From assembly GCA_040754315.1 (NCBI GenBank), contig JBFMCS010000004.1:7390-71389 (forward strand): 64,000 nucleotides of DNA, in the 5' to 3' direction. Each line of letters begins with the position of its first letter. The stretch's first letter is position 1. Shown one piece after another: positions 1 to 64,000 of this stretch. Made by a program: the position numbers and the translations under genes. The notes beneath the pieces are model-generated. The model was given only the letters and a program-made list of their open reading frames with translations. It ran no database searches and had not been told where the DNA came from. The DNA is from Bacillota bacterium (GTDB lineage Bacteria > Bacillota > Sulfobacillia > DUSP01 > JBFMCS01).

Positions 1-30
1 CCTGACATCCCGGAGTTCCTCCGGGCTGGC

Positions 31-558
31 ATGAAGGCTACGCCCAAGATGAGACGTGTCAGGTTCGGATTCTGGGACCGCGTGGTCCTGACGCCGGTGG
101 AGGTGATGGGCATCCGGAAGTGGGCTTTTACGGGATTCCTGGTGCTCCTGGCGGTGATGTGGCTCAGGGAACGGCCTGTGAGTCCCGCCGGTGCGCTCTC
201 CGGGGCGCTCCTGGGGGCGGTACCGTACGCTGGCGCCGTCCTGGCTGGCTCAGTGTTTGTCCCAGCGCTGCTACCCTACATACCGGGAAGGGCACTGTCC
301 TTTAAGGGCGCTCTCCTGGGTCTCCTGTGGGCCCTGGCTTATGCGGCCCGTAGCTACCCTGAGGTGGACTGGGTGGCCTCCGTCCCCTACGTCTTGGTGC
401 TCCCGGCGATTTCGTCATTCCTGGCCCTGAACTTCACCGGTTCCACCACGTACACCTCACTGTCCGGCGTGCTGGAGGAAATGGGGGTAGCCCTGCCTGT
501 AACAGCGGTGGCGGTGGTTCTGGGTGTGGTGTGGGCGGTAGTACGAGCGATTGTATGA
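31..558 (+). CDS. Hydrophobic membrane protein, function unknown. It may be the C-terminal part of a longer CDS, because the reading frame is open to the window start.
   Basis: A 175-aa ORF with several hydrophobic helices. The frame has no stop upstream of position 31, so the true start may lie outside the window. Confidence 0.35.
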   Translation: MKATPKMRRVRFGFWDRVVLTPVEVMGIRKWAFTGFLVLLAVMWLRERPVSPAGALSGALLGAVPYAGAVLAGSVFVPALLPYIPGRALSFKGALLGLLWALAYAARSYPEVDWVASVPYVLVLPAISSFLALNFTGSTTYTSLSGVLEEMGVALPVTAVAVVLGVVWAVVRAIV

Positions 559-854
559 TACCAGTGTGCGAGGAGGAGGTTCCGGTGGGTCTGAGGTACC
601 TGTCCAAATTTGTAACACTTGAACTGGATGAGGAGAAGTGCACAGGCTGCGGGCTGTGCCTGGAGGTGTGCCCTCACGGGGTGTTCTCCCTGGGCGCTGG
701 GCATTCCAGCATCCAGGACCGGGATGCCTGCATGGAGTGCGGGGGGTGCGCCCTGAACTGCCCATCCGGCGCCCTGAGGGTGCGAGCGGGTGTAGGGTGC
801 GCCTACGCCATCTTCCTGGGCAGGCTGAGGGGGACTGAGCCCTGTTGCGGCTGA
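555..854 (+). CDS. 4Fe-4S dicluster ferredoxin-domain protein
   Basis: It carries two CxxCxxCxxxCP motifs (CTGCGLCLEVCP and CMECGGCALNCP). It has an ATG start at 555 and overlaps the upstream membrane ORF. Confidence 0.6.
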   Translation: MIPVCEEEVPVGLRYLSKFVTLELDEEKCTGCGLCLEVCPHGVFSLGAGHSSIQDRDACMECGGCALNCPSGALRVRAGVGCAYAIFLGRLRGTEPCCG

Positions 855-863
855 GTGCCGAGC

Positions 864-892
864 ACAGTTTCCCCGGCTGGAACTACAGCCCA
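864..892. terminator. Perfect 10-bp inverted repeat (ccccggctgg...ccagccgggg) between the convergent ferredoxin and DapA-like genes. It is probably a bidirectional terminator hairpin with no clear U-run.
   Basis: The palindrome is visible in the sequence between the two convergent 3' ends. Confidence 0.3.
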
Positions 893-928
893 GCCGGGGA
901 ACGGCACTTCTGGGTCTAAGCGCCAATC

Positions 929-1828
929 CTAGATGAGACCGCACCCCTCCATGACGCCCCTGAGAGCCCGGGCCTCATCCCGGGTTAGGGGAAGGAGCGG
1001 TTCCCTGGGGCTCCCCGCTGGCAACCCCACCATGGCCGTGGCCGCCTTCATGGTTGCCACGTACCTGGCGCCTTCCAGGTAGGCCAGGAAGGGCGTGATC
1101 TCGGCGTACATGGTCATGGCATCTTCCATATCCCCGTGCTCAGCGAGGATGGAGAGTATCTTGGCCAGCTGCCTGCCTACCACGTTGGCGGGTCCTGAAA
1201 TGGAGCCGCCTGCCCCCAAGAGGGCTCCCTCCAGGGGCGTGCTGTCACTGCCGTTAAGGACTGTAAAGGTGTGTGCGGACCGCATGGCGATCTGGGTGAA
1301 CCTCTTGATATCACCCGTGGATTCCTTGATGAACCTTATGTTCTTCTCCCCCGATAGCCTGGCTGCGAGCTCAGGATGGATATCGACGCCCACTCTCTTG
1401 GGATTGTTGTAAAGGACAACGGGGATGTCCACTGCACCAGAGATCCTCTTGTAGTGCTGGAACAGTTCCTCTTCGGACGGCTTGATATAGGGGGGTGGGG
1501 CCACCAGGACACCGTCGGCTCCAAGTTCGGCGGCACGCCTGGAATAGTCTATCACCTGCGTGGTGGTGACGGCAGTGGTACCCACCACCACAGGGGCCTT
1601 GCCCCTGGCCACCTTCACAGCGACCTTGATGACCTCATCCCTCTCTTGACCTGTGAGGAGCAATCCCTCCCCGGTTGAACCCAGGGGTACCAGCCCGCCG
1701 ACTCCCCATTCCCCAAGAAGGGTCTGACACAGGCGTTCCAGGCCCTCCAGGTCTACCCTGGAGCCGTCCCGGTTCATGGGGGTGATGTTGGCTGCCAGTA
1801 ACCCCCGGATGGGCTTTCTTCCTGCCAT
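929..1828 (-). CDS. DapA/DHDPS-family class I aldolase or deaminase. The family includes 4-hydroxy-tetrahydrodipicolinate synthase, KDG aldolase, NAL and Pyr4H2C deaminase.
   Basis: The 299-aa protein from MAGRKPIRGLLAANITPM has the typical DHDPS-family layout (GSTGE, the active Lys region and YNNP). The ATG is at 1828 with a GGAGGTG RBS. The 133-codon upstream extension in the ORF track is not coding. Confidence 0.75.
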   Translation of the reverse strand: MAGRKPIRGLLAANITPMNRDGSRVDLEGLERLCQTLLGEWGVGGLVPLGSTGEGLLLTGQERDEVIKVAVKVARGKAPVVVGTTAVTTTQVIDYSRRAAELGADGVLVAPPPYIKPSEEELFQHYKRISGAVDIPVVLYNNPKRVGVDIHPELAARLSGEKNIRFIKESTGDIKRFTQIAMRSAHTFTVLNGSDSTPLEGALLGAGGSISGPANVVGRQLAKILSILAEHGDMEDAMTMYAEITPFLAYLEGARYVATMKAATAMVGLPAGSPREPLLPLTRDEARALRGVMEGCGLI

Positions 1829-1859
1829 GGTGCCACCTCCGAATCTTGTTCTCCCGCCT

Positions 1860-3080
1860 TCATTCCACAGGTTTGAGGCTTCCCTCCCACATGTTCTCAA
1901 GGAGCCGCTCCACCTGGGAAAGACCCACATCCCTGGGATTGAATGGCCTGTAGTACTGCTCCATGGTCTCCTCAGCGTAGGACCTGAGGGACTGGCGCTC
2001 AACCCCGGCTTCCTCCAGGCTCTGGGGCAAGTTGACTTCCTCCAGTAGTTCCCAGGAGCGCTGGATGGCCCTCTCCGGCAGATTACTTGCGTCTCCGGCC
2101 ATCCCCAGGGCCCTGCCCATGTAGACCAGTTTCTCCCTGATGTAGTCAATGTTGAGCATGAGGGTGTAGGGCAGAGAGATCCCGCAACCCATCCCGTGGC
2201 CCATGCCCAGGTGATGGGTGAGAACATAGGAAATGCTGTGAGCGTAAAGACCGCCGGTCCAGTTGTACGACATCATCCCCAGGGAGGAGGCCCACGACAT
2301 GTGGTAGCGCGCCTCGATGTCGGAGCCATCCCGGGTTGCCCTGGGCAGGTAGTTGAATACGAACTCAATGGCCTTACAGCTCAGGGCGTCCCCGATGGGG
2401 TATGCCTTGGGATGCACGAGCCCTTCCACTGCGTGGCACAGCGCGTCCAGGCCCGTGCCCGCCGTTACCCTGGGAGGCATGGTGCTGGTCATGATGGGGT
2501 CTATGAGGGCCACGTCAGGGAAGAGCAGCGCGTCCGCGGAAAACACCTTCCTTCCCTCCCTGCTGAAGACGAAGGAGTTGCTGACCTCGCTCCCCGTTCC
2601 CGAGGTGGTCGGGATGGCGATCCGGGGCAGGCCTGGACCTTCGAAACCCTTCCCGCTGATGTACTCGAAGATCTCCCCGGGGTTTGTTGCGAGCATCGCC
2701 GCGGCCTTGGCAGTGTCAATGACGCTGCCGCCCCCCAGGGCCACCACCGTGCCGTACTGGTGCCTCCGGGCCATTTCCCCGGCCTCGCCTGCCAGCTCAA
2801 TCCTGGGTTCGGCCTCAACCTGGCTGAACACATCCACGTTGACCCCTGAGGACTCCAGCGCCTCCACGATTACGTCAACTACGTGGAGGCTGGACAGGGT
2901 GCTGTCGGTGACCAGTAGCGCCCTGGGCTCCCCAAGTCTCCGGGCCTCTTCTCCGGCGGTTCTGGCTACCCCGCAGCCAATTACCAGCTTGCCCAGGGCC
3001 TTGGTGCCTGCCGTTTGCCAGGTGACAGGCCTCTTCAGGCTCTCAGGGGCCTTCTTGAGCATCTCATCGTACAGAAGCAT
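1860..3080 (-). CDS. Iron-containing (group III) alcohol dehydrogenase
   Basis: The 406-aa protein has the GGGSxxD motif (GGGSVIDTAK) and the His-rich metal site (HxxxH...H) typical of Fe-ADH. The ATG is at 3080 with a GGGAGG RBS. Confidence 0.85.
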   Translation of the reverse strand: MLLYDEMLKKAPESLKRPVTWQTAGTKALGKLVIGCGVARTAGEEARRLGEPRALLVTDSTLSSLHVVDVIVEALESSGVNVDVFSQVEAEPRIELAGEAGEMARRHQYGTVVALGGGSVIDTAKAAAMLATNPGEIFEYISGKGFEGPGLPRIAIPTTSGTGSEVSNSFVFSREGRKVFSADALLFPDVALIDPIMTSTMPPRVTAGTGLDALCHAVEGLVHPKAYPIGDALSCKAIEFVFNYLPRATRDGSDIEARYHMSWASSLGMMSYNWTGGLYAHSISYVLTHHLGMGHGMGCGISLPYTLMLNIDYIREKLVYMGRALGMAGDASNLPERAIQRSWELLEEVNLPQSLEEAGVERQSLRSYAEETMEQYYRPFNPRDVGLSQVERLLENMWEGSLKPVE

Positions 3081-3120
3081 TGATCATTACCTCCCTCACG
3101 AACCTTGCCGCTTTGGAATG

Positions 3121-3885
3121 CTACCACCTGTTCCTGGTGTCCACGGGCGAACCCCAAGGCCCCACCAGGCCTCTGTGGGCGGCGAAGCACCAGTCCACCA
3201 GTGTGACAACATCGAAAACCGGAAGGCCGGTAGCCCTCTGGACCGCGGCGGAGAAGGGCACCATGTTGGTGCATTCAAAAACCAGGGCCCCTATGCCGGG
3301 GTTTTCTCGTATCAGGGCCTTGGCTCCCTCTATCATCTCTTGCTCCAGGGTTTCATACTCCAGTTCCAGGTTGTTCCCGATGAAGGCCGTGGCGAACCGG
3401 GAGCCCTCCGGCAGGCCCCCGGTGACGACTGGCACGGTACTGGTGGTGAAGCCTACCTTCTCGAAGTGAACATCGGACATGAACTGGGAGCGCTCCGTCA
3501 GTATGCCGACCCGCTGGTCCGGTCCTATCATCCTGGAGACCAGGGGAACCTGCAGGAGGCTGGAGGTGGCCACGGTCACGCACACGGACCCGGCCAGGTC
3601 CTCCTGGAAGGGTGCCAGGAACCCGCAGCTGGTGGTTATTATCCTTGCCCCTTGCGCCTCCAGTTCCCGGGCGCCTTCGATGAAGGGCTCGATGAGGCTG
3701 GCATCCGGCTCATACCCCATAACGCGGCTGGGGAGAGCCCCCTTGACCACGTGATACCTCACGGGGTAGCGCCAGGTTGAGGCGTGGCCTATGTCCCCGG
3801 GTAGCCTCGGGAAACGGGTGTCCAGCATGAGGATCCCCACTACCTGGCCATAGGTGGTGTATCCACCCCTTGTCCTCTCGCTCAT
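3121..3885 (-). CDS. Asp/Glu/hydantoin-racemase-superfamily-like protein, paralog A. The exact family and function are uncertain.
   Basis: The ~254-aa protein starts MSERTRGGYTTYGQVVGILMLDTRFPRLPGDIG. It shares a conserved N-terminal block with the adjacent paralog. The ATG is at 3885, preceded by a GGGGGGTGA RBS, and overlaps the stop of paralog B. Confidence 0.45.
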   Translation of the reverse strand: MSERTRGGYTTYGQVVGILMLDTRFPRLPGDIGHASTWRYPVRYHVVKGALPSRVMGYEPDASLIEPFIEGARELEAQGARIITTSCGFLAPFQEDLAGSVCVTVATSSLLQVPLVSRMIGPDQRVGILTERSQFMSDVHFEKVGFTTSTVPVVTGGLPEGSRFATAFIGNNLELEYETLEQEMIEGAKALIRENPGIGALVFECTNMVPFSAAVQRATGLPVFDVVTLVDWCFAAHRGLVGPWGSPVDTRNRW

Positions 3886-4640
3886 ACCATCACCCCCCCA
3901 GAGGTGCCGCCGCCCGAGGTGTAGTCGCGCTGGATGACTGAGTGGTAGACCATGGAACAAAGGGTGACAAGGTCATATACCGGCCTTTTGGTCTTGGCCA
4001 TGACCTCCCGGGAATAGGGGCAGAGGCTGGCACATTCAAACAGGAAAGCGCCAATTTCAGGCTCTTTGCCCGTCATTTCCCTGGCAGCGCTGACCACCTC
4101 GGCTTGGATGGCCCCGAAGTCTGCCTCGGGGCGGTCCTCCAGCACGCTACGGGCGAACTCGGAGGTGTTCTCGAGCCCCTGTATCACCAGGCGCGCATCC
4201 CCTGGGTCTAGCCCGGTCGAGCGGAGGTGCTCCCCTGTGAGCTGGTCCCTGGCAGCCGTGAGGACTCCTACCTTCTTCCTAGGGTTCAGTGCCTGCAGCA
4301 CCAGGGGCAACTGGAGAAGGCTGGAGGTGAACACAGGCACACTCACCGCGCGCCGCAGCTCATCCTGGTGCACCGCCAGGCGCTCCGAGCCAGCGGCAAT
4401 TGCCTTTACCCCGCCAGACTCCAGTAGCCGTGCCCCATGTACCAGGGGCTCCAGTGAGTCGTCGTTGGACCCCGGTATCCTTCCGGGGCTCGGGACTACG
4501 TGATATCTCCCGGGGAAAGGAAAGGTCCCCGCATTGCCCACATCCCCAGGGATCCTCGGGAACACCGTTTCCAGCATGAGAATACCCAGGGGAATACCGT
4601 AGGTGGTGTAACCGCCCTTGAAGACTGTGCCCACCGGCAT
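3882..4640 (-). CDS. Asp/Glu/hydantoin-racemase-superfamily-like protein, paralog B
   Basis: The ~252-aa protein starts MPVGTVFKGGYTTYGIPLGILMLETVFPRIPGDVG and shows the same motif set as paralog A. The internal ATG at 4640 was chosen over the ORF-track start to avoid overlapping the AOR gene. Confidence 0.45.
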   Translation of the reverse strand: MPVGTVFKGGYTTYGIPLGILMLETVFPRIPGDVGNAGTFPFPGRYHVVPSPGRIPGSNDDSLEPLVHGARLLESGGVKAIAAGSERLAVHQDELRRAVSVPVFTSSLLQLPLVLQALNPRKKVGVLTAARDQLTGEHLRSTGLDPGDARLVIQGLENTSEFARSVLEDRPEADFGAIQAEVVSAAREMTGKEPEIGAFLFECASLCPYSREVMAKTKRPVYDLVTLCSMVYHSVIQRDYTSGGGTSGGVMV

Positions 4641-4669
4641 CCGTCCCTTCGCCAAGAATCTCTCCTCCT

Positions 4670-6517
4670 TCAGTCCACTGCCCACTCAATGCCCAGTTCC
4701 GCCAGCTTCCCTCTGGTGGGCACTCCCTCATGATCCCAGCCAGACATCTCGTAGAACAACCGCAGGGCGTCGTCGAACTCCTCCTGGATGATGACGGAAC
4801 CCTTGAGCAGACCCGATTCAATGGGCTTCAGGAAGCAGTAGTTCAGGGTGTCACCGGCCAGCCCGAAGCCCTCCCTGAGGTTAAAGAGCCTGCCCAGGTT
4901 GTGGGCCCGCTCCCCAACCTTAAGGAGCTCGTGCACGCTAGTCTCCCAGCCCGTCACTGCCTTTACCAGTTCAACCGCCTCCAGCGGGCGCCATGGTGTC
5001 AGGGTACACAGCCCGCAGTTGGCGAAGTGGTTCCAGTTGGTCACGTAGTAGGCCAGGCGCACCTTCCGGGCTGACATCTCTCCCTCGGGGATGGGCTCGA
5101 GGATGCCGAAGGGTTTCAGCGGGTCGATACTGGCATTCCACATGGTGTCGTGGATGTTGTGACAGTGGTCAGAACCCGTGGGGGAAACGGCGTAGCCCAG
5201 AGCAAGTCCCTTTTTAAACCTGGGGTCGTGAAGGGGTGTCTCCTGTCCCTTCACGTGATGAGCGAATTCCTCGGAGCCCTGCCCGATTTCCCTGGAGAGC
5301 GCCTTTATCCCGCGGGCCATGAGGTCGCCAAAACCCTCTCTCTGGGCAATCATCTCGATACACTGGAGCATGGCCTTGGAGTCACCAAAGCGCACCTCCA
5401 GGCCTCCCATGGAGTCCCTGTCAAGAAGGCCTCGCTCGAAGCACTCCATGACGAAGGCAATGGTGACGCCTGCGGAGATGGTGTCCAGGCAGTACCTGTT
5501 GCACATCTCATTGCCCTTGGCCACGGCCTCCAAGTCATCCACGGCGCAGTTGGACCCCAGGGCGGCCATTGTCTCGTACTCCGGCCCCCCGTAATCGGGA
5601 TCCACTGGGTACTTGCCCTGGGAAGCCACAACGCCCTTGCACTTGATGGGACAGCCGTGGCAGCTCTGCCGGGTAACCTGCAGCTTATCCCTGAGCATCT
5701 CCCCGGAGATGCCCTGGGCGCCCTCGAAGTAGCCTGTGCGGAAGTTGCGGGTGGGAAGGCCTCCTGCGGCGTTGAGTATCAGGATGGAGCCAGCGGTCCC
5801 AGTGTCATAGTACCTTGGGACTCTCTTGGGGGCTTCTTCCGACATGAACCGGGCGAGTTCCTGGACACGCTGGGGGTCGGCCATGGACAGCCTACCCTCA
5901 CCCTTGACGGCTACGGCCTTCAGGTTCTTGGAGCCCATCACAGCGCCCATCCCGGTTCGCCCGGCGAAGTGCCTGAGGTCATTCACCACGCTGGCGTATC
6001 GCACCTGATTCTCCCCAGCCCTGCCTATCTGTGCCACCCTTACCTGGCCATCCCCGAGTTCGTCCCTGATGGCCTGCTGGACAAGCTTGGGCTCCTGTCC
6101 CCAGAGGTGAGTGGCATCCCTGACTTGCACTGTCCCGGGAGAGATGAATAGATAGACAGGCTGGTCAGCCTTGCCCTCCACTACGAGGGCATCGTAGCCG
6201 GTGCGCTTCAGGGCCTGTGGGAAGAACCCTCCTGCCTCTGAGGTCCCGTAGGCTCCCGTGAGGGGAGACCTGGCGGCGACGCTGTTCCGGCAGGTTCCCG
6301 CCAGGTTAGACCCAGCCAGCAACCCAGGAGCGAAGACCAGAACATTATCCGGGCCCAGTGGGTCGACGCCGGGCCTCAGCCTCTTCATGAGCCAGTAGGA
6401 GGTAAAACCGTGGCCTCCGAAGTAGGTGCGGTAGAAGGCCTCAGGATACTCTTCCACCTCCCACCTCCTGCCTGTCAGGTCCACCCGCAATACCTTGCCA
6501 TTATAACCGTAACCCAT
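4670..6517 (-). CDS. aor: Tungsten-containing aldehyde:ferredoxin oxidoreductase (AOR family)
   Basis: The 615-aa protein has an MGYGYNGKVLRVDLT N-terminus and AOR_N plus AOR catalytic domain features. These include the 4Fe-4S Cys ligands and the pterin-binding motifs characteristic of AOR. The RBS is GGGGGAGG. Confidence 0.9.
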   Translation of the reverse strand: MGYGYNGKVLRVDLTGRRWEVEEYPEAFYRTYFGGHGFTSYWLMKRLRPGVDPLGPDNVLVFAPGLLAGSNLAGTCRNSVAARSPLTGAYGTSEAGGFFPQALKRTGYDALVVEGKADQPVYLFISPGTVQVRDATHLWGQEPKLVQQAIRDELGDGQVRVAQIGRAGENQVRYASVVNDLRHFAGRTGMGAVMGSKNLKAVAVKGEGRLSMADPQRVQELARFMSEEAPKRVPRYYDTGTAGSILILNAAGGLPTRNFRTGYFEGAQGISGEMLRDKLQVTRQSCHGCPIKCKGVVASQGKYPVDPDYGGPEYETMAALGSNCAVDDLEAVAKGNEMCNRYCLDTISAGVTIAFVMECFERGLLDRDSMGGLEVRFGDSKAMLQCIEMIAQREGFGDLMARGIKALSREIGQGSEEFAHHVKGQETPLHDPRFKKGLALGYAVSPTGSDHCHNIHDTMWNASIDPLKPFGILEPIPEGEMSARKVRLAYYVTNWNHFANCGLCTLTPWRPLEAVELVKAVTGWETSVHELLKVGERAHNLGRLFNLREGFGLAGDTLNYCFLKPIESGLLKGSVIIQEEFDDALRLFYEMSGWDHEGVPTRGKLAELGIEWAVD

Positions 6518-6884
6518 TAGCCTTGCCTCCCCCGGATGAATGGTATCCCAGTGTGATTGGCGTGCTGGAGCCCTTTCGGCGGCATAGCACCAGGTTCGCC
6601 CATTGCCACCGGCCAGGCTTGAGGTATACCGCTACCTTACCATGGTCAGACCTTCTAGACTAGGATTCGACCCCCTGGCGAAAAGTCTTTTTTTTCAAAG
6701 GGCTTTTGTCTCCCTGCGGTCAGAAGGTTGTCGTCGTGGGTCCTAGTAAGCCAGGATACTAAACTTCTTACGAAAAGTCGCTCCCGGTAAAGCCTGTCGC
6801 TTCACAACCGGGCAGTGCGAGGAACTATTCCACCTCACCGCTCGCCGGCTGCTGGAAAATACCCTGAAGCGCTTGTTAACGGTC

Positions 6885-6950
6885 ATGCAATTCACCCACC
6901 CTAGAGTCAAGTAATTCACCTACTGTCGGTGTCAAGTAATTCACCCACAC
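6885..6950 (+). repeat. Three closely spaced direct repeats, (gtc)aagtaattcaccc(ac), probably transposase-binding sites at a transposon end.
   Basis: The copies sit at about 6887-6900 (partial), 6907-6924 and 6931-6948. They are seen directly in the sequence. Confidence 0.5.
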
Positions 6951-6993
6951 AGGGGGTCGTGGAGCGCAGCGAAGAATGCAGCCATTCTGGTGA

Positions 6994-7614
6994 CAAAAGA
7001 GAAAAAGGAGGAGGCGCCGGAATGGCGCGGAGGGATTTCGCTGCCACGATCTCATTGAGATTTACCTTCACTGGCAAGCGGGAAGTGGGATTCGGAGAAT
7101 AGCATCGAGCCTGGGAATAGACAGGAATGCGGTCAGGAGATACATTCGGAGTGCCGAAGAAGCCGGGTTCACCCGCGAGCAGCCGTTATCTGAGGAGTGG
7201 ATGCGGTTTATACGGGAGGCTTTGCCATTTACTCACGACCCTTTGGCACGGTCCGTGAGGTTTAAGGCCATCGAGCCCTACAGGGAACATATCCGGGGAG
7301 CCTTGAAGGAGAACAAAGCCAGCACCGTGTGGCAAAGGCTCAAGGATGAAGCAGACCTTCGGCTAACATTCCACCTCGGAGGACTCGCCCCGCCCGAAAC
7401 CCAAGACTACATCCACCACCAACTTCGGACAGCCGGCTGTGACCAGCCCCTTTTCACCCAGCAAGTCATCGACAAGATCCATGCCCACTCCAAGGGCCTC
7501 CCTAGGCTCATTAACCGCCTCACTCGCGGTTGCCTACTGGATGCCGCCCTCCATGAAGGGCGCCTCGTCAAGGACTCTCACCTTGCACGTGTCCTCTCTG
7601 ACCTCGAGGCTTGA
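6994..7614 (+). pseudogene. Decayed mobile-element gene. An IstA/Mu-type transposase N-terminal HTH (IASSLGIDRNAVRRYIRSAEEAGF) is fused in frame to the C-terminal tail of an ExeA/TniB-type AAA+ transposition ATPase (DYIHHQLRTAGCDQPLFTQQVIDKIHAHSKGLPRLINRLTRGCLLDAAL). There is no P-loop core and no proper start codon.
   Basis: The reading frame is open from 6994 with no ATG until 7201. The Walker A/B region is missing. It sits next to the repeat cluster and a flanking low-GC segment. Confidence 0.45.
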
Positions 7615-7636
7615 GACCTTCTCATTCACTCCCGCC

Positions 7637-7659
7637 TATCAAACCAAGATGCGCCCGGA
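7637..7659 (+). terminator. Perfect hairpin agatgcgcccggagggcgcatct just after the transposase/ATPase remnant
   Basis: A 10-bp inverted repeat with a 4-nt loop. No strong U-run follows. Confidence 0.3.
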
Positions 7660-7938
7660 GGGCGCATCTTGACCTAATACAAACCCGCCATCTATTCGCA
7701 GACAATTACCGTCAAACTGCTCCGGCATGGACAGCTACTGATGTATTGCCCACACCTCCTCCAATTACTTTATATTGCTTCGACGTTCACCCCGTAAATT
7801 CCTCTGTCTCCGTCTTCCATCCGGACCGGCCGGGGGTTTTTGCAGTGGAATCAAATAGGCGTTGCTCATTGCATCGGGGCTTCTGTGAGTGGAATAACAT
7901 GTCCGATGGCCGATGGGACAAAGGGCTGATTGGCTAAC

Positions 7939-8583
7939 CTAAGGAGTTGCCACAATCAGTTTTAATATTTTACCAAACCTGTCTTCGATGCTGGTGATTT
8001 TTATCCCGGCTTTTTGAATGTTTTCCACTGTCCGCCTGTTGATACTAGAACCTATCATGTACAGGGTCAGCGGATTAAGTAAGTCCATTAACGCTCCTAA
8101 AACAGGATGTTCGCTTCGTACATGTTCCAGTAGGATAATCTGGCCATCAGGCTTACACACCCGGCGTGCTTCAGTCAACCCTTTTACAGGGTCTGGAACC
8201 GAACAAAAAACGCAGGTGGACACTATTGTATCAAAAGTATTATCGGGAAAATCCATTTGCTGAACATCAATTTCAAGTAAGGTTACCTGGGCACCGCTCT
8301 GGTGGACCCTTTTTCTCGCCTTAGCCAGCATTCCTGGACTAAAATCAATGCCGGTAATTTCGCAGTCCGCCGGGTAATAGGGCAAATTCCTTCCGGTACC
8401 CACACCCACCTCCAATACCTTCCCTTTGGCAAAGCCTAACGCTTTTTTTCTCAACCCATCGTCAATCATCCGATCCAGCCAGTCATAGTATAGCGCTGAA
8501 CGGTTGTACCGCCGTTTGATGACCTCGGTTAGGTGGCTCAAATCATTTGTTTGTTCAACCAACTTTGATACCTCCTGCATCAC
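7939..8583 (-). CDS. Class I SAM-dependent methyltransferase (UbiE/COQ5-like, Methyltransf_11). It lies in a lower-GC segment and is probably horizontally acquired.
   Basis: It has the VLEVGVGTG SAM-binding motif I and the acidic motif II. The local GC is clearly lower than in flanking genes. Confidence 0.8.
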   Translation of the reverse strand: MMQEVSKLVEQTNDLSHLTEVIKRRYNRSALYYDWLDRMIDDGLRKKALGFAKGKVLEVGVGTGRNLPYYPADCEITGIDFSPGMLAKARKRVHQSGAQVTLLEIDVQQMDFPDNTFDTIVSTCVFCSVPDPVKGLTEARRVCKPDGQIILLEHVRSEHPVLGALMDLLNPLTLYMIGSSINRRTVENIQKAGIKITSIEDRFGKILKLIVATP

Positions 8584-8942
8584 CTTACGTCAATATCCAT
8601 ATCTATACAGATCTCATTCAGAAGCTGTTTAAACCTTGCTTCAACTGTGCATTCCGGTGAACCGGCCATCTGTTCCGGAGTTTCCGGCCGGGTCGGAGCG
8701 AAGCGACGCCGGTTGTTGTGGATAATATATCCGGGTGGCCGGGATCAGTCAATCTTGGAGAAGGTTTTGGGTGCATGACACCATTGTTGTAGATTTCAAG
8801 ACACCAGGCCATGCTGCTACTATAATGTCAAGTCGTGTATGATGCAAGTCATGCTATTGACGGATCCCGGTAAAGGGGTATACAATGCAGTCGCTGGTGA
8901 CTTTACTATGGTAAAGCGCTAAAGTCCCCGGGGGTGGAGTGA

Positions 8943-9908
8943 ATGGTGCAGCCTACGGTCCAGGAGGCCAGGGCCAGGAGAAGGATATGCCAGCGGCTGG
9001 CGGAGGTCTTTGCCCGGTGGGGCTTCGCTGAGATTGAGGTGCCCTTGCTGCAACCGGCTGAAGATCTTGAACCCGTTGCAGGGCCCCAGCTCATGGAGTC
9101 CTCCTACAAGGTCATTGACCACCAGGGGAGGGTGCTTTGCCTGAGGCCGGACTTCACCGCGGCCATATCCAGCATGGTCACAGGCCAGTGGGCCTGCGAG
9201 CCGAGACCGCTGCGTCTTTCTTACTTCGGTTCAGTGTTTCGCCGGGGGACCTCTGGCATGCGGGAGACGCCCCAGGCCGGGGTGGAGAACATCGGGTCTC
9301 CGCACGGCGATCCTGATGCCGAGTGCATTGCCGTGGCGCTGGAGGGACTACAGGCTGTGGGGGTCCGGGAGGTTCACGTGGCCTTGGGGGATGCCGGCGT
9401 GCTCCGGGCCTGGCTGGACCAGGCGGGATTGACCCCGGACACCCTTAGAAGGACCGTCCAGGCCCTCTCTGGCAAGGATCTCGTATCCCTTGAGCGACTC
9501 CTGGGTGCCGCCGGGGGGGGGCTTGCCCGCTCCTTCCAGGACCTCCTTGATACCCGGGGAGACGGGGATGCCCTGGACAGGGCCTTGAAGGCCTGGCAGG
9601 GCAGTTTGCTTGAGCCTCACCTGGAGGCCCTCCGCTTGACCTACGGGCGCCTCGGGGCCATGGGGCTTTGTGAGAGTGTCTTCGTTGACCTCGGTCTCCT
9701 GCGGGACCTGGACTACTACACAGGCCTGGTATTTGACGTGTACATAAGGGGGCTTGGCGAGCCCGTTGCTGGCGGGGGACGGTACGACGATCTCCTGGGC
9801 CGGATCGGTGCTGCGGAGGCGGCTGTGGGCTTTGCCTATAACGTGGAGGCCATTTCGAAGATATCGACGGAGGGTGCCCTGAGTGGGTTCTCTCTCAGTA
9901 TCCACTAG
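8943..9908 (+). CDS. hisZ: ATP phosphoribosyltransferase regulatory subunit HisZ (HisRS paralog)
   Basis: It resembles class II aaRS-like HisZ and lies immediately upstream of a short-form hisG. Confidence 0.8.
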   Translation: MVQPTVQEARARRRICQRLAEVFARWGFAEIEVPLLQPAEDLEPVAGPQLMESSYKVIDHQGRVLCLRPDFTAAISSMVTGQWACEPRPLRLSYFGSVFRRGTSGMRETPQAGVENIGSPHGDPDAECIAVALEGLQAVGVREVHVALGDAGVLRAWLDQAGLTPDTLRRTVQALSGKDLVSLERLLGAAGGGLARSFQDLLDTRGDGDALDRALKAWQGSLLEPHLEALRLTYGRLGAMGLCESVFVDLGLLRDLDYYTGLVFDVYIRGLGEPVAGGGRYDDLLGRIGAAEAAVGFAYNVEAISKISTEGALSGFSLSIH

Positions 9909-9910
9909 GG

Positions 9911-10579
9911 GTGAGGCGGTTGGATCTTGTTACCTATGCCCTGCCCAAGGGACGCCTCATGAATGGCACGTTGAGGCTTCTCCGGTCAGCGGGGGTGCCC
10001 TGCCCCCAGGAGGACGGGAGGCGTCTTTTACTGGAGATTCCCGAGAAGGGACTTAGGTTCCTTTTCTCCCGGCCCTCGGACGTTCCCGTCTACGTACAGT
10101 ATGGGGCGGCTGACCTCGGCATCTGCGGGAAGGATACCCTCATCGAGATGGGCCCCAAGGTATACGAGGTGCTGGACCTTGGGTTCGGGGCCGGGCGTTT
10201 TGTGCTGGCCACAGTGTCCGAATGGGTGGATCAGGGTTTTGACTGGACAAGGCCTGGGTTGAGGGTGGCCACCAAGTTCCCCAGGATCGCCTCGCTGTTC
10301 CTGGAGAGCCAGGGGGCCAGTCACCACATCATCAAGGTACACGGAGCGGCGGAGCTGGCACCCCGGGTGGGTTTAGCGGAAATGGTATTCGACATAACGG
10401 CCACAGGGAAGACCCTGGCGGAAAACGGCCTCAGGGTGGTGGCCAACGCCGGCACCACAACTGCCAGGCTGGTGGCGAACCCTGCCAGCTACAAGGTGAA
10501 GGCCCGCGAGCTGGGGGACGTCATCGCGAGGGTAAAGGGGTTTATCCAGAGCGAGGGTCACACGCTGGCCGGGCTTTGA
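9911..10579 (+). CDS. hisG: ATP phosphoribosyltransferase, short form
   Basis: It has the LPKGRL motif and HisG-family layout, is ~222 aa, and starts with GTG. Confidence 0.9.
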   Translation: MRRLDLVTYALPKGRLMNGTLRLLRSAGVPCPQEDGRRLLLEIPEKGLRFLFSRPSDVPVYVQYGAADLGICGKDTLIEMGPKVYEVLDLGFGAGRFVLATVSEWVDQGFDWTRPGLRVATKFPRIASLFLESQGASHHIIKVHGAAELAPRVGLAEMVFDITATGKTLAENGLRVVANAGTTTARLVANPASYKVKARELGDVIARVKGFIQSEGHTLAGL

Positions 10580-10601
10580 TGAAGGCCATCGGGGAGAGGC
10601 G

Positions 10602-11189
10602 GTGAACCTGTTGCGCGAAGTGGAGCACAAGAGGACCACACGGGAGACGTCCATTCATCTCCGGATCAACCTGGACGGTAATGGCGAGTCCCGTGTTGAG
10701 GTTGGAGGCTTTCTCGGTCACATGCTGGATACCCTCTCAAGGCATGGCATGTTTGACCTCGAGCTCAAGGCCGAGGTGTTCCTTGACCCTGACGGGCACC
10801 ACACAGCAGAGGACCTTGGGATCGTACTGGGAGAGGCCATAAGGAGGTCTGTGGGCCAGGGCCAAGGCCTGTCCAGGTTCGGCCACTCGGTGGTGCCCAT
10901 GGACGATGCCCTGGTGGAGGTGGCCCTGGACCTGTCGGGAAGGTCCTACTGCAACTACGACCTGGGGCCTGTGGGGGACCTGGGGGTCAATGCGTTCTTA
11001 CGCGAGTTCTTCCTGGGTTTTTCCCGCAGGGCCGAGGCCACCATCCACCTGAGGAGGCTGGCGGGTCACGATGCACACCACGTGGGCGAGGCTGCCTTCA
11101 AGGCCTTTGGGCGGGCTCTCTCCCAGGCTGTCTCACCCGATCCCAGGCTCAGCGGGAGGGCGCTGTCAACCAAGGGCGTGCTGTCGTGA
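10602..11189 (+). CDS. hisB: Imidazoleglycerol-phosphate dehydratase
   Basis: It has the RTTRETSI, HHTAEDLGI and HLRRLAGHDAHH motifs of IGPD. Confidence 0.9.
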   Translation: MNLLREVEHKRTTRETSIHLRINLDGNGESRVEVGGFLGHMLDTLSRHGMFDLELKAEVFLDPDGHHTAEDLGIVLGEAIRRSVGQGQGLSRFGHSVVPMDDALVEVALDLSGRSYCNYDLGPVGDLGVNAFLREFFLGFSRRAEATIHLRRLAGHDAHHVGEAAFKAFGRALSQAVSPDPRLSGRALSTKGVLS

Positions 11190-11932
11190 ACATGCTGGTG
11201 CTGCCGGCCATTGACATTATGGGAGGCCAGTGCGTCCGGCTCCTGAAGGGCAGGCCGGAGGAGAGCAGGGTCTACCACCAAGATCCCCTGGACGCCGCCC
11301 TCCGGTGGGAGCAAGAAGGGGCCGGAGCCCTCCACCTGGTGGACCTGGATCGTGCCCTGGGAGGGAAGCCAAATTCCGATGCTGTCAGGCGCATCGTCGA
11401 CTCCGTGACGGTCCCCGTGCAGTTGGGGGGGGGCTTGAGGAGCAGGGAGGCGGTAAAGGAGGCGTTTGGGTCCGGGGTGTGGAGGGTCGTCATGGGCACC
11501 GCCGCGCTGAGGTCCAGGGACCTTCTTTGCTGGTGCCTGGACCGGTTCGGGGACAGGGTGGTAGTCGCCCTTGATCACAGGGAGGACCGGGTGGTGGTTT
11601 CCGGCTGGACCCAGGAGCACGGCCTCTCATTGAAGGAGGCTACTGAAACCCTGCTGGAGCAGGGGGTCAGGGAGGTACTGGCCACCGCGGTAGAACGGGA
11701 TGGCACCATGGAGGGTCCGGATCTTGCAGGCTTGGCCATCCTGGTACGCTCCGGGTTGAGGGTGATAGCATCGGGCGGTGTCACCAGGCTTGAAGACCTG
11801 CGGGACCTCGCGGGGCTGCCTAACCTGACCGGGGTTGTCATTGGAAGGGCTCTCTATGAAGGCGTTTTATCCCTGGGGGAGGTCCTTAGGGTATCCCGTG
11901 GTGAGGGGAGGCTTGATTGTGAGCGAGGTTGA
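11186..11932 (+). CDS. hisA: ProFAR isomerase (HisA)
   Basis: It has the [15 protein letters not shown]-terminus and the (beta/alpha)8 HisA/HisF fold signature. No hisH or hisF is adjacent. Confidence 0.8.
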
Positions 11933-12527
11933 ACAGGGGACACTTACCCCCGTGGTGGTACAGCACGCTATCACGGGACAGGTGCTCATGCTGGCCTATA
12001 CCAACGCTGAGCTCCTGGAGAGAACCGCCAGGGAAGGGCGTGTCTGGTTCTGGAGCAGGTCCAGGGGGGGGCCCTGGCTGAAGGGCGCTACCAGCGGGAA
12101 CTACCTGAACGTACAGTCCATCACAATGGACTGTGACCAGGACGCGGTACTGGTGGAGGTGACCCCTGAGGGGCCCGCATGCCATACAGGCAAGACCAGC
12201 TGCTTTCACAGGCCGGTTATGGGTAGTGCATCCCCCGGCATCCTCCTGAAGCTGGGCGGGGTAATCGAGAGCCGGGTGATGAAGAAGCCCGAGGGGTCCT
12301 ACACGGCAGCCCTGGCTGGGAAGGGACCGGAGGCCATACTGAGGAAGGTCTCGGAGGAAGCCTTTGAGGTAGTCCTGGCCGCCAAAGAGGAGGGAGCCCC
12401 GGGCTTGGTGTGGGAGGTTGCTGACCTCTGGTACCACTGCATGGTGCTGTTGAGCGTCTTGGGATACAAGGCCGAGGACGTCCTTGAGGAACTTGCCCGC
12501 AGGGCGAAGAGGGATGAACAAGGGTGA
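11913..12527 (+). CDS. hisI: Bifunctional phosphoribosyl-AMP cyclohydrolase / phosphoribosyl-ATP pyrophosphatase (HisIE)
   Basis: It has the HisI domain (LIPAVVQ-like [19 protein letters not shown]) followed by the HisE MazG-like domain. A TTG or GTG start after a GGAGG RBS is preferred over the ORF-track start, which overlaps hisA. Confidence 0.8.
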
Positions 12528-13036
12528 GTAGGCTGCTTTCCAGAAGGAGGGGATAGAATATACGTGGGCTTGAAAGTACCCTGTGTGAACCGGAGAAGTG
12601 CCCCGAGTGCGGGGCAGGAAGTTACCTCGTACGACCGGATGGTCCGCTTCGGCTGCCGTTCTGAGCATGGGCGACAAGTACGACCTTCATATCCTGGCCT
12701 CTTGGCCACCCTCCAGGTTAAGGGCTCTCCATTAGCCCAGGCCCTGCGCTTACTGTGTTCCTCGGGCCCTCTTGCATCCTAGTCACTGGATCCAGGCGTC
12801 GTAGCCCCTGGGGCCTGGAACACACTACGGGGATGGTAGCCCAGGTTCCGCCACAGCATCGCAATAGTGTCTCCAGTGCGGGCCACTTATACCCCCTTTT
12901 TTATGACTCTCTTATGTGCGACCTGCCTTTTTACATGCCTTTTTTACAGGCTTTCCTGTACAGTCTAAGGGGGGTAGTCTCCTGCCCTCAGCCCAATTGT
13001 CTGACTCGGATGCATTCCCTGTAAGGGAGGATCAGC

Positions 13037-13525
13037 ATGTCACATCAGTGTGAGTGTCTGGAAACTCTCCTGGAGGAGAGTATCAAGCGGAATGGCCATG
13101 GGTTTGTGTCCATCCTTCAGGACATTCAAGAAGACTGCGGTTACTTGCCCGAGGATGCACTGAGGGCCCTTGCCAGGAAGACAGGGGTTCCCCTGAGTGA
13201 GATCTACCGCACAGCAACCTTCTACAACTACTTCTCACTTGTACCCCGCGGGAAGCACCAGGTAGTCGTATGCACAGGGACGACTTGTCACGTCCGCGGA
13301 GCCAAGCGGGTGTCCAGGGAGATCACAAAGAACCTGGGAATACGCGTGGGCGAGGTGACTGAGGATCGTGAGTTCTCACTAGAGTCTGTAAACTGCCTTG
13401 GATGCTGCGCCTTTGCTCCCGTGGTGGTGGTGGATGGCAGGCACTACGGTAACCTGACTCCTGACGAGGTGAAGAAGGTGTTAGACTCCGTCAAGCGAGA
13501 AGCCGTGACCGTTGGAGCCACATGA
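13037..13525 (+). CDS. NuoE/HydC-like thioredoxin-fold [2Fe-2S] protein (24-kDa subunit homolog)
   Basis: It has the C...C...CxxC pattern (CTGTTCHVRG...CLGCCAFAP) of the NuoE family. Confidence 0.8.
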   Translation: MSHQCECLETLLEESIKRNGHGFVSILQDIQEDCGYLPEDALRALARKTGVPLSEIYRTATFYNYFSLVPRGKHQVVVCTGTTCHVRGAKRVSREITKNLGIRVGEVTEDREFSLESVNCLGCCAFAPVVVVDGRHYGNLTPDEVKKVLDSVKREAVTVGAT

Positions 13526-13539
13526 AAGGAGAACCGTTG

Positions 13540-16500
13540 ATGAGCGTCACACCAAGAAGACTCTTGGCACCAGGCGACCTGGCTGAGTTGGCAGATTGCC
13601 TTAAGACTCGTCTAGATACTCGGAAACCCTGCGTGACGGTGTGTGGCGACACCGGCTGTACGGTTTGCGGCTCCTTGGGGCTTGCAGAGAGTTTCCGGAA
13701 CATCATCGACAAGAAGGGACTTAGTGACAAGGTTGACTTGAAGGTCACCGGATGTCTCGGCTTCTGTGAGCAGGCGCCAGCGGTCATGGCCATGCATGAT
13801 GAGGTCCTGTACTGCAAGGTGACCCCGGATGACGTGGAAGAATTGCTGGAGGCGATCATTGCTGGCAAAGTAGTGGATCGCCTGGTATATGCGGATCCCG
13901 TTACGGGTCGGATTATCCCCCGTGCCAGGGATATTCCCTTCTATAGCAGGCAAACACGCATGCTCCTGGAAGCCAATTGGCATACGAACCCCGTTGACAT
14001 CTACGACTACATTGCCAGGGGCGGGTACCACGCTCTTTCTCGCGTGCTGGCGGGAATGAACCCTGAAGAGGTTATCGCTATGATGAAAGAGGCATGCCTT
14101 CGGGGAAGAGGTGGAGCAGGGTTTCCCACTTGGCTGAAGTGGGATATCGCACGAAAGCAGCTCGAGAAGGAAAGATACATGATCTGTAATGCTGACGAGG
14201 GAGACCCAGGAGCCTTCATGGATCGTAGCATCCTGGAAGGTAACCCTCACGCGCTTTTGGAAGGGATGCTGATAGCAGGCTTCGCCATAGGATCGAGCAA
14301 TGGGATAATCTACGTAAGGGCAGAGTATCCCACTGCGGTAGCCAAGATCCAGCACGCTATCCAACAGTGCCAGGATCTTGGCCTTGTTGGGAAGGATATC
14401 CTCGGGTCTGGGTTTGATTTTGACCTGACCATAAGCAAAGGAGCTGGTGCCTTTGTTTGCGGTGAGGAGACAGCCCTGATTCGCGCCGCTGAGGGAGGAG
14501 TTGCCGAACCGCGACAGAAGCCTCCCTACCCTTCCGAATCGGGTTTCAAGGGCAAGCCCACTGTGATTAACAACGTGGAGACCCTGGCCAATGTTCCCAT
14601 CATCGTGGAGAGGGGGGCCGGCGCATACCGCAGTCTCGGGACGGAGAAATCAGGAGGCACGAAGATATTCTGCCTGGTGGGAAAGGTGCTCAATGCTGGG
14701 CTCATAGAGGTTTCCTTTGGGACCAGACTCGGTGATGTCATCTTCGACATTGGTGGCGGAACGAAGAAGGGGAAACGGTTTAAGGCAGTTCAAACCGGTG
14801 GCCCCTCTGGCGGGTGTCTCCCAGCGGACAAACTGAACCTTCATATAGATTTTGAAGAATTGGCTCTGGCGGGTTCCATCATTGGCTCGGGCGGCATGAT
14901 CATAATGGACGAGGATACCTGTATTGTGGATGTGACCCGCTATTTCCTGGGTTTTCTCAAGAGTGAATCCTGCGGAAAGTGCTTTTCCTGCCGTGTGGGA
15001 ATCGAGCGCATGCTTGAGATCGTGGACCGGATTGCTCAAGGCAGGGCAGTGGAGTCAGACCTGGATCTCCTTGAGGAATTAGCCCTCACCGTCAAGGATA
15101 CATCTCTATGCGGGCTCGGCCAGACAGCTCCAAACCCTGTTCTCAGCAGTCTCCGGTACTTCAGGGAGGAGTACCTGGAGCACATAAGACACAAGTTTTG
15201 CCGAGCGACGGTGTGTGAGTCCCTTTTCCGGTCCCCTTGCCAGAATTCGTGCCCCGCGGGTGTGGATGTGCCAATTTACGTCGACCAGATCAGGCATGGT
15301 GAGTTCATTGAAGCCTACGAGACAGTTCAAAAGAATAATCCCTTCCCTGTTGTCTGCGGGAGAGTGTGTCATCATCCCTGCGAGTCTAGGTGCCGGAGAG
15401 AGCAGATAGATAAGCCGGTAGCCATCAGGGCGTTGAAGCGCTTTGCCGCCGATTACGCCGTGAGTAATGGCCAAAGACCCGCGAGGGTTCCAGGCATTAA
15501 GAGCAGCAAGAAGGTAGCGGTCATCGGGGCTGGGCCAGCCGGGCTGACCGCTGCTTTCTATCTAGGCCGGAAAGGCCACCAGGTAACGGTATTCGAGTCC
15601 TCTCCGGTGCCCGGCGGCATGCTGGCCCTAGGGATCCCCGATTACCGGTTGCCCAAGGACTCTCTCAATGCTGACATCGAGGCCATCAGGAACTCAGGGG
15701 TCAAGATGAGGATGAACTCGGCGCTTGGCAGGGACTTCACTCTCCAAGACCTGAGGGAGGATGGTTACGAGGCCATATTCCTGGCCATAGGTGCCCATAA
15801 GGACAGGGATATGGGGATCCCCGGGGAGGGGCTGGAGGGTGTCCTCTCCAGCGTCGAATTCCTTCGGGCCGTCAATTTGGGGCATCAGGTGGACGTCGAC
15901 GGCAAAGCGGTGGCAGTCGTAGGGGGAGGAAACGCAGCCATTGACGCGGCCCGGGTTGCCCTGCGAAAGGGCGCTCGTGTGGTACACATACTTTACAGGC
16001 GCCGGCAGGAAGACATGCCAGCGATGAAAGAGGAGATCGCTGACGCACTGGCTGAGGGAATACACCTCACACAGTTGACTGCGCCAGTGCGAATACTGGG
16101 TGACGATAAGGTTAGGGCCATCGAGTGTGTCCGTATGGGACTGGGGGACTTCGACGAGACCGGAAGGAGGCGCCCGGTGGCGGAAGCAGGCACGGAGTTT
16201 CACCTTCCTGTGGATGTTGTTATCCGGGCCATCGGCCAGGCGCCGGATGTTCCAGATACTGTCCGCAAGACCGTGTCGATAGCTGGAAACGGGACGATTG
16301 CTGTTGACTCTCGTAGTCTCTCCACTCAGGTAGCGGGGGTGTTTGCCGGCGGTGATTGTGTTACAGGTCCAGCCATGGCCATTGATGCCATAGCCCAGGG
16401 CAGGATAGCAGCAGCCTCAATTGACAAGTACCTGGGGGGTGACGGTGTGCTGTGGGGAGATGACGAAGAGCCCGTACGCCAGTTCCGGTCGGAGATCATC

Positions 16501-16692
16501 CAGACTCCGCTGGATCGCTATGCTCCAGGGAAGATCCCGTTGAGTGAACGAATCAGGGGCTTCCGGGAGGTAGAAATGGCGTACTCCGAGGAAGTCGCGT
16601 GTAATGAGGCGTCCCGTTGCCTGCGGTGTGACGTGCAGCAAGATGACGAAGAAGAACAAGACAACCGGCACTCTTTGGCGGGAGCATCCTAG
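13540..16692 (+). CDS. Fusion protein: a thioredoxin-like 2Fe-2S domain, the NuoF/HydB (51-kDa) FMN/NADH module, a Cys-rich Fe-S linker, and a GltD/NfnB-like FAD/NAD(P)H pyridine-nucleotide-disulfide oxidoreductase domain
   Basis: The NuoF core carries GGAGFPT, the FMN site and the 4Fe-4S motif ESCGKCFSCRVG. A Cys-rich linker follows (CRATVCESLFRSPCQNSCPAG...VCGRVCHHPCESRC). The GltD-like Rossmann motifs VAVIGAGPAGL and VAVVGGGNAAIDAA come next. An ATG at 13540 after an AAGGAG RBS is the likely start. Confidence 0.8.
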   Translation: MSVTPRRLLAPGDLAELADCLKTRLDTRKPCVTVCGDTGCTVCGSLGLAESFRNIIDKKGLSDKVDLKVTGCLGFCEQAPAVMAMHDEVLYCKVTPDDVEELLEAIIAGKVVDRLVYADPVTGRIIPRARDIPFYSRQTRMLLEANWHTNPVDIYDYIARGGYHALSRVLAGMNPEEVIAMMKEACLRGRGGAGFPTWLKWDIARKQLEKERYMICNADEGDPGAFMDRSILEGNPHALLEGMLIAGFAIGSSNGIIYVRAEYPTAVAKIQHAIQQCQDLGLVGKDILGSGFDFDLTISKGAGAFVCGEETALIRAAEGGVAEPRQKPPYPSESGFKGKPTVINNVETLANVPIIVERGAGAYRSLGTEKSGGTKIFCLVGKVLNAGLIEVSFGTRLGDVIFDIGGGTKKGKRFKAVQTGGPSGGCLPADKLNLHIDFEELALAGSIIGSGGMIIMDEDTCIVDVTRYFLGFLKSESCGKCFSCRVGIERMLEIVDRIAQGRAVESDLDLLEELALTVKDTSLCGLGQTAPNPVLSSLRYFREEYLEHIRHKFCRATVCESLFRSPCQNSCPAGVDVPIYVDQIRHGEFIEAYETVQKNNPFPVVCGRVCHHPCESRCRREQIDKPVAIRALKRFAADYAVSNGQRPARVPGIKSSKKVAVIGAGPAGLTAAFYLGRKGHQVTVFESSPVPGGMLALGIPDYRLPKDSLNADIEAIRNSGVKMRMNSALGRDFTLQDLREDGYEAIFLAIGAHKDRDMGIPGEGLEGVLSSVEFLRAVNLGHQVDVDGKAVAVVGGGNAAIDAARVALRKGARVVHILYRRRQEDMPAMKEEIADALAEGIHLTQLTAPVRILGDDKVRAIECVRMGLGDFDETGRRRPVAEAGTEFHLPVDVVIRAIGQAPDVPDTVRKTVSIAGNGTIAVDSRSLSTQVAGVFAGGDCVTGPAMAIDAIAQGRIAAASIDKYLGGDGVLWGDDEEPVRQFRSEIIQTPLDRYAPGKIPLSERIRGFREVEMAYSEEVACNEASRCLRCDVQQDDEEEQDNRHSLAGAS

Positions 16693-16710
16693 AAGCAGGG
16701 GTGTATTTGA

Positions 16711-17415
16711 ATGCTGGAAATAACGCTGAACGGTCTTAGGGTTGGTGTGGATGAGGGCATGACGATACTGGAGGCAGCTCGGTTCTATGGGATCGAGATA
16801 CCGACCCTCTGTTACCTTGATGGCCTGAGCCCATACGGGGCATGCCGGCTTTGCCTGGTGGAGGTAGGCCCGCCGGAGAGGCCGAGATTAGTCTCATCCT
16901 GCATTCACAGGGTAGAAGAGGGCCTTGTGGTCAGGACGCACTCTGAACGAGTGATGATGAGGAGGAAGATGCTTCTGGAACTGTACCTGGCGACCTGCCC
17001 CTCATCCAAGACCATCCAGGATCTCGCCTCAAAGCATCACGTTACTGAGGTCCGCTTCAAGCCTCGGAACGAGGACTGCATTCTCTGCGGGCTTTGTGTC
17101 AGAATGTGCGCCGAACAGATGCAGGGCAAGGCCATCGATTTTGGTCACCGGGGAGCAGATCGAAGAGTCCTGACGCCGTTTGACAAGAAATCGGAGGATT
17201 GCCGGTTATGCGGTGGTTGCATGTACGTCTGTCCTGCGTGCCAAGCCAGGTGCCAAGGCCCGCAAGAGAGCGAGCCTGTGTGCAATGCCTGTCTCAACCT
17301 GCCTGTGGCATGCCTGGAACGTTTCGAGCATGCCATGTGCTATATGGACCCGTGCGTTGCCTGTGAGAGACAGCCCACAGAGATCGTTACGACCGAAAGG
17401 AGAAGCGACCCATGA
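16711..17415 (+). CDS. NuoG/HndD N-terminal-like Fe-S protein (2Fe-2S ferredoxin fold plus 4Fe-4S motifs). It has no catalytic domain.
   Basis: It has the TLCYLDGLSPYGACRLCLVEV 2Fe-2S motif and downstream CxxCxxC clusters. It is only 234 aa. Confidence 0.7.
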   Translation: MLEITLNGLRVGVDEGMTILEAARFYGIEIPTLCYLDGLSPYGACRLCLVEVGPPERPRLVSSCIHRVEEGLVVRTHSERVMMRRKMLLELYLATCPSSKTIQDLASKHHVTEVRFKPRNEDCILCGLCVRMCAEQMQGKAIDFGHRGADRRVLTPFDKKSEDCRLCGGCMYVCPACQARCQGPQESEPVCNACLNLPVACLERFEHAMCYMDPCVACERQPTEIVTTERRSDP

Positions 17416-18992
17416 GTTTTTCTCGAATCAACGCAAGTGCTGCAAGCCTGACCAAGAATCGCACCGTGGATTCGATCAGTTCTCTTAGCGGCATGTGCGC
17501 CACATGCATAGATGGGTGCATTGGGATGTGCGAGGTGGGCAAGTCCGCCTACCGGGGTCATGAGGTTATATACCCTCAACCGTTTGGGCTTATCAGCACG
17601 GCCTCGGAGAAGAACTACCCCTTGGACTACTCTCACTTCTCCATCATGGGCACCACGGTGGGCGCCGTTGGAGTGGAACCCGACAGCGACAAGGCCATCT
17701 TCCCCTCCGTTAACGTGGAGGCACGCATGGGTAAGGGAGAGGGCATTAAAACCAGGTTGCCTCTGGTTGTCTCGGGAATGGGTTCCACACGTATCGCCAG
17801 TGTCAACTGGGAGGGCCTGGCCATCGGGGCAGCCCTGGCCGGTATCGTTGTCACCATAGGCGAGAACATCTGCGGCATGGACCCCCAGTCCGAGATCCGT
17901 AACGGGAAGGTGGCAAGGAGCCCAGAGCTGGCCAGGCGTGTCCGGCTCTTCAAAGACTGGCAGGTGGACGGCTACGGCGATGTGGTGCTCCAGGCCAATG
18001 TCGAAGACACCAGCCTCGGAGTGCAGGAGTTCGGCATCAGGGAACTCGGCGTGACCAGCGTGGAGCTGAAGTGGGGCCAGGGGGCGAAGGACATCGGTGG
18101 CGAGGTAAAGATCTCCGACCTGGAAAAGGCCAAGATGCTCAAGAGCCGGGGATACGTGGTGCTGCCCGATCCGGAGGATCCCAATGTCATTGAGGGGTTC
18201 AAGCGGGGTGCCTTCAAGGAGTTCGAGCGCCACTCCAGGGTCGGCATGGTTGAGCCTGAGGGCTTCATCAGGCGGGTGCAGGATCTGAGGAAGGCCGGGG
18301 CCAAGTGCGTGCTTCTGAAGACGGGGGCCTTCAGGCCCGCGGATATGGCCCGGGCGGTCAAGTACTGCTCCATGGCGGGGGTGGATGTACTCACGGTGGA
18401 CGGAGCTGGGGGCGGGACAGGAATGAGCCCCTGGCGCATGATGAACGAGTGGGGTGTGCCACCGGTAGAGATGCATTCTCTAGCGCGGGAGTTCTGTGAC
18501 AGGCTGGCGGCAAAGGGCGAGTACGTGCCGCACCTGGTGTTTGGCGGGGGCTTCGTCATGGAGGACCAGATGTTCAAGGGCCTTGCCCTGGGGGCCCCAT
18601 ACGTGAAGGCCATTGGAATGGCCCGGGCGCCACTGGCCGCGGCCATGGTGGGCAAGACAATTGGCAGGAGCATCGACGAGGGCCGTCTCCCCGTGTATGT
18701 TGAACGTTTCGGGAGGTCCAAGGAGGAGGTCTTCGTCACGGCCACGGAGCTGAGGCAGCTAGTGGGCAACGACCGGTTTGCGGAACTCCCTGCGGGTGCC
18801 ATTGGACTCTTCACGTTCTGCGAGAGGCTTTCCCAAGGCCTCAAGCAGCTTATGGCAGGCAGCAGGAAGTTTGCCTTGGAGTACGTGGACCGGTCCGACA
18901 TCGCTGCATTGACCAGGCACGCCAGTGAGGTCAGCGGGATCGACTTCGTCATGGAGGCAGACAGGAACGAGATAGAGGAGATCCTTGGATAA
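17412..18992 (+). CDS. Glutamate-synthase (GltB) FMN-binding central-domain family protein with an N-terminal Cys-rich cluster. This is the stand-alone archaeal-like GltS domain 2.
   Basis: The 526-aa protein has the N-terminal CATCIDGCIGMCEVGK motif. It has the TIM-barrel FMN domain signature of PF01645-type proteins (GAGGGTG, LVFGGG). Confidence 0.75.
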   Translation: MSFSRINASAASLTKNRTVDSISSLSGMCATCIDGCIGMCEVGKSAYRGHEVIYPQPFGLISTASEKNYPLDYSHFSIMGTTVGAVGVEPDSDKAIFPSVNVEARMGKGEGIKTRLPLVVSGMGSTRIASVNWEGLAIGAALAGIVVTIGENICGMDPQSEIRNGKVARSPELARRVRLFKDWQVDGYGDVVLQANVEDTSLGVQEFGIRELGVTSVELKWGQGAKDIGGEVKISDLEKAKMLKSRGYVVLPDPEDPNVIEGFKRGAFKEFERHSRVGMVEPEGFIRRVQDLRKAGAKCVLLKTGAFRPADMARAVKYCSMAGVDVLTVDGAGGGTGMSPWRMMNEWGVPPVEMHSLAREFCDRLAAKGEYVPHLVFGGGFVMEDQMFKGLALGAPYVKAIGMARAPLAAAMVGKTIGRSIDEGRLPVYVERFGRSKEEVFVTATELRQLVGNDRFAELPAGAIGLFTFCERLSQGLKQLMAGSRKFALEYVDRSDIAALTRHASEVSGIDFVMEADRNEIEEILG

Positions 18993-19042
18993 CCTCAGGA
19001 TTGGGCCGAGTAGGGGAGAGACCTGAAAGGGGGACTCACACA

Positions 19043-19543
19043 ATGGCTAGCATCCTGGAGTATGCAGGAATCAAGGTGCCGGCGGGAGAGATGCTGAAGG
19101 AGGCTCTGATATACTGCCAGGCCAAGACTGGCAGGAAAGATGCCCTGGAACTAATCAGGAAGGGTGAGCCAACGGCAACAGGCTACTTCCGGTACAGGCT
19201 TGCCCAGGAGATCGGGTCCCTTCTGGGACAGGCGGATAATACCATCACCCAGGTATACCTGTACCCGGAGGAGGCCCTCGAGGAGAATGCTCCGCCAACG
19301 GTACCCCTGACACTGGTGGTGTGCACCGAAAGGCGCACGGCGGCCCTGGACGCTGTGGTCGAGAGTCTGGATGGCGACCTCTTGGCGGAGTACCGGAAGA
19401 TGGTGGAGCCAGCAGCGGACGGAGTGACTTCCTTCTCAAACATATGTCTGGTAGAACAAGAGGAATTATACCAGCGCAAGGGGCTCAGTGCCATAATAGG
19501 CTCGCTGAGTACACCCAGCTTCTGCGTTTGGCGGCGCCATTAA
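19043..19543 (+). CDS. Hypothetical protein, co-oriented and tightly spaced with the oxidoreductase genes
   Basis: The ORF runs from MASILEYAGIKVP with no recognisable domain. The start was chosen at the internal ATG. Confidence 0.35.
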   Translation: MASILEYAGIKVPAGEMLKEALIYCQAKTGRKDALELIRKGEPTATGYFRYRLAQEIGSLLGQADNTITQVYLYPEEALEENAPPTVPLTLVVCTERRTAALDAVVESLDGDLLAEYRKMVEPAADGVTSFSNICLVEQEELYQRKGLSAIIGSLSTPSFCVWRRH

Positions 19544-19573
19544 CTAGCAATCCGGGCAGTAAACCCTCCTATA

Positions 19574-21001
19574 TTGCCTGCGATGGCCATGTCATCGCAG
19601 GATTTTCTTTTCCCGGCTAGAAGTGTAGGCAGTGGACTCCACGGTAAGGGTGTGATGAGAGTGGGCAACGGGCAGGGATGGGCCCGCCCCTGTGATGAAG
19701 GGAAGTACCAGGCCTTTCACGCGTGCCGTGACTTCCGCGCCTGCGGTGTCGCGGGGCTCTGCCGCAGCCTCATTGCTGACTTCAACACGGATACCTTCAT
19801 TCCCCAGGCTGTCTTGCTTCTCACAAGACACCTGCCCTTCGACGCCGGTGTGCTCTTTCTATACGATGACACCCTGGACAGGCTGGTCCCGGCATCGTGT
19901 TACGGTTACGAGATGGATGCCCTGGAGCACCTGGCGCTTGGGGACTCCATCATGTACGAGGTTTTTGACACCGGCAAGCCGAGGGTCTCCCGTTCGAGCA
20001 AGCGTATCCGCGAGATCCAGGCCCAGCTCACCAGGAGCGGGAAGGGTAGTCTTCCCATGTCCTCCTGCATGGTGTGTGTCCCGTTGCGCCTGGATTCCGT
20101 TGCCCTGGGGTGCGTGGTGCTGGAGAGCCGCTCTGCCCAGGTGGTAGTAGGCCGGCGTCTCCTGTCCTGCGTCATCCATGCCCTGGAACTCCTGGTGCTC
20201 TTTGTTCACAAGGCTCAAACTATGCGGCAGAACCAGGAGAAGGGCTTCTCGGAGCTGGTTTCCACCCTCTCCCATGAGCTCAGGACCCCCCTGACGTGTA
20301 TCAAGGGCTACACTACCACGCTTCTGGAGAACCCCGAGCTGGACCACGTCAACGGCCGGGAGTTCCTGGAGATAATAGACAGTGAGAGCGATACCATGAA
20401 TAACCTCATCAAGGACCTGATGGACTCCTCTCTAATCGAGGCGGGGTTCCTGCGGATAAGGAAACAGCCGATGCTGATGACGAAGATCGTACATAAGGCC
20501 GTGGAGAACGCCAGCGTTCAGACGAGGAAGCACAGGTTTGTCGTGAGCATCTCCCAGGACTTCCCGGTCTTGGAGGGGGACCCGGACAGGATGAAGCAGG
20601 TCCTGGACAATATCCTGGACAATGCCGTGAAGTACTCCCCTGAAGGGGGCTTGATAGTAATCAATGGAAGGGTTGTGGGCAGGGAAGCCATTATCAGCAT
20701 AGCCGACCAGGGCATGGGGATTGCCCCAGAGGACCTGAACAGGCTCTTCGAGAAGTTCTTCAGGGTCAAGTCGGAGATGGCCGGGACGGGCCTGGGGCTG
20801 CCCGTGGCCCATGAGATCATCGAAAAACACGGGGGACGGATATGGGCAGAGAGTGCGCCCGGGAAGGGGAGCACCTTCTTCTTCGCGCTGCCCCTCACAG
20901 ACATTTCCCGTAGGAACGGGGGGCCGTCCCAGGTGCCGGATACTGCAAGGGGAACGAGGGAGGGCCTAGATGAAGAAGCACCTGATTCTAGTAGTCGATG
21001 A
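19574..21001 (+). CDS. Cytoplasmic GAF-domain sensor histidine kinase (KdpD C-terminal-like)
   Basis: A GAF region is followed by an HisKA H-box (LSHELRTPL) and an HATPase_c domain (N, G1, G2 boxes). There are no TM segments. It overlaps the response-regulator gene. Confidence 0.75.
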   Translation: MPAMAMSSQDFLFPARSVGSGLHGKGVMRVGNGQGWARPCDEGKYQAFHACRDFRACGVAGLCRSLIADFNTDTFIPQAVLLLTRHLPFDAGVLFLYDDTLDRLVPASCYGYEMDALEHLALGDSIMYEVFDTGKPRVSRSSKRIREIQAQLTRSGKGSLPMSSCMVCVPLRLDSVALGCVVLESRSAQVVVGRRLLSCVIHALELLVLFVHKAQTMRQNQEKGFSELVSTLSHELRTPLTCIKGYTTTLLENPELDHVNGREFLEIIDSESDTMNNLIKDLMDSSLIEAGFLRIRKQPMLMTKIVHKAVENASVQTRKHRFVVSISQDFPVLEGDPDRMKQVLDNILDNAVKYSPEGGLIVINGRVVGREAIISIADQGMGIAPEDLNRLFEKFFRVKSEMAGTGLGLPVAHEIIEKHGGRIWAESAPGKGSTFFFALPLTDISRRNGGPSQVPDTARGTREGLDEEAPDSSSR

Positions 21002-21719
21002 TGAACCCCGTATACTCAGGCTCATCCAGACCAACCTGAAGCTGGCGGGGTACGCTGTGCTCTGCGCCGGAGACGGGCCCTCGGGATTGGAGATCGTGGA
21101 GAGGGAGAACCCCGACTTGGTTATCCTGGATATTCTCCTGGTGGGTCCAATCGATGGCTACGCGGTATGCGAGCGCATTAGAGAGTTCTCCGATGTTCCC
21201 GTACTGATGCTTACCGCCAAGAGCCAGGACGCGGACAAGATAAGGGGTTTTGACGCTGGGGCAGATGACTACCTGACCAAACCCTTCAGTTCCCAGGAGT
21301 TGCTGGCCAGGGTCAAGGCCATCCTGAGGCGAAGCGGTGAGGGTTCCAAGGTCAAGGGACCCTCGACACTGGTCTGCGGGGAGATCTCCATCAACTTCGC
21401 CCAGGCCAGGATAACCACTGAGCATGCCGGCACGGTGGATCTCACCCCCACCGAGTTCAAGCTCCTCTCGGAGCTGGCTAAGCACCCCAATGAGATCGTG
21501 CTGCACGAAGACTTGCTCACCAGGGTCTGGGGGAGCGAGTACAGAAACGAGGTGGACTACCTCAGGGCCTACATCTGGTACCTCCGGAGGAAACTTGAGA
21601 GGGACCCCTCGCGTCCCCGGTATCTCCTGTCCAGGCAGGGGCTGGGTTACATGCTGGCATGCCCGGGGGATCCGGAGAGTGCTCCGGAGCAGGGAGCCCC
21701 CGGGGAGCCGCCCGGCTAG
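20970..21719 (+). CDS. OmpR-family response regulator (KdpE-like)
   Basis: It has a receiver domain (DDE...D...K) and a winged-helix DNA-binding domain. Confidence 0.85.
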   Translation: MKKHLILVVDDEPRILRLIQTNLKLAGYAVLCAGDGPSGLEIVERENPDLVILDILLVGPIDGYAVCERIREFSDVPVLMLTAKSQDADKIRGFDAGADDYLTKPFSSQELLARVKAILRRSGEGSKVKGPSTLVCGEISINFAQARITTEHAGTVDLTPTEFKLLSELAKHPNEIVLHEDLLTRVWGSEYRNEVDYLRAYIWYLRRKLERDPSRPRYLLSRQGLGYMLACPGDPESAPEQGAPGEPPG

Positions 21720-21749
21720 AGGCCTGGTGCCGGGGACACCTGGGACCCT

Positions 21750-23210
21750 TCAGTTGACCCGGGCTGTGCGGGTCCTGCCCACTAGGTCCACACACCTGTG
21801 GGGGAAGAACTCCCTGAAGATCCGGTAGTAGAGGAGTTCCTCTTTGCTGGAGGGGACGAAGCAGCCCGCCTCACGGGACGCCCGCCTCAGGTCCGAGTCA
21901 CTGACCCTCCTCTCGGCCAGCACCGTCATGAGGCCGCTTGTGCCTGAGCCCAGGTAGAACTTCTCCTTCTTCCTCCACACCACCTCCCGGGGAAGCGCCC
22001 CTAGATAGGCCTTCCTGAGAAACCACTTCTCCGTGGCGTTGCCACCCTCTCGCTTGAGCTTCCACTCCAGGGGGAGGGAGACTGAGAAGTCCACCACATC
22101 CAGGTCCATGAAGGGCAGGGCCGGTTCGAGGCCGTGGGCGGCGTTCATGCGGTCCACCCTCTGGAACGCCCCTGAGTGGCCCTGGGTGAGAAGTATCCGG
22201 AGCTCCTTCCTGACGTCATTCTTCCTCTCCAGCGCCTTGAGGTAGTGGTACCCCGCGAAGAGCTCGTCACCGCCCTCACCGCAGAACACCATCTCCATCC
22301 CTGCTTTCCTGGCGAGGCGCGCGGCCATGTAGTTGGCCACCGAACTCCTCACCAGTGGAGCATCGAAGGACTCCAGGTGGTAAATGACATTAGGAAGGCA
22401 CTCCTCTATGTGCCCCAGGCCGTACAGGAAGCGATGGTGCTCTAGCTTCAAGGCCTGGGCCACCAGGGCTGCGGAACTCACGTCACTGCAATCCCGGGTT
22501 CCCACGACGAAGGTGGGCACCCCAGGTTCGAGGCGGGCCACCGCCGCCGAAACGATGCTGGAGTCAACCCCCCCGCTGAGGAGCACGCCCGCCTTCTTCC
22601 CAGAGTCAAGGGACCTTCTGACGGCGGTCTCCATCCTCTGACGGAAGCCCGCCAGTGCCTGGTCCAGTGGAGGCAGGGTCTCCAGTTCCGTGTCGTCCAG
22701 GGAGTAAAAGGGGGTAAGGTGGCCGGGGACTCCCACATGGCCAGGGGGAAAGGTGCGCACGGTCCCGGAAAAGCCCGCAAAGGCCTTGATCTCCGAGGCC
22801 GCCAGCATGCCGCCGGGTGTCACGGCGTAGTAGAGGGGTTTGAGGCCAAAGGGGTCCCTGGCCATGACAACACCCTCGCCGGTGATGAACAGCATGGCGA
22901 AGGGCCCGGACAGGCTCTCCAGGAACTCCGGCCCTCCCCGGCGGTAACCTTCACTGATCTCCTCCGGGCGTAACACCCGGTTCGCGGGGATCTCCCGGGA
23001 CCATTCGCTATCGAGCCCCTGCTGGGACAGGCAGGCCATCCCATCTACATAAACGCCTGCCCTGTCGTCTTGAGACTCGTCGTAGCCGGTGACGAAGGGG
23101 CCCACTTCCCTCAGGCAGCCACTACCTTCTCCCCGATGGCTCATCCGCTCCAGCATGGACAGGACCCTGGCCTGGGCGCCAGATCCGCTGGCCACTGCTA
23201 TTCTTGACAT
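21750..23210 (-). CDS. Asparagine-synthase (AsnB) family amidotransferase lacking the N-terminal Cys nucleophile
   Basis: The C-terminal AsnB synthetase domain has the SGGVDSS PP-loop. The N-terminus is MSRIAVASG instead of MCG. The start was chosen at the ATG at 23210 with a GAGGTGAT RBS rather than the longer ORF-track start. Confidence 0.75.
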   Translation of the reverse strand: MSRIAVASGSGAQARVLSMLERMSHRGEGSGCLREVGPFVTGYDESQDDRAGVYVDGMACLSQQGLDSEWSREIPANRVLRPEEISEGYRRGGPEFLESLSGPFAMLFITGEGVVMARDPFGLKPLYYAVTPGGMLAASEIKAFAGFSGTVRTFPPGHVGVPGHLTPFYSLDDTELETLPPLDQALAGFRQRMETAVRRSLDSGKKAGVLLSGGVDSSIVSAAVARLEPGVPTFVVGTRDCSDVSSAALVAQALKLEHHRFLYGLGHIEECLPNVIYHLESFDAPLVRSSVANYMAARLARKAGMEMVFCGEGGDELFAGYHYLKALERKNDVRKELRILLTQGHSGAFQRVDRMNAAHGLEPALPFMDLDVVDFSVSLPLEWKLKREGGNATEKWFLRKAYLGALPREVVWRKKEKFYLGSGTSGLMTVLAERRVSDSDLRRASREAGCFVPSSKEELLYYRIFREFFPHRCVDLVGRTRTARVN

Positions 23211-23388
23211 AACATCACCTCGTATTAGACTTCTGTGCTGACCGCCAGGCTCATGACAGCCTTCTTCTCCAAGCCTGCAGATACCTTCCTCTTTCGGGAA
23301 ATTGGTTGCCGTTTCCAAGCCGCCCTCCCTGGCATGGCCCATTGGTGGTGTGAATAGGCATATCTATGCGTATCGAGGAGGGAGGCCA

Positions 23389-26058
23389 TTGAAGGCTTGG
23401 CACACCCTGGCCCTGGCGGAACTAGTGCGGGCCCTGGATACCGATCTTGAGCAGGGTCTGGCCCAGAGGATAGCGGGCGCGCGCATGGCGTCCACGGGGG
23501 CCAACACCATTAGCGCTACCAAGGCCCCCAGCGTAGTGGACCTTTTCGTGCGGCAGTTCAAGGACTTTATGGTTCTCACCCTGGTGGCAGCGACGGTGGT
23601 GGCCTCCCTGGTGGGCGAGACCACCGATGCCTTGGCCATCATTGCCATCCTATTCCTCAACGCCGTCCTTGGCAGTGTCCAGGAGTACCGGGCTGAGAGG
23701 GCCCTCATGTCCCTGAGGGCGCTTTCGGCCCCCACAGCCAGGGTAGTGCGGGATGGCCTTGCCCAACGCCTGGGGGCGGACACCCTTGTTCCAGGGGATG
23801 TCATCCTCCTGGAGGCTGGAGACAGGGTTCCCGCCGATGCTAGGGTGGTGGAGGTCCAGGCCATGGAGGCAGACGAGTCTGCCCTTACCGGGGAGGCCTT
23901 CGCGGTGTCCAAGGCCCCCCTTGACGGCCTGGAACGGGATCTTGCCCTGGGTGACCGTGCCAACATGGTCTACGCAGGTACAGCGATAACCCGGGGCAGG
24001 GGGCGGGCGGTTGTAGTGGCCACCGGCATGGATACCCAGATGGGTCACATCGCCCACATGCTCCAGGAGGCTGGGGCCGGCAAGACACCCCTGCAGAGAC
24101 GCCTGGCCCACCTGGGCGGGCACCTGGTGGTACTGTGCGCCGCGGTGTGTCTGGCCGTGGGGATCCTGGGCATGCTCAGGGGCGAAGCCCCTGCCCGCAT
24201 GCTCCTGACCGGTGTGAGCCTGGCCGTGGCCGCTATACCTGAGGGGCTCCCTGCCGTGGTGACCGTGGCCTTGGCCCTGGGGGTGCAACGAATGGCCAGG
24301 GGGAATGCCATCGTCCGGCGCCTGCCTGCCGTTGAGACCCTGGGGTGCGCTACGGTGGTTTGCTCAGATAAGACTGGCACGCTGACACAGAACCGGATGG
24401 TCCTGGCGGAGACATACACCTTGGGCCCCAGGACCTGGGTTCCGGCAGGGGGGCCGCGGGAACCTAGCGTGGAGAGGCTGCTTCTCCTGGGGGCGCTGTG
24501 TAACAACGCCAGCATTTCCCGGGGCTTCGCCGGGGTCTTTGCCCGCGGGGCTGAGGGTGATCCCACAGAGGTCGCCCTCCTGGATGCAGCGTGGGACGCC
24601 AGGGTGTATGCCAGGGCCCGGCGGTACCGGCGTGTTTCAGAGGTGCCCTTTGACGCCGAGCGCAGGCTCATGTCGGTCCTGGTACGGTCCGGGGGGGAGA
24701 TCATGGTTGTGCTAAAGGGCGCCCCCGAGGCTGTTGTGCCACTGTGCTCGGACTTTGGGCCTGCGGGATCAAGGGAGGAAGCCTTGGAGGCTGCCGCGGC
24801 CATGGCCTCCCGGGGCCTCAGGGTGCTTGCCCTGGCTGAACGTCGCCTTGAGCCGGGGGATCCTTTGGTGATAGTCGAGGATTCCCTGATCCTGACGGGA
24901 CTTGTGGGCATCGCGGATCCCCCAAGGCCCGAGGCGGTACGGGCTGTCAGGGAACTGGCTCGCGCAGGCATCAGGACTGTGATGGTAACCGGGGATCACC
25001 CCAACACGGCGGTGGCCATCGCCTCCCAGATGGGAATACTCGCGCCAGGGGGCCGGTCACTATCGGGCATGGAAATGGATTCCATGCCTGACGCGCTCCT
25101 GGAGAGGGTCTCGGCGAATGTCATGGTGTATGCTAGGGTCTCTCCCGGGCACAAGATGCGGATAATCAGGGCGCTGAAGGCTCAGGGGCACGTGGTGGCA
25201 ATGACGGGGGATGGCGTGAATGACGCCCCCGCGGTCAAGGCGGCAGATATTGGTATCGCGATGGGCAGGTGCGGAACCGACGTTACCCGGGATGCCGCGG
25301 ATATGGTCCTGGCCGACGACAACTTCGCCACAATCGCCGTGGCGGTGAGGGAAGGCCGGGCCATCTACGACAACATCCGCAAGTTCGTCCGTTACCTCCT
25401 GGCATGTAACATTGGGGAGGTCCTCACCATGTTCATCGCGGCGATCCTGGGACTTCCTCTTCCCCTGATACCTGTGCAGATCCTCTGGGTGAACCTGGCC
25501 ACCGACGGCTTGCCTGCCATAGCACTGGGACTGGAGCCCCCGGAGGAGGGTGTCATGTCTAGGCCACCCAGGCCTGCGAACGAGGGCTTCCTTGGCCGTG
25601 GGCTCAGCATAAAGATAGTGGTGAGAGGCATACTTATTGGCGTGACAACGCTGGGAGCGTTTGCCTGGAGGCTCCAGGCTGGCGTGAGCCTGGAGGAGGC
25701 CAGGACTTGGGCCTTCGCCGTACTGGTGGCCTGCCAGCTGTGGCACGTGTTTGATTGCCGCTCGGAGAAGGGTGGGCCCATTTCGGTTCCCTTGTCCCGG
25801 AACCCCTTCCTTGCGGTGTCCGTGGCGCTTTCCTGGGTCATGCTGTCGCTAGCCGTCTACCACCCCTTCCTCCAGGGGCTGTTCTGCACCGTACCCCTGT
25901 CATGGGGGGACTGGGCAATAGTGGTGGCGGTGTCAAGCGCCGGGAGTATCCTCACGGCTTTGTGGGCGAGGGCTTGCCAGGGGGAAGGAATTCCTGCCAA
26001 ACCGGCGAATGGTACAGGATACGCAACCCCCGGGGGGTGCAGGCGCTGGAGTTCGTGA
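23389..26058 (+). CDS. P-type Ca2+-transporting ATPase (P2A/P2B type, YloB-like)
   Basis: It has the DKTGTLT phosphorylation motif, TGDGVNDAPA, and 10-TM P2-type architecture with a cation_ATPase_N domain. A TTG at 23389 after a GGAGGAGGGAGG RBS is the likely start. Confidence 0.85.
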   Translation: MKAWHTLALAELVRALDTDLEQGLAQRIAGARMASTGANTISATKAPSVVDLFVRQFKDFMVLTLVAATVVASLVGETTDALAIIAILFLNAVLGSVQEYRAERALMSLRALSAPTARVVRDGLAQRLGADTLVPGDVILLEAGDRVPADARVVEVQAMEADESALTGEAFAVSKAPLDGLERDLALGDRANMVYAGTAITRGRGRAVVVATGMDTQMGHIAHMLQEAGAGKTPLQRRLAHLGGHLVVLCAAVCLAVGILGMLRGEAPARMLLTGVSLAVAAIPEGLPAVVTVALALGVQRMARGNAIVRRLPAVETLGCATVVCSDKTGTLTQNRMVLAETYTLGPRTWVPAGGPREPSVERLLLLGALCNNASISRGFAGVFARGAEGDPTEVALLDAAWDARVYARARRYRRVSEVPFDAERRLMSVLVRSGGEIMVVLKGAPEAVVPLCSDFGPAGSREEALEAAAAMASRGLRVLALAERRLEPGDPLVIVEDSLILTGLVGIADPPRPEAVRAVRELARAGIRTVMVTGDHPNTAVAIASQMGILAPGGRSLSGMEMDSMPDALLERVSANVMVYARVSPGHKMRIIRALKAQGHVVAMTGDGVNDAPAVKAADIGIAMGRCGTDVTRDAADMVLADDNFATIAVAVREGRAIYDNIRKFVRYLLACNIGEVLTMFIAAILGLPLPLIPVQILWVNLATDGLPAIALGLEPPEEGVMSRPPRPANEGFLGRGLSIKIVVRGILIGVTTLGAFAWRLQAGVSLEEARTWAFAVLVACQLWHVFDCRSEKGGPISVPLSRNPFLAVSVALSWVMLSLAVYHPFLQGLFCTVPLSWGDWAIVVAVSSAGSILTALWARACQGEGIPAKPANGTGYATPGGCRRWSS

Positions 26059-26900
26059 AGATGGAAGGGCTGGGAAACGACTACGTATTCGTGGATCTGA
26101 CCTCGGGAGCGCCAGAGAGGGACTGGCCTCAAGTGTCAAGGAGCGTGAGCTCCAGGCACTTCGGGGTCGGCTCGGACGGGCTCATCCTGATCATGCCGCC
26201 CTCGTCTGGCGGGGACCTCAGGATGCGCATGTTCAACGCCGACGGCTCCGAGGGTGAGATGTGTGGCAATGGTATCCGTTGTTTTGCCCGCTATGCCTAC
26301 GAGCGAGGGCTTGTGGGCAGCACCGCCATGGAAGTGGAGACCCTGGCAGGGATCATAAGGCCTGAGGTGCTCCTGGAAGGGGGCCGTGTCACCGGTGTCA
26401 GGGTGGACATGGGCCCCCCGCGTCTTTCCAGGCAGGATATACCGTGCCGCCTGGAGGACACCCGGGCTGGGCTCCCTTGCGGGGTCCTGGAGATCCAAGG
26501 GGAGTCCTTGGAGGCACTTGCCGTATCCATGGGCAACCCCCATGCAGTGATCCTGGTGCCCGAGGTGTACCGGGTGCCTCTGGAGTGGCTTGGCCCCCTG
26601 ATCGAGGTCCACGAGGCGTTTCCCGCCAAGGCCAACGTGGAGTTCGTGGAGGTCCGGGACGCAGGACGCATCAAGGTCCGGGTGTGGGAGAGGGGCTCCG
26701 GTGTAACGCTGGCCTGTGGTACGGGGGCGTGCGCCTCCGTTGTTGTCACGTCGGCCCTGGGGAAGACGTCCCGGGTAGTCCAGGTGGAACTCCCGGGAGG
26801 GGAGCTCCTGGTGGAGTGGGCCCAAGACAATCACGTCTATATGACAGGGCCTGCCAACGAGGTTTTCCAGGGGGTCTACACCAGATCAGGGGAGGTTTGA
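26037..26900 (+). CDS. dapF: Diaminopimelate epimerase
   Basis: It has the KMEGLGNDYVFVD N-terminus and two catalytic Cys (CGNGIRC, ACGTGACAS). The start is approximately a GTG about 24 nt upstream of an internal ATG. Confidence 0.85.
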   Translation: MQALEFVKMEGLGNDYVFVDLTSGAPERDWPQVSRSVSSRHFGVGSDGLILIMPPSSGGDLRMRMFNADGSEGEMCGNGIRCFARYAYERGLVGSTAMEVETLAGIIRPEVLLEGGRVTGVRVDMGPPRLSRQDIPCRLEDTRAGLPCGVLEIQGESLEALAVSMGNPHAVILVPEVYRVPLEWLGPLIEVHEAFPAKANVEFVEVRDAGRIKVRVWERGSGVTLACGTGACASVVVTSALGKTSRVVQVELPGGELLVEWAQDNHVYMTGPANEVFQGVYTRSGEV

Positions 26901-26903
26901 CCG

Positions 26904-28085
26904 GTGTTAGAGATCAAGGCCGCTCAGCGTTTGGACAAGGTGCCGCCGTACGCCTTCGCTCAACTGGACCAGGCAAAAAAACGGGCCATAGAGAGGGGAG
27001 TTGACATAATCAACCTGGGAGTGGGCGATCCAGACCTTCCCACTCCGGAGTGGGTGTGGAGACAAGCCCGGGCGGCTGTGGGGGAACCCAGGAACCATCG
27101 CTACCCTGACTATGAGGGGTCATTGGGGTTCAGGGAGGCGGTGGCCGGGTACTACCAGAGGCGCTTCGGGGTTTCACTCGACCCCCGGGAGGAGGTCATG
27201 GCCCTCATTGGGTCTAAGGAGGGCCTTGCTCACATGGTATGGGGCATGGTGGATCCTGGGGACGTGGTGCTGATCCCGGACCCGGCCTATCCTGTGTACG
27301 AGGCCCATACTCACTACGCCCTAGGAGAGCCCTACTTCATGCCCCTGGAGGCGAAGGCGGGTTTTCTCCCGGACTTCCGTGCTATTCCCCAGGGTGTTGC
27401 CCGGAGGGCGAAGGTGATGTTCCTGAACTACCCGAACAACCCCACTGGGGCTGTGGCCGGGCGGGGGTTCTTCGAGGCTGCTACCGGATACTGCCGGGAG
27501 CATGGTATTCTCTTGTGCCATGACGCCGCCTACATTGAGATGACCTATGACGGCTACAGGGCCCCCAGCGTACTGGAGATACCGGGAGCCCGGGAGGTGG
27601 CCGTGGAGTTTTACTCCTTGTCCAAACCCTTCAACATGACGGGCTGGCGCATTGCTGCCGCCGTGGGCAACAAGGAGGCCCTGGCAGCCTTGGGCAAAGT
27701 GAAGACCAACACTGACTCGGGCCAGTCCGGCGCCATACAGGAGGCCGGGATAGTTGCCCTGAGGGATGACCCGGAAGGGTTCATCGGGCACATGAATGAG
27801 GTGTACCGGAGCCGCCGCGATGTCCTGGTGGAGGGGCTCGGGGCCTCGGGTTGGGATGTCCAGAAGCCCCAGGGCACCTTCTACCTGTGGGCGCGTTGCC
27901 CTGGCGGGATGGATGGGAGGACCATGGCGGCACTGCTCCTTGAGGAGGCAGGGGTGATTGTTGCCCCAGGGCCTGCCTGGGGGGCCCAGGGACAGCACTA
28001 CGTGAGGTTTGCCCTTACCGTCCCGGAGGAGCGGCTTAGGGAGGCTTGCCAGAGGATATCAGCCATGATGCCTAGGGTCCAGTAG
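26904..28085 (+). CDS. dapL: LL-diaminopimelate aminotransferase-type class I aminotransferase
   Basis: It has the NLGVGDPDLPTP motif and the PLP Lys region (SLSKPFNMTGWR). It lies directly downstream of dapF. Confidence 0.75.
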   Translation: MLEIKAAQRLDKVPPYAFAQLDQAKKRAIERGVDIINLGVGDPDLPTPEWVWRQARAAVGEPRNHRYPDYEGSLGFREAVAGYYQRRFGVSLDPREEVMALIGSKEGLAHMVWGMVDPGDVVLIPDPAYPVYEAHTHYALGEPYFMPLEAKAGFLPDFRAIPQGVARRAKVMFLNYPNNPTGAVAGRGFFEAATGYCREHGILLCHDAAYIEMTYDGYRAPSVLEIPGAREVAVEFYSLSKPFNMTGWRIAAAVGNKEALAALGKVKTNTDSGQSGAIQEAGIVALRDDPEGFIGHMNEVYRSRRDVLVEGLGASGWDVQKPQGTFYLWARCPGGMDGRTMAALLLEEAGVIVAPGPAWGAQGQHYVRFALTVPEERLREACQRISAMMPRVQ

Positions 28086-28175
28086 ATGCTGGTATAATAG
28101 AAATATTTGCCTGGAGTGAAGAGGATTCCCGAGGTCCCTGAACGAAGTCCTAGTTGCGTTGGAGGGGAACTAGAG

Positions 28176-29057
28176 GTGGCACGCAGCATGACCGGGTATG
28201 GCCGGGGAGAGACCCAGGCCGGTGAGGGTGCTACTATCACGGTGGAAATACGCTCCTCTAACCACCGCTTCCTGGAGACCAACGTAAAATCCCAAAGAGA
28301 AGCAGGGTTCTTGGAGGATCGGGTCCGGAAAGAGATCCAAGAGTGCCTTTTTAGGGGAAGAGTCGATGTCGTCCTTGTCTTCCGAGGAGACGCCCAGGCA
28401 AGAAAGGTAATCGTTGACAAACCGCTGGCCATGGCATATTATAGGGCCTTAGAGGGCCTGGAGCGGGACTTTGGCGGTGAACGCCAGCAACTGCTCGCTT
28501 ATGTTGCATCCTTGCCAGGGGTTCTCTCTCTGGAAGAAGAGGGGCCCGACCTGGAGGCTCTCTGGTCTTGCACCAAGGTGGCGGTGGGACAGGCCCTGCG
28601 CGAGACGGTGGCCATGAGGGAGAGGGAGGGGCTAGTCATAGCCAGTTTCCTCCAGGAGTGCTGTGATGCGCTGGAGAGACTCATAGGTTCCGTAAGCCTA
28701 AGAAGCCCCACCGTGGTAGAGGAATACAGGTCAAAGATGGAGCGGAGACTCAGTGAGGTTTTGCCCGAAGGGAGTATGGATGAAACCCGGCTGGCCATGG
28801 AGATAGCCATAATGGCTGAAAGGGCAGACATCCAGGAGGAGATATCAAGGGCTCTCAGTCACCTCGGGCAGTTCCGTGCGACGCTTGATGGAGAGGAGGG
28901 TGTCGTCGGGAGGAAACTTGAGTTCATACTCCAAGAGCTGCACCGTGAAGTGAACACCATCGGTTCCAAGGCGGGGGATTACGCCATAGCCAGCATGGTG
29001 GTGGAGGCCAAGGCTGAACTTGAGAGAATGCGGGAGCAAGTACAAAACGTCGAGTAA
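28176..29057 (+). CDS. yicC: YicC/YloC-family stress-induced protein
   Basis: It has the N-terminal SMTGYGRGE motif and the C-terminal DUF1732 region. It starts with GTG after a GGAGGGG RBS. Confidence 0.85.
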   Translation: MARSMTGYGRGETQAGEGATITVEIRSSNHRFLETNVKSQREAGFLEDRVRKEIQECLFRGRVDVVLVFRGDAQARKVIVDKPLAMAYYRALEGLERDFGGERQQLLAYVASLPGVLSLEEEGPDLEALWSCTKVAVGQALRETVAMREREGLVIASFLQECCDALERLIGSVSLRSPTVVEEYRSKMERRLSEVLPEGSMDETRLAMEIAIMAERADIQEEISRALSHLGQFRATLDGEEGVVGRKLEFILQELHREVNTIGSKAGDYAIASMVVEAKAELERMREQVQNVE

Positions 29058-29072
29058 GAGGAGGGGAAGAGA

Positions 29073-29384
29073 TTGGCGCTGCCAAAGCTTACTGAGAAAC
29101 AAAAGATGGAGGCATTGAAAAAGGCCCAGGAAATGCGCCGCAGGAGGAGCGACTTGAGGGGCCAGCTTAAGAGGGGCGATGTTTCCTTCGAGGACGTCCT
29201 GAACACGGATGATCCCGTTACCGCCCGGATGAAGGTTGCCTATCTTCTTAGGTCCCTCCCCCGGATCGGCAAGGTTAAGGCCAAGAAGATCATGGAAGAG
29301 GTCGGTATTGACGATTCCCGGAGGATTCAGGGACTTGGGCGGAGGCAGAAGGAAGAGCTCCTGGCTCGCCTCGGGGGCAAGTAG
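29073..29384 (+). CDS. Actinobacterial-type integration host factor (mIHF)-like small DNA-binding protein
   Basis: The 103-aa protein resembles mIHF (LPKLTEKQK...LKRGDVSFEDVL...KVGKVKAKKIM). It has a TTG start with an AGGAGGGG RBS. Confidence 0.55.
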   Translation: MALPKLTEKQKMEALKKAQEMRRRRSDLRGQLKRGDVSFEDVLNTDDPVTARMKVAYLLRSLPRIGKVKAKKIMEEVGIDDSRRIQGLGRRQKEELLARLGGK

Positions 29385-29440
29385 GACTTAGCCGTTATAC
29401 ATAGATCCCCAAAGTGCGGTTCCTCCAGTGGAACCGGATC

Positions 29441-29466
29441 TCGATTATGAGCGGGGGCTGGCATGC
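29441..29466 (+). terminator. Perfect 9-bp stem hairpin ggctggcat...atgccagcc after the IHF-like gene, with no U-run
   Basis: The inverted repeat is seen in the sequence. Confidence 0.25.
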
Positions 29467-29555
29467 CGGCGGATGCCAGCCCTCTAGGACGTAATGCGTA
29501 AGATTCCTCATCCAAGAAGGGAGCGAAGCTGGCCGCCCTGTGGGGGCGGCCAGGG

Positions 29556-29831
29556 GTGATGGAGATAAAACTCGTCAATATTGGCTTTGGCAACATGGTG
29601 TCGGCCAACCGTATAGTGGCTATCGTGAGCCCGGAGTCGGCCCCCATAAAGCGCATAGTAACCAAGGCGCGGGACTCGGGAGTACTCATCGACGCTACAT
29701 ACGGCCGGAGAACCCGAGCCGTGATTATGATGGATTCGGATCACGTGATCCTCTCCGCAGTGCAACCGGAGACTGTGGCGAACCGCGTGACCGCCATGGA
29801 AACCAGCGGTGGCGAGGGCAGTGCAATCTGA
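29556..29831 (+). CDS. remA: RemA/YlzA (DUF370) extracellular-matrix regulatory protein
   Basis: [33 protein letters not shown] is nearly identical in pattern to B. subtilis RemA. Confidence 0.85.
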
Positions 29832-29850
29832 ACCCGTGAAGGCCAGGGGC

Positions 29851-30444
29851 ATGGTGGTAGTGATGTCAGGCCCATCTGGGGCGGGCAAGGGCACCCTTTC
29901 CCGGGCCCTTTTGCGGGCCTTCCCCAGGATGCGTTTCTCTGTGTCTGCTACTACACGGCCACCCAGGCCCCACGAAGAGCCCGGGAGGGACTACATCTTC
30001 CTCAGTGAGGATGCCTTTCACCGTATGCAGGGCGAAGATGCCTTCCTAGAGTGGGCGGAGGTCTACGGCAACCTGTACGGGACTCCCCGGTCCGAGGTTG
30101 ACCGGCTGCTCGAAGAGGGATATGATGTATTGCTGGACATTGACACCAATGGCGCCATGCAGGTGCGCTCCAGGTGCCCCCAGGCAGTCCTGGTCTTCGT
30201 GGTGGCACCGTCCATGGAAGAACTGAAGAGGCGCCTGAGGGGAAGGGGCACGGAGTCTACTGCCAGCCTCAAGCGCCGGCTGGCTGAGGCGCGATTACAC
30301 ATGGCCCTCATTGGGCACTACGACTACGTGGTGGTCAACGATGGCCTGGATGAGGCGTTCCAGCGGCTCAGCGCCATCATAACCGCGGAGAGATGTCGCG
30401 TATCCCGGCAGGATCCCGAGAGTCTCATGAGACTCTCCAGGTGA
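29851..30444 (+). CDS. gmk: Guanylate kinase
   Basis: It has the P-loop GPSGAGKGT and the GMP-binding region. It follows remA as in B. subtilis. Confidence 0.85.
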   Translation: MVVVMSGPSGAGKGTLSRALLRAFPRMRFSVSATTRPPRPHEEPGRDYIFLSEDAFHRMQGEDAFLEWAEVYGNLYGTPRSEVDRLLEEGYDVLLDIDTNGAMQVRSRCPQAVLVFVVAPSMEELKRRLRGRGTESTASLKRRLAEARLHMALIGHYDYVVVNDGLDEAFQRLSAIITAERCRVSRQDPESLMRLSR

Positions 30445-30461
30445 GAAAGGGGAATGAAGGA

Positions 30462-30671
30462 TTGCTGATCCAACCTTCCTTGGACTCTCTCATGAAGAAG
30501 GTGGATTCCAAGTATACCCTGGTGGTCATGGCAGCCAAGCGTGCCAGGGCACTCGTGGAGGACAGTCCCAGGCTGGTGAAGGCCAAATCGCCTAAACCAG
30601 TGGGCATAGCCTTGGAGGAGATCCTCAAGGGTAGGGTGAACTTCCAGCGGGCCAAGGCGGGAATCAAGTAG
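30462..30671 (+). CDS. rpoZ: DNA-directed RNA polymerase omega subunit
   Basis: It has the PSLDSLMKKVDSKYTLVVMAAKRAR motif. A TTG start was chosen after the gmk stop. Confidence 0.8.
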   Translation: MLIQPSLDSLMKKVDSKYTLVVMAAKRARALVEDSPRLVKAKSPKPVGIALEEILKGRVNFQRAKAGIK

Positions 30672-30682
30672 GAGGGGGCCCT

Positions 30683-31879
30683 TTGAAGCGCATCGTCCTA
30701 GGGGTATCAGGCGGCATAGCCGCATATCGAGCCCTGGACGTGGTGAGGGGGCTGAGGCGTTCCGGGGTGGATGTGCATGTGGTCATGACTGAGGCGGCGC
30801 AGCGCTTTGTGGCGCCCCTCAGTTTCCGGACCATATCGGAAAACCCAGTGCACACCCACATGTTCCAGGAGCCCTCACAGTGGAACGTAAACCACGTGGG
30901 CTTGGCGGAACTGGGTGACCTGATCCTGGTGTGCCCGGCTACCGCGAACGTCATAGGGAAGGTATCTGGCGGCATTGCCGATGACCTTCTCACCGCTGTA
31001 ATCATGGCTGCCCGGGTCCCTGTAGCCTTCGCTCCTGCCATGAATGAAGCAATGTGGCTAAACCCGGTGGTCCGGGCGAACGTGGAGAGACTCCTGTCCC
31101 TGGGCTACCGTTTCATTGAGCCTGCCTGGGGACACCTGGCCTGCGGCCACCAGGGCCAAGGCCGTCTCCCGGAGCCCCAGGTCATCGTGGAGTATGCCTT
31201 GAGCATCTTGGAGGGGTCCGGTGGCCTGGCCGGTCTGAAGGTCCTGGTCACGGCTGGGCCGACCCGGGAGGCCATTGATTCTATCAGGTTCCTGAGCAAT
31301 CGTTCCTCGGGCCTCATGGGCTACCTCGTGGCCGAGGTGGCCCGGAACAGGGGTGCCGAAGTTGTGCTGGTAACCGGGCCCACGTCTCTCAGCCCGCCCC
31401 ACGGGGTCAGGCTGATGCCAGTGGAGAGCGCCCGGGAGATGAGGGAGGCCGCCTTGAGGGAGTTTCCTGGGGCTCATGTAGTGGTGATGGCTGCTGCGGT
31501 GGCTGACTACGCTCCGTGCCGTGTGGTCCCGGGCAAGATCAAGAAGACGGAAGGCCCCCTGGAACTCAGGCTGGAAAGGACCGCCGACATTCTCCAGGAG
31601 ATGGGCAAGCTCAAGGACCGCCAGATCCTCGTGGGCTTTGCAGCTGAAAGCGAGAACCTCCTTGAGAATGCCAGGAGCAAGATGGAACGCAAGAACCTCG
31701 ACTTCGTTGTGGCAAACCCCGCGGGCGGGCCGGATTCGGCCTTTGGTGCCCGTGAGAGCAGGGCGATGCTGGTCTGGCCCCAGGGCAAGACCGAGGACCT
31801 GGGGATGGTGCCCAAGGAGGTCCTAGCCCAAACCATACTAGACAGGGTGGAGGCGCTACTGGTCTCCCGGGCACAGTGA
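30683..31879 (+). CDS. coaBC: Bifunctional phosphopantothenoylcysteine decarboxylase / phosphopantothenate-cysteine ligase
   Basis: An N-terminal flavoprotein domain (GVSGGIAAYRA) is followed by a C-terminal DFP domain. Confidence 0.9.
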   Translation: MKRIVLGVSGGIAAYRALDVVRGLRRSGVDVHVVMTEAAQRFVAPLSFRTISENPVHTHMFQEPSQWNVNHVGLAELGDLILVCPATANVIGKVSGGIADDLLTAVIMAARVPVAFAPAMNEAMWLNPVVRANVERLLSLGYRFIEPAWGHLACGHQGQGRLPEPQVIVEYALSILEGSGGLAGLKVLVTAGPTREAIDSIRFLSNRSSGLMGYLVAEVARNRGAEVVLVTGPTSLSPPHGVRLMPVESAREMREAALREFPGAHVVVMAAAVADYAPCRVVPGKIKKTEGPLELRLERTADILQEMGKLKDRQILVGFAAESENLLENARSKMERKNLDFVVANPAGGPDSAFGARESRAMLVWPQGKTEDLGMVPKEVLAQTILDRVEALLVSRAQ

Positions 31880-31935
31880 AAGGGGTCGCGTGCCAGTAAG
31901 CCCGCCGCCAGGCGGGCTTTTTGAGGTGATCCCTA

Positions 31936-34083
31936 ATGAGGCAGTACGCAGCGGTGAGCGTAGATGTCCCGGTCCTGGGTGTGTCCCGGGTCTACCACTA
32001 CTCGGTGCCCGAGGACCTCAGGGACGAGCTCGAGGTGGGAGCACCTGTCCTGGTTCCCTTCGGGCCCCGGAAGGCCCGGGGCTACATACTGGAGTTCGTG
32101 GACAGTCCAGGTGTTGATGAGGTCCGGCCAATACTGGGGCGGCTGAGGGTGGCCGTAGTGACGCCCAACCTGATGGTCCTCGCCGGGGATGTTGCCCGGA
32201 GGTACCTGTGCCAGGTGGGAGAGGTCCTGCGTTGCATGGTGCCGCCGGAGCGCAGGTCAATGCCTCACGATGTGTGGGAGGCCCTGCCGTTCCAGGGCAA
32301 GTACCCCGCAAGGCAGGCGAGGCTCCTGGAGGTACTGGCTCGCCATGCGGCCCCAGTCAGCGGGAGGCTTGCCTGCAGGGAGGCGAGGGTACCCAGGGAG
32401 GTGCTCCTCGCCCTGGAGCAGAAGGGCCTTGCCACCCGGGTGACCTGTGTAGAGGAGCCCCCCAAGGACCGGGCTGTGGTGCCCACACCGGCCCAGGCTG
32501 CGGCAGCCATGTGGGCCAGCGAAGCCCTGGAGGGAGGCGTCTCACTTCTCTTTGGTGTGACTGGAAGCGGCAAGACCCACATCTACCTGGATGCGGTAGA
32601 AAGGGTGGTGGACCAGGGCAGGCAGGCCATATTCCTGGTCCCGGAGATCTCCCTGACCCTGCAGGCGGCCCAGGTGTTCCAGGATCACTTCCCGGGGCGT
32701 GTCGCCCTGATGCACAGCCGGATCACCCCGGGAGAGCGCTTTGATGAGTGGGCCAGGGTCCGGGAGGGGCGGGCATCGGTGGTAGTCGGGGCTCGTTCCG
32801 CTGTCTTCGCTCCCTGCGCCAGCCTTGGGTTGATCATAGTGGATGAGGAGCATGAGACAACTTACAAGCAGGAGGAGGCCCCCCGCTACCATGCCCGGGA
32901 GGTTGCCCTCATGAGGTGTGGCCAGGAGGGCGCCGGGGTTCTCTTGGGGAGCGCCACCCCCTCCGTGGAGAGCTACCACAGGGCCCTGAGGGGGGACTAC
33001 CGCCTCTTCTGCCTGGAAGCAAGGCCACTGGGGCGCCCGATGCCCAGGGTTCATGTGGCGGACATGAGGGAGGAACTGAGGTCAGGCAACCGCACCATCT
33101 TCAGTGCCCTGCTGAAGGAGGATATCCAGGATACACTGGCCCGGCGCGAACAGGTAATCCTGTTTCTAAACAGGAGGGGCCACTCCACCTTCATGCTTTG
33201 CAGGGAGTGTGGTTTCGTTATGCGCTGCCCATCATGTGATGTCTCCCTTAACCTTCACACTGAGGGCCGTGCCCTCCGGTGTCACTACTGCCAGCATACC
33301 GCCTTGGCCCCGGACACCTGCCCCAGGTGCCAAGGGCACTACCTCAGGGCCTTCGGCACCGGGACACAGCGCGTGGAAGAGGAGGTCAAAAAGGCGTTTC
33401 CCAGTGCCCGAGTGTTGAGGATGGATACTGACAGCACGGCCAGGAAGGGATCACACCAGAGGATCCTCAGCGCCTTCCAGCGCGGAGAGGCAAACATACT
33501 GGTGGGAACACAGATGATCGCCAAGGGCCTGGACATTGAGAGGGTCACCCTGGTAGGGGCAATGGCGGCCGATACCGCGCTGCACCTCCCGGACTTCAGG
33601 TCCGCCGAGAGGACCTTCCAGCTGCTCACCCAGGCTGCGGGCAGGGCGGGCAGGGGCGAAAGGGAGGGGCGGGTTATCATACAGACGTACAACCCCGAAC
33701 ACTACAGCATCGAAGCGGCCCGGCACCATGACTACCCGGGGTTTTTCGAAAAGGAGATCGCCTCCAGGGAGGATCTTGGGTACCCACCCTTCAGGGAGCT
33801 GGCCCAGATCACCTGTGACGCAGTATCGGAGGATGCAGCTCGCGGGGGTGCGGAGTCCCTAGCCCGTGGTGTAAAATACAATGGGGGCCTGGAAATACTG
33901 GGACCAAGCCCGGCCCCAATAGCCAAGATGAAGGGCCGCTATCGCTGGATACTGGTGGTGAAGGCCCAGAACGCGGGGGTTCTGTCTGTCCAGGTGGGAG
34001 AATTGCTGGCCAGGGCCCACGGCAAGGGATGGCCGCGGGGTGTCCGGGTGACAGTGGACGTGGACCCGGCGTCGGTGCTCTAG
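31936..34083 (+). CDS. priA: Primosomal protein N' (PriA helicase)
   Basis: It has DEAD/DEAH helicase motifs (GVTGSGKT, DEEH) and a Cys-rich zinc-binding region (CxxC...CxxC). Confidence 0.9.
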   Translation: MRQYAAVSVDVPVLGVSRVYHYSVPEDLRDELEVGAPVLVPFGPRKARGYILEFVDSPGVDEVRPILGRLRVAVVTPNLMVLAGDVARRYLCQVGEVLRCMVPPERRSMPHDVWEALPFQGKYPARQARLLEVLARHAAPVSGRLACREARVPREVLLALEQKGLATRVTCVEEPPKDRAVVPTPAQAAAAMWASEALEGGVSLLFGVTGSGKTHIYLDAVERVVDQGRQAIFLVPEISLTLQAAQVFQDHFPGRVALMHSRITPGERFDEWARVREGRASVVVGARSAVFAPCASLGLIIVDEEHETTYKQEEAPRYHAREVALMRCGQEGAGVLLGSATPSVESYHRALRGDYRLFCLEARPLGRPMPRVHVADMREELRSGNRTIFSALLKEDIQDTLARREQVILFLNRRGHSTFMLCRECGFVMRCPSCDVSLNLHTEGRALRCHYCQHTALAPDTCPRCQGHYLRAFGTGTQRVEEEVKKAFPSARVLRMDTDSTARKGSHQRILSAFQRGEANILVGTQMIAKGLDIERVTLVGAMAADTALHLPDFRSAERTFQLLTQAAGRAGRGEREGRVIIQTYNPEHYSIEAARHHDYPGFFEKEIASREDLGYPPFRELAQITCDAVSEDAARGGAESLARGVKYNGGLEILGPSPAPIAKMKGRYRWILVVKAQNAGVLSVQVGELLARAHGKGWPRGVRVTVDVDPASVL

Positions 34084-34095
34084 GATACGGAGGGA

Positions 34096-34578
34096 ATGGC
34101 GGTGGAGATAAGGATTGTGGGGGATCCTGTGCTGAGGAAGAGGGCCAAGGCTGTCCAGCGTGTCAACAGGGCTGTCAGGGAGATCCTCGACGAGATGGTC
34201 AAGACCATGGAGGAGGCCAAGGGCGTGGGACTGGCCGCGCCACAGGTTGGAATAGAGAAGCGCCTTATCGTGGTGGATGTTGGCGAGGGCCCAATATATC
34301 TTGTGAACCCGGAGATCATATGGTCAGAAGGGGAATGCACGGCTGTCGAGGGCTGCCTGAGCGTGCCAGGGTACGTGGGAGACGTGCGCAGGGCCGAGAG
34401 GGTCCGGGTCACCGGGATTGACCGGGAGGGTCACCACGTTTGGGTGGAGGGAGACGGCCTCCTGGCCAGGGCGCTGCAGCACGAGATCGACCATCTTGAT
34501 GGTGTGCTTTTCACAGACGTGGCGGACCGCGTGGTGGAGGCCCAGGAAGGGCTTGAGGAGGCAGGAGTCGTTGAGTGA
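34096..34578 (+). CDS. def: Peptide deformylase
   Basis: It has the GVGLAAPQVG, EGCLS and HEIDHLDG motifs. Confidence 0.9.
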   Translation: MAVEIRIVGDPVLRKRAKAVQRVNRAVREILDEMVKTMEEAKGVGLAAPQVGIEKRLIVVDVGEGPIYLVNPEIIWSEGECTAVEGCLSVPGYVGDVRRAERVRVTGIDREGHHVWVEGDGLLARALQHEIDHLDGVLFTDVADRVVEAQEGLEEAGVVE

Positions 34579-35506
34579 CGGCCTCAGGGTGGTTTTCATG
34601 GGAACCCCCAGGGTGAGCCTCACGGTGCTGGACGCCCTCTTGGGCTCCAGGCACCGGGTGGTGGGTGTACTCACCAGGCCCGGGGGCGCCCGGGACACGG
34701 GCCCTCACAGTGTGGCCGGCAGGGCCACTGAGGAGGGCATACCCGTGCTCAAGCCCGAAAGGCTCTCGGAACCGGGGTTCATAGAGGCCTTCCGCGGGCT
34801 GGGGCCTGAGATCCTGGCGGGTTCGGCTTTCGGGGCGCTGGTGCCCCCGCCGGTCCTTGGGGCTCCCCGGCTGGGCGCCCTGAACGTTCACCCCTCGCTC
34901 CTGCCAATGTACAGGGGACCTGCCCCCGTGCAGCGAAGCCTCATGAACGGGGACGAGGTGACAGGGGTTACCGTTCACTTTCTGGATGAAGGGATGGATT
35001 CAGGCGACATTGTGTTCCAGGAGCGCCTCGAGATAGGGGAGAACGAGACTTCCGGCAGCCTCACCCACCGCCTCCTTCAAACAGGCTCTAGGCTCTTAGT
35101 GGCGGCCCTGGATCTCCTGGAGGGCGGGGCTGTGCCTAGGTGCCCCCAGGATGAAGCCAGGGCTACCTACGCCCCTGCCCTGGATGTTTCCGACGAGGTG
35201 CTGGACTGGGGACGTCCCGCCCAGGAGGTGTGCAACAGGATCCGGGCCCTCAACCCTGATCCCGGTGGTTACACGACCCTCAGGGGCAAGCGGCTGAAGG
35301 TGTGGGAGGCCAAGCCCTGGGACAAACCCGCCTCAGGTCAGCCCGGAAGGGTGGTCTCCCTGGAGAAGCGGCAGGGTTTTGTGGTGAAGACGTTGCCTGG
35401 GGCAGTGCTAGTGACGCAGGTGCAGCCCGAGGGCAAGAGGGTCATGTCAGGTTGGGCTTTCTCCATTGGAAGGCATGTGGCCGAGGGGGATATTCTCGGC
35501 ATCTAA
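34571..35506 (+). CDS. fmt: Methionyl-tRNA formyltransferase
   Basis: It has the LRVVFMGTP N-terminus and the formyl_trans_N and formyl_trans_C domains. A TTG start overlaps the def stop. Confidence 0.9.
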   Translation: MSDGLRVVFMGTPRVSLTVLDALLGSRHRVVGVLTRPGGARDTGPHSVAGRATEEGIPVLKPERLSEPGFIEAFRGLGPEILAGSAFGALVPPPVLGAPRLGALNVHPSLLPMYRGPAPVQRSLMNGDEVTGVTVHFLDEGMDSGDIVFQERLEIGENETSGSLTHRLLQTGSRLLVAALDLLEGGAVPRCPQDEARATYAPALDVSDEVLDWGRPAQEVCNRIRALNPDPGGYTTLRGKRLKVWEAKPWDKPASGQPGRVVSLEKRQGFVVKTLPGAVLVTQVQPEGKRVMSGWAFSIGRHVAEGDILGI

Positions 35507-35523
35507 ACCTGGAGGTGTTCCCA

Positions 35524-36207
35524 ATGTACTTTCTAGATACCGGCATGATGTACTTCGTCCTGCCCGCTCTGGTCTTTGCCTTGTGGGCCCAGAACAGGGT
35601 GAAGACAGCCTTCAAGAAGAACATGCTGAAGGTGGCCAGGAGCGGGGTAACGGGAAACGATGTTGCCAGGGACATTCTCAAGGGCTCCGGGATCCACGAT
35701 GTAAGCGTTGAGGTCTCCAGGGGCGCACTCTCTGACCACTATGATTCCAGGGCCAAGGCTGTGCGGCTCTCCCCCGAGGTGTACCAGGGCCAGTCCCTGG
35801 CGGCCCTTGGGGTGGCCGCCCACGAGGCGGGACACGCCATCCAGCACGACGTGGGATATGCCCCTTTGGGGATCAGGAACGCCATCTTTCCCGTGGCCAG
35901 CCTGGGAAGCAACGCGGCGTTTCCCCTGTTCTTCATCGGCTTCATACTGCAGTATCCCCTCCTTATGGACCTGGGGATCCTGTTCTTCCTGGGTGCTGTC
36001 ATCTTCCAGGTCGTCACCCTGCCCGTGGAGTTCAACGCCTCCAACAGGGCCCTGGCGCTCCTGGAGGGACAGGGCTACATCACCGGGGATGAGGTAGGGC
36101 CTGTCAAGGAGGTCCTGAATGCTGCTGCCCTGACCTACGTTGCGGCTACCGCCATGGCGCTAGCCCAGCTACTCAGGCTGGTGCTCCTCAGGAGCAGGCG
36201 AGATTAG
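35524..36207 (+). CDS. YugP-like putative neutral zinc metallopeptidase (membrane-associated, Zn_peptidase_2)
   Basis: It has the HEAGHAIQH HExxH motif and flanking hydrophobic helices. A GGAGGTG RBS precedes the ATG at 35524. It is inserted between fmt and rsmB. Confidence 0.65.
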   Translation: MYFLDTGMMYFVLPALVFALWAQNRVKTAFKKNMLKVARSGVTGNDVARDILKGSGIHDVSVEVSRGALSDHYDSRAKAVRLSPEVYQGQSLAALGVAAHEAGHAIQHDVGYAPLGIRNAIFPVASLGSNAAFPLFFIGFILQYPLLMDLGILFFLGAVIFQVVTLPVEFNASNRALALLEGQGYITGDEVGPVKEVLNAAALTYVAATAMALAQLLRLVLLRSRRD

Positions 36208-36260
36208 GTCCAGAACACCTTGGAGGGGACGGGGCTCCCCTCCTACGGGAGGTTCCCCTC

Positions 36261-37634
36261 ATGGGTAGCGGGAAGCGTAGAGGGCCTCTCGGCCCCAGGG
36301 ATCTGGCCCTGGAGGTGCTCACCGGGGTCGAGAGGGGCAAGAACGCTGGCGATCTCTTGGATGAGGCCCTGGAAAGGAGCGATCTCTCCAGGGCCGGCAG
36401 GGCCCTGGCCACGGAGATTGCCTATGGTGCCCTCCGGTGGAGAGGCCTTCTGGACTGGATGCTCCAGCAGGTGCTGACTACCCCCCTGGAACGTCTTACC
36501 CCCTCCATAAGGAACATCCTCCGCGCCGGTGCCTACCAGATCCTCTGTCTTGACAGGGTACCCGCCAGGGCTGCGGTGTACGAGTCGGTGAGGCTCGCAA
36601 GGGAGCGAGGACACGAGGGCACCGCCCGCCTGGTAAACGCAGTCCTCAGGAACCTGGACCGGAGAAGAAATGCCCTGGTGCTCCCGGGTGACCTGGACCC
36701 CGTGACCGGCCTGGCCGTGCGCCTGTCCCACCCCCAGTGGCTGGTGGAGCGGTGGCACCGGAGGTTTGGTCCCGGTGAGACCAGGGCCTTGCTCGAGGCC
36801 AACCTGGAGATCCCTCCCTTGAGCATCAGGGCGAATTCCCTAAGGTGCACCCCAGAGGGCCTGGCCAAGTCTCTCCAGGAGGAAGGCGTCGCCCTGAGGC
36901 CTGGCCGCTACTTCCCGGGAGCCTTCACCCTCGAATCTCCCCCTCCCCTCAGGGCCGTCCGGGCCTTTAATAAGGGACTCTTCACGGTCCAAGACGAGTC
37001 CTCAATGCTGGCTGGACTGGTATGCCATCCCGGTCCCGGGCATATAGTCATAGATGCCTGTGCCGCGCCGGGAGGAAAAACCATTCACCTGGCAGAATTA
37101 ATGGGGGACCAGGGACAGGTGCTGGCCGTGGACCTGAGCGCCGCCAGGCTTTCCAAGGTCCGGGAGAACCTCCAGCGCCTGGGGCCCAAGTGCGTGAAGA
37201 TAGTGGAGGCCGATGCCAGGAGACTCGGGGCCCTTTATCCCGCCTCCGCGGACCGGCTCCTGGTGGACGCCCCCTGTTCGGGCCTGGGCGTCCTCAGGAG
37301 AAACCCCGATGCCAAGTGGATAAAGACAGAAGGCGATATTCACGCCCTGAGCAAGGTGCAACTGGAGATCCTGCTGGGTGCTTCGCCTTGCCTCAAGCCC
37401 GGCGGTGTCCTGGTATATTCCGTGTGCTCGCTGGAGGTGGAGGAGACCCGGGACGTTGTGGAGTCATTCCTCTCAAGGAGTCCTGAATTCCACCTGGACG
37501 ACATGGAGGGGTACCTGCCTGAGGGACTCAGGGGACAGGGAGGCCAGGGCGGCATGCTCTGGTTGTACCCTCACAGGCATGGCCTGGACGGTTTCTACCT
37601 GGCGCGCATGAGACGCAGGGAGGGAGATCCATGA
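36261..37634 (+). CDS. rsmB: 16S rRNA (cytosine967-C5)-methyltransferase RsmB/Sun
   Basis: An N-terminal NusB-like domain is followed by a SAM-MTase domain (DACAAPGGKT, PCSGLG). Confidence 0.85.
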   Translation: MGSGKRRGPLGPRDLALEVLTGVERGKNAGDLLDEALERSDLSRAGRALATEIAYGALRWRGLLDWMLQQVLTTPLERLTPSIRNILRAGAYQILCLDRVPARAAVYESVRLARERGHEGTARLVNAVLRNLDRRRNALVLPGDLDPVTGLAVRLSHPQWLVERWHRRFGPGETRALLEANLEIPPLSIRANSLRCTPEGLAKSLQEEGVALRPGRYFPGAFTLESPPPLRAVRAFNKGLFTVQDESSMLAGLVCHPGPGHIVIDACAAPGGKTIHLAELMGDQGQVLAVDLSAARLSKVRENLQRLGPKCVKIVEADARRLGALYPASADRLLVDAPCSGLGVLRRNPDAKWIKTEGDIHALSKVQLEILLGASPCLKPGGVLVYSVCSLEVEETRDVVESFLSRSPEFHLDDMEGYLPEGLRGQGGQGGMLWLYPHRHGLDGFYLARMRRREGDP

Positions 37635-38371
37635 GATTTGCCGCCGCCACCGACATCGGCAAGGCGCGCACCACCAACGAAGATGCCTTTTTGGCCTGTC
37701 CCATATCGGACGGGCTCTTCTTGGCGGCTGTGGCGGACGGCATGGGCGGCGGCGAGGCGGGGGGTGAGGCCTCCCGCATGGCTTTGAATGCCTTCAGGGA
37801 GACCCTTTCGTCCCTGGTGGATAGGGGGGCCAGCCTTGAGGGTGCTATCGGCCAGGCCGCATCCAGGGCAAATACGAGGATCCTCAAGCGAAGCATGGCT
37901 CGTTTCGGCTACCCGGGCATGGGTACCACCCTCACTGCAACCGTGGTGCAACCTGGCGGTTTTCATGTATGCCATGTTGGCGACAGCCGCGCATATGTAG
38001 TAGGGAACGGCAGTGCCCGGCAGGTCACCCGGGACCACTCGCTGGTGGCCGAGATGGTGCGCCAAGGTGACATTACCGAGGATGAGGCCATGGTGCATCC
38101 CCAGCGTAACGTCTTGACCCAGGCACTGGGAACCAGAGCCCGGGTCCTTGTTGACCTGGAGGAATTCCGCACGGGACGGGGGGATCTGATCCTCATATGC
38201 ACGGACGGGCTTTCTGGCCTGGTGAACCGAGAGGAGATTGCCAGGGTCATAGCCTCCGCCCGCCATCTTGAGGATGCAGCTGCCTCCCTCGTTAGACTGG
38301 CGAATGAGCGGGGTGGGCACGACAACATAACCGTGGTCCTGGTGAAGCCAGGGGGTGAAGACTCGTGCTAG
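37631..38371 (+). CDS. prpC: PP2C-family Ser/Thr phosphatase (PrpC/Stp1)
   Basis: It has the DGMGG, DSRAYV and GGHDNITVV motifs. It is co-transcribed with prkC. Confidence 0.85.
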   Translation: MRFAAATDIGKARTTNEDAFLACPISDGLFLAAVADGMGGGEAGGEASRMALNAFRETLSSLVDRGASLEGAIGQAASRANTRILKRSMARFGYPGMGTTLTATVVQPGGFHVCHVGDSRAYVVGNGSARQVTRDHSLVAEMVRQGDITEDEAMVHPQRNVLTQALGTRARVLVDLEEFRTGRGDLILICTDGLSGLVNREEIARVIASARHLEDAAASLVRLANERGGHDNITVVLVKPGGEDSC

Positions 38372-40230
38372 GCAAGAGTCTCGGAGGACGCTACGAGATA
38401 CAAGAGAAGGTGGGCGGTGGCGGGATGGCCCTGGTTTACAGGGCCCATGACACCTTTCTCAACAGGACCGTGGCGGTGAAGCTCCTGAGGTCTCAGTTTG
38501 TTGAGGACGAGGAGTTCCTCAGGCGGTTCCGGCGAGAGGCCCAGTCAGCCGCGCGTTTGACCCACCCCAATGTGGTGAACGTGTACGATGTAGGGCAGGA
38601 GGGCTCATCGCACTACATCGTGATGGAGTTCGTTGAGGGTTCAACCCTGAAGGAACTGGTCAGGGGAAAGGGGCCCCTGCCACCAAGACTGGCGGCGAAG
38701 ATAGCCTACCAGATCAGTGAGGCCTTGGATCACGCCCACAGGAACCAGGTGGTCCACAGGGATATCAAGCCCCATAACATCCTGGTGATGCCGTCGGGCA
38801 CTGTGAAGGTCACGGATTTTGGGATCGCCAGGGCAGTGTCGGATACCACCTTGACGAATACCGGGAACATCATCGGGTCTGTCCACTACTTCTCCCCGGA
38901 GCAAGCCCGGGGGGGCTTCACCGGAGAGAAGTCAGACCTTTACTCCCTGGGAGTTGTGCTATATGAAATGCTTACGGGTACCGTCCCGTTCAAGGGAGAC
39001 AGCCCCTTCAGCGTTGCCATAAAACACCTGCAGGAAGATGTAGTTCCCCCGGGTGACCTCAGGCCCGGGATCCCCGAGGGCCTTGTGCGTGTGGTCATGA
39101 AGGCGCTGGAGAAGGATTCCCTGAAGCGTTACCGTTCCGCCGCTGAGATGAAGCACGACCTCGGGCGCGTACTCAGGGACCTGGGAGATGAGGACGAAGA
39201 GGAGATGCAGATCCTGAAGGTCAGATCCCAGCCTCCCAGGCCTAAGGAGAGCATGGAGAGCGTGAGGTCTGGGAGCAGGAGGATCGGTTCAGTCTGGAAA
39301 CTGGTGGCCGCCGGTATTGTCCTGGTGGCGCTGGGCACGGTGATATATGGGGTCAGGCTCATCCAGGACTGGGTGAACGTGCCTGTGGTCCCGGTGCCCG
39401 ATGTTGTGGGCCTTTCTCTCAGCGAGGCCGAGGACGTGTTGAGGAAGGAGCGTCTTTCCTCCTTGGTTATAGCCGAGAAGCATGATGAGAAGGCGCCAGT
39501 AGGGTTCATCCTCTCCCAGGATCCGGAGGCTGGGGAGACGGTGAAGGAAGGGCGCGAGATTAAACTGGTAATGAGCATGGGGCCAGAGCTGGTGGCCGTT
39601 CCTGACCTGGTCGGCAAGACCTTCCGGGAGGCGGATCTCACCCTCAAGGGTGGCGGGCTCGACTTCGGGAGCCTGGACTACCAGCATAGCGATGACTTCG
39701 AAGAGGGGAAGATCGTCTCCCAGAGCCCCAGGGCAGGTAACAGGGTGTCCAAGGGGACACTGGTGGATCTCGTTGTCAGCAAGGGGCCTGAGCCTAGGGA
39801 AACGGTCATGCCAAGCCTAGTGGGTCTCCGGTACGAGGCTGCCCTGGAAGAGTTGAGGTCCCTGAAGATGGAGGCTTCCAGCGTAAGGGAGGAACCCAGC
39901 GCTGTATATCCTGCCGGCTATGTGATTTCCCAGACCCCCTCTGCCGGTTCGCCGGTGATGGAGGGCGCGGCGGTGAATCTCAAGGTCTCCTCGGGTGGCG
40001 CCACCCAGAACTCGAAGGATATCATCGTTGTCCTTCCCAGCGGCCAGGAGGATGAGCTGGTTGACCTCAGGTTGGACCTCCACGATATCACCGGTGACCA
40101 CACCGTGTACGCCCAGAAGCATAGGCCTGGGGACGTAATACGAATGACCATTCAATGGTACGGTCCTGAGGCGAGGGCCAGGATATACCTGGATGGGGTG
40201 TTCCACAGGGAGTCTATTCTAAGGGGTTGA
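38365..40230 (+). CDS. prkC: Ser/Thr protein kinase PrkC with a TM segment and PASTA repeats
   Basis: It has Hanks kinase motifs (HRDIKPHN, DFGIA) and three C-terminal PASTA-like modules. Confidence 0.9.
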   Translation: MLGKSLGGRYEIQEKVGGGGMALVYRAHDTFLNRTVAVKLLRSQFVEDEEFLRRFRREAQSAARLTHPNVVNVYDVGQEGSSHYIVMEFVEGSTLKELVRGKGPLPPRLAAKIAYQISEALDHAHRNQVVHRDIKPHNILVMPSGTVKVTDFGIARAVSDTTLTNTGNIIGSVHYFSPEQARGGFTGEKSDLYSLGVVLYEMLTGTVPFKGDSPFSVAIKHLQEDVVPPGDLRPGIPEGLVRVVMKALEKDSLKRYRSAAEMKHDLGRVLRDLGDEDEEEMQILKVRSQPPRPKESMESVRSGSRRIGSVWKLVAAGIVLVALGTVIYGVRLIQDWVNVPVVPVPDVVGLSLSEAEDVLRKERLSSLVIAEKHDEKAPVGFILSQDPEAGETVKEGREIKLVMSMGPELVAVPDLVGKTFREADLTLKGGGLDFGSLDYQHSDDFEEGKIVSQSPRAGNRVSKGTLVDLVVSKGPEPRETVMPSLVGLRYEAALEELRSLKMEASSVREEPSAVYPAGYVISQTPSAGSPVMEGAAVNLKVSSGGATQNSKDIIVVLPSGQEDELVDLRLDLHDITGDHTVYAQKHRPGDVIRMTIQWYGPEARARIYLDGVFHRESILRG

Positions 40231-40234
40231 ACGC

Positions 40235-41110
40235 ATGGTCCTTGAGGCCCTTGTTCTGAGCGTGGCAGGGGGGTACGCGAGGGTAAGAGTAGGCGGGGAT
40301 GTCCTTCTTTGCCAGTTCAGGGGGCGCTTGAGGCGCAGTGGCATACTGCCTGGAGATAGGGTTGTTGTCTCCTTTGAGGTTCCGGGGCAGGAGACGGTGG
40401 AGAGGGTCCTGCCCAGGGGGAACGTACTGAAGCGTCCTGCCATCGCCAACGTGGACCAGGCGCTAGTAGTCTTCACTGCCAGCGAGCCACCCCTGAACCT
40501 GCCTCTGGTGGACAGGATAACCGTCCTGGCGACCCACGCCGGGGTCGGGGTGATACTCTGCCTGAACAAGGTAGACCTTATAGATCCCGGTGAGGCGCTG
40601 CGCCTGGGGCAGGTGTACCAGCCCTCAGGCTTTCCCTTCTTCGCCACCAGCGCTCTTATAGGGGATGGTGTTGAGGGTCTCCGCCCCGTGCTGGAGGGTA
40701 GGGTTACCGTTATGGCTGGTCAGAGCGGCGTGGGCAAGTCCCGGCTCCTGAACTCCCTGGACCCTTCCCTCAGCCTGGCCACAGGGGCTCTGAGCCGCAA
40801 GATCTCACGGGGGAAACACATCACACGCCGGGTGGAGCTCCTTCAAGTCCAGGGAGGGGGCATAGTGGCGGACGCTCCCGGGTTCTCCCGTCTTGATCTT
40901 GAGGGTATGTCCCCTGGTGAACTGGGTGACTGCTACCCTGAGATCCGGAGCCTGTCGGCAGGCTGCCGGTTCACTGGCTGCCACCACCAGAAGGAGCCGG
41001 GGTGTGCCGTGAAGGAATCTATAGGGTCCGGGATTTCCCTGGAACGCTATTCGTCCTACTGTGACCTTTTCGCAGAGATCCTGGAATGGGAGAAGAGGCG
41101 CTATGAATAA
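40235..41110 (+). CDS. rsgA: Ribosome small-subunit-dependent GTPase A (RsgA/CpgA/YloQ)
   Basis: It has a circularly permuted GTPase (GQSGVGKS) and a C-terminal zinc-finger Cys cluster. Confidence 0.9.
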   Translation: MVLEALVLSVAGGYARVRVGGDVLLCQFRGRLRRSGILPGDRVVVSFEVPGQETVERVLPRGNVLKRPAIANVDQALVVFTASEPPLNLPLVDRITVLATHAGVGVILCLNKVDLIDPGEALRLGQVYQPSGFPFFATSALIGDGVEGLRPVLEGRVTVMAGQSGVGKSRLLNSLDPSLSLATGALSRKISRGKHITRRVELLQVQGGGIVADAPGFSRLDLEGMSPGELGDCYPEIRSLSAGCRFTGCHHQKEPGCAVKESIGSGISLERYSSYCDLFAEILEWEKRRYE

Positions 41111-41768
41111 CGGTATAAGAGTCCAGGTGGCACCCTCGCTCCTGGCCGCAGACCCTGGCAGGCTAGCGGAGGCTGCGCTCCAGGCCCAGGAGGCCGGCGC
41201 GGATATGCTTCACCTGGATGTAATGGACGGCAGGTTTGTTTCATCTATCACCTTTGGCCCTGGCCTTGTAGCCAGTCTGAGCCGGAATTGCGGGATTCCC
41301 CTGGATGTCCATCTCATGATCGAAGAGCCCGAACGGCACCTTGAGGCCTTCGCTGCCGCGGGCAGTCACATCATCACCCTGCACGTGGAGGCATCTCCTC
41401 ACATTCACCGCTTGCTGGGCCAGATCAAGGGAATGGGGATAAAGGCTGGAGTCTCACTAAATCCAGGCACTCCGCTGTCGGCCGTGCGCTGGGTTCTGGA
41501 TGTTGCCGACATGGTGCTGGTGATGACGGTGAACCCTGGGGCGGGAGGGCAGGCCTTCATAGACTCAATGACGAGGAAGATTGCCCGGCTGAGAGCCATC
41601 ATTGATGGCATGGGTTTGGGAACAGTTATAGAGGTCGACGGCGGCATTACGCCAAGGACGGCCCCGGCGGCTATTGACGCGGGCGCCACTGTGCTGGTGG
41701 CCGGGAGCGCCGTGTTCGGTCAAGAGGACATGGCCGGTGCCATAAGGGCCATTAGGGGTGGTAGCTAG
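41103..41768 (+). CDS. rpe: Ribulose-phosphate 3-epimerase
   Basis: It has the VAPSLLAAD and HLDVMDGRFV motifs. Confidence 0.9.
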   Translation: MNNGIRVQVAPSLLAADPGRLAEAALQAQEAGADMLHLDVMDGRFVSSITFGPGLVASLSRNCGIPLDVHLMIEEPERHLEAFAAAGSHIITLHVEASPHIHRLLGQIKGMGIKAGVSLNPGTPLSAVRWVLDVADMVLVMTVNPGAGGQAFIDSMTRKIARLRAIIDGMGLGTVIEVDGGITPRTAPAAIDAGATVLVAGSAVFGQEDMAGAIRAIRGGS

Positions 41769-41784
41769 TCTGGATAGGGACTCA

Positions 41785-42300
41785 TTACATCCTCCCCGAG
41801 TCCGAGGATTCTTGAGGCTCACGCCTTTTCGGTTCCTGCTTCATCTCCGTGCCGTTCCCTTTAGCCTTGTGCTTCAGTTGGCGGACTAGTTCGCCCCATG
41901 CCACATCATGGACGGCTTTGCTAGTGTCTTGCGCTTTACCGTGTTTCCCTGCCTTCAACGATTCCACACACATCGTTCTTGGCGGACAGTAAAGTCGTCA
42001 ACTTGTGAAGCCAGTCCCTGCGCCTAGACAAAGTCCTGGCGTGATGCGGGGCAACCTTAAGGTGATTGTTTTCCCGGTTCTTTAACCCCTTCTGCTTCCG
42101 GGGCAAGTCTGCCTTGGGCCTTGGCAAGCCGCTGTTAGTCCTTGACGAAGAACCTGGGATTATCAACAGGTTCACCGCGGCTCAAGAGCCACACCAAGGG
42201 GGGATGTTTCTAAGCCTGCCGGCCACCGGGCCCACAAGCACCTTCTGCCTGTACATGAAGAATTAGACTATCTGATGTTTTCGCCGCGACTCTTTATGGG
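41785..42300 (-). pseudogene. Frameshifted, truncated remnant of an IS200/IS605-family TnpB (OrfB)
   Basis: Minus-strand frames contain RRRDWLHKLTTLLSAKNDVCGIVEG (the RuvC-II block) and KAVHDVAWGELVRQLKHKAKGNG (the D-GWG-F...YKA RuvC-III block) in different frames. There is no intact ORF, and thiN is absent from this conserved position. Confidence 0.45.
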
Positions 42301-42395
42301 GATGTCCTTGGCTGGGTACTGCTGCGTTTTCCCCTTGGCCTCACAACCCCTGCCCGACTGGAATAGGATGAAATGGGTTAGGGGGGGGAGACCTG

Positions 42396-42575
42396 CGTGA
42401 GACGGCGGCCATTTTCGCGATCAGGCCGGAGAGCAGTCCGGAAGCTGGCGGGGGTCCTTCTGGCGGCCGCCGGCGTCGCATTGCTCCTTCGCATGATGCC
42501 GGGGTGGTTCTGGGTTGCCTGCCTGGGGGCTGGTATGGTCTGGGGAGGATGGGCCTTCTTTGCACTGGAGGACTA
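42396..42575 (+). CDS. Candidate small (59-aa) membrane protein (basic N-terminus plus two hydrophobic segments). It falls below the ORF-track length cutoff.
   Basis: Manual translation from the GTG at 42396 gives VRRRPFSRSGRRAVRKLAGVLLAAAGVALLLRMMPGWFWVACLGAGMVWGGWAFFALED-stop. There is no clear RBS, and high GC inflates ORF length. Confidence 0.2.
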
Positions 42576-42777
42576 GGGGGGGGAAGAGGTGAGATTCTAC
42601 TACCTAAGGCTGCCGGGGTTTCTGAGGAGGTTGTTCGGGGGGGCACGCCACAGGGTTTCTTGACAGGGTTGGGCGGGGAACAATTGCTGAGGGCCAGCGG
42701 GTGGCAAAGGGGTCCCGGCCCGAGGCCGGGATGGTGTCAACAGGGGGCATTGCCTTGTGGCAAAGCCCCCTTCACCA

Positions 42778-42969
42778 TCATGCGTGGCGTTTTACCTTCC
42801 CGCCTTTCAGGCAGCGGGTGCATACATAGACCCTCCGCGGCTGCCCGCTGTCGTCAATCCGGACCCTCTGGAGGTTGGGAAGCCAGGTGCGCTTGGTCTT
42901 GACATTGGAGTGACTCACGTGGTTACCCACTGCTACGCGCTTCCCGCACACATGACATGCCCTGGCCAT
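42778..42969 (-). CDS. rpmB: 50S ribosomal protein L28
   Basis: [59 protein letters not shown] matches the L28 consensus. The ATG is at 42969. The longer ORF-track version is an upstream extension. Confidence 0.85.
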
Positions 42970-43695
42970 ACATTCCACCCCCTTTACCGTCCCGGTACAT
43001 TTTAGCACGGCGTAGCCCAGCCTGCAATAGCACGCCGCCCAGGGTCTGTGTCGCCCAGGGCCTAGGCAGAGGTTTGGTAAACCCTGGTTCTTGGCCTGGG
43101 ACTTTCCAGGCCCTTCAGAAAGGGATGACTCCAATTGGGTATAGAGGTAGCCTGCCTAACGCCGTGATTTCTGGCGGCATTGCCTCCTGCCGGATCTCCG
43201 GCCACCAATGAGAGCCCCATTTAACCGGGGCCAGGCATAGGTGCGTGAATGGGGGCTTTATCTGGGGTACAGTGATCAATGCGTCCCCGCCATCCCCGTG
43301 GAATCCCTAAATTCCCTCAGGTTTCTTAAGGCAAACAGCCTAACGCATCCATGACCACATGGATGGGCGAGCCAGTTCCCGAATAAAGCGTTTAGAACAC
43401 CTTGTCCTGAGGATACCGCTGTGCCATCATCTGACTAATCACCTCCTTCGGCTTGAACGCTTCAATCCTACAAGCACAGGCGCAAATCCTGGTTAGCCTG
43501 GCAACAGCCCCGGTCTTTGCTATTGTCGCCGCATAAACGACCTGAGAAAATGTTGTTAGGGACATTCTGTTACGGGCAAGAGGCCTTGAAGACCATGACC
43601 AGGGATTGCCCGGGAACAACAGGAACAACGCAGAGACGAAAAGAAACCCCAGAGAAGGAGCACTACAGGTCGGAAGACGGAGGTGTTGTGAGCGT

Positions 43696-44913
43696 ATGCC
43701 AGGCTCAGTCTTGCCCAGCGTGAAAAGACTCCAGGAGGACCTGGAGGCACTCTCCCTCATTGGCCGCCACGGCCAGGGTGTCTCCCGCACAGCCTTTAGC
43801 CCTGCGGACATGGAGGCCAGGGGCTTTGTGCGAGAACTCATGGCAAGAGCCGGTATGGAGGCCCGCATGGACCCCGCTGGCAACGTGTGGGGGAGCCTTT
43901 GTGGTAAGGAGCCAGGCCTGCCCTCGCTGGTCATAGGGTCTCACCTGGACACCGTCCCTGAAGGCGGGCGATTCGATGGCGCCCTGGGGGTGTTGGCCGG
44001 GATAGAGTGCCTGAGAACCCTTGGGGAAGGCCAGGCAACAAGGGGCCGTACCATCGAGGTGGTAGGGTTCTCAGATGAAGAGGGCACGCTTACCTCCGGC
44101 TACTTTGGGAGCCGCGCCATGCTGGGGCGCCTGTCGACCCGGGAAAGGCATGACCTCGGTGACGAGACGTCGGACTTGTACAGGACGCTGGTGGCGGCGG
44201 GCTTAAGCCCTGGAGAGGTCCTGAGAGCTGGCAGGGACCCCTTGGGCATCCACTGTTACATCGAACTCCATGCTGAACAAGGGATGACCCTGGAGGAGAT
44301 GGGGTATTCCATAGGCGTGGTCACTGGCATAGTGGGGATAAACCGCTACACAGTGGAAATCCCCGGTACTGCCCGGCACGCAGGGACCACCCCCATGCGC
44401 CTTAGGGATGATGCCATAGTGAAGGCCTCCAGGTTCATCCTGAGAATGCATGAATACGTGCTTGGCCTGGAGGAACAGGCTGTGCTAACCGCCGGCTGGC
44501 TCCGGGTCTTCCCTGGTGCCTACAACATTGTGCCGGGAAAAGTCCAGGTTGGAGTTGAGGCAAGAAGCATGGATCCCGGACTCTTGGACCAGGCAGAGGC
44601 GGAAATGGCCAGGGTGCTTGAGCCCCTTGGGGGGCACGTGAACCTCTTGAGCTCCGATGCACCGGCACTCCTGGACGATGGAGTGCGCCAGGCGCTGGCC
44701 GCGGCAGCCTCCAAGGAGGGGTATGCCTCCCATCCCATGCGAAGCGGAGCCGGTCACGATGCCAGCATAATGGCTAGGAGCGTGCCCTCAGGAATGATCT
44801 TCATCCCAAGCCGGGATGGGCTCAGCCATTGCCCTCAGGAGTGGAGCGCCCCTTGGCACCTTGAGGCTGGCCTAAGGGTATTGTACAGGGCGTGCCTGGA
44901 CCTGTCGGGCTAA
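43696..44913 (+). CDS. M20-family Zn-dependent amidohydrolase (allantoate amidohydrolase / N-carbamoyl-L-amino-acid hydrolase type)
   Basis: It has the Peptidase_M20 metal ligands (GSHLDTV, SDEEG, ELHAEQG) and a dimerisation domain. The start is the ATG at 43696. Confidence 0.75.
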   Translation: MPGSVLPSVKRLQEDLEALSLIGRHGQGVSRTAFSPADMEARGFVRELMARAGMEARMDPAGNVWGSLCGKEPGLPSLVIGSHLDTVPEGGRFDGALGVLAGIECLRTLGEGQATRGRTIEVVGFSDEEGTLTSGYFGSRAMLGRLSTRERHDLGDETSDLYRTLVAAGLSPGEVLRAGRDPLGIHCYIELHAEQGMTLEEMGYSIGVVTGIVGINRYTVEIPGTARHAGTTPMRLRDDAIVKASRFILRMHEYVLGLEEQAVLTAGWLRVFPGAYNIVPGKVQVGVEARSMDPGLLDQAEAEMARVLEPLGGHVNLLSSDAPALLDDGVRQALAAAASKEGYASHPMRSGAGHDASIMARSVPSGMIFIPSRDGLSHCPQEWSAPWHLEAGLRVLYRACLDLSG

Positions 44914-45054
44914 CACCCCACCTCCAGGCTTGAGGACTCCAGGCAAAACCCGGGTGAATGGTCCTGTGGCAAGGTCACTCAAGACTACACTGGAAGGAAA
45001 ACGAAGCCTGGGCGCGAATCAACCATCATGACCCAACTGGGGGGTTTTCCTTTT

Positions 45055-45417
45055 ATGGGTAAGGAGGTCATGGGACGGTACGGGAAGATCATCGTCTCGG
45101 ATGAGGTCATAGCCACCATTGCCGCGGTAGCCGCCACCGAGTGCTATGGCGTGGTCGGCATGGCATCTACCAGGATCACCGATGGCATCGCAGAGCTCTT
45201 AGGGCGCGAGAACCTAGCCAAAGGCGCCGAGGTGTCGGTGGACGGTGATTCAGCCACCATTGTGCTGAACATCATAGTTGGATACGGGACACGCATATCC
45301 GAAGTGGCCCGGAATGTCATGGAGAAGGTTCGCTACACAGTGGAGAACACCACGGGGATCCCAGTGGTGAAGGTTCGCATAAACGTCCAGGGAGTGAAGG
45401 TTGACCGGGCAAGATAG
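45055..45417 (+). CDS. Asp23/Gls24-family alkaline shock protein (YloU-like)
   Basis: It has the GKIIVSDEVIATIAAVAATECYGVVGM signature and follows the yloU/yloV order of B. subtilis. Confidence 0.8.
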   Translation: MGKEVMGRYGKIIVSDEVIATIAAVAATECYGVVGMASTRITDGIAELLGRENLAKGAEVSVDGDSATIVLNIIVGYGTRISEVARNVMEKVRYTVENTTGIPVVKVRINVQGVKVDRAR

Positions 45418-45431
45418 GGGGGAAAGCCCTT

Positions 45432-47054
45432 TTGTCGAAGGATAGGTTAGAGGGACGGGATCTCAAGGCCATAGTGTGCGCGGCGGCCGAGGTCCTAAAG
45501 AGGCAGAAGGCTACTGTGGACGCGTTAAATGTGTTTCCCGTCCCTGATGGTGACACTGGGACCAACATGTCACTCACACTGGCTTCAGCCTGTTCGGAGT
45601 CCCAGAAGGGCATGGATGGCCCCCTGGGGGAGGTGGCGGGTCGAGTCGCCCTTGGATCCCTTATGGGTGCTCGCGGCAACTCCGGCGTAATCCTGTCCCA
45701 GATCTTCCGGGGCATGGCCCGGAGCCTAAACGGCAAGACCTGCGCAAGCCCCCTGGAAACAGCACGGGCCATGGAGGAAGGGGTCCGCACAGCCTACAAG
45801 GCTGTCATGAAGCCTGTGGAGGGCACCATCCTGACGGTGGCAAAGGAGGCGGCAAGGGCCGCCATGGAGGCTGCCAGGGATGGCCAGGACCTGGTGAGGG
45901 TGTGGCGGGCTGCCCTGGAGGCGGCCGAGGTTGCTTTGGAGAACACGCCTAGCCTCTTGCCAGTCCTGAGACAGGCCGGCGTGGTGGACGCTGGTGGCAA
46001 GGGCCTGGTCTTTTTCCTGTCCGCCGGCCTTGAAAGCCTATTAGGCGAGAGCCGCTCGTGGGTGGAGCCGGCTCCGGAGAGGGCCGATTTCCATGCCATT
46101 GATGCGGAGGCAGCCCTGACCTACCCCTATGATGTGCAGCTCTTGGTGCACGGGGAGCACTTACCTGTGGACAGGATGAGGGCTATCCTGGAAGGCATGG
46201 GGGATTCCCTTTTGGTGGTGGGAGGCGGTGAGATTTCCAGGGTCCACATCCACACTGCCAACCCCGGCCGGGTTCTGGATGCCTGCTTGGAGTTCGGGGA
46301 GATATCCTGCGTCGAGATGGAGAACATGCGCCTGCAGTACCAGGCAGCCAAGGCCGGGTGTCCTGCCATCATGCCGGAACCCGAGCCGGAGGACAACAAG
46401 GAACTGGGCGTTGTGGCGGTGGCTGTGGGTGAAGGGATCATAGAGGTTTTTAGGAGCCTTGGCGCCGACAGTGTCATTGACGGTGGGCAGACGATGAACC
46501 CCAGCACTGAACAGCTGGCCCGGGCTGTCGAGGGGTGTTCTGCCCAGAGTGTCATCCTCCTTCCCAACAACCCCAATGTGATCCTAGGTGCGGAGCAGGC
46601 CAGGGTTCTTACGGGCAAGGAGGTGCACGTGCTCCCCACCAGGAGTCTCCCGCAGGGGATGGCCGCCCTGCTGGCCCTCCGCTGTGACCGGGAGGTCAAA
46701 ACAAACCTCATGCACATGGAAAGGGCGTTTCGCTCGGTCAAAACCGGGGAGGTAACATACGCAGTGCGAGACATGAGCTCCGAACACTTCAGCGTCAAGT
46801 CGGGAGACGCGATAGGTATATCCGAAGGGCGAATCCTGTCTGTCGGAGAAACCCCCGGGGACGTACTGGCGGAACTGGTGGAAGCCCTGGTATCCCCTGA
46901 GGATGAGGTCATAAGTGTGTTCTACGGCGAGATGGTGGACCCTGGTGTTGCGGCCGGCATCGCGACGCGCCTGGCAGATGCCTTCCCCGGGCGCGAGGTG
47001 GAAATGAAGTATGGAGGGCAGCCCCTGCACTACTACATAGTCTCGGTGGAGTGA
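45432..47054 (+). CDS. DAK2-domain protein (YloV/FakA-like fatty-acid kinase component)
   Basis: It has the N-terminal Dak2 domain (DGDTGTNM) and a C-terminal FakA_C-like region. Confidence 0.85.
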   Translation: MSKDRLEGRDLKAIVCAAAEVLKRQKATVDALNVFPVPDGDTGTNMSLTLASACSESQKGMDGPLGEVAGRVALGSLMGARGNSGVILSQIFRGMARSLNGKTCASPLETARAMEEGVRTAYKAVMKPVEGTILTVAKEAARAAMEAARDGQDLVRVWRAALEAAEVALENTPSLLPVLRQAGVVDAGGKGLVFFLSAGLESLLGESRSWVEPAPERADFHAIDAEAALTYPYDVQLLVHGEHLPVDRMRAILEGMGDSLLVVGGGEISRVHIHTANPGRVLDACLEFGEISCVEMENMRLQYQAAKAGCPAIMPEPEPEDNKELGVVAVAVGEGIIEVFRSLGADSVIDGGQTMNPSTEQLARAVEGCSAQSVILLPNNPNVILGAEQARVLTGKEVHVLPTRSLPQGMAALLALRCDREVKTNLMHMERAFRSVKTGEVTYAVRDMSSEHFSVKSGDAIGISEGRILSVGETPGDVLAELVEALVSPEDEVISVFYGEMVDPGVAAGIATRLADAFPGREVEMKYGGQPLHYYIVSVE

Positions 47055-47317
47055 CCCCCCCCCAGGGAGACCTCAGGCTGCAGCGCTTATGGCGAGTGCC
47101 CTTCTGGTTTTGTGATCCTTCTGGATTATGTTGACTGCTCTTTGCCTGTGCGTGTCCAGCGGGATAGGGGCCAGAATGCAGGCCAGATGCGCCCTGAGAC
47201 GTAAAGGGGCTGTATAACATGGATTTCAATTGGCGGGCTATGTTGACATTGACTAATCTGGAACAGCCAAGCGCAACTGTTCCTGTGGTACAACTATACG
47301 AATAATTGACAGTATGA

Positions 47318-47345
47318 AAACTGGCCCCCGATTCATACTAGTTAC
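47318..47345 (+). promoter_or_regulatory. Putative forespore sigma-G-type promoter for the SASP gene (-35 GTATG, 17-18 nt spacer, -10 CATACTA)
   Basis: It matches the GHATR / CATxxTA sigma-G consensus. Its position is about 30 nt upstream of the SASP RBS. Confidence 0.3.
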
Positions 47346-47372
47346 AGGACGACAAAAGGGGGTGAAACACAA

Positions 47373-47615
47373 GTGGGACAGGGACAAAGGACGAACCGCG
47401 CGCTTGTCCCCCAGGCTACACAGGCACTTGAGAGCTTCAAGTATGAAGTGGCCAAAGACATTGGCCTGGCGTTGCCGCAAGGAGGTTACTGGGGCGATTA
47501 TCCCTCCAGGGATTGCGGGGCCATTGGTGGCCATATGGTGCGCCGGATGATTGAAATGGCCGAGAGGTCCCTTGTTGGAGCTGCACCCCAGGGCCAGAGA
47601 CCTGGCGGTCAGTAA
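47373..47615 (+). CDS. Alpha/beta-type small acid-soluble spore protein (SASP)
   Basis: It has LVPQATQALESFKYEVAKDIG and GGHMVRRMIEMAE, the two conserved SASP blocks. It starts with GTG after an AAGGGGGTG RBS. Confidence 0.8.
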   Translation: MGQGQRTNRALVPQATQALESFKYEVAKDIGLALPQGGYWGDYPSRDCGAIGGHMVRRMIEMAERSLVGAAPQGQRPGGQ

Positions 47616-47659
47616 CGTAACGGGCTGGAGAAAGCACCCCCTAAAAAGGGTGCTTTTTC

Positions 47660-48655
47660 TTACTGTATGTACCGGGCGAGGTCATCTGGCCCTATGCTGG
47701 GGTGCAAAGCCATGTTCAGTCCGCCCGAGACGACTCGGGAGACCTCATCTACCATAACGTCTACCTCTTTGGGAGTGACAACAAGGTCTCCCACAGAGGG
47801 GGACAGCACCTCATTCACCAGCCGTCGCTTGTCGTCGTGACCCATTTCCTGCAGGATCTGGTAGAACCCCACGGTGCCCTTGAGCTGGTTTACGAGGATG
47901 TCCACGGTGTCCGCGGCTATGGTGACAGCGGCCACCACAGTAGGAACCCCCAGGGCAACAACGGGTATGCCCAGGGACTTCGTGGTAATACCCTGGCGAC
48001 GATTGCCCACCCCGGACCCAGGCTGGATGCCTGTATCGGCCAGCTGGATGGTCGTCATGAGCCTCTCAACGCTCCTGGCGCACAGCGCGTCAACGCAAAG
48101 TACCAGGTCTGGCTTTACGCGGTCCACGACCCCTCGGACTATCTCGCTGGTCTCGATGCCGGTGAGACCCATGACGCCCGGTGCGAATGCTGAAACGGAT
48201 CGGAGGGTTCCCTTTAGCTCCGGGGGCACGTAGCCCTGAAGGTGCCTGGTCACCAGGACGTGGCTGATTACTTTGGGTCCGAGGGCATCGGGTGTGGCGT
48301 TCCAATTCCCCAAGCCAATGATGAGTACGGTGGTATGGGGCCCAAGGTTGCAAAGAGAGTCAAGTTCCTTGGCAAGTACGAATGAGACCTTCTCCTGTGC
48401 CAGCCTGTTCTTGTCCTGGATGCCGGGGGCCTCGATTGTGATGTAACGTCCTCTTTCTTTGCCCATTGCCCGCTCGGCTTCTTTGGTAGCCACCTGGACC
48501 CTGGTGACCTGGATGCCGTCTATGGGCTCTTGGATCACATTAACGCCAGGTATGTGTGGGCCCGCCTGGGCAGTGAGACGTTCCGTTTCCTCCAGGGCAA
48601 GATCTGTATAGACACTGAAGATGCTACCGGAAGAGGAAGACACGATTGAGCACAC
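47660..48655 (-). CDS. gpr: Germination protease (GPR endopeptidase)
   Basis: It has an N-terminal YTDLALEE region and GPR-family similarity throughout. It starts with GTG after a GGAGGT RBS. Confidence 0.85.
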   Translation of the reverse strand: MCSIVSSSSGSIFSVYTDLALEETERLTAQAGPHIPGVNVIQEPIDGIQVTRVQVATKEAERAMGKERGRYITIEAPGIQDKNRLAQEKVSFVLAKELDSLCNLGPHTTVLIIGLGNWNATPDALGPKVISHVLVTRHLQGYVPPELKGTLRSVSAFAPGVMGLTGIETSEIVRGVVDRVKPDLVLCVDALCARSVERLMTTIQLADTGIQPGSGVGNRRQGITTKSLGIPVVALGVPTVVAAVTIAADTVDILVNQLKGTVGFYQILQEMGHDDKRRLVNEVLSPSVGDLVVTPKEVDVMVDEVSRVVSGGLNMALHPSIGPDDLARYIQ

Positions 48656-48851
48656 CTCCGCGATCTAGATTATCCCCATGGCCCACGGGCTTATACAAGA
48701 AGCCCCTAAGGGAATGGCACAAATTTCCATGACGCGTGGTGAATAGGATCCAAGTTGGCATCTAATACTAGAAACGCAAACGGTAGGACGGTTCAAATTC
48801 CAATTTGAACCCTCCCCCATAGGCTCTTCCTCCGGTTTCTCCTCTCCCATC

Positions 48852-48881
48852 GCCTGGGTCTAGCCCAGGCGCCTTTTTTCG
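48852..48881 (+). terminator. Rho-independent-terminator-like element on the plus strand (gcctgggtctagcccaggc followed by gcctttttt) with no upstream plus-strand gene
   Basis: It has a GC stem plus a T6 run. A second perfect palindrome, ggttcaaattccaatttgaacc, lies at 48808-48829. Confidence 0.4.
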
Positions 48882-48947
48882 CCGGAGCCCGGCTAATGTA
48901 ACCTTTCGCCTTCTTCTGGTACAATTGGCGTAAGAGGGGGTAGGCTC

Positions 48948-49526
48948 GTGAGGATTACCGGTGGGAGTGCCAAGGGAACCAGGTTGAAGGCACCTCCTGG
49001 CAGGGGGACACGCCCCACCCCGGCCATGGTCAGGGAGGCCATCTTCGACATTCTCGGGGCCCAAGTGCCAGGAGGCGAGGTGCTGGACCTGTTCGCCGGG
49101 TCTGGCAGCCTGGGCATAGAGGCGCTCAGCCGGGGGGCATCCAGGGCTGTCTTCGTGGAGGAAAGCCCCCTTGCCTGTCGTATTATTAAGGAGAACCTGG
49201 AGTCAACGGGGTTTCGCCAGCGTGCCCGGGTGTTGGTAAGCGAGGTTAGCCGGGCGCTGAGGAAGGTTCTCAAGGGGACCCAGTTCGACCTGGTTTTTGT
49301 GGACCCACCCTACAATGCCGGGTCGGCCGTGGCCACCCTGGAGACCCTGGGTTCTCTCGAGCTGGTCAAGGCTCCCGGTAGCGTGGTGCTGGAGCATTCC
49401 GCCCGCGAAGTGCCGCCCGACGGTTTGGGGGGCTGGAGAAGGTGGAGGCACAGGAGATATGGTGACACCGGTATATCAATATACCGGTCCGAGGAAATGG
49501 GCTTGGTGGGGAGAGATGCTGATTGA
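48948..49526 (+). CDS. rsmD: 16S rRNA (guanine966-N2)-methyltransferase RsmD (YlbH)
   Basis: It has the LDLFAGSGSLGIEALSRGA and DPPY motifs. It starts with GTG. Confidence 0.85.
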   Translation: MRITGGSAKGTRLKAPPGRGTRPTPAMVREAIFDILGAQVPGGEVLDLFAGSGSLGIEALSRGASRAVFVEESPLACRIIKENLESTGFRQRARVLVSEVSRALRKVLKGTQFDLVFVDPPYNAGSAVATLETLGSLELVKAPGSVVLEHSAREVPPDGLGGWRRWRHRRYGDTGISIYRSEEMGLVGRDAD

Positions 49527-50005
49527 GATTAGCAGTATACCCAGGCAGTTTTGACCCGATCACCAACGGGCACCTGGACATAATCGAGAGAGCCAGCGTG
49601 CTTTTTGACTACCTGGTGGTGGCCGTTTTCCAGAACGCTGGCAAGAAGGCACTGTTCCCGCTAAAGGAAAGGGTGGCGATGCTCCAGGAATCCACGCAGC
49701 ACCTGGCAAACGTCAGAGTGGATTCCTCCCATGGACTCCTGTCCGAGTACGTCAAGAGCGTGGGCGCGGATGTGATCCTGAGGGCTTTGCGCGCGGCGTC
49801 GGACTTCGACTACGAATTCCAGCTGGCCCTGATGAACCGGAAACTGGACCCTGACGTGGAGACCATGTTCATGATGGCTACCGGGGAATGGTCGTTCCTC
49901 TCATCCAGCATTGTAAAGGAGGTTGCCTCCTTCGGGGGGTGCGTCAAGGGCTTGGTGCCATATTGCGTTGAACGGAGACTAGATCAGATATTCGGGCGGA
50001 GTTGA
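49523..50005 (+). CDS. coaD: Phosphopantetheine adenylyltransferase
   Basis: It has the YPGSFDPITNGHLDI (T/H-x-G-H) motif. It starts with TTG overlapping the rsmD stop. Confidence 0.9.
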   Translation: MRLAVYPGSFDPITNGHLDIIERASVLFDYLVVAVFQNAGKKALFPLKERVAMLQESTQHLANVRVDSSHGLLSEYVKSVGADVILRALRAASDFDYEFQLALMNRKLDPDVETMFMMATGEWSFLSSSIVKEVASFGGCVKGLVPYCVERRLDQIFGRS

Positions 50006-50024
50006 CAGGCAGGGGGGGCGGCAT

Positions 50025-50537
50025 GTGGATACTGACCTGATCGCCTTGTTGGACAGGCTGGAGGACTTGGTGAACAACAGCATGAGGGTGCCACTCACCG
50101 GGAAGGTGCTGGTGGACGAGGATGAGGTCTACGACCTGATTGACAGCGCCCGGGAACTAATACCGGAGGAGGTCAGGGAGGCCAAGTGGGTGGCCAGGGA
50201 GAGGGAGCGCCTCTTGGAGGACGCGCGGCAGGAGGCCCTGCGCATACTGGAGGACGCTCGGCAGGAGGCTGCCGCCACGCTGCAGGATGCGGAGGAGAGC
50301 ACCGCCCGGTTGGCCGATGAGAGCGCGATAATGGAGAAGGCCCGGCTGAAGTCGGAGGAGATCGTCAATCACGCCAGGGGGGTTGCCAGGGAAATCCACG
50401 AGGGGGCCCAGGGCTATGCCGCAGACCTCCTGGATAACCTCAACTCGTTCCTCATGAAGGCGCATGAAGCCATTGAAGAGGGCAGACGCCAGCTGGGCGT
50501 AAAGCCTGGTGATGATGCTCACGGCAAAGACGATTAG
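50025..50537 (+). CDS. Hypothetical coiled-coil protein (Glu/Arg-rich)
   Basis: The 170-aa ORF starts with GTG. It has heptad-like charged repeats and no recognisable catalytic motif. Confidence 0.4.
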   Translation: MDTDLIALLDRLEDLVNNSMRVPLTGKVLVDEDEVYDLIDSARELIPEEVREAKWVARERERLLEDARQEALRILEDARQEAAATLQDAEESTARLADESAIMEKARLKSEEIVNHARGVAREIHEGAQGYAADLLDNLNSFLMKAHEAIEEGRRQLGVKPGDDAHGKDD

Positions 50538-50605
50538 AGCGTTTCGCCAAGTGGAAAAGCGGGGCCCTGGAACCTTGCGGGTAAGCCTTAAGGGTTCCGG
50601 GGTTT

Positions 50606-51814
50606 TCACTTGGACCGGAAGCGGATTATCCTCAGGCCCCTCAAGGTCGAAAACCCCAGGCAGAAGATGAAGAGCCCTGCGGTGACCAAGAGGAACAGCA
50701 GGCCAGCCTCGCGGACGGTCTCCAGCCACGACACAGGAGCTACTCCCAGCCAGCGAGAGACCGGGAGGGACACGCCCAGGACGCCCCAGAGGATCCAAGT
50801 GTAGAGGGCTGCAAGGACAGCGTGAAACAACCGGGCCAGGATGTAGGGTTTGAGGTCAATACCGGTGCCCTGGACCATGGCGGCCACCTGGGCGTGGACC
50901 GAGAGCCCGCTCCAGGCGATGATGGCACTGGCTATCATGGCCCGGTCCATGAGGGGCGCCTGCGCCTGGCTGGCTGCCTGGGTGCCTATGGTAATCTCGA
51001 AAAACCCCTTGACCATCGCCTCGCACATGTCTGCATCAAGACCCAGGGGTACAAGGATATGGCCAAAAACACTGCCAAGGGCGCCCACGGCACCCGCCAG
51101 GGTGAGGATCCGGAGGACCACTGAGAACAGTATGATGAAGCCCCCTATGACCAGGAGGGTCTGTACGGAGTTCTTCACTGCGTCCCCCATGAGCTGGCCC
51201 AGGGGCCTGCCGTCCTTCTCCCGGGCGTCTCGCATTGCCCTGAGGGCCCTCAGGAGTAGCCAGCCCTTCCCCCTAGGGTTGGGGGTGCACTCCTCCATGG
51301 GCTTGTAGTACTTCAGCACAAGTCCCACACTGAGGCTGGACAGGTAGTGCGCGGCCATGATGCTACCGGAGAGCCCAGGCAGCCCGAACATTCCAACGGC
51401 CACTGCCCCTGACATAAAGAGGGGATCGGCAGTGTTCGTGAAACTTACCAGGCGCTCAGCCTCGTACTTGTTGCACAGCCCCTGCCGCCGGATCCTGGCG
51501 GTGAGAACCGAGCCGATGGGGTACCCAGATGCCAATCCCATGGCCATCACGAAGGAGCCGGTGCCGGGCACGTTGAAGAGAGGCCTCATGAGGGGCTCCA
51601 GGAGCACCCCCATGAAGTGGACTACCCCGAGCCCCATGAGGATCTCTGCCCCTATGAAGAAGGGGAGGAGCGCCGGGAACACGATGTCCCACCACACCTT
51701 TAGACCCTCCGTAGCCGACCGGAACGCGGGTTCAGGGTAGAGCACCATGAAGACAGTCAAGGCGAGGGCGAGGGCCGCAGGCATGTACACGCTGCCAGGG
51801 TTTAGCCGTCCCAA
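50606..51814 (-). CDS. ylbJ: Sporulation integral membrane protein YlbJ
   Basis: It is multi-TM with YlbJ-family similarity and sits at the conserved position opposite coaD. Confidence 0.85.
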   Translation of the reverse strand: MGRLNPGSVYMPAALALALTVFMVLYPEPAFRSATEGLKVWWDIVFPALLPFFIGAEILMGLGVVHFMGVLLEPLMRPLFNVPGTGSFVMAMGLASGYPIGSVLTARIRRQGLCNKYEAERLVSFTNTADPLFMSGAVAVGMFGLPGLSGSIMAAHYLSSLSVGLVLKYYKPMEECTPNPRGKGWLLLRALRAMRDAREKDGRPLGQLMGDAVKNSVQTLLVIGGFIILFSVVLRILTLAGAVGALGSVFGHILVPLGLDADMCEAMVKGFFEITIGTQAASQAQAPLMDRAMIASAIIAWSGLSVHAQVAAMVQGTGIDLKPYILARLFHAVLAALYTWILWGVLGVSLPVSRWLGVAPVSWLETVREAGLLFLLVTAGLFIFCLGFSTLRGLRIIRFRSK

Positions 51815-51984
51815 GTCCGTACCCCCTAGGAATGTAGTGCGGCCTCGTGTTCCCGGTATACGGCGGGGCTTTCCATGAGCGCCTGCTACAGTACCGGGAT
51901 GCTAAGACCCAATTACATGATATGGCGGGGTTCCGGGGATATAACCCGCGCGGGGAGAGGGCCGGGTTTTTGCAGGTAAAAGCC

Positions 51985-52015
51985 CCGGGGTGGTGCCCGG
52001 GGCCTTTGAGGGGTT
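51985..52015 (-). terminator. Terminator hairpin (gccccgggg tggtg ccccggggc) followed by a T-run on the minus strand, downstream of the dehydrogenase gene
   Basis: It has a perfect 9-bp stem. On the minus strand it is followed by ttttacctgcaaaaa. Confidence 0.4.
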
Positions 52016-52026
52016 CCGGAAGGGAA

Positions 52027-53178
52027 TCAGCCCTGGGCTTCGCCCAGGCGCCTGAGGGCATTTACCACAGCGTTCCCCATCTCTGAGGTAGAGGCACTTC
52101 CCCCAAGGTCTCTGGTGCGCACTATTCCCTCCTCCAGGACGGAGACTACCGCCCTTTCCAGGAGGTCTGCCCAGGTGTCCTCGCCCAGGTCTTCAAGAAG
52201 GAGCTGCCCCGATAGGATGGTGGCCAGGGGATTAATGATCCCTTGCCCCTTGTACTTTGGAGCGGAGCCGTGGATAGGTTCAAACATGGATACACCGTTG
52301 GGGTTGATGTTCCCCCCGGGCGCCAGGCCCAAGCCCCCCTGGATCATGGCCCCGAGGTCCGTTATGATGTCCCCGAACATGTTGGGGGTGATCACCACCT
52401 GGAATTGTTCGGGGTTCTTCACAAGCCACATTGTCATGGCATCCACGTAGTTGAACTCGTAAGATATGGACTGGTATTCCGAGGATACGTCCTGGAACAC
52501 CTCCCTCCAGAGGCCGTAGATGTCCGAGAGCACGTTGGCCTTGTCCACCGATGTGACCCTGTCCAGGCCCTTGCGCTGGGCAAGCTGGAAGCCATAGCGA
52601 ATGACCCGCTCTGCCCCTGCCCGGCTGATGAGGCCGATCTGGTAGGCGTAGTCCCCGGCTACATCCGACTCAAAGGCCACGTTGAAGGCGGCCCGGTAGT
52701 TGCTCCTGTCCACGGGTAACCGGGCGCTGCCAGCGGCCCCTCGAACCCTGTCCCCGATGCCTATGTAGAAGTCCTCAGTGTTCTCCCTGATCACGTAGAA
52801 GTTGATGTCACCGGGGCCCTTGTCCCTGAGGGGGGTGGGCACGTTAGGGTAGAGTTTTACAGGGCGGAGGTTGATGTACTGGTCAAGCCCAAACCTGAGA
52901 TTCAGGAGCATGCCGCCCTCCAGCACCCCGGGCTTTACCCTGGGGTCGCCTATGGCACCCAGGAGGATGGCATCGAAGCCGCCGAGCTCGTGGATGATGC
53001 CCGGAGGCAGGATTTCCTTGGTCTTCAGGTAGTGCTCCGCACCGAAGGGGTAGTGGGTCCACCTGAAGGTGATGGAGGCCATGGGTGCGATGGTCTCGAG
53101 GACCTTGAGGGCCTCCGTCACGATCTCGGGTCCCACGCCGTCTCCAGGAATGACCGCTATGTTGTATTCCTTACCCAA
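52027..53178 (-). CDS. Isocitrate/isopropylmalate-dehydrogenase-family NAD(P)-dependent beta-decarboxylating dehydrogenase (tartrate/3-IPM dehydrogenase-like)
   Basis: It has the IPGDGVGPEI N-terminus, a substrate/metal-binding Asp cluster, and the GSAPKYKGQ-like NAD site. It starts with TTG after a GAGAGGAG RBS. Confidence 0.8.
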   Translation of the reverse strand: MGKEYNIAVIPGDGVGPEIVTEALKVLETIAPMASITFRWTHYPFGAEHYLKTKEILPPGIIHELGGFDAILLGAIGDPRVKPGVLEGGMLLNLRFGLDQYINLRPVKLYPNVPTPLRDKGPGDINFYVIRENTEDFYIGIGDRVRGAAGSARLPVDRSNYRAAFNVAFESDVAGDYAYQIGLISRAGAERVIRYGFQLAQRKGLDRVTSVDKANVLSDIYGLWREVFQDVSSEYQSISYEFNYVDAMTMWLVKNPEQFQVVITPNMFGDIITDLGAMIQGGLGLAPGGNINPNGVSMFEPIHGSAPKYKGQGIINPLATILSGQLLLEDLGEDTWADLLERAVVSVLEEGIVRTRDLGGSASTSEMGNAVVNALRRLGEAQG

Positions 53179-53339
53179 GTCCAGGTTCTCCTCTCGCTCC
53201 CCTAACGGGGTTCGTTAATGTGACGGATAACCTTCTACACAGGCTGCCCAGGTTCCTCTTGTCGTAGACCTAGGTTCCGGGTGAGCGACAGGAGGATTCC
53301 GGTGCCGGGCGGAGAAGGAATGGACTGACAAACCCATAC

Positions 53340-53556
53340 TCTCCGAGCCTGCCTCTCCTAAGGGGTCATCTACGGGAGACAGGCCGTGCCAGCCCCATGG
53401 CTGGCAAACGGTAGGCTGGGAAACCTGCCTGCCCCCCATCGTGGAAAGGAGGCGTCTCTATGAGGAGAAGGCCAGGATCCGGAGCGGTGGTTCTGGCCGA
53501 TCGCGTTTTTTCGGGAAGGATGTCCGGGCAGACCATGGTGAAAGGAGAAGACCATT
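53340..53556 (+). promoter_or_regulatory. Structured leader upstream of tupA with a terminator-like hairpin and U-run (ggccag...ctggcc gatcgcg ttttttc). It is a candidate Moco/Wco-type riboswitch or attenuator, with class unassigned.
   Basis: The GC-rich leader and hairpin plus T6 lie about 40 nt before the tupA RBS. Tungstate/molybdate transporter genes are often controlled by Moco-family riboswitches. Confidence 0.2.
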
Positions 53557-54414
53557 TTGAAAGCGATTAGATCAGTGGCCCTTCTGTTAGTACTGCTCAT
53601 GATGCTGAACCTGGTGGGCTGCGGCAGTCCCCAGGTGACGGAGGAACCCTCTACAGAAGACCCGGCGCAGCCAGAGGCTGTCGAGGTGACGTCGTTTATC
53701 CTGGCGACCACCACCAGCACTCTAGACACTGGCCTTCTTGATGTGCTCAACGCCGCCTTTGAGGAGGAATTCCCGCAGTACCAGGTGAAAGCCATTGCGG
53801 TGGGGACAGGGGAGGCCCTGAAGATGGGCGAGCGCAAGGAGGCGGATGTGGTCCTGGTACATTCGCGGGCGGCTGAGGACAAGTTCGTCGAGGCCGGTTA
53901 TGGTTTTGACCGGCGGGATGTGATGTATAACGACTACGTCTTGGTAGGGCCCGGAGAGGATCCCGCAGGGATAAAGGGGATGGACTCCGCGGAGGCCTTC
54001 AAGACCATCGCGGCCCAAGGGGCTGTCTTCTTGTCCAGAGGGGACGACTCCGGCACCCACAAGAAGGAGATGTCCATCTGGTCCAAGGCCGGGGTAGAGC
54101 CAGGCGGGCAGTGGTATTTCGTCTCAGGGCAGGGGATGGGGGCCACCCTCCAGATAGCTGACGAGAAACGAGGGTACACCCTCTCGGACCGCGGCACCTT
54201 CCTGGCCAGTTCCAATCTGGGCCTTGTGGTCCTGGTGGAAAAGGAGCCGGCTCTCCTGAATCCCTACGGGGTGATCCAGGTCACAGGGGCCAAGAATGCT
54301 GAGGGAGCCCTGGCATACGCGGGCTTCATCACCTCTCCCGCGGGCCAGGCCATAATCGCCGAGTTCGGTAAGGACAAGTACGGGCAGCCCCTGTTCTTCC
54401 CGGACGCAGAGTAG
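53557..54414 (+). CDS. tupA: Tungstate ABC transporter substrate-binding lipoprotein
   Basis: It has a lipobox (LVGC) and the TupA-family TTTSTxDTGLLD motif. It starts with TTG after an AAAGGAGAAG RBS. Confidence 0.8.
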   Translation: MKAIRSVALLLVLLMMLNLVGCGSPQVTEEPSTEDPAQPEAVEVTSFILATTTSTLDTGLLDVLNAAFEEEFPQYQVKAIAVGTGEALKMGERKEADVVLVHSRAAEDKFVEAGYGFDRRDVMYNDYVLVGPGEDPAGIKGMDSAEAFKTIAAQGAVFLSRGDDSGTHKKEMSIWSKAGVEPGGQWYFVSGQGMGATLQIADEKRGYTLSDRGTFLASSNLGLVVLVEKEPALLNPYGVIQVTGAKNAEGALAYAGFITSPAGQAIIAEFGKDKYGQPLFFPDAE

Positions 54415-54433
54415 CTGTAGCAGGAGGTTACCG

Positions 54434-55153
54434 ATGGACCTGTTGTGGCAGGGCTTTAAAGAGGCAATAAGATTAGTGATGACCCTGGACCCGGAGGTAA
54501 TGGGGGTTACCCTCCTTTCCCTGAGGGTGTCCGGGCTGGCTACCCTCATCTCCCTGGTGCTGGGAATGCCCCTGGGGGTCTTCCTGGCCCTCAGGGAGTT
54601 CAGGGGGCGGCACCTGGCGCTGGGCGCCGTTAACACCGGCATGGGGCTTCCCCCTGTGGTGGTTGGGCTCTTCGTTGTGCTCTTCCTTTGGAGGAGTGGC
54701 CCCCTGGGTTTTCTGGAGCTCCTCTACACGCCCACGGCTATGGTCATCGCCCAGGTGGTTATCGCCTTTCCCATTGTAGCAGGCCTTACCGCCGCCGCCA
54801 TACAGCAGCTGGATCCCCGCATTGGGCTCCAGGCCAAGGCCCTGGGGGCCTCGGGATTCCAGACAGTCATGACCCTGGTCATGGAGGCGCGCCTACCACT
54901 CTTGGCCGCTGTCATGGCCGGCTTTGGGGGGGTGATCTCAGAGGTTGGGGCGGTGATGATGGTAGGGGGCAACCTGAAGGGAATAACCAGGGTACTCACC
55001 ACCGCCACGGTGATGGAGGTGAGGATGGGCCGTTTTGCCACGGCTATCGCTCTCGGGCTCATCCTACTGGGATTGACCTTCGCGGTGAACCTGGGCCTCA
55101 CCATGCTGCAACAGGGAAGGAGAAGGCAATGGAGCCACCGGCCATCAAGGTAA
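54434..55153 (+). CDS. tupB: Tungstate ABC transporter permease
   Basis: It has 5-6 TM helices and an EAA-like loop, and follows tupA. Confidence 0.8.
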   Translation: MDLLWQGFKEAIRLVMTLDPEVMGVTLLSLRVSGLATLISLVLGMPLGVFLALREFRGRHLALGAVNTGMGLPPVVVGLFVVLFLWRSGPLGFLELLYTPTAMVIAQVVIAFPIVAGLTAAAIQQLDPRIGLQAKALGASGFQTVMTLVMEARLPLLAAVMAGFGGVISEVGAVMMVGGNLKGITRVLTTATVMEVRMGRFATAIALGLILLGLTFAVNLGLTMLQQGRRRQWSHRPSR

Positions 55154-56211
55154 CCCAGCTGGAACAGCGATATGGTGACAAGGTGGCTGTATGCGTGCCC
55201 CATCTTGAGGTAAGCCGCGGGGAGGTCCTGGTTATCCTGGGCCCCAACGGTTCGGGCAAGAGCACTCTCCTGAGGGTGCTGGGACTCCTGGAGCGTCCCT
55301 TCCGGGGCAGTGTGGCCTACAGAGGGAGGGTGCCAGTAACCCAGAAGGAGTGCCTGGACCAGAGAAGGCGCATGGCCATGGTCTTCCAGGACCCCCTCCT
55401 GTTCAAGGGCAGCGTCTTCCGGAATGTCTCCTATGGCCTGCGGGTCAGGGGCATTGACGCCGGGGCAAGCCGCCAGGGAGTCAAGGGCGCCCTGGACCTC
55501 CTGGGCATTGGTCACCTGGAGGATAGGCCGGTGGACACCCTCTCCGGTGGTGAGGCACAGAGGGTGGCACTGGCCCGGGCGCTGGCTGTCAAGCCGGAGG
55601 TGTTCTTCCTGGACGAACCCACGGCGTACCTGGACGCTCCCGCAAAGGAGGCCTTTGTGAAGGACCTGAGGGGGCTCCTGGACAGGCTGGGCCTTACGGC
55701 CCTCTTCGTGACCCACGACCGGTCAGAGGCGCTGGCCCTGGGAGCCCGGGTCGCGGTTCTGGAGGCAGGCCACCTGAGGCAGGCAGGGAATGCTCTAGAG
55801 GTGTTCCGGCGCCCGGCCACCCTGTCCCTGGCGGCATTCCTCGGCGCGGAGGTGGTGGGATCCGGGCGTGTCCAGAGGGATGGCTCCAGGTGGCTGGTCA
55901 AGGCGAACGGAGGCGCTATCACGGTGAACTCTGGGGAAGGATATGAGGGAGAGGTGGACCTGGTGATGAGGCCAGAGGACGTGAACCTCTCCCGCGAGGG
56001 GAGTCACGAGCCTGGACTGAACGCCCTTACAGGCCTGGTATCGGAGATCGTCCCGTCTGGCCACGCCTACCGGGTTACCCTGGACTGCGGCTTCCGGGTC
56101 CGGGGTTACCTGACGGGATACCAGATTCGGTGCTGGCAGGTATCGGTAGGGAATTCACTGACTGCCAGCTTCTACCCAGATGCCGTCCACCTCATTCCCA
56201 GAAGTTCCTGA
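55129..56211 (+). CDS. tupC: Tungstate ABC transporter ATP-binding protein with a C-terminal TOBE-like extension
   Basis: It has Walker A (GPNGSGKST), the signature LSGGEAQRV and Walker B (FFLDEP). The ATG at 55129 overlaps the tupB end. Confidence 0.8.
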   Translation: MEPPAIKVTQLEQRYGDKVAVCVPHLEVSRGEVLVILGPNGSGKSTLLRVLGLLERPFRGSVAYRGRVPVTQKECLDQRRRMAMVFQDPLLFKGSVFRNVSYGLRVRGIDAGASRQGVKGALDLLGIGHLEDRPVDTLSGGEAQRVALARALAVKPEVFFLDEPTAYLDAPAKEAFVKDLRGLLDRLGLTALFVTHDRSEALALGARVAVLEAGHLRQAGNALEVFRRPATLSLAAFLGAEVVGSGRVQRDGSRWLVKANGGAITVNSGEGYEGEVDLVMRPEDVNLSREGSHEPGLNALTGLVSEIVPSGHAYRVTLDCGFRVRGYLTGYQIRCWQVSVGNSLTASFYPDAVHLIPRSS

Positions 56212-56224
56212 AGGGGGTGATGGC

Positions 56225-56431
56225 GTGAAGGTAAGTGGGAGGAACAAACTCTCCGGTATGGTCCAGAGCATCAAGAGGGATGGGATCCTAGCCCAGGTGA
56301 CCGTGGCTGTGCCCGGCCCCGGTACCGTTGTGGCCACCATAACAGGGGATGCCGTGGATGACCTGGGACTGAAGGAAGGCGATTCCGTGCAGGCCCTGGT
56401 GAAGGCCACTAACGTTATGATAATGAAGTAA
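56225..56431 (+). CDS. mop: Mop/TOBE-domain molybdate/tungstate-binding small protein
   Basis: The ~68-aa protein (VKVSGRNKLSGMV...) has a single TOBE fold pattern. It starts with GTG after an AAGGGGGTG RBS. Confidence 0.65.
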   Translation: MKVSGRNKLSGMVQSIKRDGILAQVTVAVPGPGTVVATITGDAVDDLGLKEGDSVQALVKATNVMIMK

Positions 56432-56624
56432 GACCCCCGTAGCCTGTACGACGGCACCTGGTGGAGGGATGCCGCCTCCCGCGTGGAATAGGTAGTGCGG
56501 GGGCGGCATTCGTCTACCAAGGCCCTGGCGGTCCCGGCACACAGGATTGCGCCATCGCCGGAGGTCTCAAGGGCAGGTCTTGAGCGAGTGGGCCGCCAAT
56601 CGATGACAGGGGAGGACTTGACTG

Positions 56625-58058
56625 ATGAAGGAAGCGTTCCCAGTGATGAGGTTCTTGTCTGACGAGGATCTGGGTGTGATCTACGCTGCCAGCCTGAGGA
56701 TCCTGGAGGGCACCGGCATGGTGATCAAGTCCCGCCGGGCTCTGGAACTGCTAGGAAACGCAGGCTGTGCCCAGAGGGACGGGAGGATCATGATCCCACC
56801 TAGACTGGTGGAGTGGGCCATGGAGAAGGCCCCATCCACCGTGACCCTCCATGACCGCGAGGGCCGTCCCTCAGTCCTGCTGGAGGGGAGAACCTCTTAC
56901 TTCGGGACGGGATCGGACTGTCCCAATATACTGGATCACCAGACCGGCGAGCGCCGTCCCTTCACCAAGGATGATGTATCCCGGGGGATGCGTGTGTGTG
57001 AGGCCTTGCCCAACATCGACTTCGTCATGTCCATGGGCCTCATCTCCGATGTGCCCAGGTGGTCCTCGGACAGGCACCAGTTCCAGGTGATGCTTACCTG
57101 GACGAGGAAGCCCGTGGTGTTCACCGCCCATGACCTTGAGGGCTGCCGGGACATAGTTGAGATGGCCGCTATGGCGGCCAATGGAGTGGCTCACCTGTAT
57201 AGATACCCTCAGTTAGTTCTGTACTCGGAACCCACGTCACCCCTGGTCCATTCGGAGCCGGCCCTTGACAAGCTCCTCTACATGGCTAGCCTGGGGCTCC
57301 CTACGGTCTATTCCCCTGGCATGATGCCGGGCGCGACGGCCCCAGTGACGGCTGCCGGGGCTCTCGCCCTGGCCACCGCTGAGGCCCTCGTGGGCATCGT
57401 GCTGGGACAACTGGAGAGGGAGGGCGCCCCCTTCATTTTTGGCGCCGGTATTAGTCCCATGGACATGAGGACCAGCGTGTGTTCCTACGCATCCCCGGAA
57501 TTCATGAGAAACCAGGTAGGGGTAGCTGAGATGGCTCGATACCTGGGCCTTCCATCCTGGGGCTACGCGGGCTGCAGCGACGCCAAGGTGCCTGACCAGC
57601 AGGCTGCCCTGGAATCGGGAATGTGGGCCGTCATGACCTGCATGATGGGGGCCAACCTGGTGCATGACGTGGGGTACCTGGAATCAGGGCTCACGGGATC
57701 CCTGGAGATGCTGGTCTTAAACGATGAGGCCATCGGCGCGGCCCGCAGGATAGCGCAGGGGATAGGGGTGGACGAGGAGTCCCTGGCGGTGGAGGCCGTT
57801 CACCGTGTGGGCCCCGGGGGGCAGTTTCTCACGGACGAGCATACCCTTGCCCACTTCAGGGAGGACTGGGTCCCGGGCCTTCTTGACAGGCAAAACCACA
57901 TGGCGTGGCAAGCCTCCGGCCAGAAGACCCTGAGAGATAGAGCCAAGGAGCGGGTGGAGGAGATCCTCCGGAGGGACCTAGCCCCGGTCATCCCTGAGGA
58001 TGTGGCCATGGAAATCGAGGGCATGGTGAAGCGGGCCGATGGCAGCCGGATGAACTAG
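56625..58058 (+). CDS. MttB-superfamily methyltransferase, full length and without an in-frame amber codon (non-pyrrolysine type, MtgB-like)
   Basis: The 477-aa protein has MttB-family similarity over its whole length (LSDEDLGVIYAASLRILE N-terminus). There is no TAG interruption. Confidence 0.75.
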   Translation: MKEAFPVMRFLSDEDLGVIYAASLRILEGTGMVIKSRRALELLGNAGCAQRDGRIMIPPRLVEWAMEKAPSTVTLHDREGRPSVLLEGRTSYFGTGSDCPNILDHQTGERRPFTKDDVSRGMRVCEALPNIDFVMSMGLISDVPRWSSDRHQFQVMLTWTRKPVVFTAHDLEGCRDIVEMAAMAANGVAHLYRYPQLVLYSEPTSPLVHSEPALDKLLYMASLGLPTVYSPGMMPGATAPVTAAGALALATAEALVGIVLGQLEREGAPFIFGAGISPMDMRTSVCSYASPEFMRNQVGVAEMARYLGLPSWGYAGCSDAKVPDQQAALESGMWAVMTCMMGANLVHDVGYLESGLTGSLEMLVLNDEAIGAARRIAQGIGVDEESLAVEAVHRVGPGGQFLTDEHTLAHFREDWVPGLLDRQNHMAWQASGQKTLRDRAKERVEEILRRDLAPVIPEDVAMEIEGMVKRADGSRMN

Positions 58059-58076
58059 GAGTGGAGGGATCCGCCC

Positions 58077-58742
58077 TTGGCATTGATTACCATTACGGCT
58101 GGGGACCGGGAGACCGCCAGGGTGGTAGCAGGGCGGGTCTCGAGGCGGATGGGCCTGGACCTGCTGGAGGAGCCCTGGGAAGGGGCTGTGAGCGGTGTCC
58201 TGCCCATGACGCCGGGAGGCCCTGCGGTGCCGCCAGACCTCAGTGTTGCCCTGGCGCCACTGGGACAAGGGGAGGCCTCCTACCACATGACCCTGGATCT
58301 GGAACGCCTGGGCCCCTCCGGGTGCGCCGACGCCATTGTGGCGGTGGCTGCCAGCCTGGGGCTGGCCAGAAAGAGGAAACGGGGCCTTACCCGTTCTCGG
58401 AGAACCCGGTTTGCCCACGCAAGCGAGAGGGAGTTCGCCGGGATACTGGACTTCTACGGGATCCATTACATGTACGAGCCCCACACATTCCCCCTGGCTT
58501 GGGATGAGGAAGGCCGCGTCACCATGGCGTTTACCCCCGACTTCTATCTTCCGGAATATGACCTGTACCTGGAATTGACCACGCTCAAGCAGGGACTGGT
58601 CTCAAAGAAGAATAGGAAGATCCGCCTTCTGGGGGAGATTTACCCGGAGGTCCAGCTGAAGGTTCTATACGGCAAGGACTACAAGAGGCTGCTTGAGAGG
58701 TGGGGTTTTGTTGATGAGGAGGAGAATCAATACCCCAAGTGA
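58077..58742 (+). CDS. Hypothetical protein
   Basis: The 221-aa ORF has no confident domain. Its N-terminus resembles a nucleotide-kinase-like fold without an intact P-loop. Confidence 0.35.
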   Translation: MALITITAGDRETARVVAGRVSRRMGLDLLEEPWEGAVSGVLPMTPGGPAVPPDLSVALAPLGQGEASYHMTLDLERLGPSGCADAIVAVAASLGLARKRKRGLTRSRRTRFAHASEREFAGILDFYGIHYMYEPHTFPLAWDEEGRVTMAFTPDFYLPEYDLYLELTTLKQGLVSKKNRKIRLLGEIYPEVQLKVLYGKDYKRLLERWGFVDEEENQYPK

Positions 58743-59148
58743 CCTTTTTGGGGTTCCTCGCCCGGACCCGTTCAGGCTTTATGCTTGCGGGCCTGCCCTC
58801 CCCGAGTGCGGCTTTCGCCGGCACTCCGGTGCGCTGACCTTTAAGCGGCCTCCCGGAACCTGGGCGGGTTTGTCCGGCTATTCCTCGGGCTTACCGGCCC
58901 TAGGCCTTTTCCGGTCTCGACCTTCCGGTCGTCCAGGAAAAGACTTGCGGCTCGACCCGCCCTCCGACTCCGGCTCTTACGGGGCCCAGGGCTCCCGGCC
59001 CGTCCACCCCATCCCGGCTTTCACCGGGTGGCTTGGACTCACCTTGACCCTGAGGCTCCGTTCCCTCGACCACTTGGGGTAATCACAGAATACTATGGAA
59101 CGCGGCGCAAGTCAATACTTTTTATGCTGGAAATTAGTGTTAAGGGGG

Positions 59149-59736
59149 ATGACAGTGTACCAGGACATTAGGGAGGTAGTATTTACGCAGGGTGATATCA
59201 GGGCTGCGGTGGCCCGCCTGGGAATCCAGATATCTCGGGACTACCAGGATAGGGATCTGGTGCTAGTGAGTGTCCTCAGGGGCGGCGCCTTCTTCGTGAC
59301 GGATCTGGCCCGGGCCATCCCTGCCTACCTCTCCCTGGACTTTATGGCCATCTCACGCTACGGGCCCAGGGCTAGGGGGGAGAAGGGAGTACGCATCCTC
59401 AAGGACCTGGACGAGGACATCTTGGGGAAGGATGTCATCTTGGTTGAGGACATCATCGACACGGGACTCACCTGTGCCTACCTGGTACGTATCCTCAACG
59501 AGCGCTCCCCCCGGAGCCTTAAGGTATGCTGCCTCTTGGACCGGCGCGAGCGGAGGCTTGTGAACCTGCCCTTGGCCTATGTGGGGTTCAAGGTGTCCGA
59601 TGCCTTCCTGGTAGGGTACGGGCTGGACTACAGGGAGATGTACCGCAACCTTCCCTTCATCGGGCTTCTCACCGACGGGGCCCGGGAGAGGCTCTCTCCC
59701 TCCAGTACCACGCCTACAGGTCAAGGGAGTCGATAG
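59149..59736 (+). CDS. hpt: Hypoxanthine-guanine phosphoribosyltransferase
   Basis: It has the PRPP-binding motif VILVEDIIDTGLT and Hpt-family similarity. The ATG is at 59149 after an AAGGGGGA RBS. Confidence 0.85.
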   Translation: MTVYQDIREVVFTQGDIRAAVARLGIQISRDYQDRDLVLVSVLRGGAFFVTDLARAIPAYLSLDFMAISRYGPRARGEKGVRILKDLDEDILGKDVILVEDIIDTGLTCAYLVRILNERSPRSLKVCCLLDRRERRLVNLPLAYVGFKVSDAFLVGYGLDYREMYRNLPFIGLLTDGARERLSPSSTTPTGQGSR

Positions 59737-60640
59737 CCTCTCTCAGGAGACGGGAAGAGTGCCGGAAGGCCTCGGCCTCCTCAGGTGCGAGGGGCAGCCG
59801 GATGATCTTCTCAATGCCCCCTGAGCCCACCACTGCCGGGACGCTAGTGCAGACCTCGTCGATCCCTTCATAGTCCCTGATCAGCGATGATACGGTCAGC
59901 ACCGTCCGGTTATCCCCTATGATCGTTTCCACGATCCTGGCCAGCGCTATGGCTATGGCATAGTACGTGGCGCCCTTTCTGCGGATGATCTCATATGCCG
60001 AGGTCCTGACTCCCTCGAAGATGGCTCCCATCTCCTCCTCGTCGTGACCGGGGAAGTCCCTGAGTCTCATGCCCGCGATGTTGGCCAGACTCCACACAGG
60101 AAGTTCCGTATCCCCGTGTTCCCCAATGATATAGGCGTGGATGCTGCGGGGGTCCACCCTGAAGTGCTCACCCAGGGCGTGGCGCAACCTTGAGGTGTCC
60201 AAGAGCGTGCCGGAGCCTATCACCCTCCTGGGTGGGAAGCCGGACAGGCGCCAGGCAACGTAGGTGAGGACATCCACGGGGTTAGTGGCCACCAGCAGGA
60301 CGCACTGCCTGTTGTTCCCGGTCACACTCCTGATCACGGAGCGAAACACCTCTGTGTTCCTCTTCAGGAGGTCCAAACGTGTCTCTCCGGGTCGCTGGCT
60401 CACCCCGGCAGCAATGACCACGACCTGCGCCCCGTCCAGATCCTGGTACCCACCGCTCTTGACCTGCACAGGGTGGGCCAGGGGCACAGCATGGCTGATG
60501 TCCATGGCTTGTCCCGCGGCCTTGTCGGGATCAATGTCCACCAGGACCACCTCGCTGGCCACCCCGGTGAGTACCATGGTATAGGCGAAAGTAGACCCTA
60601 CCAGGCCTGTGCCGACTATGCCAACCTTTCCTTGGGTCAA
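59714..60640 (-). CDS. ldh: L-lactate dehydrogenase
   Basis: It has the GIVGTGLVGS Rossmann motif and the active-site His/Arg regions of L-LDH. Confidence 0.9.
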   Translation of the reverse strand: MTQGKVGIVGTGLVGSTFAYTMVLTGVASEVVLVDIDPDKAAGQAMDISHAVPLAHPVQVKSGGYQDLDGAQVVVIAAGVSQRPGETRLDLLKRNTEVFRSVIRSVTGNNRQCVLLVATNPVDVLTYVAWRLSGFPPRRVIGSGTLLDTSRLRHALGEHFRVDPRSIHAYIIGEHGDTELPVWSLANIAGMRLRDFPGHDEEEMGAIFEGVRTSAYEIIRRKGATYYAIAIALARIVETIIGDNRTVLTVSSLIRDYEGIDEVCTSVPAVVGSGGIEKIIRLPLAPEEAEAFRHSSRLLREAIDSLDL

Positions 60641-60764
60641 CTCAATACCTCCGGCGGTTCGATGGCATTAGGGTTTCCCTTATCCTCGCCCGCTAGTACG
60701 TCCGGGCTGGAGGAATTGGCGGCCCTAGGGGGGAATCAGGGGTAGGTGAAAGGAGGCAAGGTTC

Positions 60765-61811
60765 TTGACCGTTTCCGGGTCAGGCTTGGGAGTCACAGTG
60801 AGAAGGTTGCGCCGGTTCCTCATCACCGTCATTACCGGTGGCCTTGTGCTGGCCGCCCTCTACTACCTTCCCACAGGGTATGTGCTGGTGTCACCTGGGC
60901 CTGTGAGGGATCTCTCCCAAGTGATAAAGGTTACAGGGGGTGCCGCGGACTCCTCAGGGCGGGTACTCCTTACCACCATCAACTCCCGGGATGCGGGGCC
61001 CCTTCTCTACCTGTACGGGATGGTGAACCCCAAGGCTGACCTGACGCCTCAGAGTGCCGTGGTCCCCCCGGGGCAAGACAGGGACGAGTACTGGGAGTAC
61101 CAGCGGCGCCTCATGGAGGAGAGCCAGGCCGCAGCGAAGGTTGCGGCCCTGGCCTACCTTGGCTACGAGGCAAGCCTGGTGGGGACGGGGGTCATGGTGA
61201 TGGATCTCTTGCCCTCTTCTCCTTCCGAGGGGCTTCTCAAGCCCGGCGACCTCATCACAATGGTGGACGGTGTGACTGTGAATATCGCCGGGGACCTCCT
61301 TGACTACATGGCCAGGAAGACGCCGGGGGAACCTGTTCGCCTGGAGATAAGCCGGGCCGGCGAGACCAGGACCCTGGAGGTTCCCACCGAGGCCCATCCC
61401 TCAGAGGGACGGGCCATCATGGGAGTCCTGGTGACCACAGCAGGCTTCGACGCCGAGATACCCTTGGAGATCCACATCGAGATCCAGGGCATCACCGGAC
61501 CCTCAGCCGGCCTCATGTTTTCCCTGGAAATAGTCAACCAGCTTAGCCCCGGTGACCTCACCAGGGGTATGACCGTGGCGGGAACCGGCACCATCACCGG
61601 CAACGGTGTGGTGGGTCCCGTTGGGGGAGTGCGCCAGAAGGTGTTCGCTGCCGAGAGGGAGGGGGCCGAGGTATTCCTGGTGCCTGTGGAAAACTTCACG
61701 GAGGCAATATCGGCGGCCTCCCGTGTCAGGGTGGTGCCCGTGACCTCCCTGGCCGAGGCCCTCCAGGCCCTTAGGGAATCCGGGCTGGAGACCGGGGAGC
61801 CCCCGGATTGA
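60765..61811 (+). CDS. ylbL: YlbL-like PDZ-domain plus Lon-protease-like (S16) membrane-anchored protein
   Basis: It has an N-terminal TM segment, a PDZ domain, and a Lon_C-like domain with the Ser region (GPSAG). It follows ylbJ synteny. Confidence 0.85.
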   Translation: MTVSGSGLGVTVRRLRRFLITVITGGLVLAALYYLPTGYVLVSPGPVRDLSQVIKVTGGAADSSGRVLLTTINSRDAGPLLYLYGMVNPKADLTPQSAVVPPGQDRDEYWEYQRRLMEESQAAAKVAALAYLGYEASLVGTGVMVMDLLPSSPSEGLLKPGDLITMVDGVTVNIAGDLLDYMARKTPGEPVRLEISRAGETRTLEVPTEAHPSEGRAIMGVLVTTAGFDAEIPLEIHIEIQGITGPSAGLMFSLEIVNQLSPGDLTRGMTVAGTGTITGNGVVGPVGGVRQKVFAAEREGAEVFLVPVENFTEAISAASRVRVVPVTSLAEALQALRESGLETGEPPD

Positions 61812-61901
61812 GGGTGAGGCACGCCCTCGGCCCAAGCTGCAACCTCCTGTATCATCCTCTCCACTCACGACATGGCGTAGGCGAAGGCCCTGGCAGGCGA
61901 A

Positions 61902-62848
61902 ATGGCCGTCCTGCTCCGGGGGAGAATCGTTGCCACCTGTACCCTGCGGGATATCACCGCAGCCGGGGCGGGGTTGACTAAGATCACCGTGCGTACCTCG
62001 GGTTCGAGCCTGGAAGGGAACACCCTCCCGGCAGCAGCCCGGGAGGGCTGGGTGGAGGGGTATCACGTCTACTACTCCACCAAGACCGGGTCAACGGTGG
62101 CCGCCATCATCAGCAAGGTAGAGACAGCCGGGGATAGTTCCTGGATCTGCGCCTGGAACGCCCGTCCCTGGAAGAGAGATTCCTGGAACTTACCACACAG
62201 GGGGGGTGCTCTAAATGAACGCTTTTGCCGGGCACTTCTCCTTCGAGTTCTTCCCGGCCTGCGAAACAGGAACCATCTGCTCCTCAACTACCTATTGCCC
62301 CTAGGCTTCTAAGCTATGATGGGCCTGGTTATGACGGGGCTCAATCCATTCTTCACGGAAACCATGCTCCCCGCGATGCTGGTGTTCACCGTGCTCTCCG
62401 GTGGCATCCTGGGGCTCCCCGGTCCCTGGTGGAGGCACGCGAGGGAGGAGCCCTGCGCAGCTACAAGATCAACGGGGTGCCTCAATCCTGTCCATTCCCG
62501 CCATGGCTACATGCATCCACCTGGTCATCGCTGCCACGGCCGGGTCCCTCTTCGGGGCGCCGCTGCCCGCTGGATGGCCCGCCCTGGTCCTGAATCTACC
62601 TGGCACTCCTTTTCTCCTGCAGCGGCCTGGGGGTGCTCATCGGCGTCATTTCCTCCAGCAGCCAGTCGACGGTACTGTGGTCCCAGATGGTATACGTGGC
62701 CTCGATGCTTCTTAGCGGCATGATGGTTCCAGGCCACCTGACGCCCGGCGCCCTGCAGAAGGCGACTCGCCTGCTGCCGGGAACCTATGCCATGGAGGCC
62801 ATCAAGGGGCTCGGTTTGGACGGATCCGGCGGCAAAGGAAAAGTTTGA
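61902..62848 (+). pseudogene. Decayed ABC-2-type transporter. It holds a C-terminal fragment of an ABC ATPase followed by a frameshifted permease.
   Basis: One frame gives LDLRLERPSLEERFLELTTQGG (an ATPase C-terminal motif). Permease pieces (MMGLVMTGLNPFF..., LRSYKINGVP, ...LLPGTYAMEAIKGL) are spread over three frames. Confidence 0.4.
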
Positions 62849-63145
62849 CAGTGTGTCGAACTGTCTCTGCCATTAGGGTGTGAGGGGGAATGGCCACCGG
62901 GAGGTGTGTTGCGCACGGGGTTGTTTCGCAGTATGTGGGGCTGCTGCATGGTCCGGGTCGATGGTTCAGAAAGGCCTTCCCAGTCGGGGTTCAGGTGCCC
63001 TAGCTAGTGGTCGAGGGTTTACGGCTCGCCGCCGGGAAGAGCCACAATCTGTGCCAGGTCGCTCCTAGATGGGCGCGTGGGGCAAGGCAGGCAATTTGCA
63101 GTGAGCGGAGGGTTTACTTGTTCCAGTGAAAGGCGGGGCTGCTTC

Positions 63146-63856
63146 ATGCCGTTTCGCCGTCGGGTGAAGCAGGTTTTGGTGTTCCTGGATAAGGCGTCGG
63201 ACGCCATCCAAATGTTGCTCATGGTGCTCCTGGCGGTGGGAAATCAGATCAGATACCCCTTTTCGTTGACACTGGCCTTTGTGGTGATTGCCATCGTGCT
63301 GGTGTGGAAGAACTATGCCGTCAAGACCCGCCGGGGAAGGGTGCTCACCAAGGCAAAGATGGAGCACGTTCTGGCTCACTTGGTGAATGCTGTCGAAAGA
63401 TACCAGTGCAGGCAAGGGAAAGACTCCCTTCGGGCGAATATAATGACCTTGGGGAATGAACGGCTCCAGATCGTTGCCTCATGCAGAATGGCCAATGACT
63501 TGGATCAGGACATAACCTTTGCCGTAGGCCAGGGGTGCTGTGGAGAGGCGTATGACTCGGGCCAGCTGGTGGGAGGCGACTTATCCAGCGTGTACATGGA
63601 CACATGGGAGGAAACCCGCAGGGAGTACGGGAGCCCCCCATGGGGCATCACGCGGCAGCAGTTCGAGAAGACCAGGACATTGAAGTCCGTTTTGAGTGTC
63701 CCGATGGTTCAGGGCGACAAGGTGCTGGGTGTGCTCAATCTGGACGATAAGGTCCCCCTGGATGAAGCCGGTTTTGGGGACGACGAAATGCTCCTGGTCA
63801 TTGGCGGGTACATGTGTTTCGCCATGAGCATCATCTCTGGGGAGGCTGGGGAATGA
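63146..63856 (+). CDS. Membrane-anchored GAF-domain protein
   Basis: An N-terminal TM helix is followed by a GAF-like region. The start codon is uncertain: the ORF track begins at 63077 and alternative ATGs lie at 63146 and 63209. Confidence 0.45.
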   Translation: MPFRRRVKQVLVFLDKASDAIQMLLMVLLAVGNQIRYPFSLTLAFVVIAIVLVWKNYAVKTRRGRVLTKAKMEHVLAHLVNAVERYQCRQGKDSLRANIMTLGNERLQIVASCRMANDLDQDITFAVGQGCCGEAYDSGQLVGGDLSSVYMDTWEETRREYGSPPWGITRQQFEKTRTLKSVLSVPMVQGDKVLGVLNLDDKVPLDEAGFGDDEMLLVIGGYMCFAMSIISGEAGE

Positions 63857-64000
63857 TCAATGGGGTCTGGGTCGAAGTAGAAGGGAAGAAGGGCCTTTAC
63901 AGGCGCAAGGAAGAACTGGAGGTTCCTAAGACATCCATCGAGTCTGCTGGCAAGGACCTAACGAGGTCCAGTTGGTTCAGGGAGGCTTGCTGGAGACCGG
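63852..64000 (+). CDS. Partial CDS (5' part) of a hypothetical protein running off the window end
   Basis: An ATG at 63852 overlaps the previous stop. The frame is open to the window end. Confidence 0.25.

Follow-up and report, generated by a model that had tools for sequence, protein, structure and literature searches.

The window, the whole stretch of 64,000 nucleotides that was analysed, carries on its + strand four tightly packed genes, joined by 4-nt overlaps and one 18-nt gap, the last of which encodes the FMN protein under study (the target). These genes, the features assigned within them and the genes that follow are given below.

13037..13525, + strand: NuoE/HoxE/BfuC-like, thioredoxin-like [2Fe-2S] subunit, 162 aa (PF01257, 159 bits)
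13522..16692, + strand: NuoF and GltD fusion protein, 1056 aa (Pfam, NCBIfam)
13522..15201, + strand: BfuB/HydB/NuoF-like part of the fusion, aa 1-560, with N-terminal [2Fe-2S], NADH/FMN site and N3-type [4Fe-4S]
15202..16692, + strand: GltD/NfnL-like part of the fusion, aa 561-1056, with two [4Fe-4S] (Fer4_20) and an FAD/NADP(H) domain
16711..17415, + strand: short BfuA/HoxU/NuoG-N-terminal-like Fe-S subunit, 234 aa (Fer2_4, Fer4_7)
17412..18992, + strand: the target, an FMN TIM-barrel protein remotely related to the FMN domain of glutamate synthase (GltS); proposed catalytic subunit
17496..17531, + strand: motif C29xxC32xxxC36xxxC40 of the target, proposed Fe-S electron-entry site replacing the GltS [3Fe-4S] cluster
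18060..18113, + strand: catalytic-Lys loop of the target, E218-L-K-W-G-Q-G-A-K226-D-I-G-G-E231-V-K-I (alignment, motif mapping and hhalign)
19001..19543, + strand: lineage-specific 180-aa ORF with no Pfam or NCBIfam match to a known domain
19577..19611, + strand: terminator-like GC-rich hairpin of 11 pairs with a T-rich tail (consensus scan)
19574..21719, + strand: GAF-domain histidine kinase and OmpR-type response regulator (Pfam)
21750-23342, opposite strand: ordinary asparagine synthase, the only glutamine-amidotransferase domain nearby

The stop of the nuoE-like gene overlaps the start of the nuoF-gltD fusion gene. The ATG of the target shares 4 nt (ATGA) with the stop of the preceding gene and lies behind a strong Shine-Dalgarno sequence, GAAAGGAGA, at 17395-17403. 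The genes for the BfuC-like, BfuB-like and short BfuA-like subunits and for the FMN protein thus form one translationally coupled unit. The terminator-like site appears only after the 180-aa ORF, with none earlier in the unit, and this ORF is probably the fifth gene of the transcription unit; its relatives, as detected with an HMM, were confined to close relatives of the window (loci L001, L008, L009, L010 and L088) and lay directly 3' of the target in each. As the hairpin extends over the TTG start that was called mechanically for the histidine kinase, the kinase probably begins farther downstream. The kinase/OmpR regulator pair is syntenic with the operon in L001, L008, L009 and L088, whereas in other phyla a histidine kinase and a sigma-54 NtrC/AtoC-type regulator are found upstream instead; such regulators with histidine kinases were present in at least 25 loci.

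The target had been predicted to be a separate gene for domain 2 of GltS with an extra N-terminal Cys motif, and the analysis bore out both statements, with the qualification that the relationship to GltS is remote. The ATG-started ORF encodes 526 aa, and PF01645 (Glu_synthase) matches aa 280-408 with 45 bits (cutoff 20.4), covering profile positions 186-308 of 369. Across seven family members this was the sole Pfam family matched, with 27-64 bits. An alignment by hhalign of the enriched family profile to the GltS FMN domain extended over 245 columns (probability 92.4%, E 6.8e-8), though neither phmmer nor the family HMM retrieved the GltS structures, which indicates how remote the similarity is. 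None of the NCBIfam models and none of the PDB sequences matched the target, which is publicly annotated as 'FMN-binding glutamate synthase family protein'.

What the two families have in common, besides the FMN TIM barrel (GltS alpha and Fd-GltS domain 2; PF01645; 1EA0, 1OFD), is concentrated in a few motifs. The loop at 18060..18113 equates to the EIKxAQGAKPGEGGQ loop of GltS that carries the catalytic Lys (K972, Synechocystis numbering); the motif was mapped onto A. brasilense GltS and the hhalign alignment agreed on the equivalence. QGAK226DIGGE and DGAGGGTGMSP do not vary within the family and can be aligned with GltS motifs, the loop being one residue shorter, so that E-[LI]-K-x-x-QGAK and DGxGGTGxSP (FMN-phosphate) are common to both; a GG..D...A..LGA motif is also found in both.

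The differences are equally clear. The segment of the target aligned with the [3Fe-4S] ligands of GltS (Cx5Cx4C; Cys1102, 1108 and 1113 in A. brasilense) is GMARAPLAAAMVGKTIG, which contains no Cys. The target has, unlike GltS, an additional N-terminal segment of about 100 aa with the CxxCxxxCxxxC motif. At the barrel rim, in the place of PPPHHD of GltS, it also has 21 inserted residues that include an invariant EFERHSR. The position of GltS Arg992 could be aligned only approximately, the invariant R246 of the family lying two residues off. The insertion and the imperfect match at Arg992 suggest that the substrate pocket of the target may differ from that of GltS.

The Cys motif (aa 29-40, CATCIDGCIGMC) was found within the first 80 aa of 77 of the 80 full-length homologs, as compared with a chance expectation of about 4e-5 per protein, and also in divergent members at 38-50% identity. 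C29, C32, C36 and C40 are the only invariant Cys of the family in an alignment of 20 sequences. We infer that these four residues form a putative Fe-S cluster site. In the monomer model the N-terminal 96 residues, motif included, have a pLDDT below 50, as would be expected if this segment depends on a cofactor or on a partner.

The partner subunits point to a HydBC/Bfu-type module. For the NuoE-like protein, HoxE and NuoE were the best NCBIfam matches, and its cluster ligands C79, C84, C120 and C124 are kept in 98% of 61 homologs. The NuoF part contains the Pfam domains Complex1_51K, SLBB, NADH_4Fe-4S and 2Fe-2S_thioredx, with the N-terminal [2Fe-2S] ligands present (C41x4C46, C78x3C82). Its best PDB matches were all bifurcating BfuB/HydB proteins, at 560-640 bits (7t2r_B at 642 bits, 7q4v_B, 9bov_B, 9mqx_B, 8a6t_B, 8oh5_B, 9n5u_B, 7p5h_B), as against about 345 for NuoF of complex I; by these matches the NuoF-like subunit belongs to the bifurcating HydB type. 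The window protein lacks the ferredoxin-like BfuB C-terminal domain with its two [4Fe-4S] clusters (B3/B4), and the GltD part stands in its place. The latter (Fer4_20 and Pyr_redox_2; PRK12771 and PRK12814 at about 500 bits) is closest in the PDB to the NfnA NADPH domain of Nfn-Bfu (9bov_A, 404 bits; 9n5u_A, 388 bits), followed by StnC (348 bits) and NfnL (330 and 299 bits).

The HoxU-like subunit combines a [2Fe-2S] site, two [4Fe-4S] sites (two CxxCxxCxxxC) and a family-specific C-terminal stretch with eight Cys (C177, C181, C191, C194, C201, C210, C215 and C218), each kept in at least 93% of 69 homologs. A His-ligated cluster motif was looked for in this BfuA-like subunit and was not found. 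Its best PDB match was WorA (9mqx_A, 247 aa). The HoxU/NuoG-N-terminal-like gene at 16711-17415 had not been singled out in the original prediction.

Genomes of at least 593 species carry the four-gene unit; almost all are bacterial, from many phyla, and Thermoplasmata also have it, dozens of phyla being represented in total. The gene order is strictly conserved, NuoE/BfuC-like, NuoF/BfuB-like, short HoxU/BfuA-like and FMN protein last: the HoxU-like gene was directly 5' of the target in all 83 loci with upstream DNA, and NuoF-like and NuoE-like genes preceded it wherever the contig extended far enough. The gene is thus no rarity, and its bacterial partners, which the original prediction had called poorly defined, are constant. 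Across phyla and domains the FMN protein keeps 66-92% identity, more than its partners do (NuoF core 49-67%, HoxU-like 48-79%, NuoE-like 44-66%).

We considered the possibility that the target is a piece of an archaeal-type split, glutamine-dependent GltS, of which the other subunits are encoded elsewhere in the genome and for which NuoEF-GltD provides the NAD(P)H input. The public annotation and a PF01645 match above the gathering score fit this idea, as does the presence in the same operon of the GltD domain, the fold of the classical GltS beta subunit. A GltD-type NADPH/FAD/2x[4Fe-4S] module is part of the operon in half of the target loci. Archaeal stand-alone GltS-like proteins sit with amidotransferase and GXGXG genes. 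The target family, unlike these, is tied to a Bfu module, and the target itself has no amidotransferase, central or GXGXG domain. We found no amidotransferase or GXGXG gene in about 90 homologous neighbourhoods (the recurrent neighbour clusters of 81 loci and 8 loci with precomputed Pfam labels), nor, in agreement with what had been predicted, any GltS-type GATase_2 or GXGXG domain in the annotated ORFs of the window between 4.7 and 30.4 kb. Furthermore, the [3Fe-4S] Cys triad is absent, the GltD domain is lacking in a large fraction of the loci (see below) and the strictly kept partners are HydBC-type subunits, foreign to every known GltS. A split GltS, as originally predicted, is therefore very unlikely. 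With a HydBC/Bfu-type module as the constant partner, the question shifts from a 'split GOGAT' to a 'new Bfu-type enzyme'.

Coupling to NuoEF-GltD, also part of the original prediction, holds in the window, but GltD is not a constant element. Among 63 typed loci, 35 have the NuoF-GltD fusion, while the other 28 have an unfused, HydB-type NuoF with a C-terminal ferredoxin-like Fer4 dicluster, i.e., the full BfuB architecture. Closely related FMN subunits come from loci of either type, intermixed, and the nearest relatives of the window carry the unfused one. When the window was compared with one of these unfused loci (L088), nucleotide identity was 85-86% in the flanks and in hoxU-target, but 66% in nuoE-nuoF. 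Judging from these identities, the input module has been exchanged by recombination in the lineage of the window. In Nfn-Bfu of Tsi, the domain that is replaced here carries the ferredoxin-reducing clusters B3 and B4.

Among known enzymes, one close parallel is WorABCSL of Acetomicrobium mobile (Bfu type 2; 9MQX; PMC12318220), which has, as here, a BfuBC core and a short BfuA. The NuoF part has WorB among its best PDB matches, and WorA (247 aa) resembles the HoxU-like subunit (234 aa), its Cys-rich C-terminus docking a separate catalytic module. This module is the tungstopterin WorSL in WorABCSL and would be an FMN TIM barrel here; the C-terminal extension of BfuA has a 4-Cys zinc finger in WorA and eight conserved Cys here, and BfuB of the window carries GltD instead of the ferredoxin-like domain. 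NuoE-like, HydB-like and GltD/NfnL-like modules are also found together in the Nfn-Bfu/StnABC transhydrogenases (PMC7483475, PMC10482914, PMC12018979, PMC11829005). In these three-subunit enzymes, however, it is the NuoG-like BfuA/StnC that carries the GltD domain as a fusion, and the domain serves the mid-potential branch, whereas in the window GltD is on the C-terminus of BfuB, BfuA is only 234 aa long and an FMN protein is strictly kept as fourth subunit. The unit therefore does not have the arrangement of an Nfn-Bfu/Stn transhydrogenase.

The target also recalls stand-alone GltS-like proteins of about 500 aa (CD0828, proteins of the MJ1351 type of M. jannaschii and the putative F420-dependent GltS; PMC11980386, PMC3448663), with which it shares a separate FMN barrel and an added N-terminal metal or redox module as putative electron entry. 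A distant family member (P0260) is fused to an FrhB-type F420-binding domain, which fits the idea of a 'putative F420-dependent glutamate synthase' (PMC3448663). CD0828 of C. difficile aids resistance to H2O2, without a proven substrate (PMC11980386), and several NuoEF-containing enzymes do not bifurcate (PMC9304861). Together with the replacement of the ferredoxin-like B3/B4 domain in the window variant, this raises the possibility of a non-bifurcating NAD(P)H oxidoreductase or electron-transfer complex, in which the FMN protein would act simply as terminal reductase or as redox partner, for instance of oxidative-stress proteins as discussed for CD0828, with no energy coupling. Yet in CD0828 a rubredoxin domain is present and the Cx5Cx4C [3Fe-4S] motif is retained, and its gene belongs to an oxidative-stress operon, whereas the target family has neither the domain nor the motif, and no oxidative-stress genes recurred in the surveyed neighbourhoods. 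In addition, the NuoF part is clearly nearer to proven bifurcating BfuB than to NuoF, FdsB or HoxF and keeps its N-terminal [2Fe-2S] domain, and unfused family members have the entire BfuB arrangement. We consider a non-bifurcating complex improbable.

If the unit encodes a Bfu-type complex, its substrate has to be deduced from the barrel and from the neighbouring genes. Bona fide glutamate dehydrogenase (GDH) genes were found no more than 10 kb away in 12 loci, which represent at least eight phyla, and in 11 of these loci they were on the same strand, directly or nearly flanking the core or embedded in it; about 85% of the loci have no GDH nearby. Glutamine synthetase and class I/II aminotransferase genes were each present in four loci. 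The adjacency of GDH fits a role in the same pathway as well as catalysis of the same reaction.

The same type of complex might instead act on a 2-hydroxy/2-oxo acid (lactate/pyruvate, 2-hydroxyglutarate/2-oxoglutarate or glycolate/glyoxylate) or on another imine, as an analogue of the confurcating lactate dehydrogenase built on a Bfu module. A Foldseek search with the target model gave L-lactate oxidase, glycolate oxidase and flavocytochrome b2 (E 5e-8 to 1e-6), together with IDI-2, as its first matches instead of GltS, in keeping with such a substrate, and the remoteness of the GltS similarity and the family-specific insertion, with its invariant E-R-H-S-R at the active-site rim, would also agree with it; 2-oxoglutarate is, moreover, a product of the often adjacent GDH. 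The Foldseek matches were weak, though (TM 0.38/0.54, rmsd 7-9 A), and of a kind to be expected for FMN TIM barrels in general. The family of FMN-dependent alpha-hydroxy acid oxidases (PF01070, FMN_dh) did not match the target at E values up to 10 and was marginal in two divergent members, while PF01645 matched all members and the E-[LI]-K-x-x-QGAK loop, which is specific to GltS, does not vary. Glutamine synthetase and the NtrC-type regulators suggest nitrogen rather than hydroxy-acid metabolism. A substrate of this kind appears rather unlikely.

Our preferred interpretation is that the target is the substrate-converting FMN subunit of a Bfu-type four-subunit complex whose probable reaction is the interconversion of glutamate and 2-oxoglutarate plus NH3; this substrate is deduced, and we regard this interpretation as a whole as about evenly balanced between right and wrong. 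The complex would be a cytoplasmic iron-sulfur flavoprotein built on a HydBC/BfuBC electron-bifurcation module. The cluster of the Cys motif and the 8-Cys extension of BfuA would wire the FMN of the barrel to the BfuBC core, much as WorA does with WorSL, and NAD(H) would react at the FMN of BfuB. In known Bfu enzymes the low-potential branch passes through the ferredoxin-like C-terminal domain of BfuB to ferredoxin; in the window variant it would end in the GltD-type FAD/NADP(H) domain of the fusion. The window variant would consequently use NADP(H) where its sister variant uses ferredoxin. At the FMN site of the target, 2-oxoglutarate and free ammonia would most likely be converted via 2-iminoglutarate to glutamate, and the reverse, without a glutaminase. 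In the forward direction this would amount to a redox-driven, ATP-independent assimilation of ammonia at the expense of NADH plus NADPH or reduced ferredoxin. Use in the reverse direction, as a ferredoxin- or NADPH-linked glutamate oxidation, is equally possible.

Some observations call for caution. A search of the accessible literature found no biochemical data on any member of the family. From published equilibrium constants, the E0' of the 2-oxoglutarate + NH4+/glutamate couple can be estimated at about -130 mV, and perhaps at -250 to -310 mV at low NH4+. The couple thereby lies at a more positive potential than the third, mid-potential substrates with which proven Bfu enzymes work, which counts against the glutamate reaction. 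Furthermore, since the GltD-fused variant has no canonical ferredoxin-reducing domain, bifurcation is there a possibility rather than a given. We propose only tentatively, as an idea that may well prove wrong, that the family represents a new and very widespread Bfu class ('Glt-Bfu'), in which a GltS-like FMN subunit on a HydBC core couples the interconversion of 2-oxoglutarate/ammonia and glutamate to NADH together with either ferredoxin or, in the GltD-fused form, NADPH.

One consequence concerns annotation, which is misleading at present: genomes in which a 'glutamate synthase family protein' of this type is the only candidate should not be scored as GOGAT-positive. The two interchangeable forms of BfuB offer a natural experiment on the destination of the low-potential electrons of Bfu enzymes, and, if the proposed mechanism is correct, the swapped C-terminal module would show that this branch can be hard-wired to NADP(H). 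The published catalogue of Bfu enzymes (hydrogenase, formate dehydrogenase, Nfn, WOR, CODH, POR, Nuo, rubrerythrin and others) has no FMN TIM-barrel module; if the proposal is true, the family would gain a catalytic module of this flavin type. The complex would then provide uncultured anaerobes with an ATP-independent, redox-driven, high-affinity assimilation of ammonia or with a ferredoxin-assisted oxidation of glutamate. The gene cluster, one of the most highly conserved among those still uncharacterised in anaerobic bacteria and some archaea, would supply the connection that has been missing from the pools of NADH, NADPH and ferredoxin to central nitrogen metabolism.

The FMN protein, for which a separate gene carrying a glutamate synthase (GltS)-like domain 2 had been predicted, is encoded by a real ORF of 526 aa on the + strand (17412-18992). 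Its ATG overlaps the stop codon of the upstream gene (ATGA) and lies 8 nt 3' of the Shine-Dalgarno sequence GAAAGGAGA. The gene and its surroundings are as follows.

Features of the window around the four-gene cluster
4670-6517, - strand: tungsten-type aldehyde:ferredoxin oxidoreductase (AFOR_N + AFOR_C)
8943-12527, + strand: histidine biosynthesis operon (hisZ-like, hisG, hisB, hisA, hisIE), directly upstream of the cluster
13037-13525, + strand: NuoE/HoxE-like [2Fe-2S] protein
13522-16692, + strand: NuoF-GltD fusion, 1056 aa
16711-17415, + strand: HoxU/NuoG-N-terminal-like Fe-S protein, 234 aa
17412-18992, + strand: FMN protein, 526 aa
19001-19543: ORF of 180 aa with no domain, directly after the FMN protein gene and before the hairpin
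19577-19611: terminator-like hairpin, after the 180-aa ORF
21750-28085: asnB (- strand), P-type cation ATPase, dapF and class I/II aminotransferase, downstream of the cluster
53329-53467, + strand: Moco/Tuco riboswitch (Rfam, 57 bits; gathering score 36)

The order of the four genes was followed by tblastn in 87 homologous loci of other genomes. The HoxU-like gene was found about 700 nt upstream of the FMN protein gene, on the same strand, wherever upstream DNA exists, and was itself preceded by the NuoF-like and NuoE-like genes wherever the contig reaches. Precomputed Pfam labels agree with this order in bacterial and Thermoplasmata loci, and we consider it very probable that the four proteins form a four-subunit complex. 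The 180-aa ORF is conserved solely in the Bacillota-like lineage of the window (loci L001, L008-L010 and L088), and was therefore rejected as a general fifth subunit. In an Rfam scan of the window the region ahead of the operon showed neither a riboswitch nor a leader, the single match being the Moco riboswitch 35 kb away; a scan for sigma-70 promoters gave chance-level results only. The G+C content of the window is 57-64%, with a persistently positive GC skew. The tungsten-type aldehyde:ferredoxin oxidoreductase fits a host with a ferredoxin-based anaerobic metabolism.

A word-indexed search with the FMN protein returned at least 8000 matches. The best 120 of these are 522-547 aa long, with a single exception of 489 aa, share 66-92% identity with it, and come from Clostridia/Bacillota, Aminicenantes, Planctomycetota, Acidobacteriota, Spirochaetota, Bacteroidota and Thermoplasmata archaea. 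The family is thus compact and extraordinarily conserved; it is present in at least 593 species (genome scan), nearly all of them uncultured anaerobes. None of the other three subunits is as conserved as the FMN protein (66-92% identity): the NuoF core has 49-67%, the HoxU-like subunit 48-79% and the NuoE-like subunit 44-66%. The predicted N-terminal cysteine motif was confirmed: residues 29-40 (CATCIDGCIGMC) follow the pattern CxxCxxxCxxxC, which is found in 77 of 80 full-length homologs, for a composition-based expectation of about 4e-5 per protein, and is kept also in divergent relatives with 38-50% identity. In an AF2 model (pLDDT 71.6, pTM 0.78), residues ~100-480 form a confident TIM barrel; residues 1-96, which include the cysteine motif, have a pLDDT below 50, leaving the N-terminus unmodelled.

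How this barrel relates to GltS was approached with several types of comparison. PF01645 (Glu_synthase) is the sole Pfam match of the FMN protein (45 bits, residues 280-408); it was also the only family found throughout seven members, FMN_dh being marginal in two divergent ones. None of the NCBIfam models matches. When the PDB was searched by sequence, neither the protein nor the family profile nor P0260, a divergent family member, recovered GltS or any natural barrel homolog; the matches for the barrel were designed TIM barrels and, weakly, IDI-2 and flavocytochrome b2. Foldseek with the AF2 model gave generic FMN barrels only (lactate oxidase, glycolate oxidase, flavocytochrome b2, IDI-2; TM 0.38/0.54). 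Canonical GltB is also outside the reach of a search with the FMN protein, as judged from the mere 1058 matches at E<=1e-3 among 1.8 billion 50%-identity representatives. Profile alignment with hhalign became informative only once the profile included divergent members: a shallow 20-sequence alignment paired the DGGTGASP motif alone with the GltS segment (probability 48%), and the enriched profile aligned residues 153-451 with the GltS FMN domain (probability 92.4%, E 6.8e-8).

GltS residues were then mapped by A. brasilense numbering, anchored through the PDB search. The loop ELKWGQGAK226DIGGE231 matches GltS EIKxAQGAKPGEGGQ (Lys972 and Gln978 in Synechocystis numbering), DGAGGGTGMSP is the counterpart of DGGTGASP, and the invariant Arg246 falls at most 2 residues from the position of GltS Arg992. 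The [3Fe-4S] triad Cys1102/1108/1113 of GltS is aligned to the cysteine-free segment GMARAPLAAAMVGKTIG, and PPPHHD is replaced by a 21-residue insertion with an invariant EFERHSR. Taken together, the Pfam match, the enriched-profile alignment and the motif map place the protein in the GltS FMN-domain superfamily, as a remote member. The family is nearest to GltS despite the generic Foldseek matches; the cluster site of GltS has disappeared from it, and a four-cysteine module has been added at the N-terminus.

The original prediction had likened the protein to split archaeal GltS. This reading is only partly supported. What stands of it is a remote relative of the GltS FMN domain encoded by a separate gene; the loss of the [3Fe-4S] cysteine triad and the HydBC/Bfu-type partners (Bfu being the family of HydABC-type electron-bifurcating enzymes) speak against it. 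As had been noted, no GltS-type amidotransferase and no GXGXG domain occurs among the annotated ORFs in 4.7-30.4 kb of the window. Other GltS-like proteins that stand alone and carry an added redox module at the N-terminus are known; one of them, CD0828 of C. difficile, contains a rubredoxin domain and retains the [3Fe-4S] motif, unlike the FMN protein. P0260 (800 aa, from the search of representatives) carries an N-terminal F420-binding domain of FrhB/Fsr-N type and a ferredoxin-like dicluster domain, and its loop, GQGAKPGMGGEV, is more GltS-like than that of the FMN protein. P0260 is a candidate for the F420-dependent glutamate synthase, which is still hypothetical (PMC3448663).

The partner subunits pointed to electron bifurcation. 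All of the best PDB matches of the NuoF-like subunit are BfuB/HydB subunits of enzymes proven to bifurcate, at 560-640 bits (NiFe-Bfu 7T2R; HydABC 7Q4V/8A6T/7P5H; NfnABC 9BOV/9N5U; Stn 8OH5; WorABCSL 9MQX), whereas NuoF of complex I scores about 345 bits. The subunit also has an extra N-terminal [2Fe-2S] domain with its ligands present, and on these comparisons is predicted to be of the bifurcating type. The nearest PDB match of the 234-aa HoxU-like subunit is WorA (9MQX_A, 247 aa), a short BfuA whose cysteine-rich C-terminal adaptor docks the catalytic WorSL module. The HoxU-like protein lacks the His-ligated [4Fe-4S] motif typical of the N-termini of HydA, NuoG and HoxU; its family-specific C-terminal stretch (aa 177-218) holds eight cysteines, each kept by 93% or more of 69 homologs, a number that would suffice for one or two additional clusters, or for a zinc site. 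A Bfu-type core is probable. The Bfu catalogue comprises hydrogenase, Fdh, Nfn, F420, WOR, Bam, CODH, POR, Mbh, Nuo and rubrerythrin types, and its main and supplementary texts contain no glutamate-synthase-like member (PMC9304861). A literature search, which covered few subscription journals, so that a report may exist, found no description of the four-gene cluster. We class as new the catalytic module on a Bfu-type enzyme and the BfuB fusion, the Bfu-type enzyme itself being known.

The FMN protein had also been described as genetically coupled to a NuoEF-GltD module. The NuoE-like and NuoF-like genes do precede it wherever the contig reaches, but the GltD part is found in only 35 of 63 typed loci. 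In the other 28, including the nearest relative of the window, L088, the NuoF-like subunit is an unfused HydB-type protein of ~620 aa with a terminal ferredoxin-like two-[4Fe-4S] domain, and the fusion was rejected as the defining partner. The two types are interspersed, 12 of the 63 FMN proteins having a nearest neighbour (75-87% identity) of the other type. L088 encodes an FMN protein 92% identical to that of the window and an unfused nuoF of ~1.8 kb, called as two ORFs (491 + 94 aa), for which a frameshift or an assembly error is possible. The flanks of the two loci (the his operon; hoxU through the FMN protein gene, the 180-aa ORF, histidine kinase and response regulator genes to asnB) share 85-86% nucleotide identity, and nuoE-nuoF(-gltD) only 66% (13037-16692 of the window versus 4131-6453 of L088). 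The input module thus appears to have been exchanged by recombination in one of these two lineages. In the structures of Tsi Nfn-Bfu, the domain that is replaced bears clusters B3 and B4, which take up low-potential electrons from the mobile C1 cluster and pass them to ferredoxin. In a PDB search, the GltD part of the window fusion most resembled the NADPH/FAD domain of NfnA, StnC and NfnL, although in Stn/Nfn-Bfu GltD is fused to the NuoG-like rather than the NuoF-like subunit. We infer that the low-potential branch ends at ferredoxin in the unfused variant and at NADP(H) in the fused one.

Clues to the substrate were sought in neighbouring ORFs of 81 non-redundant loci, which were clustered without prior assumptions and then annotated. 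Glutamate dehydrogenase genes were found in 11 loci of the clustering and in L089; these 12 loci come from Thermoplasmata, Zixibacteria, KSB1, Coatesbacteria, Ca. Scalindua, Acidobacteriota, Acetothermia and Bacteroidota, and the gene products match curated models of the enzyme at 1e-130 to 1e-150. In 11 of these 12 loci the gene is on the same strand and flanks the core directly or nearly so, or is embedded in it; by our rough estimate, any one locus has a chance of less than 1% of carrying a given single-copy gene within 10 kb. In a Zixibacteria contig (L013, 661-1941) it lies directly upstream of the hoxU-like gene, in the usual place of nuoF; with 660 bp of contig before it, nuoEF must lie elsewhere or further upstream. 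Among the 81 loci, glutamine synthetase, class I/II aminotransferase and fumarate-reductase/aspartate-oxidase-like flavoprotein neighbours occur in 4 loci each, sigma-54 response regulators of NtrC/AtoC type in 25 and histidine kinases in 24. At least 13 loci (L022 4823-5176, L074 6144-6491, L090 4754-5065 and 10 more) have, between the sigma-54 regulator gene and nuoE, a gene for a small Cys-rich protein. This protein has ~100-150 aa, two repeated modules C..C....C...C[DE]E[FY] and no Pfam match, and may be either a regulator or a partner dedicated to redox or metal binding. In at least 7 loci (L037, L040, L078, L084, L085, L089, L091), the operon is followed directly by genes for large proteins whose only domain is PPDK_N (PEP-utilising, ATP-grasp-like).

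The neighbouring genes, the F420 fusion of P0260 and the GltS-type lysine loop make 2-oxoglutarate/2-iminoglutarate-glutamate the most likely couple. With the rim of the active site altered, the substrate may instead be a different 2-oxo, 2-hydroxy or imino acid, and glutamate/2-oxoglutarate/NH3 is proposed here as a tentative substrate assignment, one we would sooner doubt than rely on. With this couple, free ammonia would be the nitrogen donor, because no glutaminase is present. Electrons would be exchanged between the barrel FMN and the predicted N-terminal four-cysteine site, between this site and the C-terminal cysteine clusters of the short BfuA, from there with its [4Fe-4S] and [2Fe-2S] clusters, and finally with cluster B1 and the FMN of BfuB at the NAD(H) site. 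The second branch would run from C1 of the NuoE-like subunit through the GltD [4Fe-4S] pair and FAD to NADP(H) in the fused variant, and from C1 through B3/B4 to ferredoxin in its unfused sister.

From published equilibrium constants we estimate an E0' near -130 mV for the 2-oxoglutarate + NH4+/glutamate couple, and about -250 to -310 mV at sub-millimolar NH4+ and a high ratio of glutamate to 2-oxoglutarate. Under the latter conditions, oxidising NADH together with NADPH (or reduced ferredoxin) would permit ammonia assimilation at concentrations too low for an NADH-dependent glutamate dehydrogenase, without the ATP cost of glutamine synthetase. Run in reverse, the reaction would draw glutamate oxidation forward; the NtrC-type sigma-54 regulators and glutamine synthetase neighbours weakly favour the assimilatory direction. 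The copy of the FMN protein in the window is an ordinary member of a large family, and the interest lies in this family and in the natural module swap.

Follow-up and report, generated by a model that had tools for sequence, protein, structure and literature searches.

An expanded ylbJ-ylbL interval in an uncultured Bacillota lineage houses a riboswitch-led tupABC-mop operon and a candidate structured RNA gene

TupA proteins strongly prefer tungstate and also bind molybdate, and in Eubacterium acidaminophilum Mop is linked to the TupABC tungstate transporter. The tup genes of that species are cited in PMC2408646. Among riboswitches of the Moco/Tuco family (RF01055), the P3 stem is regarded as the signature of Moco-responsive RNAs and as the marker that separates the Moco class from the tungsten-cofactor class (PMC2408646, PMC11725836). 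The rule is a correlation over 176 sequences, and the E. coli RNA lost its regulation, but did not switch specificity, when P3 was deleted (PMC2408646). The E. coli moaA riboswitch is a cofactor-responsive OFF switch (PMC2408646), and in E. limosum the absence of P3 was taken by the authors as proof of tungsten dependence (PMC11725836).

The stretch of DNA analyzed here (the window; 64,000 nucleotides) belongs to an uncultured, high-GC, spore-forming Bacillota lineage, in which ylbJ and ylbL are separated by 8.95 kb. Profile searches placed nine protein genes of mixed orientation in this interval, and all coordinates in the first-pass annotation proved correct. The features discussed below are as follows:

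4670-6517, minus strand: aldehyde:ferredoxin oxidoreductase (AOR), presumed tungsten consumer (AFOR_N E 5e-75, AFOR_C E 6e-120)
50606-51814, minus strand: ylbJ, sporulation integral membrane protein, left anchor (TIGR02871 324.2 bits, cut-off 304.65)
52027-53178, minus strand: LeuB-like beta-decarboxylating dehydrogenase, Iso_dh (PF00180 E 8e-97)
53329-53467, plus strand: Moco/Tuco riboswitch aptamer with P3 hairpin, in the leader of tupABC-mop
53470-53556, plus strand: expression platform, with the hairpin GGCCAG...CUGGCC followed by a U6 run, the Shine-Dalgarno sequence GAAAGGAGA and the TTG start
53557-54414, plus strand: tupA, periplasmic tungstate-binding protein (TTG start)
54434-55153, plus strand: tupB, ABC permease (PF00528)
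55129-56211, plus strand: tupC, ABC ATPase (PF00005 E 1e-32) with a C-terminal TOBE_2 domain (PF08402)
56225-56431, plus strand: mop, a separate gene for a 68-aa molbindin, cytoplasmic tungstate/molybdate-binding (PF03459 TOBE E 5e-15)
56625-58058, plus strand: MttB-superfamily methyltransferase (PF06253 E 2e-97, full length)
58077-58742, plus strand: hypothetical gene hyp221, with a variable N-terminal part and a conserved C-terminal X domain (~105 aa, residues 107-211, window 58395-58709)
58732-59080, minus strand: candidate structured non-coding RNA gene, 349 nt, closed by a 13-bp helix and bearing three long arms
59087-59115, minus strand: sigma-70-type promoter TTGACT-17-TATTCT of the candidate RNA (promoter scan)
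59149-59736, plus strand: hpt, hypoxanthine phosphoribosyltransferase (TIGR01203 188 bits, cut-off 150)
59714-60640, minus strand: ldh, L-lactate dehydrogenase (TIGR01771 383 bits, cut-off 303.55), its 3' end overlapping that of hpt by 23 bp
60765-61811, plus strand: ylbL, PDZ and Lon-like protease (Lon_C), right anchor (PF13180, PF05362)

Two of these features, the riboswitch and the candidate RNA gene, are non-coding and were absent from the first-pass annotation. The dehydrogenase of the interval passes the threshold of the NCBIfam LeuB model NF002898 (400.9 bits, cut-off 393) and has LeuB of M. tuberculosis (1W0D) as its closest solved structure; homologues ~60% identical to it sit after leuC/leuD-like genes at three other loci (L007, L011 and L027).

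The expectation that ylbJ and ylbL are usually close neighbors was borne out. Among 80 other Bacillota loci with ylbJ, drawn from GTDB species representatives, ylbL lies divergently upstream in 36, at a distance of 0.1-1.7 kb (108-298 bp in 14 loci, 0.87-1.06 kb in 19 and ~1.6-1.7 kb in three), and because of this short spacing the interval in the window is considered expanded. None of the nine interval genes was found between ylbJ and ylbL in these 36 loci, ylbL was absent upstream of ylbJ in 23 further loci whose upstream sequence extends for 9 kb or more, and the block occurred between the two genes in 0 of the 80. The expansion is unusual and, as this survey supports, specific to the lineage of the window.

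The genes had initially been described as an inserted 9-kb island. The horizontal acquisition of a single foreign genomic island of this size between ylbJ and ylbL would suit the contrast with the 36 short intervals, the mixed functions and orientations of the genes, and the lack of the middle of the interval in the relative L002. Nevertheless, this explanation is already largely refuted and is highly improbable. The composition of the interval is native (tetranucleotide correlation of 0.98; a delta* value attained by 14% of same-sized segments; GC3 of 0.71-0.78, matching the flanks), no integrase, transposase or tRNA was found in it, and it has no flanking repeats beyond chance. Moreover, the same order of nine genes is present in two independent assemblies, L165 and L166 (97.7% and ~87% nucleotide identity to the window, respectively), and in both the block and its flanks have diverged in step; for L166, where the two rates of divergence are equal, amino-acid identity ranges from 82 to 94% in the genes of the block and from 86 to 95% in those flanking it. 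What stands of the original description is an expanded, lineage-specific interval; the single insertion does not, since the genes at both ends are shared with L002.

L002 was the one relative of intermediate distance found, with a YlbJ 77% identical to that of the window (98% in L165 and 91% in L001). It retains Iso_dh adjoining ylbJ (74% amino-acid identity to the window copy), ldh adjoining ylbL (82%) and one non-coding element, the RNA element; a PAS-MCP chemoreceptor gene stands in place of the genes from tup through hyp221, and hpt was not found in its interval. Since L002 keeps only these three elements, the variable part is assigned to 53.2-59.7 kb. We therefore favor, with a probability of about 70%, the reading that the interval is a vertically inherited chromosomal slot that was filled over time by unrelated transcription units, and not a mobile island. 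An older layer would comprise the LeuB-like dehydrogenase beside ylbJ, ldh beside ylbL and the ~350-nt RNA gene, and the variable middle would comprise (i) the riboswitch with tupABC-mop; (ii) the MttB-family gene and, 19 bp after it, the X-domain gene; and (iii) hpt.

The RNA gene, previously unnoticed, is a candidate with a conserved promoter of its own. Its predicted fold has a minimum free energy of -185.6 kcal/mol (z of -6.2 to -6.3), whereas 62 background segments average a z of -0.29 and go no lower than -2.44, and the homologue in L002 (nhmmer E 7e-9) reaches a z of -5.1. The element is 90.1% identical to its counterpart in L166, as against 79-82% for other spacers, shows changes on both sides of 10 pairs (3.1 +/- 1.5 in shuffles), and contains a 2-nt indel in L166 that disrupts both open reading frames crossing the region. 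No Rfam family matched it. Transcription is predicted to start at 59080, where the closing helix begins. L002 preserves both promoter hexamers without change, whereas the 16 bases separating them have diverged.

The two protein genes flanking this element, hyp221 and hpt, are by sequence comparison a conserved pair, which is a new point. The product of hyp221 has no match in Pfam or NCBIfam, but has 1629 homologues, and identity within the X domain stays at 57-69% even between phyla. Weak PD-(D/E)xK signals were obtained (T7 endonuclease I 3CAE, E 0.002; phrog_9019, E 3e-7); the predicted C-terminal domain has a pLDDT of ~90, and a fold search with the predicted structure returned nothing significant. 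The X domain is fused to Hpt in Thermomicrobium roseum (WP_012643103.1; NC_011961.1) and its gene adjoins a PRTase gene in L174 and L177; since the two are one polypeptide in T. roseum, the X-domain protein and Hpt probably work together. This pair bears on another history, in which the full arrangement was ancestral to the clade and L002 lost both tupABC-mop-mttB-hyp221 and hpt, with the chemoreceptor gene substituted; the window would then represent the old state rather than an insertion. The pair is conserved elsewhere, fused or adjacent, and in the window it straddles an RNA gene that L002 retains, so that loss in L002 fits better than two gains, two losses being likelier than two independent gains flanking that RNA. 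The absence of any outgroup with the block among the 80 loci and the single intermediate relative in the comparison weigh against such an ancestry, which we rate as a serious contender at somewhat below even odds.

The MttB-family gene scores 370 bits against TIGR02369, under the cut-off of 525, and its protein is about equally distant (~190 bits) from MttB (7XCL) and from glycine-betaine enzymes (2QNE, 9YCE). It has no in-frame stop and is therefore not of the pyrrolysine type, and neither a corrinoid partner nor a second methyltransferase gene was found near it in the interval.

The tup genes had been named as a tungstate transporter, and TupA does group with TupA proteins, apart from the binders of phosphate, sulfate or molybdate: its closest solved structures (3LR1, E 7e-66; 5MY5, E 5e-57) are both TupA, the TTTS motif is kept in the alignment, and its sole NCBIfam match is the TupA model NF041772 (207.6 bits, under the equivalog cut-off of 400). 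TupB matches NF038017 (261.6 bits, cut-off 100) and NF041773 (166 bits, under the cut-off of 320). That both proteins fall under their equivalog cut-offs counts against the tungstate-operon explanation. The top NCBIfam match of TupC, whose start was placed by the L165 gene call and tblastn, is WtpC (240 bits, under the WtpC cut-off), and the solved structures matched by Mop are molbindins (1H9J, 1GUG and 1FR3). The mop gene follows tupC in L165 and L166 as well. The tup operon appears to be a self-contained module, because L167 carries tupABC and a P3-bearing riboswitch at another chromosomal site.

A search for tungsten- or molybdenum-responsive regulation, as proposed in the first-pass annotation, revealed the pterin-cofactor riboswitch RF01055 ahead of tupA (57.3 bits, gathering score 36; E 4e-11; match to the full model, 1-135). 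It is the only match in the 64 kb, the AOR gene having no riboswitch of its own. No segment of the interval is better conserved, its identity to L166 being 95.7%. The P3 stem is 8 bp long in the window and covaries among the P3-bearing RNAs, which also lie upstream of tupA in L165, L166 and L167; it is missing from three other tupA leaders sampled. The hairpin of the expression platform is kept in L167, its folding is not distinctive (z of -1.0), and a terminator scan made no call there. Under the published rule the P3 stem predicts Moco sensing, which weakens a purely tungsten reading because it points to Moco rather than the tungsten cofactor. The RNA would bind a metal-pterin cofactor and turn the operon off at high cofactor, and the import of oxyanion, like its buffering in the cytoplasm by Mop, would then track cofactor demand.

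The tungsten-type AOR reported at 4670-6517 is present. Its top solved structure is the tungsten AOR of P. furiosus (1AOR, 389 bits; 327 bits for 8C0Z), supporting its predicted membership of the tungsten-enzyme clade. Imported tungstate would end in tungstopterin enzymes such as this one, 47 kb from the tup genes, and a supply of tungsten from the operon to AOR is plausible. It is possible, though rather unlikely, that the transporter serves mainly molybdenum or both metals, TupABC-Mop importing whichever oxyanion is available, with a riboswitch that senses Moco and an incidental link to AOR. The molybdate binding of TupA proteins would allow this, while their strong preference for tungstate and the tungsten-type AOR, the sole pterin enzyme seen across the 64 kb, argue against it. 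The deposition of 1FR3 as a molybdate/tungstate-binding protein, the three leaders without P3 and the P3 stem itself, tied to the Moco response in PMC2408646 and PMC11725836, favor molybdenum; the P3 rule is nevertheless correlative, and the E. coli deletion left specificity unswitched (PMC2408646).

Compared with known systems, the operon resembles that of E. acidaminophilum in its TTTS-motif TupA-type binding protein, permease, ATPase and small molbindin alongside, but its ATPase bears a TOBE domain of its own and an RF01055 riboswitch stands ahead of its genes. As in E. limosum, another of the Bacillota, RF01055 lies directly upstream of tupABC and tungsten aldehyde oxidoreductases are encoded, whereas the E. 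limosum RNAs lack P3, present as an 8-bp stem in the window, L165, L166 and L167 (PMC11725836). The E. coli moaA riboswitch belongs to the same family and has P3, but it governs cofactor biosynthesis rather than a tungstate transporter (PMC2408646) and hides the ribosome-binding site in P1, unlike the window RNA, in which the start codon lies 90 nt past the aptamer. The MttB-family protein shares a full-length MTTB domain and the lack of a UAG codon with non-pyrrolysine members of the superfamily such as the glycine-betaine enzymes 2QNE and 9YCE, yet is equally distant from all characterized members. Finally, the T. roseum protein unites the X domain (57% identical to the window) and Hpt (54%) in a single polypeptide of 333 aa, whereas the window encodes them in two genes separated by 407 bp, and an RNA gene on the opposite strand lies between them.

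Pfam and NCBIfam domain searches placed all nine protein genes between ylbJ and ylbL where the first-pass annotation had read them, in the order, starting from ylbJ, Iso_dh, tupA, tupB, tupC, mop, mttB, hyp221 (a hypothetical gene), hpt and L-ldh. The features of this interval that are discussed here are the following.

50606-51814, minus strand: ylbJ, scoring above the TIGR02871 equivalog cut-off
52027-53178, minus strand: Iso_dh-family dehydrogenase
53329-53467, plus strand (the tup strand): Moco/Tuco riboswitch RF01055, 57.3 bits against a gathering score of 36, model positions 1-135
last gene of tupABC: tupC, with a TOBE_2 tail
56225-56431: mop, 68 aa, with a single TOBE domain (PF03459, E 5e-15) and molbindins as its solved-structure matches
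58077-58742: hyp221, hypothetical gene of 221 aa
58395-58709, plus strand: X domain, the C-terminal part of hyp221
58732-59080, minus strand: candidate structured RNA between hyp221 and hpt, extended to 59115 by its promoter
60765-61811, plus strand: ylbL, with PDZ and Lon_C domains

The premise that ylbJ and ylbL are normally close neighbours was borne out by 80 loci fetched from GTDB species representatives after alignment of YlbJ homologues and searched by tblastn with the window proteins. In 36 of these loci, ylbL sits upstream of ylbJ in divergent orientation, across gaps of 108-298 bp (14 loci), 0.87-1.06 kb (19 loci) or about 1.6-1.7 kb (three loci), and tblastn found none of the nine interval genes between the pair in these representatives. 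The linkage is common, not universal, as ylbL is missing there from 23 loci whose upstream sequence extends for 9 kb or more. The scan of species representatives returned nothing above 66% YlbJ identity, and an exact-sequence look-up with YlbJ gave zero matches.

Metagenome loci carrying YlbJ relatives allowed the history of the interval to be traced. One of them (L165, JGI 3300045950) shares 97.7% nucleotide identity with the window over 14.8 kb and has the identical nine-gene order; it belongs to the same species. A second locus (L166), at about 87% nucleotide identity and from the same sample as a locus whose YlbJ is 91% identical (L001), carries Iso_dh, the riboswitch, tupABC, mop, mttB, the hypothetical gene, hpt and ldh; its amino-acid identity to the window is 82-94% for genes of the block and 86-95% for flanking genes. 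In a third (L002, YlbJ 77% identical), ylbJ and ylbL are separated by just three genes: Iso_dh (74%), one for a PAS-PAS-MCP chemoreceptor, and ldh (82%). The full set is thus present in L165 and L166 and its middle part is absent from L002, a pattern that either gain or loss would produce. The similarity of L002 to the window reaches no further than the coding sequences of the four genes that they share. Because both are retained in L002, Iso_dh and ldh are older residents of the interval, and the variable piece is about 53.2-59.7 kb.

The first-pass annotation had regarded the interval as an inserted island. Its expansion relative to other Bacillota agrees with that proposal; its native composition, the retention of the end genes in L002 and the lack of mobility features do not. 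GC content in the interval (0.62) is close to that of the window (0.61), its tetranucleotide correlation of 0.98 compares with a window mean of 0.97, deviation in dinucleotide signature (delta*) is at least as large in 14% of equal-sized segments, and GC3 (0.71-0.78) matches that of neighbouring genes. Pfam and NCBIfam searches found no integrase or transposase domain in the interval, the 64-kb window contains no tRNA, and flanking direct repeats are short ones of chance size only, so that neither a host-deviating composition nor mobility genes, a tRNA target or repeats mark the interval as an island. The convergent hpt and ldh genes overlap by 23 bp at their 3' ends (59714-59736), which was considered as a recent insertion scar; the hpt C-terminal tail is kept in L166, and the overlap is therefore no such scar. 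The interval is a gene slot of an ordinary sort, specific to the lineage and inherited vertically, that holds a known kind of tungstate operon.

Two differences from the relatives were seen outside the interval. Just past ylbL (61817-62811; L165 18219-19923), 35 nt of the window stand in place of 723 nt in the conspecific L165. The window lacks the 5' part of an ABC ATPase gene, and what is left of the locus is only 87.7% identical between the two, against 97.7% elsewhere. The leftover ORFs at 61902-62312 and 62316-62723 have zero Pfam matches, and the locus resembles a transporter locus in decay or one that has been exchanged. In L001, a group II intron (RVT_1 plus GIIM, 3299-5109) lies between rsmD and gpr, at which position the window has an intron-free spacer of about 290 bp.

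The dehydrogenase next to ylbJ clears the LeuB model NF002898, and homologues about 60% identical to it follow leuC/leuD-like genes in three loci; on sequence grounds, it may simply be the leuB of the organism. A metagenome scan with this protein returned only relatives of at most 64% identity, none of them syntenic with ylbJ. The closest (L005 7474-12064, 64%) is found in the order coaD, p170-like gene, 317-aa ORF, dehydrogenase and 307-aa ORF, a neighbourhood in which ylbJ was not detected. By eye, the unannotated 317-aa and 307-aa ORFs resemble fabK and fabD. The gene order hints at an older association of the dehydrogenase with the coaD neighbourhood.

The MttB-family protein covers positions 25-494 of the 500 in profile PF06253 and is encoded by an uninterrupted ORF of 477 codons. 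With a full-length MTTB domain and zero in-frame UAG codons, it is classified as a non-Pyl member of the MttB superfamily, equidistant from MttB and the glycine-betaine enzymes. Such enzymes typically have genes for a corrinoid protein and a corrinoid:acceptor methyltransferase as neighbours; a B12-binding domain occurs in none of the nine interval genes. A PADLOC defence-system search of hpt and mttB gave zero matches.

The assignment of the transporter to the TupA class, rather than to the ModA or WtpA class or to the phosphate- or sulfate-binding proteins (PstS, Sbp) with which TupA might have clustered, was upheld by solved structures and NCBIfam. The top four structure matches of TupA (3LR1, E 7e-66; 3MUQ; 5MY5; 3KN3) are TupA-type or close relatives: 3LR1 and 5MY5 are TupA proteins, and the deposits of 3MUQ and 3KN3 describe them as uncharacterised. 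Apart from these four, only 3CVG (6e-10), putatively a metal-binding protein, was matched, and chains of ModA, PstS or Sbp were absent from the matches at E <= 1e-3. TupA is also the single NCBIfam match of the tupA product. The N-terminal TTTS is the anion-binding motif of TupA, and residues 50-55 of the window protein (ATTTST) align to TTTST of 3LR1. Since their scores miss the NCBIfam equivalog cut-offs (207.6 against 400 for TupA, 166.4 against 320 for TupB), the window proteins are divergent members of their families. The A-B-C gene order is compact, with a 19-bp gap between tupA and tupB and a 25-bp overlap of tupB and tupC, and the Mop protein, with its single TOBE domain and near the ~70 aa typical of the class, is a molbindin. 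A more distant locus (L167), whose TupA is 72% identical to that of the window, carries tupABC behind a leader of this type, after spoIVA and hup; as this is a different chromosomal site, the tup operon is a self-contained module.

It had been suggested that this transporter supplies the aldehyde:ferredoxin oxidoreductase (AOR) encoded at 4670-6517. The enzyme has both the N- and C-terminal AFOR domains, and its closest solved structure is the tungsten AOR of P. furiosus; by domains and closest relatives, it is predicted to belong with the tungsten aldehyde:ferredoxin oxidoreductases. Supply of tungstate by the tup operon is a plausible inference, because an enzyme of the tungsten type requires it; the two loci are 47 kb apart and the AOR has no riboswitch. 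The AOR gene seems to be the first of a minus-strand operon (929-6517), which also encodes a 267-aa protein without a Pfam family, its gene overlapping the stop codon of the AOR, as well as an Asp/Glu-racemase-like protein, an iron alcohol dehydrogenase and a DHDPS-family protein. Elsewhere in the window, and unrelated to the interval, a plus-strand region (13522-18992) encodes a 1056-aa protein in which NuoF-like, 4Fe-4S and pyridine-nucleotide-disulfide-oxidoreductase domains are fused and, two genes further on, a glutamate-synthase-domain protein.

The last ~105 residues of hyp221 form a highly conserved domain, here called the X domain, that is 57-69% identical across phyla, has 1629 homologues and matched no Pfam or NCBIfam family. 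It is found alone, joined to Cytidylate_kin2 or joined to a PRTase, with the cytidylate-kinase-like fusions occurring in Acidobacteriota. The 333-aa "hpt" product of Thermomicrobium roseum (WP_012643103.1) consists of an X domain (57%, E 2e-41) followed by Hpt (54%, E 1e-58), and a PRTase gene lies directly after the X-domain gene in two further loci (L174 and L177); this fusion and this adjacency indicate that hyp221 and hpt form a functional pair. A further copy of the domain was located at L181 3989-4300, and stand-alone copies often carry the JGI label 'hypoxanthine phosphoribosyltransferase'. Sequence searches gave marginal matches to PD-(D/E)xK nucleases (3CAE, 0.002; phrog_9019, 3e-7; PADLOC, 9e-4). 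Residues D155 and E166 are invariant, and the position two after E166 is occupied by T, not K. Foldseek with a hyp221 model, confident in its C-terminal part, had a non-significant best E of 0.07, with several nucleases among the weak matches. The N-terminal part was considered as a decayed cytidylate-kinase-like domain and this was rejected, the BLASTP alignment to a cytidylate kinase-X fusion starting only at residue 76. A scan of viral contigs found no X domain. In several phyla the domain is linked to Hpt as a Rosetta-stone partner, and it has been silently folded into "hpt" annotations.

When the window is compared with L166, the 406-nt spacer that separates hyp221 from hpt is 90.1% identical, above every coding segment compared and above the other spacers (79-82%). 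A 349-nt element in this region is present in L165, L166 and L002, in the last of these between ldh and the MCP gene (nhmmer E 7e-9). It is preceded by a minus-strand promoter, TTGACT-17-TATTCT, with hexamers identical in L002 and intervening bases diverged. The predicted start, 59080, opens a 13-bp helix whose other strand is the 3' end (58732), and this helix is kept in L002. The fold has a free energy of -185.6 kcal/mol with z of -6.2 to -6.3 (-5.1 for the L002 copy), against a background of 62 window segments with a mean z of -0.29 and a minimum of -2.44. Among four sequences from three species, ten pairs show two-sided changes; shuffled controls give 3.1 +/- 1.5 and slid ones 2-5. Both ORFs spanning the region are disrupted in L166 by a 2-nt indel. 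No Rfam family was matched even at E <= 10, and a covariance model of the central arm returned zero further copies in 2.35 Mb of loci or in L177. Its promoter, a stable fold on one strand, compensated pairs that lend modest covariation support and the lack of a conserved ORF make 58732-59080 a candidate ncRNA gene. In L177, which comes from a distant bacterium, the spacer separating the X gene from the PRTase gene (4655-4981, minus strand) likewise forms a strong fold, confined to the minus strand (z -6.6; plus strand -0.1). It is served by a TTGACA-17-TAATAT promoter of its own and runs up to the X-gene stop codon; no sequence similarity to the window RNA was detectable.

The most far-reaching reading, tentative and with a rough probability of 0.3, is that the hyp221/hpt spacer would encode a new class of ~350-nt structured RNA, antisense, with its own promoter and a possible partner of the widespread, undescribed X-domain/Hpt pair, and, separately, that the P3 stem would not separate Moco from tungsten-cofactor sensors. 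In the first-pass annotation, the gene content was seen correctly and part of its interpretation stands, namely the expansion and the TupA class, with the inserted island holding only in a weak sense. Its picture of ordinary genome plasticity and a standard tungstate uptake operon has mainly annotation value, for an uncultured, thermophile-like Bacillota lineage. Greater interest lies in three by-products, each directly testable: the candidate new structured RNA with its clean promoter signature, the X-domain/Hpt pair and a P3-bearing riboswitch on tupABC.

This riboswitch would provide the tungsten- or molybdenum-responsive regulation that had been proposed as a check: RF01055, the only Rfam family detected in the whole 64 kb, leads the tup operon, its aptamer 90 nt before the TTG start of tupA. 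No other segment of the interval is as well conserved (95.7% identical between the window and L166). Its putative expression platform has a hairpin also kept in L167, then a U6 run and a good Shine-Dalgarno sequence, and may act as a terminator or by hiding the ribosome-binding site. The window RNA has an 8-bp P3 stem, UGCCAGCC/GGCUGGCA, and thus lacks the hallmark of the Tuco subclass, the absence of P3. P3 is also found in the RF01055 RNAs of L165, L166 and L167 (L167 9813-9948), and the stem covaries, L167 included. Three further sampled tupA loci (L178, L179 and L180; TupA 56-63% identical) have RF01055 without P3, two of them amid moa/moe genes. P3-bearing RF01055 RNAs have been tied only to Moco genes and P3-less ones to tungsten (Regulski et al., PMC2408646), and a study of E. 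limosum takes a missing P3 as confirming tungsten dependence, its tupABC leader included (PMC11725836). Judged by their predicted structures, the tupABC leaders of the window lineage and of L167 are an exception to this published rule: either P3 is an unreliable discriminator, or this tupABC transporter is under Moco control. Found before tupABC both in the window lineage (window, L165 and L166) and in L167, a more distant locus, P3-bearing RNAs run counter to the rule by which riboswitches are still called Moco- or tungsten-specific.
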